From IMG/VR virus record IMGVR_UViG_3300029944_000021, positions 1 through 44,436 of that record: 44,436 nt of DNA. One strand, 5' to 3'. How positions within the stretch are numbered: position 1 is the stretch's first letter; every line of letters begins with the position of its first letter. Below the pieces are notes generated by a model. That model worked only from the letters and a program-made list of their open reading frames with translations. It did not search any database and was not told where the DNA came from. Shown here in pieces: positions 1 to 44,436 of the stretch. Both the position numbers and the translations under genes were made by a program. This DNA comes from a virus.

Positions 1-127
1 TTTTGGGATAGATACTACTCAAAGTGAACCGCTCAGAGGGGATGGAGAAAAATACGATGACGAAATCTAACGCAGAGGGAGCCGAACAAGCAGCCAGGGA
101 TAAGGATAACGACCTTAGAATTGCAGA
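1..127. repeat. 127-bp exact direct repeat of the window end (44310..44436): circular-assembly overlap or terminal redundancy
   Basis: Base-by-base comparison of nt 1..127 with 44310..44436 shows identity. ORFs run through the junction (44244..44336 ends inside the repeat). Confidence 0.95.
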
Positions 128-1088
128 GTATTACCATGCTGCATGGGTGCTGAAGGCCGCAGCCAGTGGAGAAAAAGAAGACTGGGATCGAGCTAGCGAA
201 CTGGCAGATCGTGTTGCTAGGATTCGAGACTCTGCGCCCCCAAAAGTAGAGGACGAGGAGCTTTCGGATGAAGGCAGAACCTGTGAATTGTGTGACGGCC
301 CCGTAAGGCTATACAACAGCGTATGGGTTAACATCGGCAGCCACAGCCGCCATAATGCTAAGCTCAAGCCCATCGGGCAGAGAGAGGAAGCGGATAAAGA
401 GTGCCCTGAGTGTTTTGGAAGTAACTGGAGCAGAGATTCGGATGGGCCCTGCGCGAATACTTTTCATTTGAAACCCGCTGGAGGGCAGGAGGAGCAGCCA
501 GCCAAGCATGACCCTAAGCCCGTAGCCGACCACGAATTCGCTCCGGGCGAGAAAGATGCCGACAGATGTTCTTACTACGACTACGGTGTACGCTGTGAAT
601 TGCGAGAAGAATTTCACCCCGAGCCGCCTTATATCGCGTTGAAGTGCAACCAGTGTGGCAGAACGGTTCGCGCCCATAGGCTAATTCGTCCCGGCAATGT
701 TTGCCACATATACACATCGAACGGGAAGTACTGTACCGGCAAATTCGCAGCCGCCGCTCTACCGCAACAGGCTGCGTGTGTTTTCAGAACAGTGTGCCAA
801 CACGTGGGCGAGTGTGAATATTTGTGCAAGCAAGGTGCCGAGATGTACCAACGGTTGACAGGTGACCACCATCCCGCTCTACCGCAACAGGAGGAGACGG
901 CCACTGAAATAGAGATGGCTATCCAGCGAATCAGGCTACTGGAATCAGGAATTCATTGGGCATTGCAGGCTTTGAAGGAAGGCAACATGATCCCATTTGT
1001 TGCCGCAGTCCGTGAAGGACTATACAAGAAGCTATTCCAGCCCACTCCTCTACTGGGGCAAGATGAGCCAAATAGAAAAGCCCCCTAA
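24..1088 (+). CDS. Cys-rich hypothetical protein with several CxxC pairs
   Basis: 354-aa ORF. Its GTG start overlaps the stop of the 30-aa ORF that crosses the junction (GTGA). An alternative ATG at 57 lies behind GGAG. CELC, CPEC and CNQC motifs are present. No family recognised. Confidence 0.6.
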   Translation: MNRSEGMEKNTMTKSNAEGAEQAARDKDNDLRIAEYYHAAWVLKAAASGEKEDWDRASELADRVARIRDSAPPKVEDEELSDEGRTCELCDGPVRLYNSVWVNIGSHSRHNAKLKPIGQREEADKECPECFGSNWSRDSDGPCANTFHLKPAGGQEEQPAKHDPKPVADHEFAPGEKDADRCSYYDYGVRCELREEFHPEPPYIALKCNQCGRTVRAHRLIRPGNVCHIYTSNGKYCTGKFAAAALPQQAACVFRTVCQHVGECEYLCKQGAEMYQRLTGDHHPALPQQEETATEIEMAIQRIRLLESGIHWALQALKEGNMIPFVAAVREGLYKKLFQPTPLLGQDEPNRKAP

Positions 1089-1093
1089 GGGGC
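1070..1093 (-). terminator. Candidate intrinsic terminator ending the long minus-strand operon
   Basis: The minus strand reads GCCCC-TTAG-GGGGC followed by TTTTCTATTT, about 40 nt downstream of the last minus-strand gene (stop at 1134). It overlaps the stop codon of the convergent + ORF. Confidence 0.5.
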
Positions 1094-1133
1094 CGATCTA
1101 TGCTCTGCGATTTATCGCGGCCTCTCTCCTTGC

Positions 1134-1595
1134 CTAGGTCGTCTGGGCAAAGGTGATTCCGGTCGGGAAGGCGGGTACAGGTACCGATGGGGTGATCGTA
1201 GCAGTGATCGACCCCGACTCACTCGCGCTGGTGGCTGTGTAGACGACGTTGAACGGGCTTACCGGATTATCAACAAAGGTCTCAGGCAGTGGGATGGTAA
1301 CGATGAGGCCGGTGGGGTCAACGGTGGGGGATACGGTAGGATCGCTCGATACTGCGGTGAAGACGGCATCGGAGGGGAAGGTGGCGCCGGCGGGAGCGAG
1401 CGTGCCGGTGAATACGAGGGTGTTTCCTGCAACGGGAGGAAGTGCCATGGTGTTCTCCTTGAACGTGATGCTGGTTGGGAAGCGATGAGGGGGTAGGCGG
1501 TGCAGGATGCGCTCCAGCAGGCCCTTAATGTCATAGAGAAGTTGGTTGTCAGACTCGTGGCGGTGATGACTCATTGGAGCCTCAATATCTTGCAT
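1134..1595 (-). CDS. Ig-like (Big_2-like) domain protein; fused two-module paralogue of 30706..30930 plus 30366..30704
   Basis: aa 51-153 align with the 112-aa ORF at 30366..30704 (VFTGTL.PAG, SSD.TVSPTVD.TGLIVTIPLP). aa 8-50 align with the 74-aa ORF at 30706..30930. An internal AAGGAG-N6-ATG sits at Met50 (ATG at 1448). Confidence 0.65.
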   Translation of the reverse strand: MQDIEAPMSHHRHESDNQLLYDIKGLLERILHRLPPHRFPTSITFKENTMALPPVAGNTLVFTGTLAPAGATFPSDAVFTAVSSDPTVSPTVDPTGLIVTIPLPETFVDNPVSPFNVVYTATSASESGSITATITPSVPVPAFPTGITFAQTT

Positions 1596-1601
1596 GCTGA
1601 T

Positions 1602-1988
1602 TCATGCAACGGGTGGTGTAGTAGCCGCACCCAAGGTGTTGAGAACTAAAACAAGCGCATTGTTGATGATCGTCGCCTGCGCTGCCGTGGTGCTGGGGAA
1701 GTATTGATCGAGCTCTGGCCCGATCGCCGCGAGGACAGCCGCTGCTTTCTGGTCTCCCGATCCGGTCTGCTGCGCTGCGGAGGCTGCAATAGTCTCGGTC
1801 ACGATGATTTTGTTGAGCCAGGAATTGACGAGGTTGATTCCCTCCTGAACTATGGCCCCCGCACCGAGCGCGGCAGCTGCCGTCTCCCCCAGTCCCTCCA
1901 CCGAGGTTACAACCGCCTGCCCCTTTGCAGAGCCAAGCCAGCTAAATACTGCCTTGAAGTCCTTGCCGATTGTGCTGAGAAAACTCAT
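1602..1988 (-). CDS. Hypothetical Ala/Gly-rich protein at the end of the lysis region
   Basis: 128-aa ORF in the operon with short gaps to its neighbours. No motif recognised. Confidence 0.55.
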   Translation of the reverse strand: MSFLSTIGKDFKAVFSWLGSAKGQAVVTSVEGLGETAAAALGAGAIVQEGINLVNSWLNKIIVTETIAASAAQQTGSGDQKAAAVLAAIGPELDQYFPSTTAAQATIINNALVLVLNTLGAATTPPVA

Positions 1989-2000
1989 GATATTGCTCCT

Positions 2001-2246
2001 TTAGGTAAACAGCTTGTCGAGTTCGTCGAAGATTTGAGAACAGGGAATAATCCACGGCTTTGAGGGGATGGAGACGGTAATCGCGTTTCCGGTAATGACC
2101 CATGTAAGCTGCACGCCGTGCGTTTCTGCCGATCCTGTGGGCTGGGTGGGGTCGATCTGAATACCCGCCTCGGTCGCGATCTTCTGGCAGATGGCGGCGG
2201 CTTCTCCTGCATTCAACGGATACGTGCGATTTGGGCAGGAACTCAT
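2001..2246 (-). CDS. Hypothetical protein
   Basis: 81-aa ORF with a 4-nt overlap to the upstream gene. No motif recognised. Confidence 0.5.
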   Translation of the reverse strand: MSSCPNRTYPLNAGEAAAICQKIATEAGIQIDPTQPTGSAETHGVQLTWVITGNAITVSIPSKPWIIPCSQIFDELDKLFT

Positions 2247-2437
2247 CGCAATACTCCGATATGGCCAAACGCAAACCCGCCAGTCAGCAACTCAATGAAA
2301 CAGATCAGGAAGATAATAGCGAAGATCACCCGCACGACCCAAACAAACGGAGGGGGAATCGGGATCATCGATAGAATCCACCAGACTACCGCGAAGATGA
2401 CGAGCAGGATCAGGAGTGAAACCAAGAGACTAAGCAT
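2243..2437 (-). CDS. Small two-TM membrane protein (holin/antiholin candidate)
   Basis: 64 aa, almost entirely two hydrophobic segments (LLVSLLILLVIFAVVWWIL and VIFAIIFLICFIELL). Two genes downstream of the endolysin. Confidence 0.5.
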   Translation of the reverse strand: MLSLLVSLLILLVIFAVVWWILSMIPIPPPFVWVVRVIFAIIFLICFIELLTGGFAFGHIGVLR

Positions 2438-2702
2438 GGGGAGCCTCTGTAGAGTTGGATGCCGGAGTTGTCACAGACGTACTCGTCTTTACATTGGTTC
2501 CCGGAGGGAGCTGAACGCCGTCAGTCTGAAAAACACCTAGCAGGACTTTGCACACGCCGTTGACGGACACAAGAATTGCTGCTGTTCTTGGTTTGATGAT
2601 GCTCGACACCATCAACGTTGCGGTCAGGGCAAAGGTGGTGGTAAGAATAGACTGGACTGTCGACTTCCAGTTAGCAGTAAGGTGTTCTAAGTTGATTGTC
2701 AT
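2430..2702 (-). CDS. Membrane protein, holin candidate
   Basis: 90 aa with two hydrophobic segments. Overlaps the endolysin stop by 4 nt. Confidence 0.5.
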   Translation of the reverse strand: MTINLEHLTANWKSTVQSILTTTFALTATLMVSSIIKPRTAAILVSVNGVCKVLLGVFQTDGVQLPPGTNVKTSTSVTTPASNSTEAPHA

Positions 2703-3172
2703 GCTGCCTCCAGTATCGCAATATCGTCTTTGGCCCGAGCTGGAACCTGATAACGCCAGTGAGAAGCCTGTAGTCCGGCGGCTGCACCCTTCCAGTCTCC
2801 TGATTTCAGGGCTGCGATGGTATTGACAAACTTGCTGAATCCTTCCATTCCCATATTGAAGATTACATCACAGACTACCGCCTGTACTTTATCAGGCATC
2901 GTCATAAAAGTGGGGAAAATATTCAATGCTTGGCCGATAACGATATTTAGCTGATAGCCAAAAATCTCATCGACCTGCGCTTGCGTCATGATCGCATCAC
3001 CATTCTTGAGGGAGTTGAGATTAATGCCGAACATTCCGCAAATCTTCGGGGCGTCTGCCGAGTCCAGGTTGAATCCCACCCCGATGGTGAGGTGACCCGA
3101 TGTATCGTTATATACGCTTTTTCTGCTTCCCTCATGGCCGGTAATGAGATTTTCAATCAGTGTTCTATTCAC
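2699..3172 (-). CDS. Endolysin, T4-type lysozyme (glycoside hydrolase family 24)
   Basis: GHEGSRKSVYNDTSGHLTIGVG carries Glu14, Asp23 and Thr29 with the same spacing as T4 lysozyme E11/D20/T26. 157 aa. Confidence 0.85.
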   Translation of the reverse strand: MNRTLIENLITGHEGSRKSVYNDTSGHLTIGVGFNLDSADAPKICGMFGINLNSLKNGDAIMTQAQVDEIFGYQLNIVIGQALNIFPTFMTMPDKVQAVVCDVIFNMGMEGFSKFVNTIAALKSGDWKGAAAGLQASHWRYQVPARAKDDIAILEAA

Positions 3173-3516
3173 TTCGTCACCGTCCTTTCGAGGACAACCT
3201 TCACAAGTTCAAAAACTACAGCTCCCAGAACTGATATTCCCGTTACGTAGCCTACTGCTTTTGCCCAGTTGATCTTGATCTGGACTACATCAGATTCTAC
3301 TTTCGACATCCGGTCGCCCATCCTATCTGCAATCTTCTCAAGGCCGTTAGTCACACTGTCGACCAGTGCCTGCTGGCCATTGAAGAGCCTGTGAATGTCC
3401 TTGCGGTTCTCCTTGTGGTTGGCGTCTTGGAGAATGCTGATTGCGGAGTGATTCGCCCTCTGAGTCGCGTCCAAAGCGCTAACCTCTGTGGTTAGTTTGT
3501 TGATCTGTATCTGCAT
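3169..3516 (-). CDS. Coiled-coil protein with C-terminal TM anchor (lysis-associated candidate)
   Basis: The ORF extends to a GTG at 3573, but the ATG at 3516 has GGAGG 6 nt upstream. C-terminal hydrophobic segment VGYVTGISVLGAVVFELVKVVL. 4-nt overlap with the endolysin. Confidence 0.45.
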   Translation of the reverse strand: MQIQINKLTTEVSALDATQRANHSAISILQDANHKENRKDIHRLFNGQQALVDSVTNGLEKIADRMGDRMSKVESDVVQIKINWAKAVGYVTGISVLGAVVFELVKVVLERTVTK

Positions 3517-3595
3517 CGAGACCTCCGCTGCTGTACCCGTTCTTGGCCCCACTACACTCCCCCTTAACTGCACAATTTTATCCCGTATTCGATGA

Positions 3596-4252
3596 CTAAT
3601 TCGCAGTGGGCGTTGCGGTAACCGTCATCCCCTTGACGTGACAGATATAAGGCGTCGGCGGCGTCATGCCGTTACTATCGAGCTGGAAGGCTGCGTGCAG
3701 GTAGTCAGACTGCACCATAGGTGTTGCCGCGCGCGTCACGTTGATGGGAGTCGTAACGCCGTTGAGGGTGAAGTCAACGTGAGTTAGAGTGCCCGAAGCC
3801 GACCGTAGGAAGGTTGCAGTAATCGCCGTCCACTCCCCTGCGATAAGCTTCACCGGGATCGTCGTAGCTTCCCATGCGGAGGTTGTGTAGTTGAATGTTC
3901 GCCATAATCCCGATCCCTTGATGTCCGCCTGCCACGCCATATTGTAGATATTACCGCCAACGTTCTGCTGCAACTCAAACTCCACCGCCTGACACGCGGA
4001 CAGATCGGCAGCAGTGGGCAGCATGAACTGAAGGGAATAAGAGAATAGCGTATCCGCGTCGAAGTTGCCTGTGATAGGTAGGTACCAATAGCCGTTGTTG
4101 TATGGGTAGTTTCCCTTGGCCGAGAAGACAGTATCACCGGGAACGATCGTGAATGTGCCGTTCGGTTTGGAAGATCCTCCACCAGAGTCTCCGCTATTGC
4201 CTGCCTGTAGCCATCCGGGTTGCGTTTCAAGGCTTGTCAGTGTCGTAGTCAT
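3596..4252 (-). CDS. Beta-rich protein, candidate carbohydrate/receptor-binding tail accessory
   Basis: 218-aa ORF directly after the fibre/spike genes with an aromatic/Gly/Thr-rich composition. Call is positional only. Confidence 0.45.
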   Translation of the reverse strand: MTTTLTSLETQPGWLQAGNSGDSGGGSSKPNGTFTIVPGDTVFSAKGNYPYNNGYWYLPITGNFDADTLFSYSLQFMLPTAADLSACQAVEFELQQNVGGNIYNMAWQADIKGSGLWRTFNYTTSAWEATTIPVKLIAGEWTAITATFLRSASGTLTHVDFTLNGVTTPINVTRAATPMVQSDYLHAAFQLDSNGMTPPTPYICHVKGMTVTATPTAN

Positions 4253-4262
4253 TGTTCATCCT

Positions 4263-7118
4263 TTAGTTGTGGATAACCGTGCAGGTAATCGTTCCTGCTC
4301 CAGCAGTGTTGCTTGCCGTCGCTGAAAGAGCCACCATCCGAACGGTGATTGAAGTGGTGGAAGTGGCCGTTATGTCAGCGGCTGTGATGGGCCCTGCCGT
4401 CACTCCCGTTACCGTGCACCCGGCAACCTTGTAAGCTGTGTCGGGCTCCGTGACGGGAAGAGTGATGGCCTGCGTGCAGCTATTGCCGATAGCTCCTATT
4501 GTAATCGCACAGCCCGTTGTCGAGGGAAATTGAAGTCCCGCCGCATTGGTTACTTTTGTGCTCACAGTCAGGCCGGAAACGGTAACGGGAAATGGCAGAG
4601 AAACGGCGTGGCCTCCTGAACTCCCAGAGCAGTTCAGGGTGATCGTAACCAGCGGATTCGTGCCGGCCGCTGGCGAGCTGGCCAATGCGCAATCGTCAGC
4701 CGCAGAGGCTGTCCCGTTCCAGTAGTTCGAGTTGATATTTAAATTAGGGGAGACGACGTTTGCGCTGCTCGTCGCTGCGGTGGCGGGAAGGACAGAGACC
4801 GCATTTAGAAAGCTGGTAGCGCCATTGAACTGATTCGCATTGCTCCATGTGTTGGACAGGTTTAGGAATGGTACTGAGGTAACCGGAACTCCGCTATCAA
4901 CCGCATCTAAGCCACCTCCAGACGTCGACCATGAGACGAGATGGCCGGTGGTGGGCGGGGTTGTATTTGATGAAACATACGTAGTGCCACTACCCGTCGG
5001 CGTAGGGCCGGAAGTCAACGAACTCGAGCTCCATTTTGCCAGCGACCCTGAAGCGGGAACACCACCAGTAACCGTTGGTATTGCGGTGCCTCCGCCAATA
5101 AGGCTTGTGGCTACTGCGCTCGCTCCTATGGCCACGCCCTGGGAGGTCATAGAGCCCAACTGGTAGGTGTTGCCGTTGGCCGTATTCGTGCAACGCAACG
5201 GCGTAAAGTCGCCGCTGGCCGAAGTGGAGCCGCCAAACTTCAGTGCATCGCAGATCCATCCCGAGGTAGCGAAGGCTATCTGTGCAAAGGCACCAGAGAA
5301 CGGAGCGGAGCTGCTGGGCAACTGCTGCATAGCGATACCAAACTGGTCTCCTGCACCGTCGTTGAAGTCGGTGGCGCCGCAGCCGAATCCTCCGCTCAGT
5401 GAGCATAACGAGGACACTCCAGCAGCCATCGTGCCGCCCACACCCTGCGCCTTTAGCGGAACATTAACCTGTCCGGTAATCGTCGTCGACTTGCCGCCTG
5501 CGTCCAGCGCGGTGAAGACGTACCCAGCCGCGATCTCGGAATTTTGCAGGGTCAGCTCCAAATTGGCGTAGCCGCCGTCGTTTGGGTGCATGTTCGCCGT
5601 GGAGGCAGGGGTCGTAGTCGTAGCCGTGGTTGAAATATCAGTCGTGTCGTTTACGCCCGGCGTGCCGCCGATCTGGTCGACAAAGTAATCGGGCAGTCCA
5701 GCAGCGGCCATTGCGGCTACGACCGCCTTCGAAGCGTTGTTGTAGACCACGGCATTAGTAAATATGGCGTTCACGCCAACCGTAAAGACAACATTCTCAT
5801 TCGCTGTGTTCGCCGGCGGGATCCAATCCACGCCCACGATTCCTATCGCGTTGCTGGTCAGCGCGGTTATCACCACCGTATGCGTCGTGCCCGACGTCAC
5901 CGCAAACATCTGCCGGGAAAAACCTGTTGAATCGCTTGACACTGTAGAGCACTCGAACCCGGTGAAGGTAGTCGTGCCTGAGCAGTTGTCCGTCTGCAGC
6001 GTGCCATCCACGCTCACCGTAAAGGTGCCAGCCGTATACAGGCTGAACCCATAGGAGTAGGTAATCCCGACAAACCCAGAGGCAGAGGAAGGGATGCTGA
6101 ACGTCAGCGTCGATCCGGAGGTCGAAGTCCCTACCGAGTTGCCAACGGAAAGAAGACCTGTAGGGTTAGGTGGGTTGGGTGGACTGATAAATAAATTGTC
6201 GTTCGCCCACGATCCTGTCTGGGTGGCCTGCGAGGCGATGATCCTGAACTGCGCGGGTATCGTCAGCCATGCCTCAGCGGCCATCATGGAGTTTTTGAAC
6301 TGAGTAATACACGCCGAAGAGGCAGCCCCACCACAGTTATCCGCAGTGCCGTCGTTCGCTCCGCCGTCGAGCAGAGACACACTCTGGGCCAGTGGAATCG
6401 GCTGAAAGGCCTGCACAACCGATCTTGATATCTGTCCGGATAGCGTACCGCTCACACCAAGATTCGTCGCCGCAACGGCGGTCGTATCTCGCGATACCAG
6501 GCCAACTATTCCGGTAACGGCGGGCGTCGTAGCACCAACTCCGAATATGTAGCTATCACCAAACCCCCACAACGCCTGCGGTGTTTTCAATGCAGCAGTG
6601 CTAGAACCGCTGGAGGCTGCGGTTAGTCTTCCGTCAGAGCCTACAGTAAGGCTGGTGTTGGTGTAGCTTCCAGGTGTCACGCCGGTAGGCGATAGCCCGG
6701 CTCCGGCAACGTAATTAGTTCCGTCATTCCACATTCCGCACACGGAAGACCCGTTAGTTATAGTCACTCCAGTTCCAGAAGTTCCGATCACCTGAATGCT
6801 CTGCCCTCCGGTAGTCGCATTCTCAACGCAGCCAAGTGGAAACCTGCCAGAAGGAAATATCAGGTTGCGCGTCGCTGTCAACGAAACCGTCGAGGTAACT
6901 TTGAAGCTGAAGGCAGAGGTCTCCTGCGCCGTCATCGTGTGGTTGGCGTCGGTACTCAGAGAAAGCGTACCGCTGTTGAGGCATGGGAACCCCTGGCATC
7001 CGATGTTGCCAGTCAGGTTGATCTGCGGTGCTGGTATCTGCGGGAAGGCAGCGGCGCATATACCGAATAGCGACGCCAGCACGCAAAGCACTAAGAACCA
7101 TTGATAAACAATTTTCAT
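4263..7118 (-). CDS. Tail fibre/spike-like protein with SGNH/GDSL esterase domain and signal-peptide-like N-terminus
   Basis: 951 aa. N-terminal MKIVYQWFLVLCVLASLFGICAAA. GFGDSY (SGNH block I) and GGANDG (block III). The rest is Ser/Thr/Gly/Ala-rich. 1-nt TAATG overlap with the upstream fibre gene. Confidence 0.65.
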   Translation of the reverse strand: MKIVYQWFLVLCVLASLFGICAAAFPQIPAPQINLTGNIGCQGFPCLNSGTLSLSTDANHTMTAQETSAFSFKVTSTVSLTATRNLIFPSGRFPLGCVENATTGGQSIQVIGTSGTGVTITNGSSVCGMWNDGTNYVAGAGLSPTGVTPGSYTNTSLTVGSDGRLTAASSGSSTAALKTPQALWGFGDSYIFGVGATTPAVTGIVGLVSRDTTAVAATNLGVSGTLSGQISRSVVQAFQPIPLAQSVSLLDGGANDGTADNCGGAASSACITQFKNSMMAAEAWLTIPAQFRIIASQATQTGSWANDNLFISPPNPPNPTGLLSVGNSVGTSTSGSTLTFSIPSSASGFVGITYSYGFSLYTAGTFTVSVDGTLQTDNCSGTTTFTGFECSTVSSDSTGFSRQMFAVTSGTTHTVVITALTSNAIGIVGVDWIPPANTANENVVFTVGVNAIFTNAVVYNNASKAVVAAMAAAGLPDYFVDQIGGTPGVNDTTDISTTATTTTPASTANMHPNDGGYANLELTLQNSEIAAGYVFTALDAGGKSTTITGQVNVPLKAQGVGGTMAAGVSSLCSLSGGFGCGATDFNDGAGDQFGIAMQQLPSSSAPFSGAFAQIAFATSGWICDALKFGGSTSASGDFTPLRCTNTANGNTYQLGSMTSQGVAIGASAVATSLIGGGTAIPTVTGGVPASGSLAKWSSSSLTSGPTPTGSGTTYVSSNTTPPTTGHLVSWSTSGGGLDAVDSGVPVTSVPFLNLSNTWSNANQFNGATSFLNAVSVLPATAATSSANVVSPNLNINSNYWNGTASAADDCALASSPAAGTNPLVTITLNCSGSSGGHAVSLPFPVTVSGLTVSTKVTNAAGLQFPSTTGCAITIGAIGNSCTQAITLPVTEPDTAYKVAGCTVTGVTAGPITAADITATSTTSITVRMVALSATASNTAGAGTITCTVIHN

Positions 7119-8365
7119 TAGCTGGTGATCCTCGGGGCAAAGCTACCGGTCAAAACGTTAGTGCTGGCGTAAATAAACATCGGCACGGCTGTACCGTTGG
7201 CATTCACAAAACTCACCGATATCGGAGCATTGAAGGCGAACGGGAATCCGGTGTTTGCGTCGATGAAGGTATGACTTCCTCCCGTCAGCAGCAGGTATAC
7301 GACCTGAGATGCAGCCGTGAGTGGGCCGAATGTTTCGCCAACCACCTCTGCGCCTAGCTGCGTTCTCGGCAGCGCATCGCCGGTGCTAATAACTGCAGTT
7401 GTTCCTGACGCAGTTATAGCCGAAGTAGCTCCCGCTGCTCCTACGCCGGCGAAGATGGCTGGCTGCCATATAATCTGCTGTTGCGCCGTCTGCGTCGTTC
7501 CGTTGGCCGCGTTCAAGGTAAATGTCGTGGTTGTCACAGTGGAATGGGCGAAGCTGCCGGTTATCGTTGCATTGGTAAATGGGGTGGACAGCGTAAATGG
7601 CGAGTTGATGTTGTCCGTGTTGGTGATGAACGCGCTCGACGGGGTGGTCGAGTACGTCGCCATAAAAGTGGGGTTGACCACCGCAAATCCTAGCTCCACG
7701 GTGCGCCCTCCCGTAAAGCTGTTGATCACGAAGGCCACAGCCGCCGATATGGTTATGATGCTGCCGCTGATTGAAATACTCAGTCCGGGGCCAGCGGCAA
7801 GCGTCAGTGCTCCAGTCAGCGTGTTGAGAGAAGTAACCCCAGCTCCGCTTGGCGTCTGCCACGTCGCCGTAGTCGGGCTGGTGGCCTGAAGTATCTGTCC
7901 TACCCCCGGCGTGCCGGTGACGACCACGCCAGCGCTAGGTGCACCTATCTGCGTGGCCTGGATGATGCCTGTACCCGTCGGTGCAAGTACCGCTCCCGTC
8001 CCTACCCCCATAGTTGCGGTGGTGTTCGTTCCTGTGCCGATTTCGTCAAAGGTGACTGAACCGGGCGTGCCGCCGCCGAGCGCGATGTTTTGATCGGGGT
8101 ACGAGAAAATACCAGCCGTTGGGATGACGTAGACAACCGTGTACACACCTGGGGTGAGATACGCTGCGAACTGGCCCAGACCGTCTGTGATCAGCGGCTG
8201 AGTTATTGCGCCGCCAGCTCCGGTTGAATTGGAGAAAACTGTCGCCAGCGGCGTCAGTGCGCCAACGTTGGCCGGCTGCGTCAAGAAATAGACGGAAACT
8301 CCCGCTAGAGCTTGGCCTACTGCGTTCTGTACCTGCGCGGTTTGGTATCGTCCAAAACTAGCCAT
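7118..8365 (-). CDS. Tail fibre-like structural protein
   Basis: 415-aa Thr/Gly/Ala-rich ORF in the tail gene block. Call rests on position and composition only. Confidence 0.5.
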   Translation of the reverse strand: MASFGRYQTAQVQNAVGQALAGVSVYFLTQPANVGALTPLATVFSNSTGAGGAITQPLITDGLGQFAAYLTPGVYTVVYVIPTAGIFSYPDQNIALGGGTPGSVTFDEIGTGTNTTATMGVGTGAVLAPTGTGIIQATQIGAPSAGVVVTGTPGVGQILQATSPTTATWQTPSGAGVTSLNTLTGALTLAAGPGLSISISGSIITISAAVAFVINSFTGGRTVELGFAVVNPTFMATYSTTPSSAFITNTDNINSPFTLSTPFTNATITGSFAHSTVTTTTFTLNAANGTTQTAQQQIIWQPAIFAGVGAAGATSAITASGTTAVISTGDALPRTQLGAEVVGETFGPLTAASQVVYLLLTGGSHTFIDANTGFPFAFNAPISVSFVNANGTAVPMFIYASTNVLTGSFAPRITS

Positions 8366-8372
8366 TTTCCCT

Positions 8373-9167
8373 CTATCCGAAGCAACTTACGATCAATCCA
8401 GTGGTGCCGTCGCCGCCCGCAAGTGCAAGAACCTTAGCGCGAATGAACTTGATGCCGACGAAGCTGTACAGCGCCCCTGACTGCGTTACTGCGCTACTTG
8501 CGATGACAGCCAAGTTATAACTAGGTGTGAGAGTCGGAAGAGTGCTACCTCCGATACCGCCCTGCGCATTTGCAATCGTCATGTACTGGGCGTCGTCATC
8601 TACGTTTGCTCCTTGCAGCACCACGGTAGCCCCGGTGGGTAAAGTCCCAGTCCATCTCGCCTGCAGACCCAGGCACCGCGAGTTATCGCTCTCGTCAGGA
8701 GTGAATACTAGCGCGAATGGAGCGGACGCCGATCCCTGCACAACCAAGTCAGGAACTTCAGCCGATTGCACCACCACGGTACCGGTATCCGCCGTACCTG
8801 CGATGTTGGCATTCGTCAACGCGAAGCTAAGCGTACCGGCGCCGGTTGCTGGGTTGATGGTCGTAGCGGTGAGCGTGGCCGGGTCAACGTTGAATACGCC
8901 GCCATTGCTGGTAGTTCCGCGCACGCCCATCTTGGCGCCGACGATCGGCAGTCCAAGCCCCGCCGCATTCGTTGGGCCGCCGCCAGATTGCAGCTGCACT
9001 GTCAGCGTAGCGACGTTTGATGTGATGGCAACATTCGTGACCGAGAACAGCATGTTGTCCGTCTTGTACTCGCGGCTGCCAAATAGGTAGTTTGGCTCTA
9101 TCTGGGTAGATAGCCGCTTGATAGTCTTGAACGGTGGGCCGAATGCGGAATTGCTATACAAAGCCAT
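8373..9167 (-). CDS. Hypothetical virion protein
   Basis: 264-aa ORF in the operon. No motif recognised. Confidence 0.55.
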   Translation of the reverse strand: MALYSNSAFGPPFKTIKRLSTQIEPNYLFGSREYKTDNMLFSVTNVAITSNVATLTVQLQSGGGPTNAAGLGLPIVGAKMGVRGTTSNGGVFNVDPATLTATTINPATGAGTLSFALTNANIAGTADTGTVVVQSAEVPDLVVQGSASAPFALVFTPDESDNSRCLGLQARWTGTLPTGATVVLQGANVDDDAQYMTIANAQGGIGGSTLPTLTPSYNLAVIASSAVTQSGALYSFVGIKFIRAKVLALAGGDGTTGLIVSCFG

Positions 9168-9171
9168 AACT

Positions 9172-9867
9172 TTACCTCACTAGTTTAGATCTATTGGCAT
9201 ACCCTAAAGCCGCCGATGGGGCAGAAGGAACTGGCTGTGGAGACGTATTCATTGTAGGCGGTGAAAGTATTCCCTTCAATTGCGAAATAGGATCACCGAA
9301 CCCTCTTACATGCAAATAGTGATCAATCTTTCCTGAAACAGAGTTGTCCTGAGCTGGAACTGCGATCAATTGCTGTAATGGCCTCTCCAGCGTGTTCTTT
9401 GTGGCGTCCCACGCATTCAGTTGATCCTTCGACATGTGCGTAGTCAGCTTACCTTGCGCAGACGTCAAATCCTCCACCATAGAAGCCTGCTGCTCCGGGT
9501 TGTAGTCTGTTACCGTCTTGCGCGGGTTGGCCTGCAGTCCTTTTACGCCGCCATAGTTGTAGTCACTAAGCGATGACGTGAGAGGAAGTAGATAGTGTTC
9601 GCGGTCATTGAACTGATCGTTTCGGCTGTTCTGGAAGACGTGGGTTGCTTCATGGGCCGCTGTCGGCTTGTCGTACATGTCAGGGCGCACTACGTTGATC
9701 CTAGCCTGTCCTGCAGGTACGTCAGCCACCTCGCCCAGGCTGCTAGAACCCTGAAATGAACCCAGTCCCTGCGACGTAGGAATAGCACCGGCAGACGCCC
9801 ACGAGGGCTGGCCGGAGTTGGTAATGTCTTGCAGGTTGCGCAGTCCGGTATTGGGTGGGGTCGGCAT
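9172..9867 (-). CDS. HExxH-motif protein (candidate virion-associated zinc metallopeptidase)
   Basis: AAHEATHVF motif in a 231-aa ORF directly after the internal-protein-like genes. Confidence 0.45.
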   Translation of the reverse strand: MPTPPNTGLRNLQDITNSGQPSWASAGAIPTSQGLGSFQGSSSLGEVADVPAGQARINVVRPDMYDKPTAAHEATHVFQNSRNDQFNDREHYLLPLTSSLSDYNYGGVKGLQANPRKTVTDYNPEQQASMVEDLTSAQGKLTTHMSKDQLNAWDATKNTLERPLQQLIAVPAQDNSVSGKIDHYLHVRGFGDPISQLKGILSPPTMNTSPQPVPSAPSAALGYANRSKLVR

Positions 9868-11408
9868 TATTTTCCAGTCAAGTCTTTCAGTCGTCTTCCC
9901 TCAATTACTTTCGGCTTGGCCCTTGTTGCTCCAGGACGCTGATCCGGGAAAATATCACTATGCGACGATAGCGGAACGTCATCCGAAACGGAGGATGGCA
10001 GTATTCTTCCTTGCCGCATCGGCGTGGTGTCGTATCTGAATGGAGTACCCTTCGGCCCTTCTACTTCTCCACCTAACTCGATCGGCGGGGCGTTCAGTAG
10101 CCTTCCGGTACGCATGGCCGTAGTGTCGTGATAGAAGTTTGGCGGTCTATAGCCTTCAGGGGTTCCACCAGCCTCGGGCGCGCTGCCAAGCTCTATGGCT
10201 GGCGCCTCCAACTGACCCATTGGCTGGAATGGCGTATACCTGCCGTAGCTTGGCTTTGGCCCAGCATTCGCGAATCCCTCTTTAATTCCAACGTCGCTTG
10301 GACTCATGCTAAACATCGGGCGTCCGGCTACCAGATCGCGCATCCCCGAAATAATGTGACCTGGTGCCTGCAGAGGGTTCTTGATGCTGATCTGCCCAAT
10401 CTTCCCAAGTCCAGATGGTTGCTGGGTTTCTAGCAGCGTGCTGCGACCCTCTACCTGCTTGCCTATGCTCGACAGCGATCCATAGTCCTTCATGATGCCT
10501 TGCGGGTCAATTCCGTACTGCGACAACGCGGGATATAGAGCTGATTTGATGTCCTTCTCTCGCGCTAACGAATCGGCCTGCGAAAGACCCTTTTGCTCGG
10601 CCAGACGGAGAGCGGAAGGGTCGCCAGTTTTAAGGCCTCGGTTCATGGCAGACAGTTCGCGCCGCTCGTCGTCAAGAGCTCGTATCGTCGTCATGCCGTC
10701 AGGCCCCTTTACCGGGTTGTCACCTACGGCATCTAGCGTATCTTTGTACGGCTTGAAAACCTCACTTTTGGCCTGTGGTATGCGCGCCTGCAAATCCTCT
10801 AGAGATGATGCTCCCTGCAAGTATGGTCGTGCATTTTGCACGCTGCTTTGCATAGGTAGAACCTTCTTACCGTTAGATGGAACTCGTAACCCTCGCAGGG
10901 CTGCCGCATCCTCATCGCCGATCGCAGCCGTTCTCGCTGCGGACGCAACTTTACCTACTCCGCTAACAAGTGGCTTCAGCGCAGCACCGCCGGCCTCGCC
11001 TAAAATCGCTCCGGTGCCGAGTTGACCTATAGCGTTGCCAACAGCCCTGCTCGGATCAGCGCGGGCTGCATCCACCTCTTGATGTGCTTCGTCCAGCCAT
11101 GCCTTTGGGCCAGAACGAACAGCATCCACTTCGCTATGGGCTGAATCCAGGGGATGTTGGATCATGTTGGCCAACCCGCGGATAGCCTGACCTCCTCCTT
11201 GCCCAATATTTTCTACTAGCCCCTTGAGCGCACTATCACCCGGCTGTGCGCCTTGCGTGTTGGCGTTTAAATTATTTGTCATCGTGCGAAGGAGTGAAGG
11301 CCGTTCAGAAGCAGGCGCAGGTAATGGCGTGGCGTACTGCGCCCACTTATCGGCGCCACCATTATTTTGTGGCTGCACCGCGTATTGATCCCATTTGTCA
11401 GCGGGCAT
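9867..11408 (-). CDS. Candidate internal virion/ejection protein
   Basis: 513-aa low-complexity, Gly/Ala/Pro-rich ORF. Call is positional. Confidence 0.45.
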   Translation of the reverse strand: MPADKWDQYAVQPQNNGGADKWAQYATPLPAPASERPSLLRTMTNNLNANTQGAQPGDSALKGLVENIGQGGGQAIRGLANMIQHPLDSAHSEVDAVRSGPKAWLDEAHQEVDAARADPSRAVGNAIGQLGTGAILGEAGGAALKPLVSGVGKVASAARTAAIGDEDAAALRGLRVPSNGKKVLPMQSSVQNARPYLQGASSLEDLQARIPQAKSEVFKPYKDTLDAVGDNPVKGPDGMTTIRALDDERRELSAMNRGLKTGDPSALRLAEQKGLSQADSLAREKDIKSALYPALSQYGIDPQGIMKDYGSLSSIGKQVEGRSTLLETQQPSGLGKIGQISIKNPLQAPGHIISGMRDLVAGRPMFSMSPSDVGIKEGFANAGPKPSYGRYTPFQPMGQLEAPAIELGSAPEAGGTPEGYRPPNFYHDTTAMRTGRLLNAPPIELGGEVEGPKGTPFRYDTTPMRQGRILPSSVSDDVPLSSHSDIFPDQRPGATRAKPKVIEGRRLKDLTGK

Positions 11409-12756
11409 TGGGATGATCCTTCTTGAACTCGGCTACATGCTCGGGAGGTATCTGGTATTGCTTACCGCCGTCAGTGAACGTTTGCGATCCTCCACCCTGC
11501 GAAGTCGTTCCTGACCCTGAAAATTCCTTGCGGTAAGCGCTCTGTATGTCTCGTATGCCTCCAGTATCGTTTGCCTTCGATAGCTTATCCAAATACTTAT
11601 CCTGCATCTGCATCTTTTCCTGAATCTTGCTACGCACGTCGCCGAGAAGCTGATTTAGCTGTGCGATCTGCTCAGGTGCCATCTTTCCTTTACCCTCTAA
11701 ACCATTGATAAACCCCTCAAAGCTACCCTTGATGCCTCTTGCGTTGGTGATGGCGTTCAATTCAGCCTGCGTGACGCGCACACCGCTGCCCTGACCGCCT
11801 GCTAGGCCGACAAGGGATTTCACTGTACCGACCGCCTGACCCATGGCTCCGTCGTTTACTTCCTGCATTGCCTGGTCTAGTGCTTGTGACTGTGCGGTCG
11901 CTTTTGCGAACTGTCCTCCCAAATCCTTGGAAGCGGCCATGTACTCTTTTTCGGTATCGGCGTCGCGTGTCCGCTGTCCTGCATTTGCGGCGGTCTGCTG
12001 CTGGATAGTAATCTTAGACCCTCCCTGATCTCTGCCAACCACCTGATTCATTGCACCGGCAAGAGAAGTCGCATCGGCGGTAGACATTCCAGCGGTGAAT
12101 TGCCCTTTGGGTAGGTGATATTTATCGGCTATGGTGTCCCACACCGCATTACGCTTATCGGCTTCGTCTTGGCTCAGTGGCTTAGCTTGCAGTTTCTGGA
12201 AATCTGCTGCTGTCCCCGTAGGGTTTTGCTGGTGCCAAAGCTCGAACTCGTTCTTTGCTGTAGGGTGCAGTAGAGCGGCGGCTTGATCGTTCTTGTATGC
12301 CACATCTGCTGCGTCGATAGCAGGCTTGTCTTCCTGCTCCTGCTGTAGTCCAGCGGTCTGCGTGGTGCGCAAAGCGTTCTCGCTAGCGGATGAAGCATCT
12401 TCTGTATCCTGCTTCTGCAATCCGGCCAACTCTCGCACATTCTGGCCATGCTGAATTTGGCTGTGGAGCTGCGTTCCGGGGATGAGTGCCATCGTTCCGG
12501 GAGCAGCGATATCTCCCGCTACGTTACCGATAGTCGCCGCGATGTGTCGCACGTTCTGCCAGAATCCCTGTGGCTTGTTCGGGTTTTCGTACGAGCTGAT
12601 GCGGTTCTGCAATCCCTGCTCTTGCTGGCCGCGCTGGTTTAGTCCGACGAGTGGCTGCAATGAACTACCTAGCTGCGGCAGCGAGCTTGGCATCCTATCA
12701 ACGCTTAGTGAAGGTGGCGGGGCGTTAGGGTCGGGTATGAGGTCATTGAGGGCCAT
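11398..12756 (-). CDS. Candidate internal virion/ejection protein (Gln-rich, helical)
   Basis: 452-aa ORF, Gln/Ala/Lys-rich. Call is positional. Confidence 0.45.
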   Translation of the reverse strand: MALNDLIPDPNAPPPSLSVDRMPSSLPQLGSSLQPLVGLNQRGQQEQGLQNRISSYENPNKPQGFWQNVRHIAATIGNVAGDIAAPGTMALIPGTQLHSQIQHGQNVRELAGLQKQDTEDASSASENALRTTQTAGLQQEQEDKPAIDAADVAYKNDQAAALLHPTAKNEFELWHQQNPTGTAADFQKLQAKPLSQDEADKRNAVWDTIADKYHLPKGQFTAGMSTADATSLAGAMNQVVGRDQGGSKITIQQQTAANAGQRTRDADTEKEYMAASKDLGGQFAKATAQSQALDQAMQEVNDGAMGQAVGTVKSLVGLAGGQGSGVRVTQAELNAITNARGIKGSFEGFINGLEGKGKMAPEQIAQLNQLLGDVRSKIQEKMQMQDKYLDKLSKANDTGGIRDIQSAYRKEFSGSGTTSQGGGSQTFTDGGKQYQIPPEHVAEFKKDHPNAR

Positions 12757-13311
12757 TTATGGGTTCAAGCCCTTCAGGATGCTTCCGGCTCCGCTGGCAT
12801 CGCCGCCTAGGGTTCCTAGTATCCCCATCGTCGTGTTCAGCCCGCTCATAGAGTTGCCAATCTGTGCATCCTTTGCCACCTGACCGGCAGCGTTGTTCTG
12901 TCCGCTGACGTCGGTTCCGTACAATCCTGAAAGCAAGCTGCCAGCCTGCGATTGCTGCTGCAGTTTCACGCCAGCATTCTGGGCGTTAATACCTTCGGAT
13001 ATTCCTGCATTGGTTTTACCGGCAGTCCGTGCCGCCGAGTCAAGCGCAGCGGAGAATCCGTTAGGATTGCGCTCGGTCATGCCCATCTTGCCGGCCGCTC
13101 CGGTAAGTCCAGCCGTGGCGCCGCCAGAGCCAGCAAGACCGCTCGATAGCATTGAGCCGATGTCCTGCTGCGAATATCCGGATGGGTGATTGAGTTGGCT
13201 AGTTAGGTACGGAGTCAGGGTCGAGCCAATACCCGCTGCCGATGCTCCGAGACCTGCAGCAGTGCTGCCGGCTGCGGTCGCTGCGTTATTCGATATCGTT
13301 GAATCTTTCAT
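12757..13311 (-). CDS. Gly/Ala/Ser-rich candidate internal virion protein
   Basis: 184-aa ORF with repeated GxxG/AAG-type low-complexity sequence. Confidence 0.45.
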   Translation of the reverse strand: MKDSTISNNAATAAGSTAAGLGASAAGIGSTLTPYLTSQLNHPSGYSQQDIGSMLSSGLAGSGGATAGLTGAAGKMGMTERNPNGFSAALDSAARTAGKTNAGISEGINAQNAGVKLQQQSQAGSLLSGLYGTDVSGQNNAAGQVAKDAQIGNSMSGLNTTMGILGTLGGDASGAGSILKGLNP

Positions 13312-13705
13312 CTACGCGCCGAGACCATGCCGACCAACCGGGGCGGGATTGATGCCATCCAAGTTGTAACAGCCGTTTGCTGAAGCGTTTCGTGGTCTCT
13401 GGTGAGCATCGGGCATTCAAATCGTTTAGACCTAAGCGCCATGCTTCTAAAGTTACCGCATCGTTCAATTCCTGTATAGTAGAGAATTTTCGGCGTGGGT
13501 CAAGCGCGGGATCAAGCAGCAACACCGCCTCCGCTGTCAGTTGCAGGTAGCACGAACCGATTACCCCCTCTGGGCCGATAGCTACCTTGTTAGTAAGGAT
13601 GAGCGGCGAGGCAAAGTCAGGAAGGTTAAAGTTATCCAACCCGGAGCGGTGGATCGCCTGGATGATCGGTAAATCGGGAGATGTATAGTCTCTGATCATC
13701 CCCAC
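13286..13705 (-). CDS. Hypothetical protein, weak GNAT-acetyltransferase-like features
   Basis: 139 aa. N-terminal IRDYTSPDLPIIQAIH and C-terminal FSKRLLQLGW resemble GNAT termini, but no Q/RxxGxG/A motif was seen. Confidence 0.3.
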   Translation of the reverse strand: MGMIRDYTSPDLPIIQAIHRSGLDNFNLPDFASPLILTNKVAIGPEGVIGSCYLQLTAEAVLLLDPALDPRRKFSTIQELNDAVTLEAWRLGLNDLNARCSPETTKRFSKRLLQLGWHQSRPGWSAWSRRVDERFNDIE

Positions 13706-13944
13706 TTGTCCAGTTCGTCAAGTCTTGGCATCGCCTTTATTCGCTTGCCCGATTCATTGGGGCGACGGGATAAGGTTAGGTGGTTCAAATTCATCCACCC
13801 GCCTCGAAGTTCTTTCTCTTTTTTTATTAGGTCAGACTTCCATCCCTTCGGCGGCGGCCACGGTACACCCCACGTGGCAAGTTGTTCTTTAGTGAATCCA
13901 CCTGAATTCGTCATACCTAATTCGATTTCTTTGTTTGTTGGCAT
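13696..13944 (-). CDS. Hypothetical protein, first gene after the non-coding island
   Basis: 82-aa ORF. No family recognised. Confidence 0.45.
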   Translation of the reverse strand: MPTNKEIELGMTNSGGFTKEQLATWGVPWPPPKGWKSDLIKKEKELRGGWMNLNHLTLSRRPNESGKRIKAMPRLDELDKWG

Positions 13945-14273
13945 AAATCATCCATTTTTTTAAAACACACCGGGGTCCAGCGGGTCACTAGTCGCTGATG
14001 GTTTACTATTCCTCAAATCCAATTTTCCAACCTGCCCCCGCTGTAGGTTTGGGCGTGTTCTGGAACCCGGCTAACTCAAACCGGATTCAAACTCGTTCGA
14101 GCGTCATCCTCGTCGAAGTCGGAAAATACAATCCGAGTGCATATTTGGCGTGAGAAATCTACTCCTGTACGCTGCCATTTCCGTGGGAGGATCACCATGC
14201 ACGGACGCGGCCAAGGCGCACGAATGCGATAGGGGTGATTCGACCGATATCTTCGGGGAATTATCCATAAATT

Positions 14274-14365
14274 TCCTTGGCAGTTGCAGAATACCACGGA
14301 ACGTAGTATTGTCAAGGTGCGGGGTTGAGCGGCGCAACTCCTATCCTGAATGATCCTTGGCGGTT
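14274..14365 (-). repeat. 12-nt direct repeat pair flanking an internal promoter (operator-like)
   Basis: + strand TCCTTGGCAGTT (14274..14285) and TCCTTGGCGGTT (14354..14365), 11/12 identical and exactly 80 bp apart. Confidence 0.5.
14288..14315 (-). promoter_or_regulatory. Sigma70-like promoter candidate inside the late operon
   Basis: The minus strand reads TTGACA, a 16-nt spacer, then TATTCT. The same -10 hexamer occurs in the promoter candidate at 23644..23672. Confidence 0.4.
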
Positions 14366-14391
14366 TCACTCAGGCTCCCCCGCAAACTTCC

Positions 14392-14976
14392 CTACTTCCT
14401 CTGCTGTATCTTTCCGAGCCCTTGCCCGCCCTGCCCACTGTTCGGCCCTGTACCGCTGCCCTGCGCCGGCGCAAAGTTCATCTGCGTAGGGTTGCTGGTA
14501 GTCATGGTGAACGGCGTAGGGCTGCTCGCGCCGCCTGCAACGGTTATGCTTGACGGCTGTCCTGCTGGGTTCTGCGAATAGGCGCGCACAAAATACGTGT
14601 GGGGCGTCCCTGTAGCCGTCTGCGCCGGTAGATGGAACGGTGGTGGCGTCCGGCTGGCTCCGGCGTCGTGGATGACCACTGGTGAGCCAAAGGCGGGGTC
14701 TGTGTGAATCTCCACCATATACCTAGAGTTGCGCTGTACCTGGCCTGGGTGGTTGAGCGTAACGTGCATCAGCTCGCCGGCCGAAGCTACCGAAACGTTT
14801 ACCGAGGCGATAGGCGATGGTGCCGCCACCTCGCCAGTAGCCGACGCCGCAGTATTTTTGGCAAGAGTGTTGACCGCTTGGATGATGCGCCGATACAGTC
14901 TTCCAGACGAAGGGCTAGTCTGCTCTATCTCGGATAGCTCACGCCCGCCGTCTAAGTCTCCGCCTATGCCAACCAT
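14392..14976 (-). CDS. Hypothetical virion protein (beta-rich)
   Basis: The track ORF 14392..15363 overlaps the 1412-aa gene. The ATG at 14976 lies 1 nt after that gene's TGA (TGAcATG), giving 194 aa. Confidence 0.5.
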   Translation of the reverse strand: MVGIGGDLDGGRELSEIEQTSPSSGRLYRRIIQAVNTLAKNTAASATGEVAAPSPIASVNVSVASAGELMHVTLNHPGQVQRNSRYMVEIHTDPAFGSPVVIHDAGASRTPPPFHLPAQTATGTPHTYFVRAYSQNPAGQPSSITVAGGASSPTPFTMTTSNPTQMNFAPAQGSGTGPNSGQGGQGLGKIQQRK

Positions 14977-14977
14977 G

Positions 14978-17900
14978 TCAGAATCCTCGTATGGCGGCCC
15001 ATGAATCGGCAGCCCCTGAAAGTGTAAGTCTGCTGATGCTGAACCATCCGCTCGCCATGCCGATCTCAACAAATACCCTCTGAGCGTACTCGTCCAGTGG
15101 GCCTTGAATGTCGTTGGCCGCAGGGTTGTCGAGGTCGATTCCCCCGGGAACGATGTAGGGGTAGGGCGCGGCCAGTACGTTCTGGAAAAATGCCAATCCC
15201 GCATTTCCTTCTCCGCTTGCCAGTAGATCGAAGAACCGATACCGCTTATTGAACTGACCGAACATCGGCAAACTGTCCTGCTTGCTTGTGTCGATGAAGC
15301 CGTAGGTGCAATAGGACGAGACGAACGGTACGCCGTCGTCAAATCCCCTGACAGTCGGGTCAAGAAAATAAATCTTGCTCGAATTTATGCCGTTGCAGAA
15401 CATCACCAGGCTTAGCAGCTCACTACGCTTCACCAGCCCGATAAAAGGCGTTGGAATCGTCCACAGCGACCACTTTCTGCGGATGTCGTGCACGGCAAGC
15501 TTACCGGCAAGCGTCATGTGTAGCGACATGCCCGCCATCAACTCATCAATCGTTCCTATGCCCTTGTAGTCTAGCGTCAAAATCACGTTTGGCGACGTTG
15601 GTGCTGCATTCACCTCAGCGGTTGTCATCCACGGATTAGGCGTAGGCAGGGGTATCGCCGCATACATCTTCTGGTTGGGGATGTCATTGCATATCGAGAC
15701 ACCCTCAGCGGCATCCCAGTTGATCGCGTTCCAGATGTCCTGAATCTCGATCTGTATCGGCGTTGGCGCGCCGCCGTTGAATAGGTACCATCCGTTCTGA
15801 CATGCCATCGAAGCCCACTCAGCTCCCTTGTGCTTGTCGATGGTGTAGGCGTGGATACCACAAGCTCCGGCGACGTTCGACACCTCCTCGAATGGACTCC
15901 AGTTGGCAGGCTCCTGATTTGGCGTGTCTTTGAGGAAGCCTAGAGATGATTCTTTGACGATGTACAGCAGGGCGCGAAGTTGGAAACCTCCGTTGGCAGG
16001 CTGGTTGTTCACTGTCTGCGTATCGATGATTCCCGTCACCTGGTCGAAGCTCTCCGGGTCGCTGTCGCCGCCTGACTCATCTTGTCCGTAGCTTATCGTC
16101 AGGCCCGTAAGGTTGGTGGGGTCTTCGGTCGGAAAGATCATGATGCGATCTATCTCGATGTCCGCACCGTCAGGCATATTTGATCCGTACACACGTAGTT
16201 GCAGGTTAGACGGGATATTGAGCGTGGAGTTTGTGAGTAGCGTTCCCTCAAACGTCTGCATCGTCGAAGTCATGCGCACCAACGATAAGACAAACTCACC
16301 GAACTGCTGCCCAAATCCGTTGGAGTTTAGCGCCGTTAAATCGATTATCAGATCCCCGCCGCGCGCCGAGGAAGGAGTCCTGCAGGTCACTCGCACCGAG
16401 TACGCAGTCTGGTTTTGTAGAATCGGTACCAGGTTTATGTCCTGAAATGCCGACTGGTAGATCAGGTCGAACTGTGGCGGGCTCGTAGCTCCGGTGATGT
16501 TGTTGATGTAGTACGAATTGCCGAATATCGGCGACACAAGCAAAGTACCGGTGCCTGTGCTTGTTTCCTGAATCCACCCGAGCGGAGACAGCTTTGCATT
16601 TGGCGTCGATAGGTACCCTCCGTCGAAGCTCAAGTTAAGGAAGTTTTGTATCTGGTTTCTGACCCTTCCCCACACCGTGCGTCCGGCATACTGCAGGTTC
16701 CATGCCGCGTCCGGAAGCTCTTCCAGATTGAACAGGTTTCCGCCCTGGATATCCACCTCGGTCGAGCTTAGTAGGGTTGAATCGGGGAATGAAAACGTTG
16801 CCGTAGTCGTGGTGTTGTCGTTGATGAACAAACTTGACGCCGTGAAGGTCACACCCTGAACGATGAACGTAACCGGCGTTGGGATTGTGTAGAAGCTGGC
16901 CCCGGGCACGCCATTTGCGCCGCCTTCGGTGAAGACTATCGCTCTCGCAATCACATTAGGTGGGCCGATAGGTATCTGTGACGCCAAAATAGCCTGCGTG
17001 TTCTCCGGAACGTTGAAAGTAACCGGAGGGGCAGGCGCAGTCCAGAATCCGTTGCGTGTGATGAAAAACACCGTTCCCTGACGTGTTCCGGGGCCTATCA
17101 GCGTGTTTTCGTTGATGATGAATACGAGACCGCCACCAGTCGAGTTGCCGAATATGGGGTCATTGTCTGAGCCCAGCGTAGCAACCCCCGGATCGAAGAC
17201 AAACTGCGAACCAGCCGTGGTTCCCTGCCCCTGCTCAGGCACGGTAAGCGTCGCGGTAGCTGTCGGCAGCCCTGCGATGGTAAAGGTGCCGCTGGTGCCG
17301 CCGCTGACACTGGCAATCACCAGATCCACGCCATTCAGATTACCCGCACCGTTTAGCGTGCCCGTAATCGTGATCAGTTGGCCCGCTGTGGGGTTGGCGC
17401 CAGAAGTAACGTTGTACGAGTAGGTAGCCGTGTTGCTGCCAGCTGTGATCTGCGTCTGCGTTATCTCCAGCGAACCGGAGTTGGGCGTCTGCGTGATCGT
17501 GAACGTGCTGTTGTAGTTGGAAACTGACGTTCCGCTGATCGTTACCTGGCTGCCAATCGATATGCCCGGTACCGGCTCGCTGGTCGTGATGGTGGCTGCG
17601 GTGATTTGATACTGGCCGGTGATCGCCGCAACGCTTCCGCCGGCATTCGAGAAGGCCACTGTCGGTACGTTGAATGTCAAATACCAGCGCTGCGCCGACG
17701 CGCCTGCAAAATTTGGAGTAGCCAGCCCAATACCAGTTACAAGCTGCGTGCCATTGGCAAAGGCATAGTCTGCCGGAAGACCGCTGATAAACACGTAGAC
17801 CGGCTGCCCCGCGTTGAAGGCCGCCGTCAGTACCGGGTCTCCACCCGGGAAGTGCCCTGCGTTGGCGTCGGCCGTGTAGATTGTGATCACGCTGCCGGGG

Positions 17901-19216
17901 CTGTTGCTGCCTACGCCTGACGACTGCTCTATGCCATCGAAAAACCCTACCTGACCGGGGAATCCAGGTGCTGGCTGGGTGATGGTCGATATCGGGTAGC
18001 TGGTCTGTGGCGTCGCCGTACCGGTTTCAGAGGCTGTGGCGTGATTCGCAGCAGTAAACGAAACTTCAAACTGGGTGGTCGACAACCCAGAACCGAGGAC
18101 GATAAGCGTCTGCCCGTTCAGAAAGGATGCAACACTCAATCCAGCAAACAGTACAGGCTCTCCGGCAGTGAATACGTTATTGGCCGTTAGCGTAACGATG
18201 TTGCTGGCAACTGCCGACTGAGTGATGCTTACGGCGGCGGCGGCGGCCTGGGTGGACGCCGTGAAGACCGGGGCTGCCCCTGGGCCTATCTGAGACACGC
18301 GATCGTTCCACTGGCCCGTATACTGCTGCGGCGGGTACACGCCCTGCGATAGGTCGGATATTGCGATGTACTCTCGCGAATCAGAAGTGAAAGACGAGGC
18401 AAAGCTTCCAGACGGTGGGCCATCGAATAGAGGACTGAACACTCCCGGGTCTTCCGAAACATTCTCGAGCCAAAACTGTCCAGTGGCGTCGAGGGCCAGC
18501 GTCATAATCGTGCCGAAGTCGTCTTCGAACGTAGTTACATAGTTGAAATTGACTTGGCTGGGAACTAAAAATACCTTCTGCGCCGCGTTGCTCAGAAATA
18601 CCGTGCACGGTGCCGCAGCCGTAACCCAAAGGCGAAGGCCGAATCCGATATCGTTGATTTGCGCTGAAGTCCACGGTGAGGGAGGCCCGAACAGGTCATT
18701 TATTGCTCCTGCGGTGATCGTGGTGGCGGTTCCGCTTAATGGTCTGGTTTCAGCGTTTCCGAACGGTATGCCACCCCTGATCAACTGCATATTCAGCGTG
18801 GCCGCGCCCGTAGCTAGTGCAGTTACCGAAGGCATGAATCCTTGTGGAGTGCTGGTCGATGGCGCCGTCAGCGCAAACTCTGTGATATCGATGAATTCAG
18901 TGATCGACGTTAGCGCGCTGGACGCAAAAAATCCAGGATTACTTCCCAGAAGGTTGTTTTGATTGTTCCACGTGGAACCTACAGGGCCGGATATCTGAGG
19001 AAACGTGGTAACTGCATTTCCAGTGCCGGATACGCTGGAATCTTGGAACGTGAAGGGATTGGTCAGGCCGGGCCGCGTCAGTACCGAGCCAACCATGAAA
19101 TCGCAGTTCTGGTTACGCGGCGATGCGCCTTCTGGAAGGTCTTGCGGGGCGGCGATAGTCACCGTCCCCGAGAAGACTGAAAGCTCCGCGTTTCCCGCGC
19201 CTTGGATATTGTTCAC
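14978..19216 (-). CDS. Very large virion structural protein (candidate tail hub/nozzle or fibre-bearing protein)
   Basis: 1412-aa uninterrupted ORF, the largest in the genome, with repeated beta modules shared with the upstream 212-aa protein. Function inferred from size and position only. Confidence 0.6.
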   Translation of the reverse strand: MNNIQGAGNAELSVFSGTVTIAAPQDLPEGASPRNQNCDFMVGSVLTRPGLTNPFTFQDSSVSGTGNAVTTFPQISGPVGSTWNNQNNLLGSNPGFFASSALTSITEFIDITEFALTAPSTSTPQGFMPSVTALATGAATLNMQLIRGGIPFGNAETRPLSGTATTITAGAINDLFGPPSPWTSAQINDIGFGLRLWVTAAAPCTVFLSNAAQKVFLVPSQVNFNYVTTFEDDFGTIMTLALDATGQFWLENVSEDPGVFSPLFDGPPSGSFASSFTSDSREYIAISDLSQGVYPPQQYTGQWNDRVSQIGPGAAPVFTASTQAAAAAVSITQSAVASNIVTLTANNVFTAGEPVLFAGLSVASFLNGQTLIVLGSGLSTTQFEVSFTAANHATASETGTATPQTSYPISTITQPAPGFPGQVGFFDGIEQSSGVGSNSPGSVITIYTADANAGHFPGGDPVLTAAFNAGQPVYVFISGLPADYAFANGTQLVTGIGLATPNFAGASAQRWYLTFNVPTVAFSNAGGSVAAITGQYQITAATITTSEPVPGISIGSQVTISGTSVSNYNSTFTITQTPNSGSLEITQTQITAGSNTATYSYNVTSGANPTAGQLITITGTLNGAGNLNGVDLVIASVSGGTSGTFTIAGLPTATATLTVPEQGQGTTAGSQFVFDPGVATLGSDNDPIFGNSTGGGLVFIINENTLIGPGTRQGTVFFITRNGFWTAPAPPVTFNVPENTQAILASQIPIGPPNVIARAIVFTEGGANGVPGASFYTIPTPVTFIVQGVTFTASSLFINDNTTTTATFSFPDSTLLSSTEVDIQGGNLFNLEELPDAAWNLQYAGRTVWGRVRNQIQNFLNLSFDGGYLSTPNAKLSPLGWIQETSTGTGTLLVSPIFGNSYYINNITGATSPPQFDLIYQSAFQDINLVPILQNQTAYSVRVTCRTPSSARGGDLIIDLTALNSNGFGQQFGEFVLSLVRMTSTMQTFEGTLLTNSTLNIPSNLQLRVYGSNMPDGADIEIDRIMIFPTEDPTNLTGLTISYGQDESGGDSDPESFDQVTGIIDTQTVNNQPANGGFQLRALLYIVKESSLGFLKDTPNQEPANWSPFEEVSNVAGACGIHAYTIDKHKGAEWASMACQNGWYLFNGGAPTPIQIEIQDIWNAINWDAAEGVSICNDIPNQKMYAAIPLPTPNPWMTTAEVNAAPTSPNVILTLDYKGIGTIDELMAGMSLHMTLAGKLAVHDIRRKWSLWTIPTPFIGLVKRSELLSLVMFCNGINSSKIYFLDPTVRGFDDGVPFVSSYCTYGFIDTSKQDSLPMFGQFNKRYRFFDLLASGEGNAGLAFFQNVLAAPYPYIVPGGIDLDNPAANDIQGPLDEYAQRVFVEIGMASGWFSISRLTLSGAADSWAAIRGF

Positions 19217-19228
19217 GGCGCTCTCCGA

Positions 19229-19867
19229 CTACTGGCTCACAAATTCAGATTCCCACTCAATCGTGTCGCCTACCTGCGTGGTAAGCGCTCCAGGTGATAG
19301 TTCAACTAAGGCTGCCTGAGCCGCTGCTCCTGTGGTGAAAATCTGAATCGTGGCCGTTGTCTTGTTGTACTGGTAGACCCATCCAGACCCTCCCGTAGAC
19401 TGAATCCACTCTGTATCTGGGCCGATGACCAACACAGCATTGCCAGCCTCCGCAGCAGATGCGACGTTGGCGTGCGTGAAGGCGACGGTGAAGGTGGTTG
19501 AGCTTACCGTTGCCACTTTCAGGGTCAAGCCGTTCAGGAAGGGCAAATTGGTTAGGCTGTTGAACGTGACATACTGCCCGGCAATCAAAGTGTTGTTTAC
19601 CGTGAAGGTCACAACGTTGGTCGTCAACGCCGATAGACGGGGAGAATACACCGCAGGAACAGTGATGCCAGCCGAGAATTGGTTTACGCCATTCTGCGAC
19701 TGTAGAGGATTCAGCACGAAGGTGGCAGAGTCCCAATTTGGAAGCAATCCGCCCTGAACGTAGCTTCCTGCCGCGAATGTCAGTGATCCATGGAAACGGC
19801 GGCGCGCTGAAGAGAAGTCGTAGCCATAGGGTGCGTTGAATACAGCCTGCGTAAGAATAACTGCCAT
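19229..19867 (-). CDS. Hypothetical virion protein sharing a roughly 60-aa module with the 1412-aa protein
   Basis: VVTFTVNNTLIAGQYVTFNSLTNLPFLNGLTLKVATVSSTTFTVAFTHANVASAAEAG aligns with IVTLTANNVFTAGEPVLFAGLSVASFLNGQTLIVLGSGLSTTQFEVSFTAANHATASETG in 14978..19216. Confidence 0.55.
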   Translation of the reverse strand: MAVILTQAVFNAPYGYDFSSARRRFHGSLTFAAGSYVQGGLLPNWDSATFVLNPLQSQNGVNQFSAGITVPAVYSPRLSALTTNVVTFTVNNTLIAGQYVTFNSLTNLPFLNGLTLKVATVSSTTFTVAFTHANVASAAEAGNAVLVIGPDTEWIQSTGGSGWVYQYNKTTATIQIFTTGAAAQAALVELSPGALTTQVGDTIEWESEFVSQ

Positions 19868-19876
19868 GACTTCTCC

Positions 19877-20227
19877 TTAGAGTGCTTCTACAGCATAGAA
19901 CAGATTGTAAAGGAATGATGGATTGCTCACAGACTGCAATGCGGATCCTATAGAAATATTCGAAGAAGCTGCGCAATAAATGGCACCCGATCCAAAGTCT
20001 GAAGAACTTACGCTGCCGACATTAGAGGTATAGGACAGAGATGCATCAACCGACCAGGCAATCTCGTCGCCATTGTCGTCTCCGATACCGCTAGACGGGC
20101 TAACGATAATCGTTACCCTGTATATTCCAGCTGTGGAAACGCTGTAAATAACAGTAGGGTCAAGGTTGGATGTCTGAGATAGAAAACTTCCCTCAGCCAC
20201 GATTGTCGGCACATTGATGCAAGCCAT
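19877..20227 (-). CDS. Hypothetical virion protein
   Basis: 116-aa ORF in the operon. Confidence 0.5.
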   Translation of the reverse strand: MACINVPTIVAEGSFLSQTSNLDPTVIYSVSTAGIYRVTIIVSPSSGIGDDNGDEIAWSVDASLSYTSNVGSVSSSDFGSGAIYCAASSNISIGSALQSVSNPSFLYNLFYAVEAL

Positions 20228-20238
20228 GCGTGTATCTC

Positions 20239-21093
20239 CTATTGGAATGATCCTATCCCAAGTTGTTCGTTACCACCACCAGAAAACTCTGGTCTAAGGT
20301 TGTTGATTCTCTGGCGTGCCCTTACAACGGTCTGACGCAGGCGCAACATGCTTCGATCGGCCTGCTGGTTCAAGTCTTGCACCTGGGGCGATCCAAGGCG
20401 GCGGGCGTAGCGTACCGCGATCTTGTCGGCCACGGCTTCCTGGCAGTCTGGGATTGGAATAAAAGTCTCGCTCCAATCAGCCGATGAAATGGCGAGTGAA
20501 GCCAAGCTTCCCACGTACCTGATGCGCACGTCTCTCTGGTGGATTGATCCATTAAAGTATATGGCGTTTCCTCTCCATTCCCAGTCGTGCAGGTGTACGA
20601 CCTGGTTACGCGGTCGTAGAGCTCCTGTTGACTCTGTCATGCGAGAGAATTCGTGAACACTGTTAGATCCGCGCTCCCACAGTTCCAGCGGCTGCAAAAT
20701 ATCCGCCGGAAGGGTAAATTCAGGGTTCATATCAACGCCATCGAAGAACCCAACATTGGTCAGCGCCTGCTGCGTCTCAGGGTTCATCACGCCAACGCCC
20801 AAATTGCTGTTCACTGGCGGTAATCCAAGTAGTAAATAGTTGTCGCGAATAAATGTGGGCTGGCCCATGATCCCGCAGTCGCGGCGCACCTCGCGGATTG
20901 CGGAATTCATGAACCGGCACAGCGTTACGAATTGAGGAAGCTGCGCTGGAAGCACGCCCGACGTCAGGTTTACTAGTATCTGCCCTTCTCCGGGCGTGCC
21001 GGTAAAACCCCTCTTGTCATCATCGACAAACGAGCGCACCAGGTCTGCAATCTCTAGCAGTGATGGAAAGTTCGTCGATGGGGTGATAGCCAT
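20239..21093 (-). CDS. Hypothetical protein (candidate head-tail joining component)
   Basis: 284-aa ORF in the block between the capsid gene and the 1412-aa virion gene. Call is positional only. Confidence 0.45.
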   Translation of the reverse strand: MAITPSTNFPSLLEIADLVRSFVDDDKRGFTGTPGEGQILVNLTSGVLPAQLPQFVTLCRFMNSAIREVRRDCGIMGQPTFIRDNYLLLGLPPVNSNLGVGVMNPETQQALTNVGFFDGVDMNPEFTLPADILQPLELWERGSNSVHEFSRMTESTGALRPRNQVVHLHDWEWRGNAIYFNGSIHQRDVRIRYVGSLASLAISSADWSETFIPIPDCQEAVADKIAVRYARRLGSPQVQDLNQQADRSMLRLRQTVVRARQRINNLRPEFSGGGNEQLGIGSFQ

Positions 21094-21121
21094 TTGTTAC
21101 CTCGATTGCATCCGCAGAGAA

Positions 21122-21175
21122 CTTAGTCTTGCCGTATCACCCAGAGATTTGTGAGGAACGGCCCGAAAAACTAAG
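21122..21175 (-). other. Long imperfect intergenic hairpin (RNA processing/stability or attenuator candidate)
   Basis: Nested complementary arms cttagt/actaag (21122-27, 21170-75), gccgt/acggc (21131-35, 21158-62) and tcac/gtga (21137-40, 21151-54). Starts at the stop codon of 21171..21956. Confidence 0.4.
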
Positions 21176-21956
21176 CCCTCGCCCCCTGCGGAAGTTTGGG
21201 AGACGTTTGCGCATCCAGCCACAACGCCTGTTTCTTTTCGTCCGTGGGCGCCTTGCAGTGGATACACAGCTTTGCAGTCGGCTGAATCTTCTCGCCGCAC
21301 ACGCCGCACTCCACCTTGCCATAGTCCCGCGAAATCAAATCTGTCTGGTGCCACGTTGCCGACACGCCGAAATAGTCAGCGGCAGCCGCCGAAATGTTGT
21401 TGCGCATCCCCAGCGCCTCGTCCGCCGTCTTGGCCTTGCCCATGCGCTCCAGTTCCTTGCGGTAGCTAGTTTCCATGCGCCGGTGCGCTTTGGCTACCTC
21501 TTCGGCCAGCGGAGGATTGTTGCGGCTCCAAAATACGCCGAACTTGCCAAGGTTGTCGCCCTGATGGAACTCAGAATCAATATTGTGATCCTGGTCGCGC
21601 TCGTCGCCGTATACGCAGGGATTCATCGGGTTGACCATCTTGGTAGCTTCTTTGAATCCGTTGGTCAGCACTGCGTATTTGTTGTCGTTCTGGTCTGCGC
21701 GCTGCTCGGTGAATGGGTGCGATATCGATCCACGCGCCATGATGTACGGCTGGCCCTTAGGGCACGAACGAATCAGCATGTGCGGATGGTTCGGTGGGCG
21801 CGACTGATTGAATTCAAGCGCCGACGTGTTGTAGAAGTAGATCGCGGTTTCCTGAATGCCGAAGTCTTGATCCTGCCGGCCTAGGAATGTTGCGGCGTTG
21901 GCGATTGCGGCCTTATCCGCGCTGATGTCGTGACGTTCGATGATGTTCTCTGGCAT
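21171..21956 (-). CDS. Hypothetical protein with C-terminal zinc ribbon
   Basis: 261 aa with CGVCGEKIQPTAKLCIHC near the C-terminus. Confidence 0.55.
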   Translation of the reverse strand: MPENIIERHDISADKAAIANAATFLGRQDQDFGIQETAIYFYNTSALEFNQSRPPNHPHMLIRSCPKGQPYIMARGSISHPFTEQRADQNDNKYAVLTNGFKEATKMVNPMNPCVYGDERDQDHNIDSEFHQGDNLGKFGVFWSRNNPPLAEEVAKAHRRMETSYRKELERMGKAKTADEALGMRNNISAAAADYFGVSATWHQTDLISRDYGKVECGVCGEKIQPTAKLCIHCKAPTDEKKQALWLDAQTSPKLPQGARA

Positions 21957-22684
21957 TATATTCTCCCTTGTGCAAAGCTGCTTCCGTTCATGAGCTTAGT
22001 TACGAGTGCGGCATTCCATGCGTTTTCGATGCTGCGCGCCTTGTCCTGTATCCACTTTGAAGAACGCGCCGATGCTGATAGCTTAGCATCCTGATATACA
22101 TCCTCGACCGTCTTAGCGTACTCGGTTTCTTCATTTTCCTTGGTCTCGTCCATCGACATAAGTTTGGCCTTAAGTGATATATCCCGCGTTGCCTTGATGA
22201 TTGGCACCATCATATCGATGATCTGCGTGGATAGCGGGAAGGCATGCAAGCGAAGAATAGGAGCACCTTGCGGCGTCTTTTCGAACCACTTGGCACGGAG
22301 CGGTAGAGCGATCTGGTAGCTACCGCGGTACGGATAGCCGCCAAGCAGCGACAGTCCAGTCTTCGGGCAGCGGTTGGCCTCGTACCATGCACCATCTCCC
22401 TCAGGGTGCAGCGTAGGCATCTGGATTGACTTTCCGGCGTCTGCCCATTGCAGCAGCATCCAGTGAGGCAAGCCATCGCCCAGCAGCACATCGCGGTATC
22501 CGGTGTACCATTCTGCGTCAGCTTCCCACTGGCCGCCTTGCCGTGTGGTCTCGGTCTGAGCCCATGCAAGGCGGAAGTGAGGTTGGCCGTAGCGGTTTAG
22601 TCCACCCATGCGCGTCAATCTGTCCTGGAAGTGTTGAGGGCATTTCAGCCGCTCCACATGCCTAAGAACTGTGTTGGACAGCAT
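21956..22684 (-). CDS. Hypothetical protein
   Basis: The track ORF starts at 22747. The ATG at 22684 (MLSNTVL...) shortens the overlap with the upstream gene. Confidence 0.5.
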   Translation of the reverse strand: MLSNTVLRHVERLKCPQHFQDRLTRMGGLNRYGQPHFRLAWAQTETTRQGGQWEADAEWYTGYRDVLLGDGLPHWMLLQWADAGKSIQMPTLHPEGDGAWYEANRCPKTGLSLLGGYPYRGSYQIALPLRAKWFEKTPQGAPILRLHAFPLSTQIIDMMVPIIKATRDISLKAKLMSMDETKENEETEYAKTVEDVYQDAKLSASARSSKWIQDKARSIENAWNAALVTKLMNGSSFAQGRI

Positions 22685-23099
22685 ACGATACCCTCTGGCG
22701 CAGGTGGATGTCATGCTTGCTGACGTGGACGAACTGCTCGCCGTCAAGGGTAATCTCTTCAGCCGAATAGCGATTGAAGATCACCAGGTCATTCGGGGCA
22801 CAGTCTTTTTCGGCATCAACTTCCGGGCCAATGGCGATGACTATTCCAGCGTTGGGGTTCTTCTGCGCCACGTCGGGGATGACGAAGGTAGTGCCAGCGT
22901 AGACCGTTTCTGCGGCGTGCTGCTTGATTAGCACGCGGTCATTGAGAGGCTTTGGATCGTCGTAGACCTTCGGCGCCTCGGCGAGAAACTTGGATACTTC
23001 GGCGTCGGTTACGGCTACGCATTCCGCAACCTCTGGAGTCTCGGTACGCTCACCTTCAGCGGTGAACTTGCGTCTATCGTTAATTTCCAACTCGGGCAT
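22662..23099 (-). CDS. GroES/Cpn10-like co-chaperonin with a roughly 45-aa N-terminal extension
   Basis: PLNDRVLIK ... GIVIAIGPE ... NDLVIFNRYSAEEITLDGEQFVHVSKHDI follows the GroES pattern. The ATG at 23099 avoids overlap with the Endonuclease VII gene. Confidence 0.65.
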   Translation of the reverse strand: MPELEINDRRKFTAEGERTETPEVAECVAVTDAEVSKFLAEAPKVYDDPKPLNDRVLIKQHAAETVYAGTTFVIPDVAQKNPNAGIVIAIGPEVDAEKDCAPNDLVIFNRYSAEEITLDGEQFVHVSKHDIHLRQRVSYAVQHSS

Positions 23100-23122
23100 G
23101 TTTTCTCTCTCTGGTGAGGAAT

Positions 23123-23623
23123 TTATTTGTAACGCTCTAAGTATGCCACAGCGCGAGTAGCCCATGCTCGATCTTTATCCATCTTGTGAATCGAATGGTT
23201 ACAGATCATGCAAAGCAGACCGCGAGCCTTACCAGTTTCGTGATTATGGTCGATGGCAAATCTTGCCCTTTTTCCGGATTGGTGGTTGTGGCTACCTTCG
23301 GCTAGACAGATAGCGCAAACTCCATTCTGCTCGGATAGCTTGTTGTCGTACCACTCAGGAGATTCTCCAAACCGTCGAAGAACTCTTTCCCTGTCTAGTA
23401 GAAGGTGCTTAGCAGGATTTTCCTTTCTATCATCCTTGCGCCACCCCTTGCGGTATGCATTCATCTTGTCTTTGTTTTTCTGATAATACCGGTCATTAGA
23501 CGCGGTCATGCAAGGCTTGCAATAGGACTGAAATCCATCAAAATTGCGTCTATTATGGTGGAACCCAGTTTCTAGCGGCTTCACCTCGTTGCACTTTGGG
23601 CATTTCTTTTGCTTTGATTCCAT
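23123..23623 (-). CDS. Endonuclease VII-type (HNH-superfamily) nuclease
   Basis: CAICL ... RFAIDHNHETGKARGLLCMICNHSI is the Endonuclease_7 signature. N-terminal CPKC...CKPC zinc ribbon. Confidence 0.8.
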   Translation of the reverse strand: MESKQKKCPKCNEVKPLETGFHHNRRNFDGFQSYCKPCMTASNDRYYQKNKDKMNAYRKGWRKDDRKENPAKHLLLDRERVLRRFGESPEWYDNKLSEQNGVCAICLAEGSHNHQSGKRARFAIDHNHETGKARGLLCMICNHSIHKMDKDRAWATRAVAYLERYK

Positions 23624-23643
23624 GCGGGTTACCCTCCATTTAG

Positions 23644-23672
23644 AGAATAACCAGCACTTGCTAAATAGTCAA
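23644..23672 (-). promoter_or_regulatory. Sigma70-like promoter candidate driving the Endonuclease VII gene
   Basis: The minus strand reads TTGACT, a 17-nt spacer, then TATTCT, directly after the capsid gene stop. GGAGG lies about 8 nt before the ATG at 23623. Confidence 0.45.
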
Positions 23673-23680
23673 CCTAAATC

Positions 23681-25006
23681 TCATATTGAGGGCTGGCTCG
23701 CATTGGTCACATAGCAACCGTACCGGGGTGCACTATTGGCAAGATTGAATGACGTGACGTAAGCGAACTGGTTAGAAGTCAACCAGCCGTTACCAGCCGG
23801 ATCGGGCGTCGGCATCGTGGTGTTGCCGTTGCCGTAGTCGTAGAGCTGCAGCGAAATCAACTCGCCGATGCTCCACTGATCCGTCACCAGCATATCGATG
23901 CGGCCCAGCGGCTGCACGTAGGACAAGTGAACTTCGCGCCCTCCGAATGTGCCGTCGAAGTACTTCTTCGACACATCGGGAACGTTTCCGCCCTTACCCT
24001 CTTCGCCGCGCTGGATGTTGATCTGCTTGTTGTAGTAGGTGGTCTCAGCGATGGCTACACGCTGATCCTCGCCCATCAGGTACATCCCAGACTCCTTGCT
24101 TACGTTGGAGTCGCCCATAGCACGCCCGACGAGTGCTTCGATGCGCTGCGAGAGAGATGCAGTCACCGCGCCGCCGTTCAGGTTGATGTTGGGGGTAGAG
24201 ATGCGCGACGGGAAGGTAGCGCGGTTGATCCCAGCCTGGGTGCCGGACGTGGCCGAGTTGTTCCACGACGTGGTGCCGTAGACGCCCTGACCAATCGCGC
24301 CAGACGATCCAGCGATCATGATGAAGTCGCCTACCGCGGTGCCGGACGGCAATGCAGTCGAGAACCACAACGTTGATGTCACAGGGTCGTTGATGGAGAT
24401 GGTTGCGGTTCCGGTGCGGGCCGAACCACCCTCAGCAGCGAAGAACTGCACAACCTGGTTGTCGGTGAACGCCATTGCGCGAACTCCGGTGATAAAGCTG
24501 GTCTGGTTGCCGGTGCCCGAAGAACTGGACACGGTGCCGGTAGTAGGAATCTGCGTGATGGCTCCCGATGAGTCACCGTACATGATGCCTTCGATCCCAG
24601 CCATTGCGGAGTCAAGGGAGTTCTTCAGCTCCTCAGCCTTCAGGGAAATCAGGCCGCGCTTCTTACCGTCCGTGGCCAGCCGGGCGAGAGTCGTGATCTC
24701 GTTGACCGCATAGTGCCAGACCGGGGAGAGAACGAAGTCATTCCAGATAGAGGCATTGCCGCGCCCGAGGGAATCTCCGTTGCCGGTGCCCTGTGCGATT
24801 GCAGCGCCGCCCTGTACGCGGTACGGAACACGGAACGAAGGGCGAGTCGTCGCGCCTCCGGTCGTGGTGAACGAAACCGGAACGTTGGTGAAACGATCCT
24901 TGGCCAGCGCGTAAAGCGACTTGGACATGGGGATGAGAGAGGGGATTTTGCTTGCAAATGCTTCTACTTCAACGGATGTTACCGCTGCTTCTGTCCCGAT
25001 GGCCAT
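23681..25006 (-). CDS. Candidate major capsid protein
   Basis: 441 aa from the ATG at 25006 (GGAGA 7 nt upstream). Follows the scaffold-like gene. Call rests on position and composition; the fold was not verified. Confidence 0.6.
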   Translation of the reverse strand: MAIGTEAAVTSVEVEAFASKIPSLIPMSKSLYALAKDRFTNVPVSFTTTGGATTRPSFRVPYRVQGGAAIAQGTGNGDSLGRGNASIWNDFVLSPVWHYAVNEITTLARLATDGKKRGLISLKAEELKNSLDSAMAGIEGIMYGDSSGAITQIPTTGTVSSSSGTGNQTSFITGVRAMAFTDNQVVQFFAAEGGSARTGTATISINDPVTSTLWFSTALPSGTAVGDFIMIAGSSGAIGQGVYGTTSWNNSATSGTQAGINRATFPSRISTPNINLNGGAVTASLSQRIEALVGRAMGDSNVSKESGMYLMGEDQRVAIAETTYYNKQINIQRGEEGKGGNVPDVSKKYFDGTFGGREVHLSYVQPLGRIDMLVTDQWSIGELISLQLYDYGNGNTTMPTPDPAGNGWLTSNQFAYVTSFNLANSAPRYGCYVTNASQPSI

Positions 25007-25231
25007 GGTGATTCTCCAGACGCAACAAAGCGTCAACCTGAAAAGCTGTTATCTCTGGTAGGTTTTATGGAGAAATGTCATCGCCGGGGGATGAGCCCGA
25101 GTTACATCCGGTAGCTAAAACACTTCTTTGCTGGAATTCCGCCAGCTATATCCGTTATCTAGGAGCTAGAAAATACGGACTTGTTCGAGGAGTTCGAATC
25201 CGACCATATTCGATGTTGAACAAATAGTACC

Positions 25232-25257
25232 ACAAAGAGAAAACCGCCCGAAGGCGG
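25232..25257 (-). terminator. Intrinsic terminator candidate between the scaffold and capsid genes
   Basis: The minus strand reads CCGCC-TTCG-GGCGG followed by TTTTCTCTTTGTGG, about 35 nt after the scaffold stop codon. Confidence 0.6.
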
Positions 25258-25291
25258 CGTCTCTGCTCTGGCTATTATTCGCAGACTCCTT

Positions 25292-26536
25292 TCATTTCCA
25301 AGTTACGAACGTCCCATCCTTGCGGTATCCCTTGTTCGCGATGAAAAGGTACTGATTCGGGTCTTTGCTCATATCCAGATCGGCGGGAGTCATGGCGCGG
25401 CTGACGAGTAGCGGGCCACCACCAGGAGCAGTCTTGGCCGTGTTGGGCTTCACCTCGCCAGTACCGCCCGAAGGCTTAGTCGTGGCGCCGTAGAGCTCCT
25501 GAGCTTCCTTGAAAGCCGCATCCGACAGCCGTCGATTGAATTCTGACGTGCGGAACGATGCAACCTTGTCCACATCCTTGGCCGCCCGACGAATCTGATC
25601 CTGCTTTTTGAATGTGTCATCGCCCAGCATTTCCTGCACAACACGTTGCGCCAGCGAAAGGTTGAAGCGCTGCTTCTGCACGTCGTTCAGCTTGTAGGTC
25701 TTGGCGTACTGGTCGACTACTTTGTTCAGTTCGGGCGCCGATGCGTTGTTTACGGCCGTATCGACCTGTTTGGAGAAGAATTGCTCTTGCTGCTGCTCAA
25801 GGGCGGTCTTTTGCTCCTGCAACTTGCCTTCCATCGGGTTCTTTGGGTTGGCGGTGCGAAGTTGCTTTATATCCTGACCCTGCTTCTGCATCCACTGGTC
25901 TAGCTGATTAGCCAGTGCTGCCTTGCGTGCAGGGTCGGTCTCCGCGGCGAGTTGTTGAATATGGCCAAGCACGCCGGCACGCTCCAGCAAACCCATGGCG
26001 TGCGGAGCTACCGCCGTGGCATACGACTCAGGGTTGCTCCGTGCCAGCGTGTCAAGGTAGTGCGGAGCCAGTGCAGCCATGCCATCAGGGAAGTTCTTGA
26101 ACGCCGAGTCTATCGCTTCAGGGTTGCCGGTCTTGAGCTGCTCGTCCTGCGCATCGTACTGCTGTTGGCGCTGCTGAATCTGCGTTACGCCGTCAACTCC
26201 GCCTACCGCGTCGAATAGCTGCTTGGCGCTTGAGGCGTCCTGCACTGTTGGGAAGACTTTTGCGTAGGCATCAGCGCGGAAGTACGCATCTCCCAGCTTC
26301 TTGATGGTTGCAGCCTGCTCGGGTAGTGCCTCGGCAGCCGCCTTTACCGCGCCTCGTACGTCGGCGGGTCCACGCCGCCCGTCTGCCTGCTGTTGCTGCT
26401 CCTGTTGCTGGCCGTCTTGCTGTTGTCCACCATCGGAGCCATCAGACGTTACCTGCGACTGATCTACGTCGGTTGTTTGTCCGGTGTCGGCTGCCCCTGC
26501 GTCCATGCTCGTGAAGTCTACGGTTGCTGTTGCCAT
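25292..26536 (-). CDS. Candidate scaffolding protein
   Basis: 414 aa, Gln/Glu/Lys/Ala-rich. Lies between the portal and capsid genes. AGGAGG 8 nt upstream of the ATG. Confidence 0.5.
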   Translation of the reverse strand: MATATVDFTSMDAGAADTGQTTDVDQSQVTSDGSDGGQQQDGQQQEQQQQADGRRGPADVRGAVKAAAEALPEQAATIKKLGDAYFRADAYAKVFPTVQDASSAKQLFDAVGGVDGVTQIQQRQQQYDAQDEQLKTGNPEAIDSAFKNFPDGMAALAPHYLDTLARSNPESYATAVAPHAMGLLERAGVLGHIQQLAAETDPARKAALANQLDQWMQKQGQDIKQLRTANPKNPMEGKLQEQKTALEQQQEQFFSKQVDTAVNNASAPELNKVVDQYAKTYKLNDVQKQRFNLSLAQRVVQEMLGDDTFKKQDQIRRAAKDVDKVASFRTSEFNRRLSDAAFKEAQELYGATTKPSGGTGEVKPNTAKTAPGGGPLLVSRAMTPADLDMSKDPNQYLFIANKGYRKDGTFVTWK

Positions 26537-26558
26537 CTCTGGTTCCTCCTGAAATTAC

Positions 26559-26682
26559 TTTGCTGCGACGTGCCATCTACATCCCAACTTATGCCGGGAG
26601 CTAAGGAAGATGGGAGGCAATTCCCATCCGGGCACCAATTCCCGGTTACGCTGGCCTTAACCAGTTCTTCCGTCGCAGCAAA
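26559..26682 (-). other. 124-nt multi-hairpin intergenic element closed by a 12-bp stem
   Basis: tttgctgcgacg (26559-70) is the exact reverse complement of cgtcgcagcaaa (26671-82). Inner hairpins: gatggga/tcccatc (26609-15, 26622-28), ccggg/cccgg (26628-32, 26641-45) and ctgg/ccag (26651-54, 26661-64). Confidence 0.5.
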
Positions 26683-26683
26683 C

Positions 26684-27301
26684 CTATGATCCGCCAAACT
26701 GTGCAGGCTCTGCATCTCCAAACACAGGTTCAGCGCGATGCAACTTTCCATCCCAATATACCGCAAGTACGCCGCCAGGCTTCACCATATCCGTATCTTC
26801 GGGCTCGCCGCGGAACTCTGCGTCGGTGAAATTCTGCAATGCGGCCACATTCGAGGTGTGGCACACGTACAGCGTTAGCGGCTGGTCGCCTTTGCCTAGC
26901 GATGCAGCGAAGAATGCGAACTGCCGATCCTCGAAGGCGTTCAGGCTCTCGCCGTCTGGTATGCAAACGTCACGCGACGCCACGAACAGCTTTAGCGCAG
27001 GCTGATTGTCTTTCTTACTTCGACCGGAGAACACGCCAAGCCGCCAGGGAAACAATCCACGATGCTGATTGACATGCAACTTGTGAGGCTTTGCGGCTAT
27101 GTCGGCAGTAACGAATGCACGCAGCAACGGCGAGCACATGACGCGCTTGATCGGAAACTTAGACAGGAATCGAGCAGCCTCTTCCGCCTGCTTTATGCCG
27201 CCATCGGACAGAGGTATATCAAGCCATGAACGGTAGCATCCGGTCTCGTTCAAAATAGTGTCGCCATGACGAAGAATCAGGGCGACAAGTTTCTCTTTCA
27301 T
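26684..27301 (-). CDS. Histidine phosphatase (phosphoglycerate-mutase-like superfamily)
   Basis: LILRHGDT (RHG motif), DIPLSDGGIKQAEEAARFL, CSPLLRAFVTADI, PDGESLNAFEDR and LYVCHTSN follow the His_Phos_1 pattern. Confidence 0.75.
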   Translation of the reverse strand: MKEKLVALILRHGDTILNETGCYRSWLDIPLSDGGIKQAEEAARFLSKFPIKRVMCSPLLRAFVTADIAAKPHKLHVNQHRGLFPWRLGVFSGRSKKDNQPALKLFVASRDVCIPDGESLNAFEDRQFAFFAASLGKGDQPLTLYVCHTSNVAALQNFTDAEFRGEPEDTDMVKPGGVLAVYWDGKLHRAEPVFGDAEPAQFGGS

Positions 27302-27459
27302 CCAAGCGTACCCGTCTCGTCAACCGCCAGACGCAGCTTATCGTGCCAGTCCTCATGCAGCCTGCAATGCTCAGGCGATACCCACGCACCACACACGGAG
27401 CACACGATTACGCCAACGCCCGATGCTAACCATTTTGCGTCCACCCATTTTCCTTTCAT
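27298..27459 (-). CDS. Small hypothetical protein (53 aa, below the track cutoff) with a CxxC...HxxxH motif
   Basis: Translated by hand: MKGKWVDAKWLASGVGVIVCSVCGAWVSPEHCRLHEDWHDKLRLAVDETGTLG. ATGA overlaps at both ends. Confidence 0.4.
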   Translation of the reverse strand: MKGKWVDAKWLASGVGVIVCSVCGAWVSPEHCRLHEDWHDKLRLAVDETGTLG

Positions 27460-27650
27460 ATTCCATACCACTCGAAAAGGTTATCTCGGTGCTGCTGTTC
27501 GACTGGCGTGCGTAATGGCGTGCCGATGTTTACCAGCTTTACTTTCTGACCAATGGCGTGGCCGAATCCCCATGCGAACTCAAGAAAACTAGGCGTGACT
27601 GACGTCCCGTTCATGTTGATCACGTTACTCTTTGCCGGTTCCATTATCAT
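27456..27650 (-). CDS. Hypothetical protein
   Basis: 64-aa ORF overlapping the portal stop by 4 nt. Confidence 0.4.
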   Translation of the reverse strand: MIMEPAKSNVINMNGTSVTPSFLEFAWGFGHAIGQKVKLVNIGTPLRTPVEQQHRDNLFEWYGI

Positions 27651-30106
27651 AGGCGCCTCGGTGCTTTGATTTTCTGCTCAATTTCGCTAACCGGTGTGTA
27701 CACCCGCGTAGTCTGCTCCACCTCGTGCGGTGCCTGCAACTCCTGCTGCGATGTCTGGATGCCAGCGGCCTGCAACAGCAATTGCGCCTGCTGCTCCGGC
27801 GACAGCTTGCCGGTAAGGTTGACCTTGGGCGGCGGTGCCTGTGCCTTCTGAAGCTTCTGCACCATCGCGGCGTGCCCATCGTAATAGAGCGACACATTCA
27901 TCCACTTCTTAGCAGCCTTGGGGTCGCGTGGGGCTAGTCTGCGCAGTGCTCTGCCGTCCGACTCCTGCATCCACGCGAAGACAGTTGCCTTGATCGTGGC
28001 GTGGTCCTCGTCGTCCTTCTGGCTCACAGGCACATAGGGAAGGTATTGCGGTGTCTGCTGCAACTGTTGCGTGAGCTGCGCAATGTCCTGCTCAACGCCT
28101 TCGCCAGCCTGTATGTGCTGCTCATGCGGCGGCTGGCCGGCTGCCAGCACCTGTGCCGCTCCCTGCTGCAGTATATGCTGCTCTGATTGTAGATGCTGTA
28201 ATTGCTGAGTCATCTGCACGTAGTCAGGGTTTTCAAGCGGCTCGGTTGATAGAAGGGTTTCGATGTCCTCCAGAGCCCCGTCTTCCGCGTTTGCCTCGTC
28301 AACGGTGATGATGTCCTGCAAGTCGAGCGCGTTTATGATCTCCCGCGCATTGGATGGCGTCTGAATAGCCGCGGCAATCTGCGGGTTTGTTGAGGACAAT
28401 TCAAGTATGTGCAGAACCTTGGCCTCACGCTGCGAACCAGACTGCGGTATATCGGTATGCGTCTCGGGGAAGAACTCGAACTGACCCTTCATCAGCGATG
28501 GCTTGACCGATATGTCGCCCTCTCCGGGTATTGTGTCGCTCAGGTCTTCACCGCCATTGCGTGCGCAGCACTTTGCCGCCTGCTCTGCTGCCTTGGCGAT
28601 GGTGAAGTTACCTTTGGCCCACACTGGCCCGTATCGCTCAAGGCTCTGCTGAATTCTAAGCTGCTGGCCGCGCCACGTGTCCTCGCTGCCTTCGGTGGTG
28701 CCGTTCAATGCAGGTACAGCGCCGTCAATCGCCTGAATCAGCGGCCCAACGTAATACTGGAACATCTCAGCCATGCCTGGGATTGGAACAGCCTGGGGAG
28801 TCTGTCCGACCACGTCCTGCATCGACTGACCTTCATCCAATGCCACTTCAATAAACCTGCGAGGGTCAGACTCAAGTTGATTGATTGCCTCAGCGTCGAA
28901 GGCTTTGGACTCCAAAAGCGTTACGGCTATCGATCCTCTGATGTACTTGTCCCAAAGATCGGCCCATATATTAACTCGCTTCTGAATTGGCAGATCGCCT
29001 GTGCCCAGAGCTCTCCGGCTCTGGCCAAATCCTCTGGTGTACATCTGGAGGGCGAGGTGATCATCCATCGATTCAGACCATCCGCAGCATAACTCAGTGC
29101 CCGAGTACACGCCGAAGAACCCGTCAGGGAAGTTGGCGCGGAGGAAGTCTTTCTGCGTATCGGTGATTGCGTCATCGTCAAACATGCCTGGACGAAGCCA
29201 GAAGTATCCCATGGTGGTCTCTCGGATACCCATCGTTCCAGTGATGTAACGGCCCGCCAAGCCGATGCGTGTGTTGATGCGTGCAATGCGTTCAAACTCA
29301 AGCTCACCGCTGCCTCCCCACGATGGCTTGATCTTCTTTCCCATCCACGGATAAGCTGCTCTTGCGATTGCATAGTCAACCTCCTCGAAGACGTAGGCGT
29401 ATCCCCAATCTGAAAGCTTGTCCGCCATCATCGGCCCTTTAGTCTCAAGTACGCCGTGAACGCTGCTCAATTCCCTGCGGTTAGGTGAGCCATTCGAATC
29501 TGTTCCCCACCGCGCATCGGCCACCGTGCGCGTGAAAACCACAGAGCGGCAGTCAGTCCATCCGATGTCGAACAAGTCGCCCTGTAAATTGGGGTTCATC
29601 TTCTCCCAGATGTAGGTGTACTTGTTAGCCTCATCGCTTGCTGCAACATCAGGTGGGTTCTTCGAGCGCCGCGGCGCTGATTTGACCTTGATCTTGCCGC
29701 GATTCAGAGCACCGGTGGCAATGTCGCCCTGTGCGCTGAAGATGTTGGTCGCGTACAGGTTGCGGTCGTCAGCCTCGGCGATGCCGTTCTTACCAGCTCC
29801 GGCGTCCGCGCCGTACACCTGCCATCCACCAGTGCCGCGCTCAGCCTTCAAGTACTGGTGTTGTCGGTCGTAGTGCCGCATCTCCCACGTCTCCAGCACG
29901 TTGAAGCGCCGAGCTGCCTCATCTGCAATGGCGCACTTCTCAAACAGGCTCTTGAGTGTAGGGATGATTGTCTGGTCGGTGAAGTCGGCAGGCTTCCACA
30001 CCTTTGCGTCGGTGACGATGCATGGAGCAAGTTCCCCAGGCTGATATTCCTCGGCTGGCGGAGGTGCCACGTCGGCAGAGTCGGAGACCTGCAGATCTTC
30101 AGCCAC
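27647..30106 (-). CDS. Candidate portal protein
   Basis: 819 aa, the largest head-module ORF, 1.7 kb downstream of terL. The Gln-rich helical C-terminal region recalls the P22-type portal barrel. Call is positional. Confidence 0.6.
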   Translation of the reverse strand: MAEDLQVSDSADVAPPPAEEYQPGELAPCIVTDAKVWKPADFTDQTIIPTLKSLFEKCAIADEAARRFNVLETWEMRHYDRQHQYLKAERGTGGWQVYGADAGAGKNGIAEADDRNLYATNIFSAQGDIATGALNRGKIKVKSAPRRSKNPPDVAASDEANKYTYIWEKMNPNLQGDLFDIGWTDCRSVVFTRTVADARWGTDSNGSPNRRELSSVHGVLETKGPMMADKLSDWGYAYVFEEVDYAIARAAYPWMGKKIKPSWGGSGELEFERIARINTRIGLAGRYITGTMGIRETTMGYFWLRPGMFDDDAITDTQKDFLRANFPDGFFGVYSGTELCCGWSESMDDHLALQMYTRGFGQSRRALGTGDLPIQKRVNIWADLWDKYIRGSIAVTLLESKAFDAEAINQLESDPRRFIEVALDEGQSMQDVVGQTPQAVPIPGMAEMFQYYVGPLIQAIDGAVPALNGTTEGSEDTWRGQQLRIQQSLERYGPVWAKGNFTIAKAAEQAAKCCARNGGEDLSDTIPGEGDISVKPSLMKGQFEFFPETHTDIPQSGSQREAKVLHILELSSTNPQIAAAIQTPSNAREIINALDLQDIITVDEANAEDGALEDIETLLSTEPLENPDYVQMTQQLQHLQSEQHILQQGAAQVLAAGQPPHEQHIQAGEGVEQDIAQLTQQLQQTPQYLPYVPVSQKDDEDHATIKATVFAWMQESDGRALRRLAPRDPKAAKKWMNVSLYYDGHAAMVQKLQKAQAPPPKVNLTGKLSPEQQAQLLLQAAGIQTSQQELQAPHEVEQTTRVYTPVSEIEQKIKAPRRL

Positions 30107-30290
30107 GATGACCTTCCTGCTCTTTCCTGTTAGTGAAAAAACTTCTAGGTAACAAAGCTATCAATGGCGTAAGAGGGCCAAACAATAAAAATGCAAATGG
30201 CTGATCTTTGGTTAGATATCTACCCTGTTTCCACCAAATAATCAATCCGCCTACAAACGGGCAAATCGCATACGCTATGAGCCACTTCAT
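30099..30290 (-). CDS. Small membrane protein
   Basis: The track ORF starts at a GTG (30326) inside a hairpin. The ATG at 30290 gives MKWLIAYAICPFVGGLIIWW..., with two hydrophobic segments. Confidence 0.4.
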   Translation of the reverse strand: MKWLIAYAICPFVGGLIIWWKQGRYLTKDQPFAFLLFGPLTPLIALLPRSFFTNRKEQEGHRG

Positions 30291-30317
30291 CCGTAAATAC
30301 CTCTGGTTCACATAATA

Positions 30318-30349
30318 ATAGCCCACAGATCGCTAAACCTGTGGGCTAT
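30318..30349 (-). terminator. 11-bp perfect hairpin (attenuator/terminator candidate)
   Basis: atagcccacag (30318-28) and ctgtgggctat (30339-49) with a 10-nt loop. On the minus strand it is followed by TATTATTATG (only a weak U tract). Confidence 0.35.
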
Positions 30350-30365
30350 CTTTGAAATGCTGCAA

Positions 30366-30704
30366 TTAGGTAGTTTGCATGAAGGTGATCGCAGTGGGAG
30401 TAGCAACCACAACCGGAGGTGCGCCGATCGTCAGCACAATGGTGGCGCTGATCGAGGTGGGCGAACTGGCAGGCGAAGGAACAATGCCCGACGCCGTGTA
30501 CGTGATTGTCAGGGTCTCGCCAACCACAACCGTGGACGGCAGCGGGATGGTGACAATCAGGCCGGTTGCATCCACGGTAGGTGAAACCGTGGTGTCGCTT
30601 GAGGTAACAGCGAAAGTGGTACCAGCGGAGAACGCGGAACCGGCTGGGGATAGCGTGCCAGTGAATACGATAGTGTTACCTGGATCGGAAGGAAGAAGGG
30701 CCAT
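30366..30704 (-). CDS. Ig-like (Big_2-like) domain protein, paralogue of the C-terminal part of 1134..1595
   Basis: 112 aa with SSDTTVSPTVDATGLIVTIPLP. C-terminus ends PTAITFMQTT. The ATG lies 1 nt after the upstream TAA. Confidence 0.65.
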   Translation of the reverse strand: MALLPSDPGNTIVFTGTLSPAGSAFSAGTTFAVTSSDTTVSPTVDATGLIVTIPLPSTVVVGETLTITYTASGIVPSPASSPTSISATIVLTIGAPPVVVATPTAITFMQTT

Positions 30705-30705
30705 T

Positions 30706-30930
30706 TTATTTCTCCTGTTTGAATGTGATTGCGGTGGGCGTTGGGGTTGTGCGCTTGTAAATCTCCCTCAGTATAAAGGTCTGCTCCTTCGCCTGATGGA
30801 GAATTTCTTTCAGCAGTTTTGTTTGTTCGTTAATTTCATGCGATGGGTACTCGTGCGGATGACTGCGCTTGTAGTTATCAATGTGCAGATCGTAGGCAGG
30901 GTTTGAGTCCCACTCTTTGGGGTATGGCAT
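30706..30930 (-). CDS. Small His-rich helical protein, paralogue of the N-terminal part of 1134..1595
   Basis: 74 aa ending PTAITFKQEK. Aligns with aa 8-50 of the fused paralogue. Confidence 0.55.
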   Translation of the reverse strand: MPYPKEWDSNPAYDLHIDNYKRSHPHEYPSHEINEQTKLLKEILHQAKEQTFILREIYKRTTPTPTAITFKQEK

Positions 30931-30959
30931 TGGAGGTTCTCCAGTAAGTAGGATGCAGA

Positions 30960-31187
30960 TTAGCCCATCGAGGGAATCTGCATCGGCGCTGCCTTTGTTG
31001 CCATGGCACCACCATCGCCACTAGGCTGCGATTGGTCTTCATCGCCCATCGCTTGCGCCACGTCGTCAGCGGTGTAGCCCATCTGCTTCAGCTGATCCAC
31101 ACACTGCATCGCCTGTGGGTTGTCGGTGATCGGCTGCGGTGTACTCGAGTCCCCACCCGCTGCTGCTGATGGGGCAGACTGGCTCAT
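30960..31187 (-). CDS. Acidic hypothetical protein
   Basis: The track ORF reaches 31244. The ATG at 31187 lies 4 nt after the stop of 31192..31395. Confidence 0.4.
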   Translation of the reverse strand: MSQSAPSAAAGGDSSTPQPITDNPQAMQCVDQLKQMGYTADDVAQAMGDEDQSQPSGDGGAMATKAAPMQIPSMG

Positions 31188-31191
31188 GTCG

Positions 31192-31395
31192 TCAGTTGGA
31201 CTGTTCGCCTGCATCCTGTAGTTGCTGCTTCCCTTCATCGCCATCGCTCATCTCCCGTAACCGCTTCATTTCTCTGTCCACGATAGCACGAACCGATTGC
31301 GCGTTAGGCATCAAGCCTTTTATCCGCATCATCGCCTTCGCACCCCTCGTCAAGTCCTGCCGGAATTTTCTGTTCTGATGCGCCTCTGGCCGCAT
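31192..31395 (-). CDS. Hypothetical basic protein (start uncertain)
   Basis: 67-aa ORF overlapping 31304..31630 in another frame. Internal Met codons at 31332 and 31329 are alternative starts. Confidence 0.3.
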   Translation of the reverse strand: MRPEAHQNRKFRQDLTRGAKAMMRIKGLMPNAQSVRAIVDREMKRLREMSDGDEGKQQLQDAGEQSN

Positions 31396-31630
31396 TTGCT
31401 CTTTCCTCCGCTCGTGTTGCTTCCCAGCCTACAGGCTTAGGCTTGGTGGTTGGGTTTACCTGTGCCCGCTGCGTCATCAGCACGCTTGGTCGCTTGGCTT
31501 GGATCAGTCCCTCTTGCAGCACGTCAACGCGGCGCCGCTCCTGCGCTAGCTGCGATTTTAGATAGTCAATCTCGGCCAGCAGCACAGTCCTGAGCGGAAA
31601 GATTGCTGCGATGATCTCAGATAGTTTCAT
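31304..31630 (-). CDS. Hypothetical coiled-coil protein
   Basis: 108-aa ORF with a 4-nt overlap to the upstream ORF. Confidence 0.4.
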   Translation of the reverse strand: MKLSEIIAAIFPLRTVLLAEIDYLKSQLAQERRRVDVLQEGLIQAKRPSVLMTQRAQVNPTTKPKPVGWEATRAEERANAARGASEQKIPAGLDEGCEGDDADKRLDA

Positions 31631-31812
31631 ACGAAAGACCTTCTAGTATACCTAGCGTAGGTGCAATGAGCTTTGTGGATTGGGCCAACAGCTCCGCAGA
31701 AATTGCATCCAACTCCAATCACAGAAAGCACTTCATCAACCCCAACGCGGTACATGAGCTTATCTAAATCCATCTGCTGGGTTGCAGTAAGTCCCATCAA
31801 TCCCGCCTCCAC
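31627..31812 (-). CDS. Hypothetical protein
   Basis: 61-aa ORF overlapping the terL 3' end by 16 nt. Confidence 0.35.
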   Translation of the reverse strand: MEAGLMGLTATQQMDLDKLMYRVGVDEVLSVIGVGCNFCGAVGPIHKAHCTYARYTRRSFV

Positions 31813-33407
31813 GATGGCCTAACCACTGGCCTATCTTTCTTGACCTGCTGCTTCCATACATGCTGCGCTGCGATCATCATACGGTCTTGCGGCGTGGCTG
31901 TCTCCATCTTTTCCTGGTAGATATCGTCAGTCGTCTTGCGCTTGGGTGACAGCATCGACTTAGTGAGGTAGCGGCAGGCATCTCCTAAGTCCTGCTCCAG
32001 CTTCGCCGCTGTCTTGTCAGTCTTCAGCACGTCGTCTAGGTCTTTCGGGTCGCGCATCAGCACGGGTATAGCCTTTAGTAGCTCAGCGCACTCGGAAGAT
32101 ATCAGAATGGCATCGTCGTACTGGAACCTGTGCCCATCCTTGTCCACGCCCCATCCACAGCCCTTCGTAGCCTTGAACAGCGATGACATCAAACCGTAGC
32201 CGCCCTTGCGGTCGTTGTCAGCCTTCTGCGCGCCCACCACGCCACTCTTGCGCAGCACCCTGCTCTGCTGATTTCCGATGGAGTTCTGATCGTCGGTCAC
32301 CTCTTCCGGGCTAAGGAAGTAGCTCTTTATCTTGGCACGCTCATCCGCCAGCATGCAATCGATAAGGTCCTGCCCAACTTCAGGTGCTTCTTTCTCGTTA
32401 CACACGTATTCTCTGTAGATTACGGTCAAATTGATTGGCTTTATCAGCGTATTCCATCCAAGAAGGTCCTCAGCCTCTGACGGCTTTAGCGCAATCCGCA
32501 GCGCCCACAGCGTAGCGCACCAGTGTGTCCTTCCCCAGTCCTGAGCCATCCAATGATTAGCCCACGGGCGCTTTAACTTGTCAGCCAAGCTAGGCACGAT
32601 GCGTACCGACTCCAGATCGAAGCTGTTGGCGAAGTATGCTCCCTCAAGCGAATCCCAGTCGCCTTCCCAGTCTGCCTTAGCAATGACTGGATCATCCGAT
32701 GCCAGACCGCGCGTGTACGGGCCTCGCTCGGCCGCATACGCCTTGCGCTGCTCATCCGACCAATGGTAGTAGTCAGCCTCGGTGTAGCCGTCCTCTTCAA
32801 GAGCAGCAAGCACCCATTGTGAGTTATCCCACGGATTTACCTTGAGGAATGCGTAGTCTGTTGGGTCTTCGGCCGCATTTAGTTCGATAAGGTGGAACCA
32901 CTTACGCAGCCACTGAATGCCGCTACCACGCATGTTGAACAGCAGTAGTATCTTCGCCGGCCTCCCACCCTTAGACCTGCAAGCCTTGCGCATCTCCCGT
33001 ATCTCGCGCTCAGAGAACTGTTCAGCCTGGTCAACGATGATCAGGTCATAGTTTCCTGAACGGAACGCCTCCTCAACCGCGTCGTAGTTCTCGGCGTACT
33101 TGAACTCCATCCGCGATCGGCCAACCCGCAACTGCGCTGGCGGACTCATCTTCAGGTTTCCAGCAAGCCATGGGAAGTCGCGCTTGATCGCCTCAAGGTG
33201 GAACGGGACAAGCTGCGCCTGCCACGTCCGCATAACCAGGCACACAGTCATGCCCTGGCGCTCGTGCATCAGCGTTATGGCTACGCGGTCAGCGCCGGAA
33301 GACTTTGCAGCGCCGCGGCCGCCGCCGACGCCAATGGTTGACGCCTCTGATTCGGTCAGCAGCCGATATATTTCAGACTGCTTAGGCTGTAGCTCTATTT
33401 GCGGCAT
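31797..33407 (-). CDS. terL: Terminase large subunit
   Basis: 536 aa. Walker A-like GVGGGRGAAKS and Walker B-like DLIIVDQAEQ. A small-terminase-like gene lies upstream. Confidence 0.85.
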   Translation of the reverse strand: MPQIELQPKQSEIYRLLTESEASTIGVGGGRGAAKSSGADRVAITLMHERQGMTVCLVMRTWQAQLVPFHLEAIKRDFPWLAGNLKMSPPAQLRVGRSRMEFKYAENYDAVEEAFRSGNYDLIIVDQAEQFSEREIREMRKACRSKGGRPAKILLLFNMRGSGIQWLRKWFHLIELNAAEDPTDYAFLKVNPWDNSQWVLAALEEDGYTEADYYHWSDEQRKAYAAERGPYTRGLASDDPVIAKADWEGDWDSLEGAYFANSFDLESVRIVPSLADKLKRPWANHWMAQDWGRTHWCATLWALRIALKPSEAEDLLGWNTLIKPINLTVIYREYVCNEKEAPEVGQDLIDCMLADERAKIKSYFLSPEEVTDDQNSIGNQQSRVLRKSGVVGAQKADNDRKGGYGLMSSLFKATKGCGWGVDKDGHRFQYDDAILISSECAELLKAIPVLMRDPKDLDDVLKTDKTAAKLEQDLGDACRYLTKSMLSPKRKTTDDIYQEKMETATPQDRMMIAAQHVWKQQVKKDRPVVRPSWRRD

Positions 33408-33634
33408 CAGTAGCCAAGCACACGTATAACGCTATCGGGATGACTTCCATTCGTGTCGCTTATGGCAACGAATTCGTACAATGAATGCCGTATAACGCCT
33501 TTATTGGAGCGTATAACAGACTGAACATCTTCCCTGTATAACAGTTGCAGACCCTGTATAACAGCCTCGGTATAGTTTCCCGTTATACGCTCGTTCAGGT
33601 CATCAGGTATGCGTGCCGCTCTCAGTGTGCTCAT
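33407..33634 (-). CDS. Small protein whose coding sequence carries the GTATAAC repeat array
   Basis: 75 aa from the ATG at 33634 (TGATG overlap with the upstream ORF). Its stop overlaps the terL ATG (TGATG). Confidence 0.4.
   Translation of the reverse strand: MSTLRAARIPDDLNERITGNYTEAVIQGLQLLYREDVQSVIRSNKGVIRHSLYEFVAISDTNGSHPDSVIRVLGY
33424..33588. repeat. Array of six GTATAAC motifs (candidate pac / DNA-binding site array)
   Basis: Direct copies start at 33424, 33490, 33511, 33536 and 33556. An inverted copy sits at 33582..33588. Extended consensus YGTATAACR. Confidence 0.6.
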
Positions 33635-34086
33635 CAGTCCTCCAGCCTTTGAACCATGCCGCGCAGCCCATGCTTCTGCTCTCTGTGCCCCTTGTCCATC
33701 AGGCACTCATACTGTGTTCCGTCTTCCCACCATCGCTTGCCGCAAATAGGTATCTCAGTTGCCATAGCCCTGCCCGCTTCGGTGAGTTCGGGCGCTATCG
33801 TTCCTACGCATATTTCTCGCAGGTCTTGCATGTCTTTTGGCCGGTCTTTCCCGGCTGTCATGCCCTCACCCCGTTGTGAGCTATGAACCTTATCGCTAAG
33901 GGGCGGATTAGAACCGCATTCCTCACCAGATCTCGGCAAACGAGCGGGAATCGAACCCGCCACGCTCAAATTGTTCCACTTCGTCGAGCGGCACTCACGG
34001 TTACCGCATCGCTCACCATTCGAACGAGGTATCCACTCATGCCCACACACATCGCATTGGTTGATGGTACGTTGCACCAAGGCCAT
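33634..34086 (-). CDS. Zinc-ribbon hypothetical protein containing tRNA T-arm-like sequence
   Basis: 150-aa ORF. N-terminal CDVCGHEW...CGNRECRS and C-terminal ICGKRWWEDGTQYEC. The middle translates as AGSIPA and CGSNPP, the usual read-through of T-arm sequence. Confidence 0.4.
   Translation of the reverse strand: MALVQRTINQCDVCGHEWIPRSNGERCGNRECRSTKWNNLSVAGSIPARLPRSGEECGSNPPLSDKVHSSQRGEGMTAGKDRPKDMQDLREICVGTIAPELTEAGRAMATEIPICGKRWWEDGTQYECLMDKGHREQKHGLRGMVQRLED
33903..33960 (-). other. Two tRNA T-arm-like hairpins (not a complete tRNA)
   Basis: Minus strand: GCGGG-TTCGATT-CCCGC (33960..33944) and GCGG-TTCTAAT-CCGC (33917..33903). I could not fold acceptor, D or anticodon arms around either. 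Confidence 0.35.
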
Positions 34087-34123
34087 GTCTCATTGTACCA
34101 AACATTGTGGCGCATTGCACCAA

Positions 34124-34588
34124 CTACTTGCCGATATGCTTGACAATCAGCGGAGCATCCTCGTTGCCCTCGTGAACTATCTTCTCGCCGTACTTCCTTG
34201 GATTGAGCTGGCCCGCACGCTTCATGAGTGCCTGGTAGATCAATTTGGATCGCTCAACATTGTCCACGATCTTCTGCGAACTAAACGTGCCATCCTTGGT
34301 CTCGGTGACCGTATCAACCTTACCCAATCTTGCCGTATGTGACTCATTCAATGCAGCATCAGCATAGGTGTCAGCCGATAAAATCCTCGCGCGTGCGGAG
34401 TCCTTGAAGAATCCTTCATTCTCGGACATCCACCTGTAAATCGTTACAAGTGTTGGAGTTGATTCTAACTCAGGTTCCGCTCTCATTGTGTCCAGTACGT
34501 GTTCCAGTCCCATACGTGACTCTACGAGACGGTCACATATCTCATCTGCTATGCGCTGATCGAAGGGTATTGCCGGTCTGCCTGCCAT
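34124..34588 (-). CDS. terS: Terminase small subunit-like protein
   Basis: N-terminal GRPAIPFDQRIADEICDRL...TIYRWM helix-turn-helix, ARARILSADTYAD and C-terminal NPRKYGEK, as in gp3-type small terminases. Lies upstream of terL. Confidence 0.6.
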   Translation of the reverse strand: MAGRPAIPFDQRIADEICDRLVESRMGLEHVLDTMRAEPELESTPTLVTIYRWMSENEGFFKDSARARILSADTYADAALNESHTARLGKVDTVTETKDGTFSSQKIVDNVERSKLIYQALMKRAGQLNPRKYGEKIVHEGNEDAPLIVKHIGK

Positions 34589-34602
34589 AGCGGAATTGTA
34601 AC

Positions 34603-34773
34603 CTAGCGCTTCCTTTTTGCGTCTAGCTCTGCGAATTTCTCCTTGCTCATACCTTTGGTGCTCGTGGAAGATAGAAGATAAATCACTCCGATGCAGAGAG
34701 CTACGGGAAGCAAATATGCAAGGCTTACAAGTATAGATAAGCTATTGACCATAACCGTAATGATAGCGTACAT
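34603..34773 (-). CDS. Small membrane protein (uncertain)
   Basis: The track ORF starts at a TTG (34788); an ATG is at 34773. Hydrophobic N-terminal half. Overlaps a + strand promoter candidate. Confidence 0.3.
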   Translation of the reverse strand: MYAIITVMVNSLSILVSLAYLLPVALCIGVIYLLSSTSTKGMSKEKFAELDAKRKR

Positions 34774-34774
34774 T
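34742..34774 (+). promoter_or_regulatory. Promoter candidate P1 (near-leaderless for the ATG at 34781)
   Basis: CTATTGACC, 18 nt, then TACATT, with the ATG 6 nt further on. Shares the CTATTGAC...AACSGTAATG pattern with 34931..34963. Confidence 0.35.
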
Positions 34775-34780
34775 GACGTA

Positions 34781-34930
34781 ATGGACAAAGAAATAATTAG
34801 TCAGGCAATGCGCTGGGTTCGATCTCAAGCAAAGAAAGCTCCGCGCCCTAAAGTGATGCGTCCTTGCTCAAACTGCGGAAAATCATTTGGAGCAAGAGAG
34901 TTACGGGCTCACAAAACTAATTGCAAATAA
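34781..34930 (+). CDS. Small zinc-finger-like protein
   Basis: 49 aa from the ATG at 34781 (the track ORF starts upstream at 34691). CSNCGKSFGARELRAHKTNC. Confidence 0.4.
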   Translation: MDKEIISQAMRWVRSQAKKAPRPKVMRPCSNCGKSFGARELRAHKTNCK

Positions 34931-34963
34931 CTATTGACACGCAACGGTAATGTGCATTAGTAT
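34931..34963 (+). promoter_or_regulatory. Promoter candidate P2
   Basis: CTATTGACA, 18 nt, then TAGTAT, followed by a 25-nt leader with GGAGA before the ATG at 34989. Confidence 0.35.
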
Positions 34964-34988
34964 TGGTCTTGTTAGAGGAGATACGTAG

Positions 34989-35195
34989 ATGATCAGACTT
35001 ATCGACAGTAGGACGTTTGAACAGTTTGAAACCGATGCGCTAAACCATGCTTCGCAGGTGTCAATCAAACACGCAGATGGTTACTATTTCCGCTTGGGAT
35101 CGGCTAATTACGACAACTCGTTTTGCGCCGGTAGCTATGCTAGGCTTGCGGCGAGCGCGGCATTCAAGCTCCACCCAGAACTTAGAATCCACTAA
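34989..35195 (+). CDS. Hypothetical protein
   Basis: 68-aa ORF with a GGAG Shine-Dalgarno sequence. Confidence 0.45.
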   Translation: MIRLIDSRTFEQFETDALNHASQVSIKHADGYYFRLGSANYDNSFCAGSYARLAASAAFKLHPELRIH

Positions 35196-35246
35196 CCCAC
35201 GCGGACTCCAGAGCGCAGCATTGCTCGATCTCCGCTGATGTATGAC

Positions 35247-35382
35247 GATTGCAGTGCTTTAGCGGAATCGGGATGGTGTAAAACCGGTACTTAACCCCAT
35301 GCTGAAGCTGGGCTCTAGGCTCGATTTGCTGACGTGCGACATGGGTCGTGCCGAAGACGAAAGAGCACTGCAATGGCTATAT
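35247..35382 (+). ncRNA. Candidate structured RNA element, copy A (unassigned family)
   Basis: Colinear with 43446..43583. Has invariant blocks, a 13-bp terminal helix and compensatory substitutions including G.U pairs that only work on the + strand. Confidence 0.55.
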
Positions 35383-35400
35383 ATAAATGAAAGGAATCTA

Positions 35401-35559
35401 ATGCGATACCTACCAGAGTTCGTGCCCTACGCAGGCCAGCTTGAGCATGTAACTGAGGTCGTAAACCAGCTCCAGTGCGCCGGCGACACCGGCGATCAGG
35501 TGCTCATCTACCTGGCTCGTAAGTATAGGCTCAATGTTCCGCTACCGGAGGTGAAATGA
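35401..35559 (+). CDS. Hypothetical protein
   Basis: 52 aa from the ATG at 35401 (AAAGGAA upstream). The track ORF start at 35299 lies inside the RNA element. Confidence 0.45.
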   Translation: MRYLPEFVPYAGQLEHVTEVVNQLQCAGDTGDQVLIYLARKYRLNVPLPEVK

Positions 35560-35747
35560 TGTTTGATCCGGAAAAGGTTGAGCGGTTCAACGTTTTATGG
35601 AATGGAGATGTCATACCGGATGATGTTCCGCACCTAGAAGTTGTTTATGCCAAAGACTTCGACGAACTTGTCAAGGAATACGGACTCGTGTGCGAGCTAC
35701 TGCGCATAACACAGAGTTATGTTGACAACAACCCACCAAAACCATGA
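35556..35747 (+). CDS. Hypothetical protein
   Basis: 63-aa ORF with an ATGA overlap to the upstream ORF. Confidence 0.5.
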   Translation: MMFDPEKVERFNVLWNGDVIPDDVPHLEVVYAKDFDELVKEYGLVCELLRITQSYVDNNPPKP

Positions 35748-35760
35748 ATCGAGGCCACAA

Positions 35761-35853
35761 ATGCACCTGTTATTCTTGCCCGACTATATCGCCGTCTTGG
35801 TTATGATGGTGATCTTCCTGCGAAACGCTTTCTCAAGCAAAACAGACATTTAG
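35761..35853 (+). CDS. Possible 30-aa membrane peptide
   Basis: Hand translation MHLLFLPDYIAVLVMMVIFLRNAFSSKTDI. GAGG lies 6 nt upstream. Confidence 0.25.
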   Translation: MHLLFLPDYIAVLVMMVIFLRNAFSSKTDI

Positions 35854-35942
35854 CAAAAGTTTGGTGCGGTGGTCATGGTGATGCGCTAGATGCGCATACA
35901 AATTCCCATATGCGGGTGTTGCGAAACAACTACCGCGCCAAT

Positions 35943-36449
35943 TCAAACATTAGGCAGCATCCCCCGCATCCGGCAGTGATCCGCCGCCGTAATCCTCTCC
36001 ATTGCCGTCCGCAGTAAAACCTCTCTGTGGCGCTCAGGCTTGGCCACCAGCAGCGCCGCAGCACTAAGGGATACGATTACATCCCGCTCGCGATCCTGAA
36101 GCGTGTATCCCCGCTCAGCGAAGCGCAGTATCCACTCCCCGATGCGTAGATTGGACTCGTGTAGCTCTTTAGCCTCACGGACGCGCTGCTGGGCCTGCCA
36201 CGCCTCATGGCTGAGCCTTTCTCGCGGAACGTAGAGCGTGTCTTTCCATGTAAGGTTTACCGCCTTTAGAATGTCATCCGACGAGCATCCGGCGAAACAA
36301 TGCACTGAGCACCTATCCTCGCCTGCATAAATAGCCAAGGTTAGGCTCTTTCCGCCATGCACCGGGCAGATGGCTCTCCACGCCTTACCCTCGCGCCTAG
36401 ATCGCTCGAATAGCCTGGACACCTCTTCAGCTTGCATTATCACCCTCAA
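35943..36449 (-). CDS. Primase-like zinc-finger protein (no catalytic domain recognised)
   Basis: CPVHGGKSLTLAIY...VHCFAGCS resembles CHC2-type primase zinc fingers. Last gene of the replication module. Confidence 0.45.
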   Translation of the reverse strand: MRVIMQAEEVSRLFERSRREGKAWRAICPVHGGKSLTLAIYAGEDRCSVHCFAGCSSDDILKAVNLTWKDTLYVPRERLSHEAWQAQQRVREAKELHESNLRIGEWILRFAERGYTLQDRERDVIVSLSAAALLVAKPERHREVLLRTAMERITAADHCRMRGMLPNV

Positions 36450-36612
36450 AGTAAATTATGATCTGCCCATCATCTTCCTCGAAATATTCTTCAGGTGGCT
36501 CCAGTGTGCAATCATGCAATCCGCTATGGCCGCAAGGCAAGCAGCACTGCTTGAAGAAAGGGTCAGTAACCCCACAGGGCTCGAATAGGTTTTCTATTTT
36601 CTCAGCCTGCAC
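36427..36612 (-). CDS. Hypothetical acidic Cys-containing protein
   Basis: 61-aa ORF overlapping both neighbours. Confidence 0.3.
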   Translation of the reverse strand: MQAEKIENLFEPCGVTDPFFKQCCLPCGHSGLHDCTLEPPEEYFEEDDGQIIIYFEGDNAS

Positions 36613-37273
36613 AGATTCTCTCCGCGTAATCAGCGACGCAATTGGCCAGTTCGGACGGAATGGTAGCGGCTTTAGCTGTATGTTCTTTCCTAATCTTAGA
36701 CTTTGATCCGGACCGCAGCATTGTGTCTTTTAAGCGGCATAGGCGTTTCTCTTCGGGCGTCATATCATTACGGAAACCAGCAGCATGCTGAATGCCCTTC
36801 TTGATTCCCATCGGCATCAGCGGTGGCACGGAATTTCCCCACAGGTAGAAAGGGCCAGCATGGTTAGCTGCAGTCCCGACGAAGCCCTGGGCGCGTTTCG
36901 TATTCTCCATGATGTAATTAACTTCGGCAGTGTGCAGCAAGTTACGGGTGTGGTTAAATAGTCGGATGCCAGTGGATGGGTACGGTGGGTTGGGATGGAA
37001 GTGAGCCATACCGAACAGGCTGAACTCTTCACAAGGACTAGATGATGCAACAAAATCGAATTTACCAAGATATACCGATGGCACTTTTCCGTGAAGCGAC
37101 AAATAGAACCCTATTTCATTACTCCAGTGAAGGCGCTCGACATCGTACTGGATAAATCTGCAACCTTCGGGAGCTTCCTGTGAATTCCAGTCAATTCCTA
37201 CCACTTCCCAGCCTCGCGCAGCGAACGCCTTACCCCATCCGAATCGCCCACAGAACAAATCAAGCATTCGCAT
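36602..37273 (-). CDS. DNA (cytosine-5) methyltransferase, short phage type
   Basis: DLFCGRFGWG (motif I-like), SSPCEEFS (motif IV Pro-Cys), IMENT (motif VI-like) and ATIPSELANCVA (motif X-like). The ATG at 37273 was chosen within track ORF 36602..37318. Confidence 0.75.
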   Translation of the reverse strand: MRMLDLFCGRFGWGKAFAARGWEVVGIDWNSQEAPEGCRFIQYDVERLHWSNEIGFYLSLHGKVPSVYLGKFDFVASSSPCEEFSLFGMAHFHPNPPYPSTGIRLFNHTRNLLHTAEVNYIMENTKRAQGFVGTAANHAGPFYLWGNSVPPLMPMGIKKGIQHAAGFRNDMTPEEKRLCRLKDTMLRSGSKSKIRKEHTAKAATIPSELANCVADYAERICAG

Positions 37274-38864
37274 GTGCGGCCTCTTTCGCCTTCGATTTTG
37301 CGAACTTGATGCGCGCATGCCGATCGAACATCTGCACCTCTAAACTCACCGGCCCCGGCACATTCTGCAATTGATTCGGCCAAACTCCGAACTTCTCGCG
37401 ATAGCGGTGCGCTGCCCAACCATGCTTCTTTTGCCTTTGTTCGGCCAAGGTCAGGAATCCTGAGTACCACTCCTGTTTCTGAAACATAGTAGCTTCGGGC
37501 TTCTTGGGTTTCTTCGTCTTCTGCCCGCTGAACTCGCTGAACTCTGCCTCAATGTGGCCTCCAGTGTACGCAGGCAGGCTCTCATCGCCGCACGCAGGGC
37601 ATTTCTTAGTCTTCGGAGGTATCAGCCAGCCGCATTTCTTGCACTTGCGGTGTGTGGCAGGCTTCGGGTCTTCCTCGAATGCCTTTTCTTTCTTGTCTGC
37701 CGGGTTATGTATGTCCAGGTGGTCGTGGTAGATGTCCTCCGCCGGAGCTAGGGCGGTGCCGTCGTCTCGTGTGAGGTTGCCGCCGTGGTCAATTACCAGC
37801 ACATCCGTCTTTGGTTGCTGGCCTGCAACTCTCTTGCGGGGATTGTCCGTTCTCAGTCCCCTGCCGATGATCTGAACCCAATCCGTCTCAGACTTGATAA
37901 TTCTACAAATTCCAAGAACTCGTACATCCTCGTCTATGCCCGTCGTCAGCACGCCATAATTGACCACCAAGCGATACTCAGCCCTCCGGTAGGCCATCAG
38001 TACCTTTGTGCGGTGTTCGCGCGTCATAGAGCCGTCTATGTAGCCGCAGGTGATGCCTTTGGCCTCGAACTCATCCCGCAGCTTACGAGCGTGGGCAAGA
38101 TTCTCGGCATAGTAGAACCCCGGTCGATCCTCGCCGTACTTTAGGTAGGTCTTGACCACGTCCCCGATTATCCGGCCATCGCTCATCACCGCGGCCCGGT
38201 CTTTCTCAGTCAGGATGCGGTTGCCGTCCTCGTCCAGGTGCGTCTTCAGCCCCTTGGTGCTAGGCTCCTCGCTGCCCACCAGATACCGCGGTCGCACCAG
38301 GTAGCCCTCGTCGATAAGCTGCGCCGTGGTCTTGGTCTGAATCAGCGCCTTCCACCGCCGCCCCATGCCTTTCTTCCAAGGCGTTGCGCTCAGGCCGATG
38401 ATGATCACATCCCGCCAGTCCAAAGAGTCCACCATATCCAAGAATGCTTCGGTCGAGAGATGCACCTCGTCAACGATGATGAAGTCCAGATCGGGCAGCT
38501 CTCTATTCACCGCCGTGTGGATGCTGGCCACCTGCAACTTAGCATGAGGATTAGTGCGTGGGTGATCTTGCTGCACGATGCCGATGTCAGACAGCCCCTC
38601 GCCCTCAAACTCTTCAACCGATGGCTCTATCAGGGCATTGCGCGGAACAGTGAACATGCTGACTTTGCCCTTGGAATAGCCAGACTTGAACAGATTGGCA
38701 GAGACTAGAGTTTTCCCCCATCCCACGCTGGCACAGCCGATAATTCTTTTATGCCCTCGCTTGGCAGCCTCGCGCACCTGCTCAATGAACAGCTCCTGGT
38801 GGTCGCGCATCAGCTTCTGCGGCTTGGGCGGAGCTTCTGTTTCGAACATGTTGGCTTGGATCAC
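37260..38864 (-). CDS. Superfamily 2 DEAD/DEAH-box helicase with C-terminal zinc ribbon
   Basis: GWGKT (Walker A), IIVDEVH, GLSATP, QIIGRGLR and CKKCGW...CPACG. Confidence 0.8.
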   Translation of the reverse strand: MIQANMFETEAPPKPQKLMRDHQELFIEQVREAAKRGHKRIIGCASVGWGKTLVSANLFKSGYSKGKVSMFTVPRNALIEPSVEEFEGEGLSDIGIVQQDHPRTNPHAKLQVASIHTAVNRELPDLDFIIVDEVHLSTEAFLDMVDSLDWRDVIIIGLSATPWKKGMGRRWKALIQTKTTAQLIDEGYLVRPRYLVGSEEPSTKGLKTHLDEDGNRILTEKDRAAVMSDGRIIGDVVKTYLKYGEDRPGFYYAENLAHARKLRDEFEAKGITCGYIDGSMTREHRTKVLMAYRRAEYRLVVNYGVLTTGIDEDVRVLGICRIIKSETDWVQIIGRGLRTDNPRKRVAGQQPKTDVLVIDHGGNLTRDDGTALAPAEDIYHDHLDIHNPADKKEKAFEEDPKPATHRKCKKCGWLIPPKTKKCPACGDESLPAYTGGHIEAEFSEFSGQKTKKPKKPEATMFQKQEWYSGFLTLAEQRQKKHGWAAHRYREKFGVWPNQLQNVPGPVSLEVQMFDRHARIKFAKSKAKEAAHANA

Positions 38865-39025
38865 GAGATTTGCTCATCTTCCACACGTTTTCCCACAGAC
38901 CTGACGACTCGGTATCCCAGGGTTTTTAAGTGTTCGCAATAGGAATCGCTCCAAATCCACTTGGCAACATACCAACCTTCGGATCCGTAAACCCACATTC
39001 TTTCGTGACTACTGTCGTTGCTCAT
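38861..39025 (-). CDS. Small Trp-rich hypothetical protein (54 aa, below the track cutoff)
   Basis: Hand translation MSNDSSHERMWVYGSEGWYVAKWIWSDSYCEHLKTLGYRVVRSVGKRVEDEQIS. ATGA overlap upstream and GTGA overlap downstream. Confidence 0.35.
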   Translation of the reverse strand: MSNDSSHERMWVYGSEGWYVAKWIWSDSYCEHLKTLGYRVVRSVGKRVEDEQIS

Positions 39026-39243
39026 ACTGTGATCTCTCCGTAAACTTCTGCAATTAATAGCTGCTTGCTTTGCTCTGTCTCCAGCATGATCTGAACCGGG
39101 GCGACATAGACCTCGTGTCGCAAGGTTCGCCGTATCACGCTCTCTATGGTCGCAGTCGTGGTCTTGAAGTAGTCGGCGAGTTCCTGAACTGAATACCCTT
39201 GCAGGAACTTAGTGTTGATTGCCTTATGCGTGATTGCCATCAT
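39022..39243 (-). CDS. Small helix-turn-helix-like protein
   Basis: 73 aa. YSVQELADYFKTTTATIESVIRR resembles a sigma-70 region 4/LuxR-type HTH. Confidence 0.4.
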   Translation of the reverse strand: MMAITHKAINTKFLQGYSVQELADYFKTTTATIESVIRRTLRHEVYVAPVQIMLETEQSKQLLIAEVYGEITV

Positions 39244-39420
39244 TCACCTCGATACGCCTAGCAGCAGCCTTCGCGATTCATCATCTTTGCATCGGTCTAG
39301 CTGATCCATAAAAGATATTCGAAGCTTCAGCATGGTTCTCTTTGTATTGCAAAGACGATATCTTCGGATGAACCATATGCGGCGATGATAGTTGGGATCT
39401 TCTAATCGAGACTTTTTCAC
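39244..39420 (-). CDS. Small basic hypothetical protein (58 aa)
   Basis: The GTG start overlaps the stop of the Vsr-like gene (GTGA). Its stop abuts the ATG at 39243. Confidence 0.3.
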   Translation of the reverse strand: MKKSRLEDPNYHRRIWFIRRYRLCNTKRTMLKLRISFMDQLDRCKDDESRRLLLGVSR

Positions 39421-39749
39421 AGCACCACCTCCAGCACATCTGTTATTGCTTGGCCCTTGATGACCATCGCCGTCGAGTAGCGAAGCACCTTCCATCCTAG
39501 CCGCGCAGCAATGTTGTACTTGACGCAATCCGTTTCGAATCCATTGCCGCGGCTGTGGCGAGACTTTCCGAATGACGTTCCGCCTTCGATCTCCACCGCT
39601 ATCAGGCGCTCAGGCCATGCGAAATCGAATGCGAACTTGCGGCCCTCGCAGAACTTGTATTCCCGCTCGGGGGTTAGGTTGTGTGCGTGGCAGTGGAGCG
39701 CGAAAGTCTCCTCGCCGGGGCTTAGAGGTTGCGGTATTTTGGCGGGCAT
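39417..39749 (-). CDS. PD-(D/E)XK endonuclease-like protein (DUF559/Vsr-like)
   Basis: EREYKF...FAFDFAWPERLIAVEIEGG...GWKVLRY. The ATG at 39749 was chosen within track ORF 39417..39926. Confidence 0.55.
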   Translation of the reverse strand: MPAKIPQPLSPGEETFALHCHAHNLTPEREYKFCEGRKFAFDFAWPERLIAVEIEGGTSFGKSRHSRGNGFETDCVKYNIAARLGWKVLRYSTAMVIKGQAITDVLEVVL

Positions 39750-40024
39750 GGCTTCTCCATTGATGGGCCGTAGTTGTGAAACGTCCGATGACAATAGCCG
39801 CAGTAGGTCTCCACCTGATCTAAACTGTCTCCCCACATGCGCTTTCCACGCTTGTGAGATAAATGCATACTTCCGTTCTGTTCTTGATCCATATCCGGGA
39901 ACACAGTTCTTCCACACCTGACGCATCTATGTCCATCGCGCTCATAGGCGGATATGCGCAAAGATGCTAACTCATCGCCCTTTAGCCTGCCCGGCCTGGG
40001 TTTAGTTCGTGGTCGTATCTTCAC
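39722..40024 (-). CDS. HNH endonuclease
   Basis: CVRCGR...HLSHKRGK...CGYCHRTFHN. The GTG start overlaps the upstream stop (GTGA). Confidence 0.65.
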   Translation of the reverse strand: MKIRPRTKPRPGRLKGDELASLRISAYERDGHRCVRCGRTVFPDMDQEQNGSMHLSHKRGKRMWGDSLDQVETYCGYCHRTFHNYGPSMEKPCPPKYRNL

Positions 40025-40182
40025 TTAGTAGCCTCGAACTTCCTCATGCACGCATGGCACATAAATGCAGGGTTGTACCGGCTTATTGTCGTGCCGCATG
40101 GGCACCGCCTCTGCTCAGGTTGCGGCGGCGCCCAATCCTCGATGTAGCTGAACATCCTGCTTCCGCGGTCTTCACTCATCAT
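40021..40182 (-). CDS. Small zinc-ribbon protein (53 aa, below the track cutoff)
   Basis: Hand translation MMSEDRGSRMFSYIEDWAPPQPEQRRCPCGTTISRYNPAFMCHACMRKFEATK. AAGGA upstream. Confidence 0.4.
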   Translation of the reverse strand: MMSEDRGSRMFSYIEDWAPPQPEQRRCPCGTTISRYNPAFMCHACMRKFEATK

Positions 40183-40190
40183 CCATCCTT

Positions 40191-40499
40191 TCAGTCATTG
40201 AATTCGTGTAGTCCGCCAGCGATGGCAATTTCGAACATCACTGCTTTCGCCACAGCGGAATTACTTTTCTTGGATATGAGAGTGCCTAGCTTTTTATGCA
40301 CTCCTACGAAATGGTGGTAGTTTGCTCCCTCGGCCTCACTGTCGCAATATTCTTCCAGATCTTCCAGGGTAGTGTTATCCACAGTGGCCTTCTCGGAGGT
40401 AGAACCTTTACCACAAAAAGAAAGACTATGTGCGTTTCCGAGATAACGGTTTACCTCATCGCCATCACACTTTTCATTGATCCAAAACAGATTGCTCAT
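40191..40499 (-). CDS. Hypothetical acidic protein
   Basis: 102-aa ORF. Confidence 0.45.
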   Translation of the reverse strand: MSNLFWINEKCDGDEVNRYLGNAHSLSFCGKGSTSEKATVDNTTLEDLEEYCDSEAEGANYHHFVGVHKKLGTLISKKSNSAVAKAVMFEIAIAGGLHEFND

Positions 40500-40678
40500 T
40501 CGTAAACCCCCAATTCCTTATTCGCCTTGTATTTCCTGCGCTTTGCCTCTTCTGCCGCAAGGTGCCTAATTTCCGGCGTCTCAACCTTCATCAAGGGAAC
40601 GATGAAGCGATTCCAGGAGCTTAGACTGCCGCACTCCATCATCAGAATCTTGAACAGCGTTGGCGCGTAATCCGGCAT
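40496..40678 (-). CDS. Hypothetical protein (start uncertain)
   Basis: 60-aa ORF overlapping the exonuclease 3' end by 98 nt. The internal ATG at 40591 would cut the overlap to 11 nt. Confidence 0.3.
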   Translation of the reverse strand: MPDYAPTLFKILMMECGSLSSWNRFIVPLMKVETPEIRHLAAEEAKRRKYKANKELGVYE

Positions 40679-41303
40679 ATTGCATACCTCCTAACTTGGC
40701 CACCATTACATCGACTTCTGCCAGGAATGCGATCACGCCAGCTTCCATGAAGGCAATGCTTTCTTCGTCGCGTAGCAGGCGTCTAATGAAAACTTGATTG
40801 CGGGGCGGCAGGCGAGGATCGAAACTCACGAAATCTACCCACTGTCGGCCAGAGCAAGCCATCTCTGCGGTGAGCTGCCACAGGTGCTCTTCGGGTATGA
40901 GCCCGGCCATCATCCATTCAATGTGCGTCGTAGTTACCGGGCACTTTATCTCGACTATCCCGTCATTGCCAACGTACCTGTCCGGAGACGCGCTGAACAT
41001 CGGTATGGTGGGGTGCTCTGCTATGCCAACCTCTTCCACGTCGTTTCCGCTAACAACTTCATAGGCAGCACTGGCGTACTCTTCCGTGTCTATACCCCAC
41101 TGCATCGCAGGTGTGACGTAGTGCTCAACTGCGAATCCGGTCAGGCGTTCGGTTACTACATCCGTAAGATAGTCTTTGCGCTTCTGCGAAGGTTGGCCAT
41201 TGTTGAGGAACGAGAGAGCATCCTTCACTCGGGATCCGGTACACTTGCCGATTCTCGCCTTCAGCCATTCAGGGGTTTGCTGCTTCAACTCGATTGGGTT
41301 CAT
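40581..41303 (-). CDS. YqaJ/lambda-exonuclease-like recombination exonuclease
   Basis: N-terminal QQTPEWLKARIGKCTGSRV, typical of YqaJ-type PD-(D/E)XK exonucleases. Adjacent to the annealase. Confidence 0.7.
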   Translation of the reverse strand: MNPIELKQQTPEWLKARIGKCTGSRVKDALSFLNNGQPSQKRKDYLTDVVTERLTGFAVEHYVTPAMQWGIDTEEYASAAYEVVSGNDVEEVGIAEHPTIPMFSASPDRYVGNDGIVEIKCPVTTTHIEWMMAGLIPEEHLWQLTAEMACSGRQWVDFVSFDPRLPPRNQVFIRRLLRDEESIAFMEAGVIAFLAEVDVMVAKLGGMQYAGLRANAVQDSDDGVRQSKLLESLHRSLDEG

Positions 41304-42022
41304 GCCAACTCCCCTTTGCGCTTGTTGTAGGCATCCATGAACAGCTTCACCGCTGTAGAGTCGTTCGCCTCAACCGCCGCCCTGTACTCCCTGCGATACT
41401 GCTCTTTTAGGGTCTCCATGTCCGCGCAGTGCAGCAACTGGCTAACCGTCGCAGCTATGGCCTCAGAAACCTTCAATCCGGCTCCATTGCCGTCGTCGTC
41501 CTTCTCGTCAAAGCGCAGGTCGAAGATCATGTTCTTGAGGTAGCGCTTGCCGTAGGTGATTGCAGAGCCGGTAGCGTGAGTGCGTGACATGACGCCGCCC
41601 CCCTTTGCTCCCTTTCCATCAGCAGGCATTGGTAGAGGGTATTCTTTAGTGAACGCCCCGAGAGATAGGGTACCAATAATTAACACCTCATCTGGCTTAT
41701 CGGATACCGCCGGCCGGAAGGAAAGCGTCATATTCTCATCGTCCAGCAAAGTTTGAATCTCGCTGTCGATGTCCTCTGACGTAGCAAACTTGCTCTTGGT
41801 ATCAGGGTTCCAGCCGCGCTTGGGGATGCTCTTCAGTTTCTTCTGAATGCGCTTCAGCGTGGCGTTGAATGCCTCCTCCTCGCTGTGCTGAATCATCCAT
41901 TTCTGCTGCTCAAGGATGAGGTTTACAACCTCCATGGCGCTGCCCTGCTTGATCGCCGCATCGAATGCCACCTGGATCATCTGCATGGGGGTCTGTACTT
42001 GGGTTGATAGCTCGGTGCTCAT
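41300..42022 (-). CDS. ERF-family single-strand annealing protein
   Basis: GSAITYGKRYLKNMIFDL resembles the ERF core signature. Acidic C-terminal tail. Paired with the exonuclease. Confidence 0.6.
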   Translation of the reverse strand: MSTELSTQVQTPMQMIQVAFDAAIKQGSAMEVVNLILEQQKWMIQHSEEEAFNATLKRIQKKLKSIPKRGWNPDTKSKFATSEDIDSEIQTLLDDENMTLSFRPAVSDKPDEVLIIGTLSLGAFTKEYPLPMPADGKGAKGGGVMSRTHATGSAITYGKRYLKNMIFDLRFDEKDDDGNGAGLKVSEAIAATVSQLLHCADMETLKEQYRREYRAAVEANDSTAVKLFMDAYNKRKGELA

Positions 42023-42189
42023 TTGGCCACCATCCAGGTAATCACCTTGGCTAAGGTAGTGCCGTCCATCGGTTCGCCCTTCTCTACCCGGTTGAGGGTC
42101 GGTACGGGTATGCCAATCTCAGGGGCAAGCTCCCGCAAGGTCACCCGCTCCGCATCGCGCCATGTTTTTATGAGTTCGCCAATTTTCAT
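42019..42189 (-). CDS. XRE/Cro-type helix-turn-helix regulator (56 aa, below the track cutoff)
   Basis: Hand translation MKIGELIKTWRDAERVTLRELAPEIGIPVPTLNRVEKGEPMDGTTLAKVITWMVAK. ATGA overlap with the ERF gene. First gene leftward of the divergent control region. Confidence 0.7.
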   Translation of the reverse strand: MKIGELIKTWRDAERVTLRELAPEIGIPVPTLNRVEKGEPMDGTTLAKVITWMVAK

Positions 42190-42216
42190 AAAGCAACGTT
42201 CTCATACAACTTTCGT

Positions 42217-42267
42217 CTTGTCAATGATAATTTTCTTGACAATGATACAAACAAGTGGCAATCTTGT
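42217..42267. promoter_or_regulatory. Divergent early control region with operator-like repeats
   Basis: CTTGTCAATGATA (42217-29) and CTTGACAATGATA (42235-47), 12/13 identical and 18 bp apart. ACAAG-N7-CTTGT palindrome at 42251-67. TTGACA at 42237-42. Confidence 0.4.
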
Positions 42268-42361
42268 ATTCGTAATCAAGGAGCCACAGTGAACCGCATA
42301 GTTCTACCACTGGTCCGGCAGGGTTGGGCGAGCAAGATAATCAGCTTATTTGTGAGGGTAT

Positions 42362-42628
42362 ATGGACTCTAGAACAATAACTGCTACTGAAATGATCGAC
42401 GATCTAGGATTACGCAATCGGGCGTACCAGGTGCTCTATGCGCTAGGCGATACGGCTGCAACAGTTCGCACGCTGACTTCAGGTGAAGCGGCCTGTCTTG
42501 TGGGCATCGTAGGCGATTTATTGGACGAACGCGCGCACCCCTTGTTGCAGTGGACAGAACTGGACGAATTGCTGTACCACCGCATGTCACCGCGAATGAT
42601 TCAATATGTTGCCGAAGGTGGAATATGA
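42362..42628 (+). CDS. Hypothetical protein
   Basis: 88-aa ORF, the first sizeable rightward gene. Confidence 0.45.
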   Translation: MDSRTITATEMIDDLGLRNRAYQVLYALGDTAATVRTLTSGEAACLVGIVGDLLDERAHPLLQWTELDELLYHRMSPRMIQYVAEGGI

Positions 42629-42732
42629 TCTGCATCCACTGCAACCAACCAATCAAGGATGAGCCGGTAAGAACGGTTATCGGGCCGGTTCATCTCAAGT
42701 GTGCGGATTACAAGAAAGGCAATACTAAATGA
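42625..42732 (+). CDS. Small zinc-ribbon-like protein (35 aa)
   Basis: The ATG at 42625 overlaps the upstream stop (ATGA). CIHCNQ...HLKCADY. Confidence 0.35.
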   Translation: MICIHCNQPIKDEPVRTVIGPVHLKCADYKKGNTK

Positions 42733-42917
42733 AAACTATCGAGTGTCCGAAGTGCAGGAAAGTAGTTAATGTCGAGCCTGAGCATAACGGCTTCAATAAA
42801 GTCAACTCGGGCCACGGCAGAATAATTGACCCGTGGAGACGCCCAACTGAGTTGCAGTGTGCATGTGGACAGCATATCGTGCTGGTGATCGCTTCACCTC
42901 AATTCAAAGCAGCCTAA
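42729..42917 (+). CDS. Zinc-ribbon protein
   Basis: 62 aa with CPKCRK...CACGQH. ATGA overlap upstream. Confidence 0.5.
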   Translation: MKTIECPKCRKVVNVEPEHNGFNKVNSGHGRIIDPWRRPTELQCACGQHIVLVIASPQFKAA

Positions 42918-42945
42918 CTTTTTTCAACTGCGCGAGAGGCGTAAA

Positions 42946-43098
42946 ATGAGCATACCTAACTATCCCGAAAGTACATGCGCTGCTGACGTAGAGGCTTATT
43001 ACGGAAGCGGTATAGAAGTTGAGCAGGCCGTTACGTGCAAAGAGAACGACTCTTGCCGCTGTGACAGTTGCCTGGAGTTTATGGAGGCGCAACTATGA
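42946..43098 (+). CDS. Small Cys-rich protein (50 aa)
   Basis: Hand translation MSIPNYPESTCAADVEAYYGSGIEVEQAVTCKENDSCRCDSCLEFMEAQL. GAGAGG upstream. Confidence 0.4.
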   Translation: MSIPNYPESTCAADVEAYYGSGIEVEQAVTCKENDSCRCDSCLEFMEAQL

Positions 43099-43313
43099 GC
43101 CACGCGCATATCTTCGCTCTGGCGGTAGTTGTATGGGTAGTCCTTACCATGCTGGTAGTCGTGTTCCTCTACGCCTGCGACAAGACAAGCAAGGGCGCCG
43201 ACGAAGCAGATATGACCGCCAGAACGAAGGACGATAGCGAGTACGAGAAGTACGCCAGGAAATATAACGAGTTCGACCATGCTAAGGAGGAGTCGAGATG
43301 GCGAGATCGGTAA
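43095..43313 (+). CDS. Single-pass membrane protein
   Basis: 72 aa from the ATG at 43095 (ATGA overlap). IFALAVVVWVVLTMLVVVFLY followed by a charged tail. Confidence 0.45.
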   Translation: MSHAHIFALAVVVWVVLTMLVVVFLYACDKTSKGADEADMTARTKDDSEYEKYARKYNEFDHAKEESRWRDR

Positions 43314-43447
43314 TGACTCAGGCGATCAATATCGCGCACGACCAGCAGCGGCCTTTTTGCTTGATTTCTAGGTGCGCTGGATTTTGGTTCGTGATTCCTA
43401 ACTACGTAGATAGGTTGGAAGAGATAGATTACTTAAGCGTGGAGTGA
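43298..43447 (+). CDS. Small hypothetical protein (49 aa)
   Basis: AAGGAGG lies 7 nt upstream of the ATG at 43298. Its stop overlaps the first bases of RNA element copy B. Confidence 0.35.
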   Translation: MARSVMTQAINIAHDQQRPFCLISRCAGFWFVIPNYVDRLEEIDYLSVE

Positions 43448-43583
43448 TTGCAGTGCTTTAGCGGAGTTGAGTTAGCGTAATTTACCGAGCCTCTACCCCA
43501 TGCTGGAGACGGTTGCTAGATTCGATTCGCTGACGGTTGGCATGGGCTGATCCGAAGACGAAAGAGCACTGCAATGGCTATAT
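43446..43583 (+). ncRNA. Candidate structured RNA element, copy B (unassigned family)
   Basis: Colinear with 35247..35382, with the same invariant blocks and helices. Ends 30 nt before the ATG at 43614. Confidence 0.55.
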
Positions 43584-43613
43584 GAAGAGATAAACGCATT
43601 AGAGGTGGAGTTA

Positions 43614-43892
43614 ATGGGATACGGAATGGATGAAGAGGATTGGGGTGATGCGGCTTTGGACGATATACACCAGCACGATATGGTCAACCTCTCAAAAGCA
43701 TATTCGAATGCTGGAAATTCAGAGGTAGGAGCAACTATACGCTGCCCTGTTTGCAATTTTGGTTTCGTCAAGAAGACGGTATGCCAACGGTTCTGTAACC
43801 GCAAGACTACAGGAAGAAGTACCTGTAAGGACGTTTATCACAATACTACAAACCCCCGAGGATTCCAGATCGAAAGAAGGGATAGGGAGTAA
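43614..43892 (+). CDS. Zinc-ribbon protein
   Basis: 92 aa from the ATG at 43614 (GGTGGAG upstream; the track start is a GTG at 43605). CPVCNF...CQRFCN. Confidence 0.5.
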   Translation: MGYGMDEEDWGDAALDDIHQHDMVNLSKAYSNAGNSEVGATIRCPVCNFGFVKKTVCQRFCNRKTTGRSTCKDVYHNTTNPRGFQIERRDRE

Positions 43893-44093
43893 ATGAGCGA
43901 GATTGTATACACCGAAGGGCCGTGGAAAATGCGAGTCAACGGATGCACCGCCTCAATCGTTACGGAGTCTGGAGTAGGAGTTGGGCTTTGTCAGCAAGTA
44001 AAGAAGCCGAAAACAATTCCGAATGCTCGTCTTATTTCCGCCGCTCCTGAACTCCTTGAAGCGCTCAAGCGTATTCGCGATGGGGCAGGATAA
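43893..44093 (+). CDS. Hypothetical phage protein, possibly truncated by an in-frame TAA
   Basis: 66 aa with EGPW...NARLISAAPELLEALKRI. The same frame stays open for 42 more codons after the TAA. Confidence 0.55.
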   Translation: MSEIVYTEGPWKMRVNGCTASIVTESGVGVGLCQQVKKPKTIPNARLISAAPELLEALKRIRDGAG

Positions 44094-44222
44094 AATCCAG
44101 GATTTACGGCATGTGGGTGCGAAGATCACAATTCTCCAGATTGCTGTAACAATGCGGGATATTGCTGTCCCGAGTGCATAGCGGCTGCAGCCATAGCCAA
44201 AGCTACCGCAGCCAACCAGTGA
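44094..44222 (+). other. Start-less Cys-rich in-frame extension after the TAA (read-through, pseudogenisation or sequencing error)
   Basis: NPGFTACGCEDHNSPDCCNNAGYCCPECIAAAAIAKATAANQ, with no in-frame ATG, GTG or TTG. It ends 21 nt before the next ATG (44244), whose SD lies in the gap. Confidence 0.4.
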
Positions 44223-44243
44223 ACCACTCAGGAGAAAAACTAA

Positions 44244-44336
44244 ATGTTTACTACAAAATTTCTTGTATTTTATCTAGTGGCCTGTTGGATAAGCCGAAAG
44301 AATATTCAATTTTGGGATAGATACTACTCAAAGTGA
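44244..44336 (+). CDS. Possible 30-aa peptide spanning into the terminal repeat
   Basis: AGGAGA lies 8 nt upstream. MFTTKFLVFYLVACWISRKNIQFWDRYYSK. Its stop overlaps the GTG of the Cys-rich ORF (position 24 copy). Confidence 0.25.
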   Translation: MFTTKFLVFYLVACWISRKNIQFWDRYYSK

Positions 44337-44436
44337 ACCGCTCAGAGGGGATGGAGAAAAATACGATGACGAAATCTAACGCAGAGGGAGCCGAACAAGC
44401 AGCCAGGGATAAGGATAACGACCTTAGAATTGCAGA
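44310..44436. repeat. Second copy of the 127-bp terminal overlap (identical to 1..127)
   Basis: Identical by direct comparison. Confidence 0.95.

Follow-up and report, generated by a model that had tools for sequence, protein, structure and literature searches.

Genome and gene layout

The window, by which we mean the whole 44,436-nt stretch of IMG/VR record IMGVR_UViG_3300029944_000021, holds a phage genome of about 44.3 kb that is complete and either circular or terminally redundant. It begins and ends in an exact 127-nt direct repeat (positions 1 to 127 equal 44310 to 44436), and contigs L002 and L004 span the junction between the two ends uninterrupted. Because these independent contigs read through the repeat junction, we treat the window as a complete circular or circularly permuted genome. 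Most genes lie on the minus strand, including those for replication and recombination (Erf, a YqaJ exonuclease, an SF2 helicase, a methyltransferase, and a primase-like protein), for packaging, and for the structural proteins. The plus strand carries islands of short ORFs, many of them with CxxC motifs, at 34691-35853 and from 42362 to the genome end; these small-gene operons are probably early. No tRNA or tmRNA gene was found in the genome. Within the small membrane-protein ORF upstream of ORF49 lies a separate inverted repeat (43112-43126 and 43215-43229), whose 15-nt arms are 93% complementary and 88 nt apart.

Homologues of the Erf protein that are 50 to 80% identical occur on many 40- to 50-kb contigs from soil and peat metagenomes (L028-L050), and the phage is part of a sizeable clade that is largely without annotation. 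Pfam and PHROG searches returned nothing for most of the structural proteins (e.g., those of 1412, 951, 819, and 414 aa), and BLAST of the window region, copy A, and element E (see below) against the INPHARED phages gave zero matches; near relatives are lacking there and, as far as this region is concerned, in IMG/VR. Among the structural genes we noted coding regions for a Cpn10/GroES-like protein, an endonuclease VII, and a histidine-phosphatase-family protein (22662-23165, 23123-23623, and 26684-27301). The host is probably a member of the Acidobacteriota, since element E sits in an Edaphobacter prophage, which is the one basis for this assignment.

Two copies of an intergenic element with inverted arms

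Two full copies of the element, A (35247-35382) and B (43446-43583), are present in the window (Table 1). Their alignment is colinear and in the same orientation, 107 of its 138 columns are identical, and all four identical blocks reported in the initial annotation of this DNA are there. Both copies are intergenic within the plus strand islands, A about 0.55 kb and B about 1.1 kb into its island, with two to five ORFs preceding them, and the 8-kb replication/recombination module between them is on the minus strand. Each ends 18 to 30 nt upstream of the next SD and ATG (ATG at 35401 and 43614), at the distances first described. The 5' extension of copy B, GUGGAGU, overlaps the 3' end of ORF49.

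Table 1. Coordinates of the element copies, related sites, and adjacent linker in the window
Feature	Position	Strand	Remarks
Site T	26549..26685	-	Stem UUUGCUGCGACG/CGUCGCAGCAAA; upstream of 414-aa structural gene
Copy A including extended closing stem	35238..35384	+	Predicted fold -55.5 kcal/mol, z -4.3; closing stem pairs 35238-35260 with 35362-35384
Copy A 5' arm core AUUGCAGUGCUUU	35248..35260	+	Partner 35362-35374
Copy A interior	35261..35361	+	Two hairpins and junction CCGAAGACGAA
Copy A 3' arm core AGAGCACUGCAAU	35362..35374	+	Partner 35248-35260
Site C	42544..42645	+	11-bp inverted arms GTTGCAGTGGA/TCCACTGCAAC; GCCGAAG precedes 3' arm
Copy B including extended closing stem	43438..43584	+	16 Watson-Crick and 4 G.U pairs; closing stem pairs 43438-43459 with 43563-43584
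Copy B 5' arm core	43447..43459	+	
Copy B 3' arm core	43563..43575	+	
RBS linker GAAGAGATAAACGCATTAGAGGTGGAGTTA before ORF92	43584..43613	+	Begins at element end

The four identical blocks had been taken together as a sign of nonneutral conservation. A permutation test upheld this for the terminal blocks (32 nt and 20 nt), which are longer than expected by chance (P value about 5 × 10−5), and not for the inner ones (11 nt and 6 nt), which are at chance level (P value = 0.15 for a run of at least 11 nt in the interior) and are absent from the two relatives, D and E, described below. The interiors of A and B are 71% identical (z = 8).

Neither copy holds a conserved reading frame, as stops occur in every frame of A and B. 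D and E each have an open frame that starts from a TTG of the 5' arm; we rejected a coding role, as the resulting peptides are unrelated, the frame of the 3' arm varies, and A and B have stops.

Closing helix and predicted fold

Folding predicted an identical 13-bp closing stem in A and B. The 13-bp inverted repeat noted at the outset is therefore correct as a stem and incomplete in extent: pairing continues into the flanks to about 21 to 22 bp, interrupted once, next to the core, by a G.G mismatch. In the two copies, different 5' flanks, GUAUGAC in A and the GUGGAGU of B, pair with the conserved 3' tail, GGCUAUAU. The closing helix of A comprises 18 Watson-Crick pairs, 3 G.U pairs, 1 A.C, and the G.G mismatch; that of D has 17 Watson-Crick and 4 G.U pairs, and that of E has 24 perfect pairs. 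The G.G mismatch lies near the middle of the helix in A, B, and D. Across the helices of these three elements, the non-Watson-Crick cells amount to 11 G.U versus 1 A.C, in a register set by the core and not by the folding program. In addition, the sense strand folds better than the reverse strand in A, B, D, and E. Because G.U pairs form on the sense strand only, their excess, together with the better sense folding, points to pairing of the arms within the sense transcript.

Inside the closing stem, RNAalifold on A and B placed two hairpin domains. All 14 variable pairs are kept between the copies, 4 of them by double changes, although this covariation comes from two paralogues only and its shuffle control was weak (45/500); the slide control was biased, the structure having been derived from those very sequences. 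Column shuffling of the A/B consensus gave z = -5.1 for the whole element and z = -3.1 for the interior (2 of 500 shuffles as good), compared with z = -0.9 for the interior on the reverse strand. As single sequences, neither of the two interiors exceeded its dinucleotide shuffles in stability (A, z = -0.4; B, z = -1.2), and the interior of D was less stable than 200 of 200 shuffles (z = +2.3). Since the interiors alone are no more stable than their shuffles, the thermodynamic signal comes mainly from the closing helix. The original proposal of a novel structured RNA is borne out to the extent that a sense-strand-only fold is preserved by the substitutions between A and B, and it finds no support where functions of the interior are concerned. 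No sigma-70 promoter or intrinsic terminator was found inside the element, and the downstream SD lies outside the fold and is not sequestered.

Relatives with fixed arms and swapped interiors

Following the 88-aa ORF of contig L005 led us to a third element, D, in a sister phage (L027). The first 100 nt or so of L027 are 81% identical to ORF49 of the window, and D and B therefore occupy orthologous positions. The arms of D, GTGATTGCAGTGCTTC...GGAGCACTGCAATGGCTTCATGA, show the 13-bp core, the G.G mismatch, and a 7-bp extension, and its interior is 46% identical to that of B versus 48% after shuffling (z = -0.7). The fourth element, E, was the one convincing match in a scan for the arm pair, at a spacing of 90 to 120 nt, across 185,579 GTDB representative genomes. 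It lies in an Edaphobacter chromosome (L019), in the early region of a prophage with DnaB-like and RusA-like genes and two methyltransferases, and is intergenic between small zinc-ribbon ORFs with an SD about 20 nt after its end. Its interior is unrelated to those of A and B, and the E locus and the window have no detectable protein in common. Two other hits were set aside: the arm-pair match in L018 is probably due to chance, and in L017 (4025-4172) the arm pattern matched a long, perfect palindrome with which a Bacillota MAG contig ends, an apparent assembly artefact that has no relation to the element.

The arms GATTGCAGTGCT (35247-35258 in copy A) and GAGCACTGCAAT.GC do not vary among the four elements, which are always intergenic and oriented as their flanking genes. 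The centre-to-centre distance between the arms in the four members is about 115, 117, 95, and 102 bp, with no helical phasing, on which ground we rejected DNA looping. The arms are identical while the flank is 81% identical and the interior is at the random level, which indicates that it is the arms that carry the constraint. The best reading of this pattern is that the functional part of the element consists of the conserved inverted arms and that the interior is a largely replaceable spacer. The family has not been described before, although its general kind is known, and its unusual feature is strict arm conservation combined with freely swapped interiors.

Distribution and element-free homologues

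Look-ups by exact protein match yielded many contigs from the same phage population, a good number of which break off within the repeat, and because every copy on them is identical to A or to B, the recovered copies show no population variation. Strict multiblock scans returned only the same phage from metagenomes (L002) and nothing from genomes, and pattern scans of IMG/VR for the 3' block, the core blocks, the arm pair (gaps of 60 to 150 nt), and the 3' arm consensus gave zero hits. Among the Erf-anchored relatives (about 190 kb on many 40- to 50-kb contigs), we found neither members of the family nor analogous long-stem elements; since these related phages manage without any, the element is not a general solution for the clade.

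The genes next to the element also occur without it. In L001, whose helicase is 85% identical, the homologue of the ORF downstream of A is present at 86% identity and has no element before it. Contig L005 is 100% identical to the window over 650 nt starting from 43583, the last base of B, and upstream of the equivalent of that position it has the unrelated 88-aa ORF and no element. The element is thus dispensable, in that homologues of ORF52 and ORF92 occur without it.

Two further sites in the window resemble the element in part. The 8-mer core TTGCAGTG/CACTGCAA occurs 8 times versus 2 expected, and six of these occurrences form three inverted pairs. Site C has the same core 8-mer as the element arms and overlaps coding sequence (the last part of an 88-aa ORF and the first part of a 35-aa zinc-ribbon ORF); its stem does not extend, and its fold is not significant. 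Site C may be a degenerate, decayed, or domesticated relative. Site T scores 25.5 bits with the A/B model R1 and is an intergenic fold of about 125 nt with a 12- to 13-bp core that starts UUUGC, a G.G mismatch just outside that core, and an end that lies about 10 nt upstream of the SD for the 414-aa structural gene. A 98%-identical relative (L051, IMGVR_UViG_3300031964_000262) keeps the site nearly unchanged, the changes falling in loops, and a 58% relative (L052) lacks it. Site T is analogous to A and B and possibly a further member.

A gene slot between RBS linkers

Copy B is followed directly by a conserved RBS linker, GAAGAGATAAACGCATTAGAGGTGGAGT, which we found in the window (43584-43613), three times in L027 (385-412, 527-556, and 756-786), and once in L005 (297-325), where it follows the unrelated 88-aa ORF. 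In L027, this linker of about 28 nt (GAAGAGATAAACG...AGGTGGAGT) flanks D on both sides, and the third copy stands before the next gene. The layouts read ORF49, B, linker, ORF92 in the window; ORF88, linker, ORF92 in L005; and the ORF49 homologue, ORF88, linker, D, a variant linker, small ORF, linker, methyltransferase in L027. From these layouts we conclude that, between linkers, the element stands where a gene would. What appears as a mosaic junction at its edge is the start of the linker, which marks the exact break in homology, and the linker recurs before different genes, marking the breakpoints of replacements between closely related phages.

PeSL are short conserved intergenic motifs at the borders of indels and replacements that promote modular shuffling by homologous recombination (PMC2839356, PMC4122927). 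In our phages, it is the adjacent linker, and not the element itself, that lies at such borders. The linker resembles the PeSL cassettes of T4-type phages in acting as a shuffling motif. It differs in being an SD-containing spacer, whereas PeSL combine a promoter with a terminator stem-loop, and in that the palindrome-ended element is a separate unit in the gene slot between linkers. The linker is a concrete case, beyond the T4 group, of short intergenic homologies driving the shuffling of gene slots.

Comparison with known RNA and DNA families

The initial annotation had not been able to place the element in a known RNA family, in agreement with our Rfam scans (gathering threshold and E value) of the window, L027, L019, and L051: nothing reached gathering, and the best E values, 0.33 to 0.86, are noise. 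The specific RNA functions it had offered fared less well. A riboswitch or cis-acting leader finds no support, given the lack of conservation of the interiors, those of D and E being unrelated, the absence of a terminator or SD sequestration, and the element-free homologues of ORF52 and ORF92 in L001 and L005. A put-type antiterminator like that of HK022 would be a two-stem-loop RNA placed close behind the early promoters and conserved over its whole length, whereas the copies lie 0.55 and 1.1 kb into their islands and are conserved in the arms alone. As for a ribozyme, the CUGA and GAAA strings fail as a hammerhead, whose CUGANGA...GAAA core frames a three-way junction with an NUH cleavage site: CUGACG(U/G) lacks A9 of that core, the register of stem I is unpaired, and no model matched at E ≤ 10; here, too, the unrelated interiors of D and E stand against the idea. 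On present evidence, then, the element is not a new riboswitch or ribozyme class.

Other identities were tried and rejected. We found no reverse transcriptase to go with a retron-like msr/msd arrangement (a1/a2 arms with UUAGCG), and D and E do not keep the AGC context. For the TR/VR pair of a DGR, the substitutions are not adenine specific, and there is again no RT. An antisense payload had only chance-level matches of 12 to 13 nt. The CCCAUG/CAUGGG motifs, considered for a kissing-loop or pRNA-like role, are invariant between A and B only and are absent from D and E. Finally, a search for a partner protein in Pfam, PHROGs, and PADLOC gave nothing recognizable.

A candidate RNase III-type processing or stability site

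We tentatively propose, with a probability of roughly 0.4, that the element acts in polycistronic early mRNA as a module for processing of the RNase III type or for stability, and that it is exchanged by recombination. In the sense transcript, the arms and their flanks would pair into a helix of 21 to 24 bp closing an interior of about 85 to 105 nt. An idealized E. coli RNase III substrate is 22 bp long, mismatches at the target site lead to single-strand cleavage, and the recognition boxes of the enzyme are degenerate (PMC3867540). The helices predicted for A, B, D, and E have this two-turn length, which is that of canonical bacterial substrates of RNase III, and those of A, B, and D have the G.G mismatch near the middle. 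Acting on the mRNA as a site of processing or stability, the element would uncouple neighbouring cistrons and release or protect RNA ends. The interior would serve largely as a replaceable spacer, with two hairpins kept in A and B, and the whole, sitting in a gene slot between RBS linkers, could be gained, lost, and exchanged among phages by recombination. That the element is transcribed, that RNase III makes staggered cuts in it, and that expression is affected is inferred, and for transcription and cleavage the one indirect support is that the element has the orientation of its flanking genes. A processing site was among the options named at the outset and is now the best supported of them.

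We favour this module on account of the constraint on the arms, the wobble bias, the size of the helix, and the precedent of the Correia repeats. Speaking against RNase III, the near-perfect conservation of the arm sequence across otherwise unrelated phages exceeds what the enzyme is known to need, and it could instead reflect a sequence-specific protein or a role at the DNA level.

In mRNA, the inverted repeats of Correia elements fold into hairpins that are bound and cleaved by RNase III, and the elements occur also in prophage regions (PMC2649163); strains vary in whether they carry a given Correia or ERIC-type repeat (PMC2649163; PMC2229807). The phage element resembles the Correia (CREE or nemis, Neisseria) and ERIC-type repeats in being non-coding, about 100 to 155 bp long, and bounded by conserved inverted termini, and it is like Correia repeats in its intergenic location within transcription units and its patchy presence. 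CREE, however, have a conserved core, whereas the interior of the phage element is not conserved; they have a TA (or CA) target site, whereas the phage element has no TSD; and they number about 100 to 250 chromosomal copies, compared with one to three per phage and no chromosomal family found in hosts at the 90- to 120-nt spacing scanned.

Phages offer a second parallel to an RNase III-type module. The R sites of the T7 group are sense-oriented, intergenic, paralogous structured sites in polycistronic phage transcripts, and they are simple irregular hairpins of about 60 nt. Like these sites and like rRNA processing stems, the element has a predicted helix of about two turns, interrupted by a mismatch or loop close to the known or presumed point of cleavage (PMC3867540). 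Unlike T7 R sites, its predicted stem of about 22 bp closes an interior of 85 to 105 nt, which brings it closer to the stems that flank rRNA. If the arms are an RNA-processing signal, the element would be a compact, portable separator of cistrons in phages that belong to a little-studied phylum of the soil (probably Acidobacteriota). It would, besides, give a clear natural case of a constant helix around freely exchanged sequence and could aid operon engineering in such hosts.

Alternative explanations

The foremost alternative, which we regard as possible but unlikely, is that the element is a MITE-like or selfish palindromic DNA element whose arms are TIRs for a transposase or recombinase of host or phage, with RNA folding as a by-product. 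MITEs are defined as non-coding elements of 50 to 800 bp with TIRs of at least 10 to 15 bp and a TSD, and they make up 0.01% of viral sequences, so that they are known, though rare, in viral genomes (PMC11602168). At 120 to 150 bp, with no coding capacity and with inverted termini of 11 to 24 bp that are conserved while the interior varies (perfect cores of 11 to 13 bp, 24 bp in E), the phage element is like these vMITEs in size, non-coding nature, TIR length, and viral rarity. The several copies in one genome (A, B, and perhaps C and T), its patchiness among close relatives, and its presence in an unrelated Edaphobacter prophage would fit as well. It is unlike vMITEs in that we found no consistent TSD of 2 to 10 bp at A, B, D, E, C, or T, only 3- to 4-mers at chance level whose boundaries do not agree from one site to the next, and no link to a transposase: no transposase or integrase was detected in the phage. 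The earlier suggestion of a MITE-like insertion fails on the missing TSD. Moreover, because only one real match emerged from the 185,579 representative genomes at the 90- to 120-nt spacing, there is no sign of amplification in hosts, and because the flanks in L001 and L005 differ, neither provides a clean empty site. Sense-biased G.U wobble is not expected under a constraint on DNA only and is foreign to the MITE concept. B and D, furthermore, share a locus and differ inside, which points to exchange and not to insertion.

Rather less probable is that the element is a site in duplex DNA, with the arms as inverted half-sites for a sequence-specific protein (a regulator, a recombinase, or a replication or packaging protein) or as handles for module exchange mediated by Erf and the exonuclease. 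It is the sequence of the arms, and not pairing alone, that is conserved; interiors have been exchanged at one locus; a mosaic junction and a repeated linker adjoin the element; the phage encodes both Erf and a YqaJ exonuclease; and PeSL cassettes are a precedent for intergenic motifs that mediate shuffling (PMC4122927). Yet the spacing of the arms varies without phase, the element has no promoter-like match, no candidate partner protein is common to the window and L019, the linker and not the arms explains the L005 junction, and the wobble asymmetry favours pairing of a single strand. For the related suggestion that A and B are recombination sites bracketing the replication module, we found no support.

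We likewise consider it improbable, slightly more so than a duplex-DNA site, that the interior is the active part of an RNA, be it a ribozyme, a riboswitch or cis-acting leader, an antiterminator of the put type, or a trans-acting sRNA payload that processing would free from a conserved scaffold stem. Its appeal lies in the two-hairpin fold common to A and B through 14 variable pairs and in the long basal stem, which resembles stems flanking excised RNAs such as the rRNA processing stems (PMC6582327). The interiors of D and E are unrelated to those of A and B, however, and that of D is unstructured. A, B, D, E, and T all went unmatched in Rfam, the inner blocks shared by A and B are at chance level, and an expression platform is lacking. 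The downstream genes, moreover, occur in relatives that have no element, and antisense searches yielded no meaningful targets. One version of the payload idea, to which we assign a similarly low likelihood, keeps the arms central: they would be a sequence-specific scaffold for a dedicated nuclease or binding factor, beyond generic RNase III, and interchangeable payload RNAs of about 85 to 105 nt would be excised from between them. The payloads of A and B would then be of one type, with two hairpins, and those of D and E of others, and phages would possess a cassette system for processed small RNAs in which payloads are swapped and the scaffold stays fixed.

A functionless remnant of a neutral duplication with patchy gene conversion would suit the confinement of A and B to one phage population, in which recovered copies are identical to one or the other, but it is very improbable given the terminal-block conservation, the arms that are identical in D (flank, 81%) and in the unrelated prophage E, and the substitutions that preserve pairing.

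Consequences for annotation

Public gene calls include an 86-aa "protein" at 35299-35559 whose first 34 residues are translated copy A. The true start of the ORF behind this call is most likely 35401, since the L001 homologue begins MRYLPEF. Several metagenome contigs terminate within the element repeat. For annotation, the element is thus a source of both assembly breaks and spurious ORF calls.

Follow-up and report, generated by a model that had tools for sequence, protein, structure and literature searches.

Two diverged copies of a three-way junction RNA module lie between cistrons of an Acidobacteria-type soil phage

Copies A and B of a ~137-nt element in a phage genome (IMG/VR record IMGVR_UViG_3300029944_000021) are two diverged paralogues of one independently folding RNA module, a three-way junction whose ends are clamped together by a 13-bp helix. 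We analysed positions 1 to 44,436 of this record (the window, 44,436 nt in full). The features of A and B mark a structured RNA that is absent from Rfam, in an Acidobacteria-type soil phage, and a third element of like architecture, copy C, belongs to a C-type family defined here. Acidobacteriota are a dominant, poorly cultured soil phylum, and to our knowledge the control of genes at the RNA level in their phages is almost unexplored. The analysis adds two RNA structures that Rfam 15 lacks, A/B with strand-specific compensation and C-type with strong covariation that includes a loop-loop pseudoknot.

Table 1. Positions of the elements and their parts in the window
Feature	Position	Strand	Description
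Copy A	35247-35382	+	136 nt
P2 terminal loop, copy A	35294-35303	+	ACCCCAUGCU, same as in B
P3 hairpin, copy A	35334-35351	+	GUGCGA-CAUGGG-UCGUGC
Copy B	43446-43583	+	138 nt; leading G, P1, P2 arm, P3, J3/1, P1 3' strand, 8-nt tail
P1 5' strand, copy B	43447-43459	+	AUUGCAGUGCUUU
P2 arm, copy B	43460-43531	+	P2a is 43460-43471 with 43521-43531; distally internal loops, short stems and a terminal loop
P2 terminal loop, copy B	43495-43504	+	ACCCCAUGCU, invariant in A/B; CCCAUG at 43497-43502
P3 hairpin, copy B	43535-43552	+	GGUUGG-CAUGGG-CUGAUC; loop CAUGGG at 43541-43546
J3/1 joining strand, copy B	43553-43562	+	CGAAGACGAA, invariant, purine-rich
P1 3' strand, copy B	43563-43575	+	AGAGCACUGCAAU
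Tail, copy B	43576-43583	+	GGCUAUAU, single-stranded, invariant
Copy C	26551-26685	-	Late genes; architecture like A/B
P1, copy C	26682-26671 with 26570-26559	-	12 bp
P2, copy C		-	GAAGA/UCUUC, opening into three hairpins
P3, copy C	26599-26582	-	Hairpin; loop kisses a domain loop
Mini-hairpin, copy C	26581-26571	-	UGUAGAUGGCA

Sequence and fold of copies A and B

As listed in Table 1, the two copies differ slightly in length; they are 80% identical inside the element (~137 nt), and its edges are sharp, with identity at the background level beyond the borders. The copies agree completely over their first 20 nt (GATTGCAGTGCTTTAGCGGA) and last 32 nt (CCGAAGACGAAAGAGCACTGCAATGGCTATAT), whereas about one third of the interior positions differ (~32% divergence), with a 2-nt indel. 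A model built from A and B themselves (R1) scored copy B at 167 bits and copy A at 162 bits.

In the fold shared by the two copies, the 13-bp P1 clamps the ends, P2 forms a long kinked arm, P3 is a 6-bp hairpin, and an invariant purine-rich strand, CGAAGACGAA, connects P3 to P1. A preliminary description of this DNA had proposed these helices, and each one was present where it had been placed. In P2, AGCGGA pairs with UUYGCU and the arm continues as UCGGG:CUCGA in copy A and UUGAG:UUCGA in copy B; the distal stems are CCGG:CUGG and CUU:AAG in copy A and CCG:CGG and CUCU:GGAG in copy B. Five of the six P3 pairs changed identity between the copies, and all six still pair. A 2-bp mini-hairpin, CG-AAGA-CG, may form within J3/1 of copy B.

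An unguided RNAalifold run on both copies returned the same model, with a consensus of 43 pairs, of which 10 had changed on one side and 4 on both sides, and none was broken. In a 45-pair model that includes the loop-loop helix, 13 pairs differed between the copies, none was broken, and 100% of the cells paired, as compared with 31-42% in a control in which partners were slid by 1-3 columns. Within the P2 arm, seven pairs had changed on one side and one on both sides, again with none broken. The minimum-energy structure of copy B alone contained 50 pairs, 44 of which were kept in copy A; when the same 33 differences were placed randomly, a mean of 13.2 pairs was broken, and six or fewer were broken in 36 of 20,000 simulations. 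The RNAalifold model, the 45-pair model and the random-placement simulation all agree that the fold was kept through compensatory changes.

The element had also been described as a + strand RNA rather than a DNA palindrome, and the folding energies bore this out. As + strand RNA, copies B and A folded at -49.7 kcal/mol (z -3.0) and -48.9 kcal/mol (z -3.25), respectively, and as minus-strand RNA at -36.3 kcal/mol (z -1.7) and -38.3 kcal/mol (z -2.5), an advantage of 10-13 kcal/mol for the + strand, on which both copies are co-oriented with the surrounding genes. Because each copy contains ~8 G.U pairs, the fold works only as + strand RNA; the compensating mutations are effective on one strand only, indicating that the selected structure is RNA. 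Single-stranded DNA on the + strand could in principle fold during replication, as a priming signal (ssi) or an attC-type recombination site, and G.T wobbles are equally strand-specific; a primase-like ORF lies beside copy A, and an origin located between C and A could make the directions of all three elements compatible with lagging-strand templates. However, the DNA fold is weak (-19.8 kcal/mol with z -1.5 for B, -21.7 kcal/mol with z -2.4 for A) and its ensembles are ill-defined, with an almost empty centroid; the orientation is explained equally well by transcription, the sequence contains no attC core (RYYYAAC/GTTRRRY), and no integrase was recognised among the subset of ORFs scanned. We regard a role for this structure at the ssDNA level as exceedingly improbable.

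Gene callers place an 86-aa ORF through copy A with its start at the loop ATG at 35299, and this ORF is probably spurious. Coding from the loop ATG was rejected since the frame is closed in copy B after 16 codons, and a protein-coding reading of A/B was rejected on account of the 2-nt indel, substitutions at every codon position and the lack of a codon pattern. Judged from the sequence of the two copies, the element is non-coding for protein. Stop-codon read-through or a SECIS element was likewise rejected (the frames close within 10 codons, and UGA precedes copy B only), as were a tRNA-like element (ARAGORN found no tRNA or tmRNA gene in the window) and a promoter for a phage-owned polymerase (no RNA polymerase was recognised among the ORFs scanned).

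The CCCAUG of the P2 terminal loop and the CAUGGG loop of P3 form a duplex of -8.5 kcal/mol, and the chance expectation of a full 6-nt complement inside a 12-nt loop is 0.0019. We infer that the two loops kiss, the P2 loop bending back onto that of P3, in which case P3 and the kissing helix (12 bp) would lie alongside P2a (12 bp) in the model. Because both loops are identical in A and B, covariation between the copies cannot probe this contact, but the equivalent helix of the C-type family covaries, which lends the proposed contact indirect support. Alternatively, the element might be processed out of the mRNA as a stable noncoding RNA that acts in trans. It could serve as a decoy or sponge that engages a host factor or defence system, or it could self-assemble, with the loops of A and B joining hand in hand across molecules in the manner of phi29 pRNA. 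The paired ends speak for an excised, stable RNA; in addition, the two invariant and mutually complementary loops each contain the palindrome CAUG, and the downstream genes offer no cis-regulatory logic. We nevertheless consider a trans-acting role rather improbable: the packaging genes of this phage encode an Sf6-type small terminase and a large terminase (TerS/TerL) and are not of the phi29 type, the intramolecular contact is geometrically allowed (12 bp against 12 bp), the C-type loops covary within one molecule, and no target was identified.

Placement between cistrons and the C-type family

All three elements lie between cistrons, in the direction of the flanking genes and in three separate transcription units, and A and B would be carried within + strand polycistronic phage mRNAs. 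P1 of copy B begins within the TGA stop codon (43445-43447) of an upstream 49-aa ORF, and the 3' end of this copy is 21 nt ahead of GAGGTGGAG-ATG; copy A ends 10 nt ahead of AAAGGAA-ATG; and copy C begins at the TAG of a 205-aa ORF and finishes 8 nt ahead of AGGAGG-ATG. The segment after P1 is A/U-rich and single-stranded in all elements, including the C-type ones, and the Shine-Dalgarno sequences and start codons are outside the conserved element. Copy A is ~310 nt after a promoter-like site at 34934 and is followed by just two small genes; copy B is ~1.2 kb past the divergent early region at ~42200 and ~1.2 kb into its operon; and copy C is deep in the late genes, ~8 kb into its operon. Tiny ORFans flank A and B, and because the 354-aa and 92-aa neighbours of copy B are ORFans, synteny is unusable for this copy. 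A primase-like zinc-ribbon ORF adjoins copy A. No promoter-like or terminator-like site inside A or B was reported by a site scan, and no intrinsic terminator was predicted after either copy. By eye, the 3' block reads AAGACG-17-TATATA, a 7/12 promoter match only, below the scan's reporting.

A position ~10-30 nt ahead of an RBS might suit an operator that controls translation of the downstream gene, or a sensor of the riboswitch kind, with a ligand or protein bound at the junction of a purine riboswitch-like fold, and a P1-closed three-way junction with a loop-loop contact is the topology of the purine aptamer. We find such a role very unlikely. The Shine-Dalgarno sequence and start codon are not part of the element, no terminator or alternative pairing is evident, the downstream genes are mutually unrelated, C-type elements stand before different genes, and no Rfam riboswitch model matched.

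Searching the whole window with the 4227 models of Rfam 15, which include twister, twister-sister, pistol, hatchet, HDV-like RNAs, pRNA and riboswitches, gave no match at the gathering threshold. At E<=10, copy B had no match and copy A had noise only (sR53, 14.7 bits against a threshold of 49); a wcaG RNA match to copy C was also rejected as noise (11.6 bits, E 8.1, threshold 42). Among GenBank phages there was no match to copy B (blastn) or to 33000-44436 (megablast), and pattern scans of IMG/VR for A/B gave no true match, the 11 hits of one scan being chance on inspection. A metagenome scan for A/B returned the same phage only, an exact look-up of neighbour proteins led to nothing but identical copies of this phage, and R1 found no A/B-type copy over ~0.9 Mb of related phage loci. 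Across the GenBank phages, IMG/VR and metagenomes searched, A/B is known from this one phage only, and the A/B copies are identical in all its contigs. Several of these contigs end inside the element, which we attribute to breaks in assembly at a repeat rather than to the ends of an RNA. When z-scores were scanned across the whole genome for more elements, the signal was too noisy to be of use.

Copy C, which folds with a z of -4.26, was matched by R1 at 25.9 bits (E 2.8e-4). A model of the C-type family (R2), run with filters off, recovered neither A nor B at E<=10, which leaves C as at most a candidate homologue of A/B. The family comprises eight members from related Acidobacteriota phages, one of them in the same genome as A/B, and an IMG/VR scan for C-type elements gave nothing beyond three contigs already known. 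In the family, 95.9% of the cells pair and 22 pairs have changed on both sides, which was reached in 0 of 500 shuffles; the sequence of P1 covaries freely, and the loop-loop helix covaries within one molecule. This pattern of change suggests that the C-type fold is under long-term selection. The module also appears in varied settings: a 58%-identity relative (L040) has an exact empty C-type site whose borders are the P1 ends, another phage (L094) carries the module in a different intercistronic slot, and a third (L031) has a gene inserted between the module and the usual downstream gene, so that C-type modules precede different genes in different phages.

A/B and C-type elements share an end clamp of 11-13 bp, a branched P2 domain, a short P3 that kisses a loop of the P2 domain, a short purine-rich segment (..AGA.G..) ahead of the P1 3' strand, and a location between cistrons in the direction of transcription. 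The P2 domain of the C-type is a four-way junction with three hairpins, whereas that of A/B is one long arm; the kissing loops are UUGCC:GGCAA and CCCAUG:CAUGGG, respectively; and the junctions have only the pattern NGNAGANG in common. We infer from these likenesses that A/B falls within a wider group of end-clamped intercistronic RNA modules of Acidobacteriota phages, of which the C-type would be the better-sampled example.

Possible roles in phage transcripts and genomes

From its placement, we tentatively propose, with somewhat less than even confidence, that A/B is a cis-acting module for mRNA processing or stability, a form of mRNA punctuation. A compact fold would form directly past the upstream stop codon and 20-30 nt ahead of the next RBS. 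Cleavage would occur either at the module or right beside it, carried out by the RNA itself or by a host enzyme (RNase E and RNase III being examples), or else within the A/U-rich tail. The module would then stay behind, capping the 3' end of the upstream message against exonucleases or blocking the 5' end of the downstream one. The tight fold may also stop the 137-nt untranslated gap from serving as a Rho loading site. This proposal is consistent with the structural and strand evidence from A/B, with a non-coding element placed between stop codon and RBS in A, B and C, with the A/U-rich single-stranded tail after P1 in every element, and with long-term selection on the C-type fold. The autonomy of the module (the empty site in L040, the slot in L094 and the inserted gene in L031) also favours it, as does the lack of an expression platform, there being no terminator after A/B and the Shine-Dalgarno sequence lying outside the element. 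However, a plain stabiliser needs no invariant junction strand, invariant loops or tertiary contact, features that point to catalysis, ligand binding or protein binding. Moreover, the tiny ORFans that flank A/B have no obvious need for differential stability; the modules are dispensable, A and B being absent from close relatives and C from distant ones; and the identical 20-nt and 32-nt ends are left unexplained beside an interior that has diverged by ~32%.

Catalysis would be a special case of the processing model, in which the element is a new class of self-cleaving ribozyme with a putative active site formed by the junction CUGAC / CGAAGACGAA / UUUAG, and in which a loop-loop contact would hold the active fold in place, as stem I-stem II does in the hammerhead. 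Known small phage ribozymes occur in several copies per genome, have a patchy distribution, follow the direction of transcription and are not associated with any one gene family. The present elements, likewise multi-copy in one genome, patchy, co-oriented and without a fixed gene family, have a hammerhead-like topology of three helices, arms joined by a loop-loop contact, an invariant junction and covarying peripheral stems. Self-cleavage is an unlikely reading all the same, as no Rfam ribozyme model matches at E<=10, the hammerhead core is out of register, and the junctions of A/B and C-type share so little.

Another cis role would be that of a processive antiterminator in the manner of HK022 put or Bacillus EAR, whose nascent fold binds RNA polymerase and makes it terminator-resistant, with one copy per transcription unit. 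A, B and C do occur once per transcription unit and are oriented along it; copy C has an intrinsic terminator 1.3 kb downstream (25258-25243, minus strand); and comparison of the scanned ORFs with Pfam and PHROGs revealed nothing that resembled an N or Q protein. HK022 has two related put RNAs, putL and putR, one in each early operon, and these ~70-nt RNAs lie near the promoter (PMC9378689), whereas B and C lie ~1.2 kb and ~8 kb into their operons. After A there are only two small genes and no predicted terminator. A link between copy C and the terminator at 25258-25243 was rejected, since relatives that carry C lack a consistent downstream terminator, and the end clamp can form only once the whole element has left the polymerase. 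With these points against it, antitermination seems to us a poor prospect.

A DNA-level explanation starts from the ends, which are 100% identical while the interior has diverged. The element would then be the border of a mobile or recombinogenic cassette, its ends serving as homologies for ERF and a YqaJ exonuclease, both encoded by this phage, or as inverted repeats for a transposase. Accessory genes would be shuffled much as at the PeSLs of T4-type phages, which are a precedent for accessory-gene exchange motifs (PMC4122927, PMC2839356), the fold being selected to make the spacer harmless (no Rho loading, cistrons kept close), and the 3' block might hold a weak promoter (AAGACG-17-TATATA). 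A variant contig (L018) becomes homologous to the window immediately past the tail of copy B. The unrelated upstream gene of that contig is joined precisely after GGCTATA(T), the 3' end of copy B, a mosaic junction which suggests that phage mosaicism could involve exchange at such modules. The accessory regions that contain A and B are rich in ORFans and missing from the closest relatives, the mini-operon of A being absent in L038 and L031; positions 42544-42645 hold a fourth inverted repeat that shares the 8-bp core TTGCAGTG/CACTGCAA; and the C-type has an exact empty site and a relocated copy. Like a MITE, the element has terminal inverted repeats, 13-bp arms ATTGCAGTGCTTT / AGAGCACTGCAAT with one G.T position. 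There is, however, no target-site duplication at A (flanks ..TATGAC / ATAAAT..) or B (..GGAGT / GAAGAG..), no insertion polymorphism was seen among the contigs of this phage, the sole empty site being the C-type one in L040, and the copies number only two or three. No transposase was recognised in the ORF subset scanned. Free covariation in P1 of the C-type means that recognition does not depend on the sequence of this helix; a harmless spacer needs no invariant loops, junction or loop-loop contact; and there is no intrinsic terminator and just a 7/12 promoter match. On balance we doubt that the element is a cassette border.

Whatever the role, the end-clamped body plan between cistrons yields testable candidates for a ribozyme, an antiterminator and mRNA punctuation, and the eight members of the C-type family are enough for a family-level description. 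If their function is autonomous and portable, end-clamped modules would be useful as insulators in synthetic operons.

Comparison with known systems

The purine aptamer is ~70 nt long with other junction strands, whereas A/B has neither an expression platform (nothing terminator-like follows A or B, and the Shine-Dalgarno sequence is 10-21 nt beyond the element) nor a metabolic gene context. The put RNAs resemble A/B in having two related copies per phage, each in its own operon, and a structure conserved above sequence. They are stem-loop pairs without a closing helix (PMC9378689) and without a loop-loop contact, whereas A/B is a 137-nt three-way junction with a 13-bp P1. The PeSLs of T4-type phages and the RNase III sites of T7 are also repeated structured intergenic motifs between cistrons, and PeSLs mark exchange points of accessory genes (PMC4122927), as at the 3' end of copy B. 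Those motifs, however, are simple hairpins with promoters, terminators or dsRNA cleavage sites, whereas A/B is branched, with a tertiary contact, and has no terminator.

Type III hammerheads (RF00008 and relatives) share with A/B a three-helix junction, ends paired in an open helix and arms joined loop to loop; P1-P3 of A/B show compensatory change, and the loop complementarity is present and invariant. Hammerheads occur in phage genomes, often in several copies. They have a CUGANGA/GAAA/NUH core, and A/B is twice their size. The preliminary description had called the likeness superficial, and we concur: the core could not be placed in register, and no Rfam ribozyme or riboswitch model matched at E<=10. 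In the sequence ...UUYGCUGAC-P3-CGAAGACGAA-P1, position 9 is U/G and not A; keeping C3 makes pair 1.1-2.1 a G-G, so that stem I fails; and J3/1 is 10 nt long and not GAA. Enlarging N7 or shrinking stem II did not rescue the hammerhead reading, stem I being out of register.

The phi29 pRNA shares with A/B a three-way junction, paired 5' and 3' ends and two mutually complementary loops. The element had no Rfam match to the pRNA family, and the pRNA loops pair intermolecularly to form a ring on the portal, whereas here packaging is by terminase and three elements lie inside operons. It is conceivable, if unlikely, that A/B and the C-type represent a new class of RNA, either catalytic, with a hammerhead-like plan and an unrelated core, or oligomerising in the manner of pRNA, which would cut or organise the polycistronic transcripts of Acidobacteriota phages.

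Compensatory change and strand in copies A and B

Pairwise alignment of copies A and B, the two diverged forms of a structured element of ~137 nt, revealed sharp borders with unrelated flanks. Their ends are identical (the first 20 and last 32 nt), and about one in three interior positions differ, in addition to a 2-nt indel. All helices listed in the preliminary description were found in place in both copies, and RNAalifold recovered the same model from the two sequences alone, with 43 pairs, 10 one-side changes, 4 both-side changes and none broken. When the loop-loop helix was included, the model held 45 pairs with 90/90 cells as standard pairs; a shift of the 3' partners by 1-3 columns reduced pairing to 31-42%. 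Because a consensus built from both sequences is self-biased, the minimum-energy structure of B alone was also checked in A, where 44 of its 50 pairs are retained. Random placement of the same 33 differences with the same transition share broke a mean of 13.2 pairs, and six or fewer were broken in 36 of 20000 simulations. The RNAalifold model, the column-slide control and the B-alone test agree that the structure was kept through compensatory changes, as had been proposed; the element is real, and the first reading of it is supported.

The model contains ~8 G.U pairs per copy, and A and B have the orientation of the surrounding ORFs. Folding energies of the + strand RNA were -49.7 kcal/mol (z -3.0) for B and -48.9 (z -3.25) for A, compared with -36.3 and -38.3 kcal/mol, respectively, for the minus strand. 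With DNA parameters, the + strand reached -19.8 (B) and -21.7 kcal/mol (A), with nearly empty centroids. Protein coding was rejected in view of the 2-nt indel, substitutions at all codon positions and, in B, a loop-ATG frame ending after 16 codons. Taken together, these observations lend good support to the earlier view that the element would act as a + strand RNA rather than as a DNA palindrome. A single-stranded DNA signal is highly improbable. Gene callers annotate an 86-aa ORF (window 35299-35559) from the ATG within the invariant copy A loop, passing through A into the real downstream gene. It probably over-extends that 52-aa gene, whose probable start is at 35401, and its presence in public assemblies likely reflects mis-annotation prompted by the RNA element.

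The complementarity noted earlier between a CCCAUG loop and the loop of hairpin P3 is full over 6 nt (in copy B, CCCAUG at 43497-43502 with CAUGGG at 43541-43546). This duplex has an energy of -8.5 kcal/mol and a chance expectation of ~0.002. Both loops are invariant between A and B on diverged carrier stems, which argues for function but makes covariation uninformative for this contact. The contact appears geometrically feasible, because P3 and the kissing helix, 6 bp each, would together stack to the 12-bp length of P2a, the basal helix of the long arm P2; a large internal loop in P2 would turn the distal arm back toward P3.

Structured elements in the window and in related phage loci
Element	Sequence	Positions	Strand	Location
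Copy A	window	35247-35382	+	
Copy B	window	43446-43583	+	
Copy C	window	26551-26685	minus	between 205-aa and 414-aa late genes
C-type	L038	9188-9318		
C-type	L033	9565-9700		
C-type	L031	9543-9677		
C-type	L039	6351-6477		
C-type	L034	9833-9970		
C-type	L032	9697-9823		
C-type	L094	4956-5088		

Copy C and the C-type family

Searching the window with a covariance model of A and B (R1) revealed one additional full-length match (minus strand, 26685-26550, 25.9 bits, E 2.8e-4 with filters off). This copy C folds at -57.2 kcal/mol (z -4.26) and consists of a perfect 12-bp clamp, a 5-bp P2 opening into three hairpins, and a P3 hairpin, with a mini-hairpin UGU-AGAUG-GCA immediately 5' of the 3' strand of the end-clamp helix P1. 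By anchoring on the 414-aa protein, homologues were recovered in L038/L041, L031, L033, L039, L034/L035 and L032, and a search with a model of this C-type family (R2) added a member in the Terracidiphilus prophage L094. These ~130-nt intercistronic RNAs, which share an 11-12 bp end clamp, a four-way junction and the segment UGYAGANGGCAC, are a structured RNA family absent from Rfam. Across the eight aligned members, 95.9% of cells are paired and both sides have changed in 22 of 38 pairs, values reached by 0/500 shuffles. The partner of the H3 loop (A)UUGCC is the P3 loop GGCAA(U), and in L094 both sides are altered together (GCUG(A)CC with GGCAGC); by this joint change, the predicted loop-loop contact covaries. 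A and B share the body plan of the C-type, but the R2 search did not detect them, so that common descent is unproven.

L040 carries an exact empty site (...TAG/GTATTTTCAAGGAGG, compared with the occupied ...TAG/G-TTTGCTGCGACG...CGTCGCAGCAAA-/GTATTTTCAGGAGG), whose borders are the ends of P1. The module occupies a different intercistronic slot in L094, and in L031 a gene is inserted between it and the usual downstream gene. Judged from these three arrangements, the C-type module is autonomous.

The L031 insertion (9690-10003) is a 95-aa ORF between the element and a 413-aa gene, with the ribosome-binding/start segment AGGAG(A/G)AACCAGAGATG duplicated on both sides, a duplication that points to recombination at this segment as the route of insertion. 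L032 has a second structured stretch, ~180 nt long (9820-10000), which separates its C-type variant from the ribosome-binding site of a 409-aa gene. On the minus strand of the window, 25037-25291 may be a second cis-regulatory RNA: directly 3' of the 414-aa gene lies an intrinsic terminator, GCCGCC-TTCG-GGCGGT-TTTCTCTTT (25258-25243), followed by the extended -10-like motif TGGTACTAT; a ~150-nt leader, conserved in L031, L032 and L034, precedes a 451-aa gene.

Distribution and genomic setting

At gathering thresholds, no Rfam 15 family matched anywhere in the window; at E<=10, copy B had no match and copy A noise only. ARAGORN found no tRNA or tmRNA in the window. Searches for A/B homologues gave no match in GenBank phages, no genuine match in exact-pattern scans of IMG/VR, the same phage only in a metagenome scan, and no A/B-type copy in an R1 search of ~0.9 Mb of related phage loci; such scans depend on exact patterns or close relatives, and absence from them is no proof. 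The A/B element is an RNA structure without Rfam match and is best placed among the intercistronic structured RNAs of phages. Exact-protein look-ups placed the same phage in at least 8 samples, with identical A and B copies. Several of its contigs terminate inside the element, a typical outcome when an assembly breaks at a repeat.

A 127-nt exact terminal direct repeat (1-127 = 44310-44436) indicates that the ~44.3-kb genome assembly is complete and circularly closed. It encodes a small terminase of the Sf6 type, a large terminase, a DEAD-like helicase, a DNA methyltransferase, and an ERF recombinase with a YqaJ exonuclease, and its early regions diverge at ~42200. The host is probably an acidobacterium, since MAGs of Pseudacidobacterium and Terracidiphilus contain relatives, in the case of Terracidiphilus as a prophage within a 390-kb contig. 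A 158-nt direct repeat of 71% identity (1285-1442 and 30538-30695, distant minus-strand regions), whose similarity is also seen in L038, probably represents two paralogous coding segments.

The operon that carries copy A is small, on the + strand, and served by sigma-70-like promoters of its own; it resembles an acquired accessory cassette, as neither of the closest relatives, L038 and L031, has it. At its head are two similar promoter-like repeats (34741-34780 and 34930-34966; CTATTGAC-N6-AAC(C/G)GTAATG), with TTGACC-18-TACATT and TTGACA-18-TAGTAT. The 5' end of copy B overlaps the TGA that closes a 49-aa ORF, and its 3' end lies 21 nt upstream of the GAGGTGGAG-ATG that serves a 92-aa ORFan. 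No terminator was found downstream of either copy.

In a variant from sample ERZ27249752 (L018, 1-330, compared with window 43290-43620), an unrelated upstream gene replaces the 49-aa ORF and copy B and abuts exactly 3' of the copy B tail GGCTATA(T), at 43583/43584. By this exact join, the 3' end of copy B is a mosaic junction. A recombination or mobile cassette border would accord with this junction, the identical A/B ends, the phage-encoded ERF/YqaJ and the precedent of PeSL, the repeated intergenic promoter/terminator motifs of T4-type phages (PMC4122927); however, target duplication is absent and P1 covaries in the C-type, and we consider such a border unlikely.

Possible functions and comparison with known RNAs

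A and B are structured non-coding + strand RNA modules, two intercistronic paralogues co-oriented with transcription; they are dispensable in relatives, and their architecture is that of a family whose fold has been selected over the long term. We tentatively favor a role in mRNA punctuation, which is possible though short of probable. The module would abut the upstream stop codon and be followed by an A/U-rich single strand and the next ribosome-binding site. Cleavage by the RNA itself or a host RNase would leave it capping the upstream message or shielding the downstream one, and its compactness would prevent Rho loading in the 137-nt untranslated gap. The sharpest version of this idea, a new self-cleaving ribozyme, best fits the invariant junction and tertiary contact but is itself unlikely; there is a modest chance that the element belongs to a new catalytic or self-assembling RNA class.

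The punctuation model leaves unexplained why the A/B ends are identical and the interior diverged. One reading is that A and B recently exchanged sequence at their ends; a DNA-level signal in the 3' block, forcing conservation of its pairing partner, is another. A third is a sequence-specific partner of the P1 helix; of note here, the 8-bp P1 core recurs in a fourth inverted repeat of 11 bp (42544-42554 and 42635-42645; GTTGCAGTGGA / TCCACTGCAAC), where UGCCGAAG precedes the 3' arm as in A and B. This repeat lies within coding sequence, encloses the ATGA stop/start overlap of 88-aa and 35-aa ORFs, and has an interior without significant fold (z -1.65); it may be a decayed element copy or a translational-coupling helix.

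A trans-acting or oligomerizing RNA is quite unlikely, and an operator or riboswitch improbable. A put/EAR-like antiterminator would agree with one element per transcription unit, but the put RNAs (PMC9378689) differ from A and B in size, shape and position, which makes this reading doubtful. A hammerhead was rejected: the strand order ...UUYGCUGAC-P3-CGAAGACGAA-P1 lacks A9 and has ten nt in place of GAA, and the stem I register is lost when C3 is retained. The core thus misfits, and the likeness to hammerheads, described as superficial from the start, is one of topology only.
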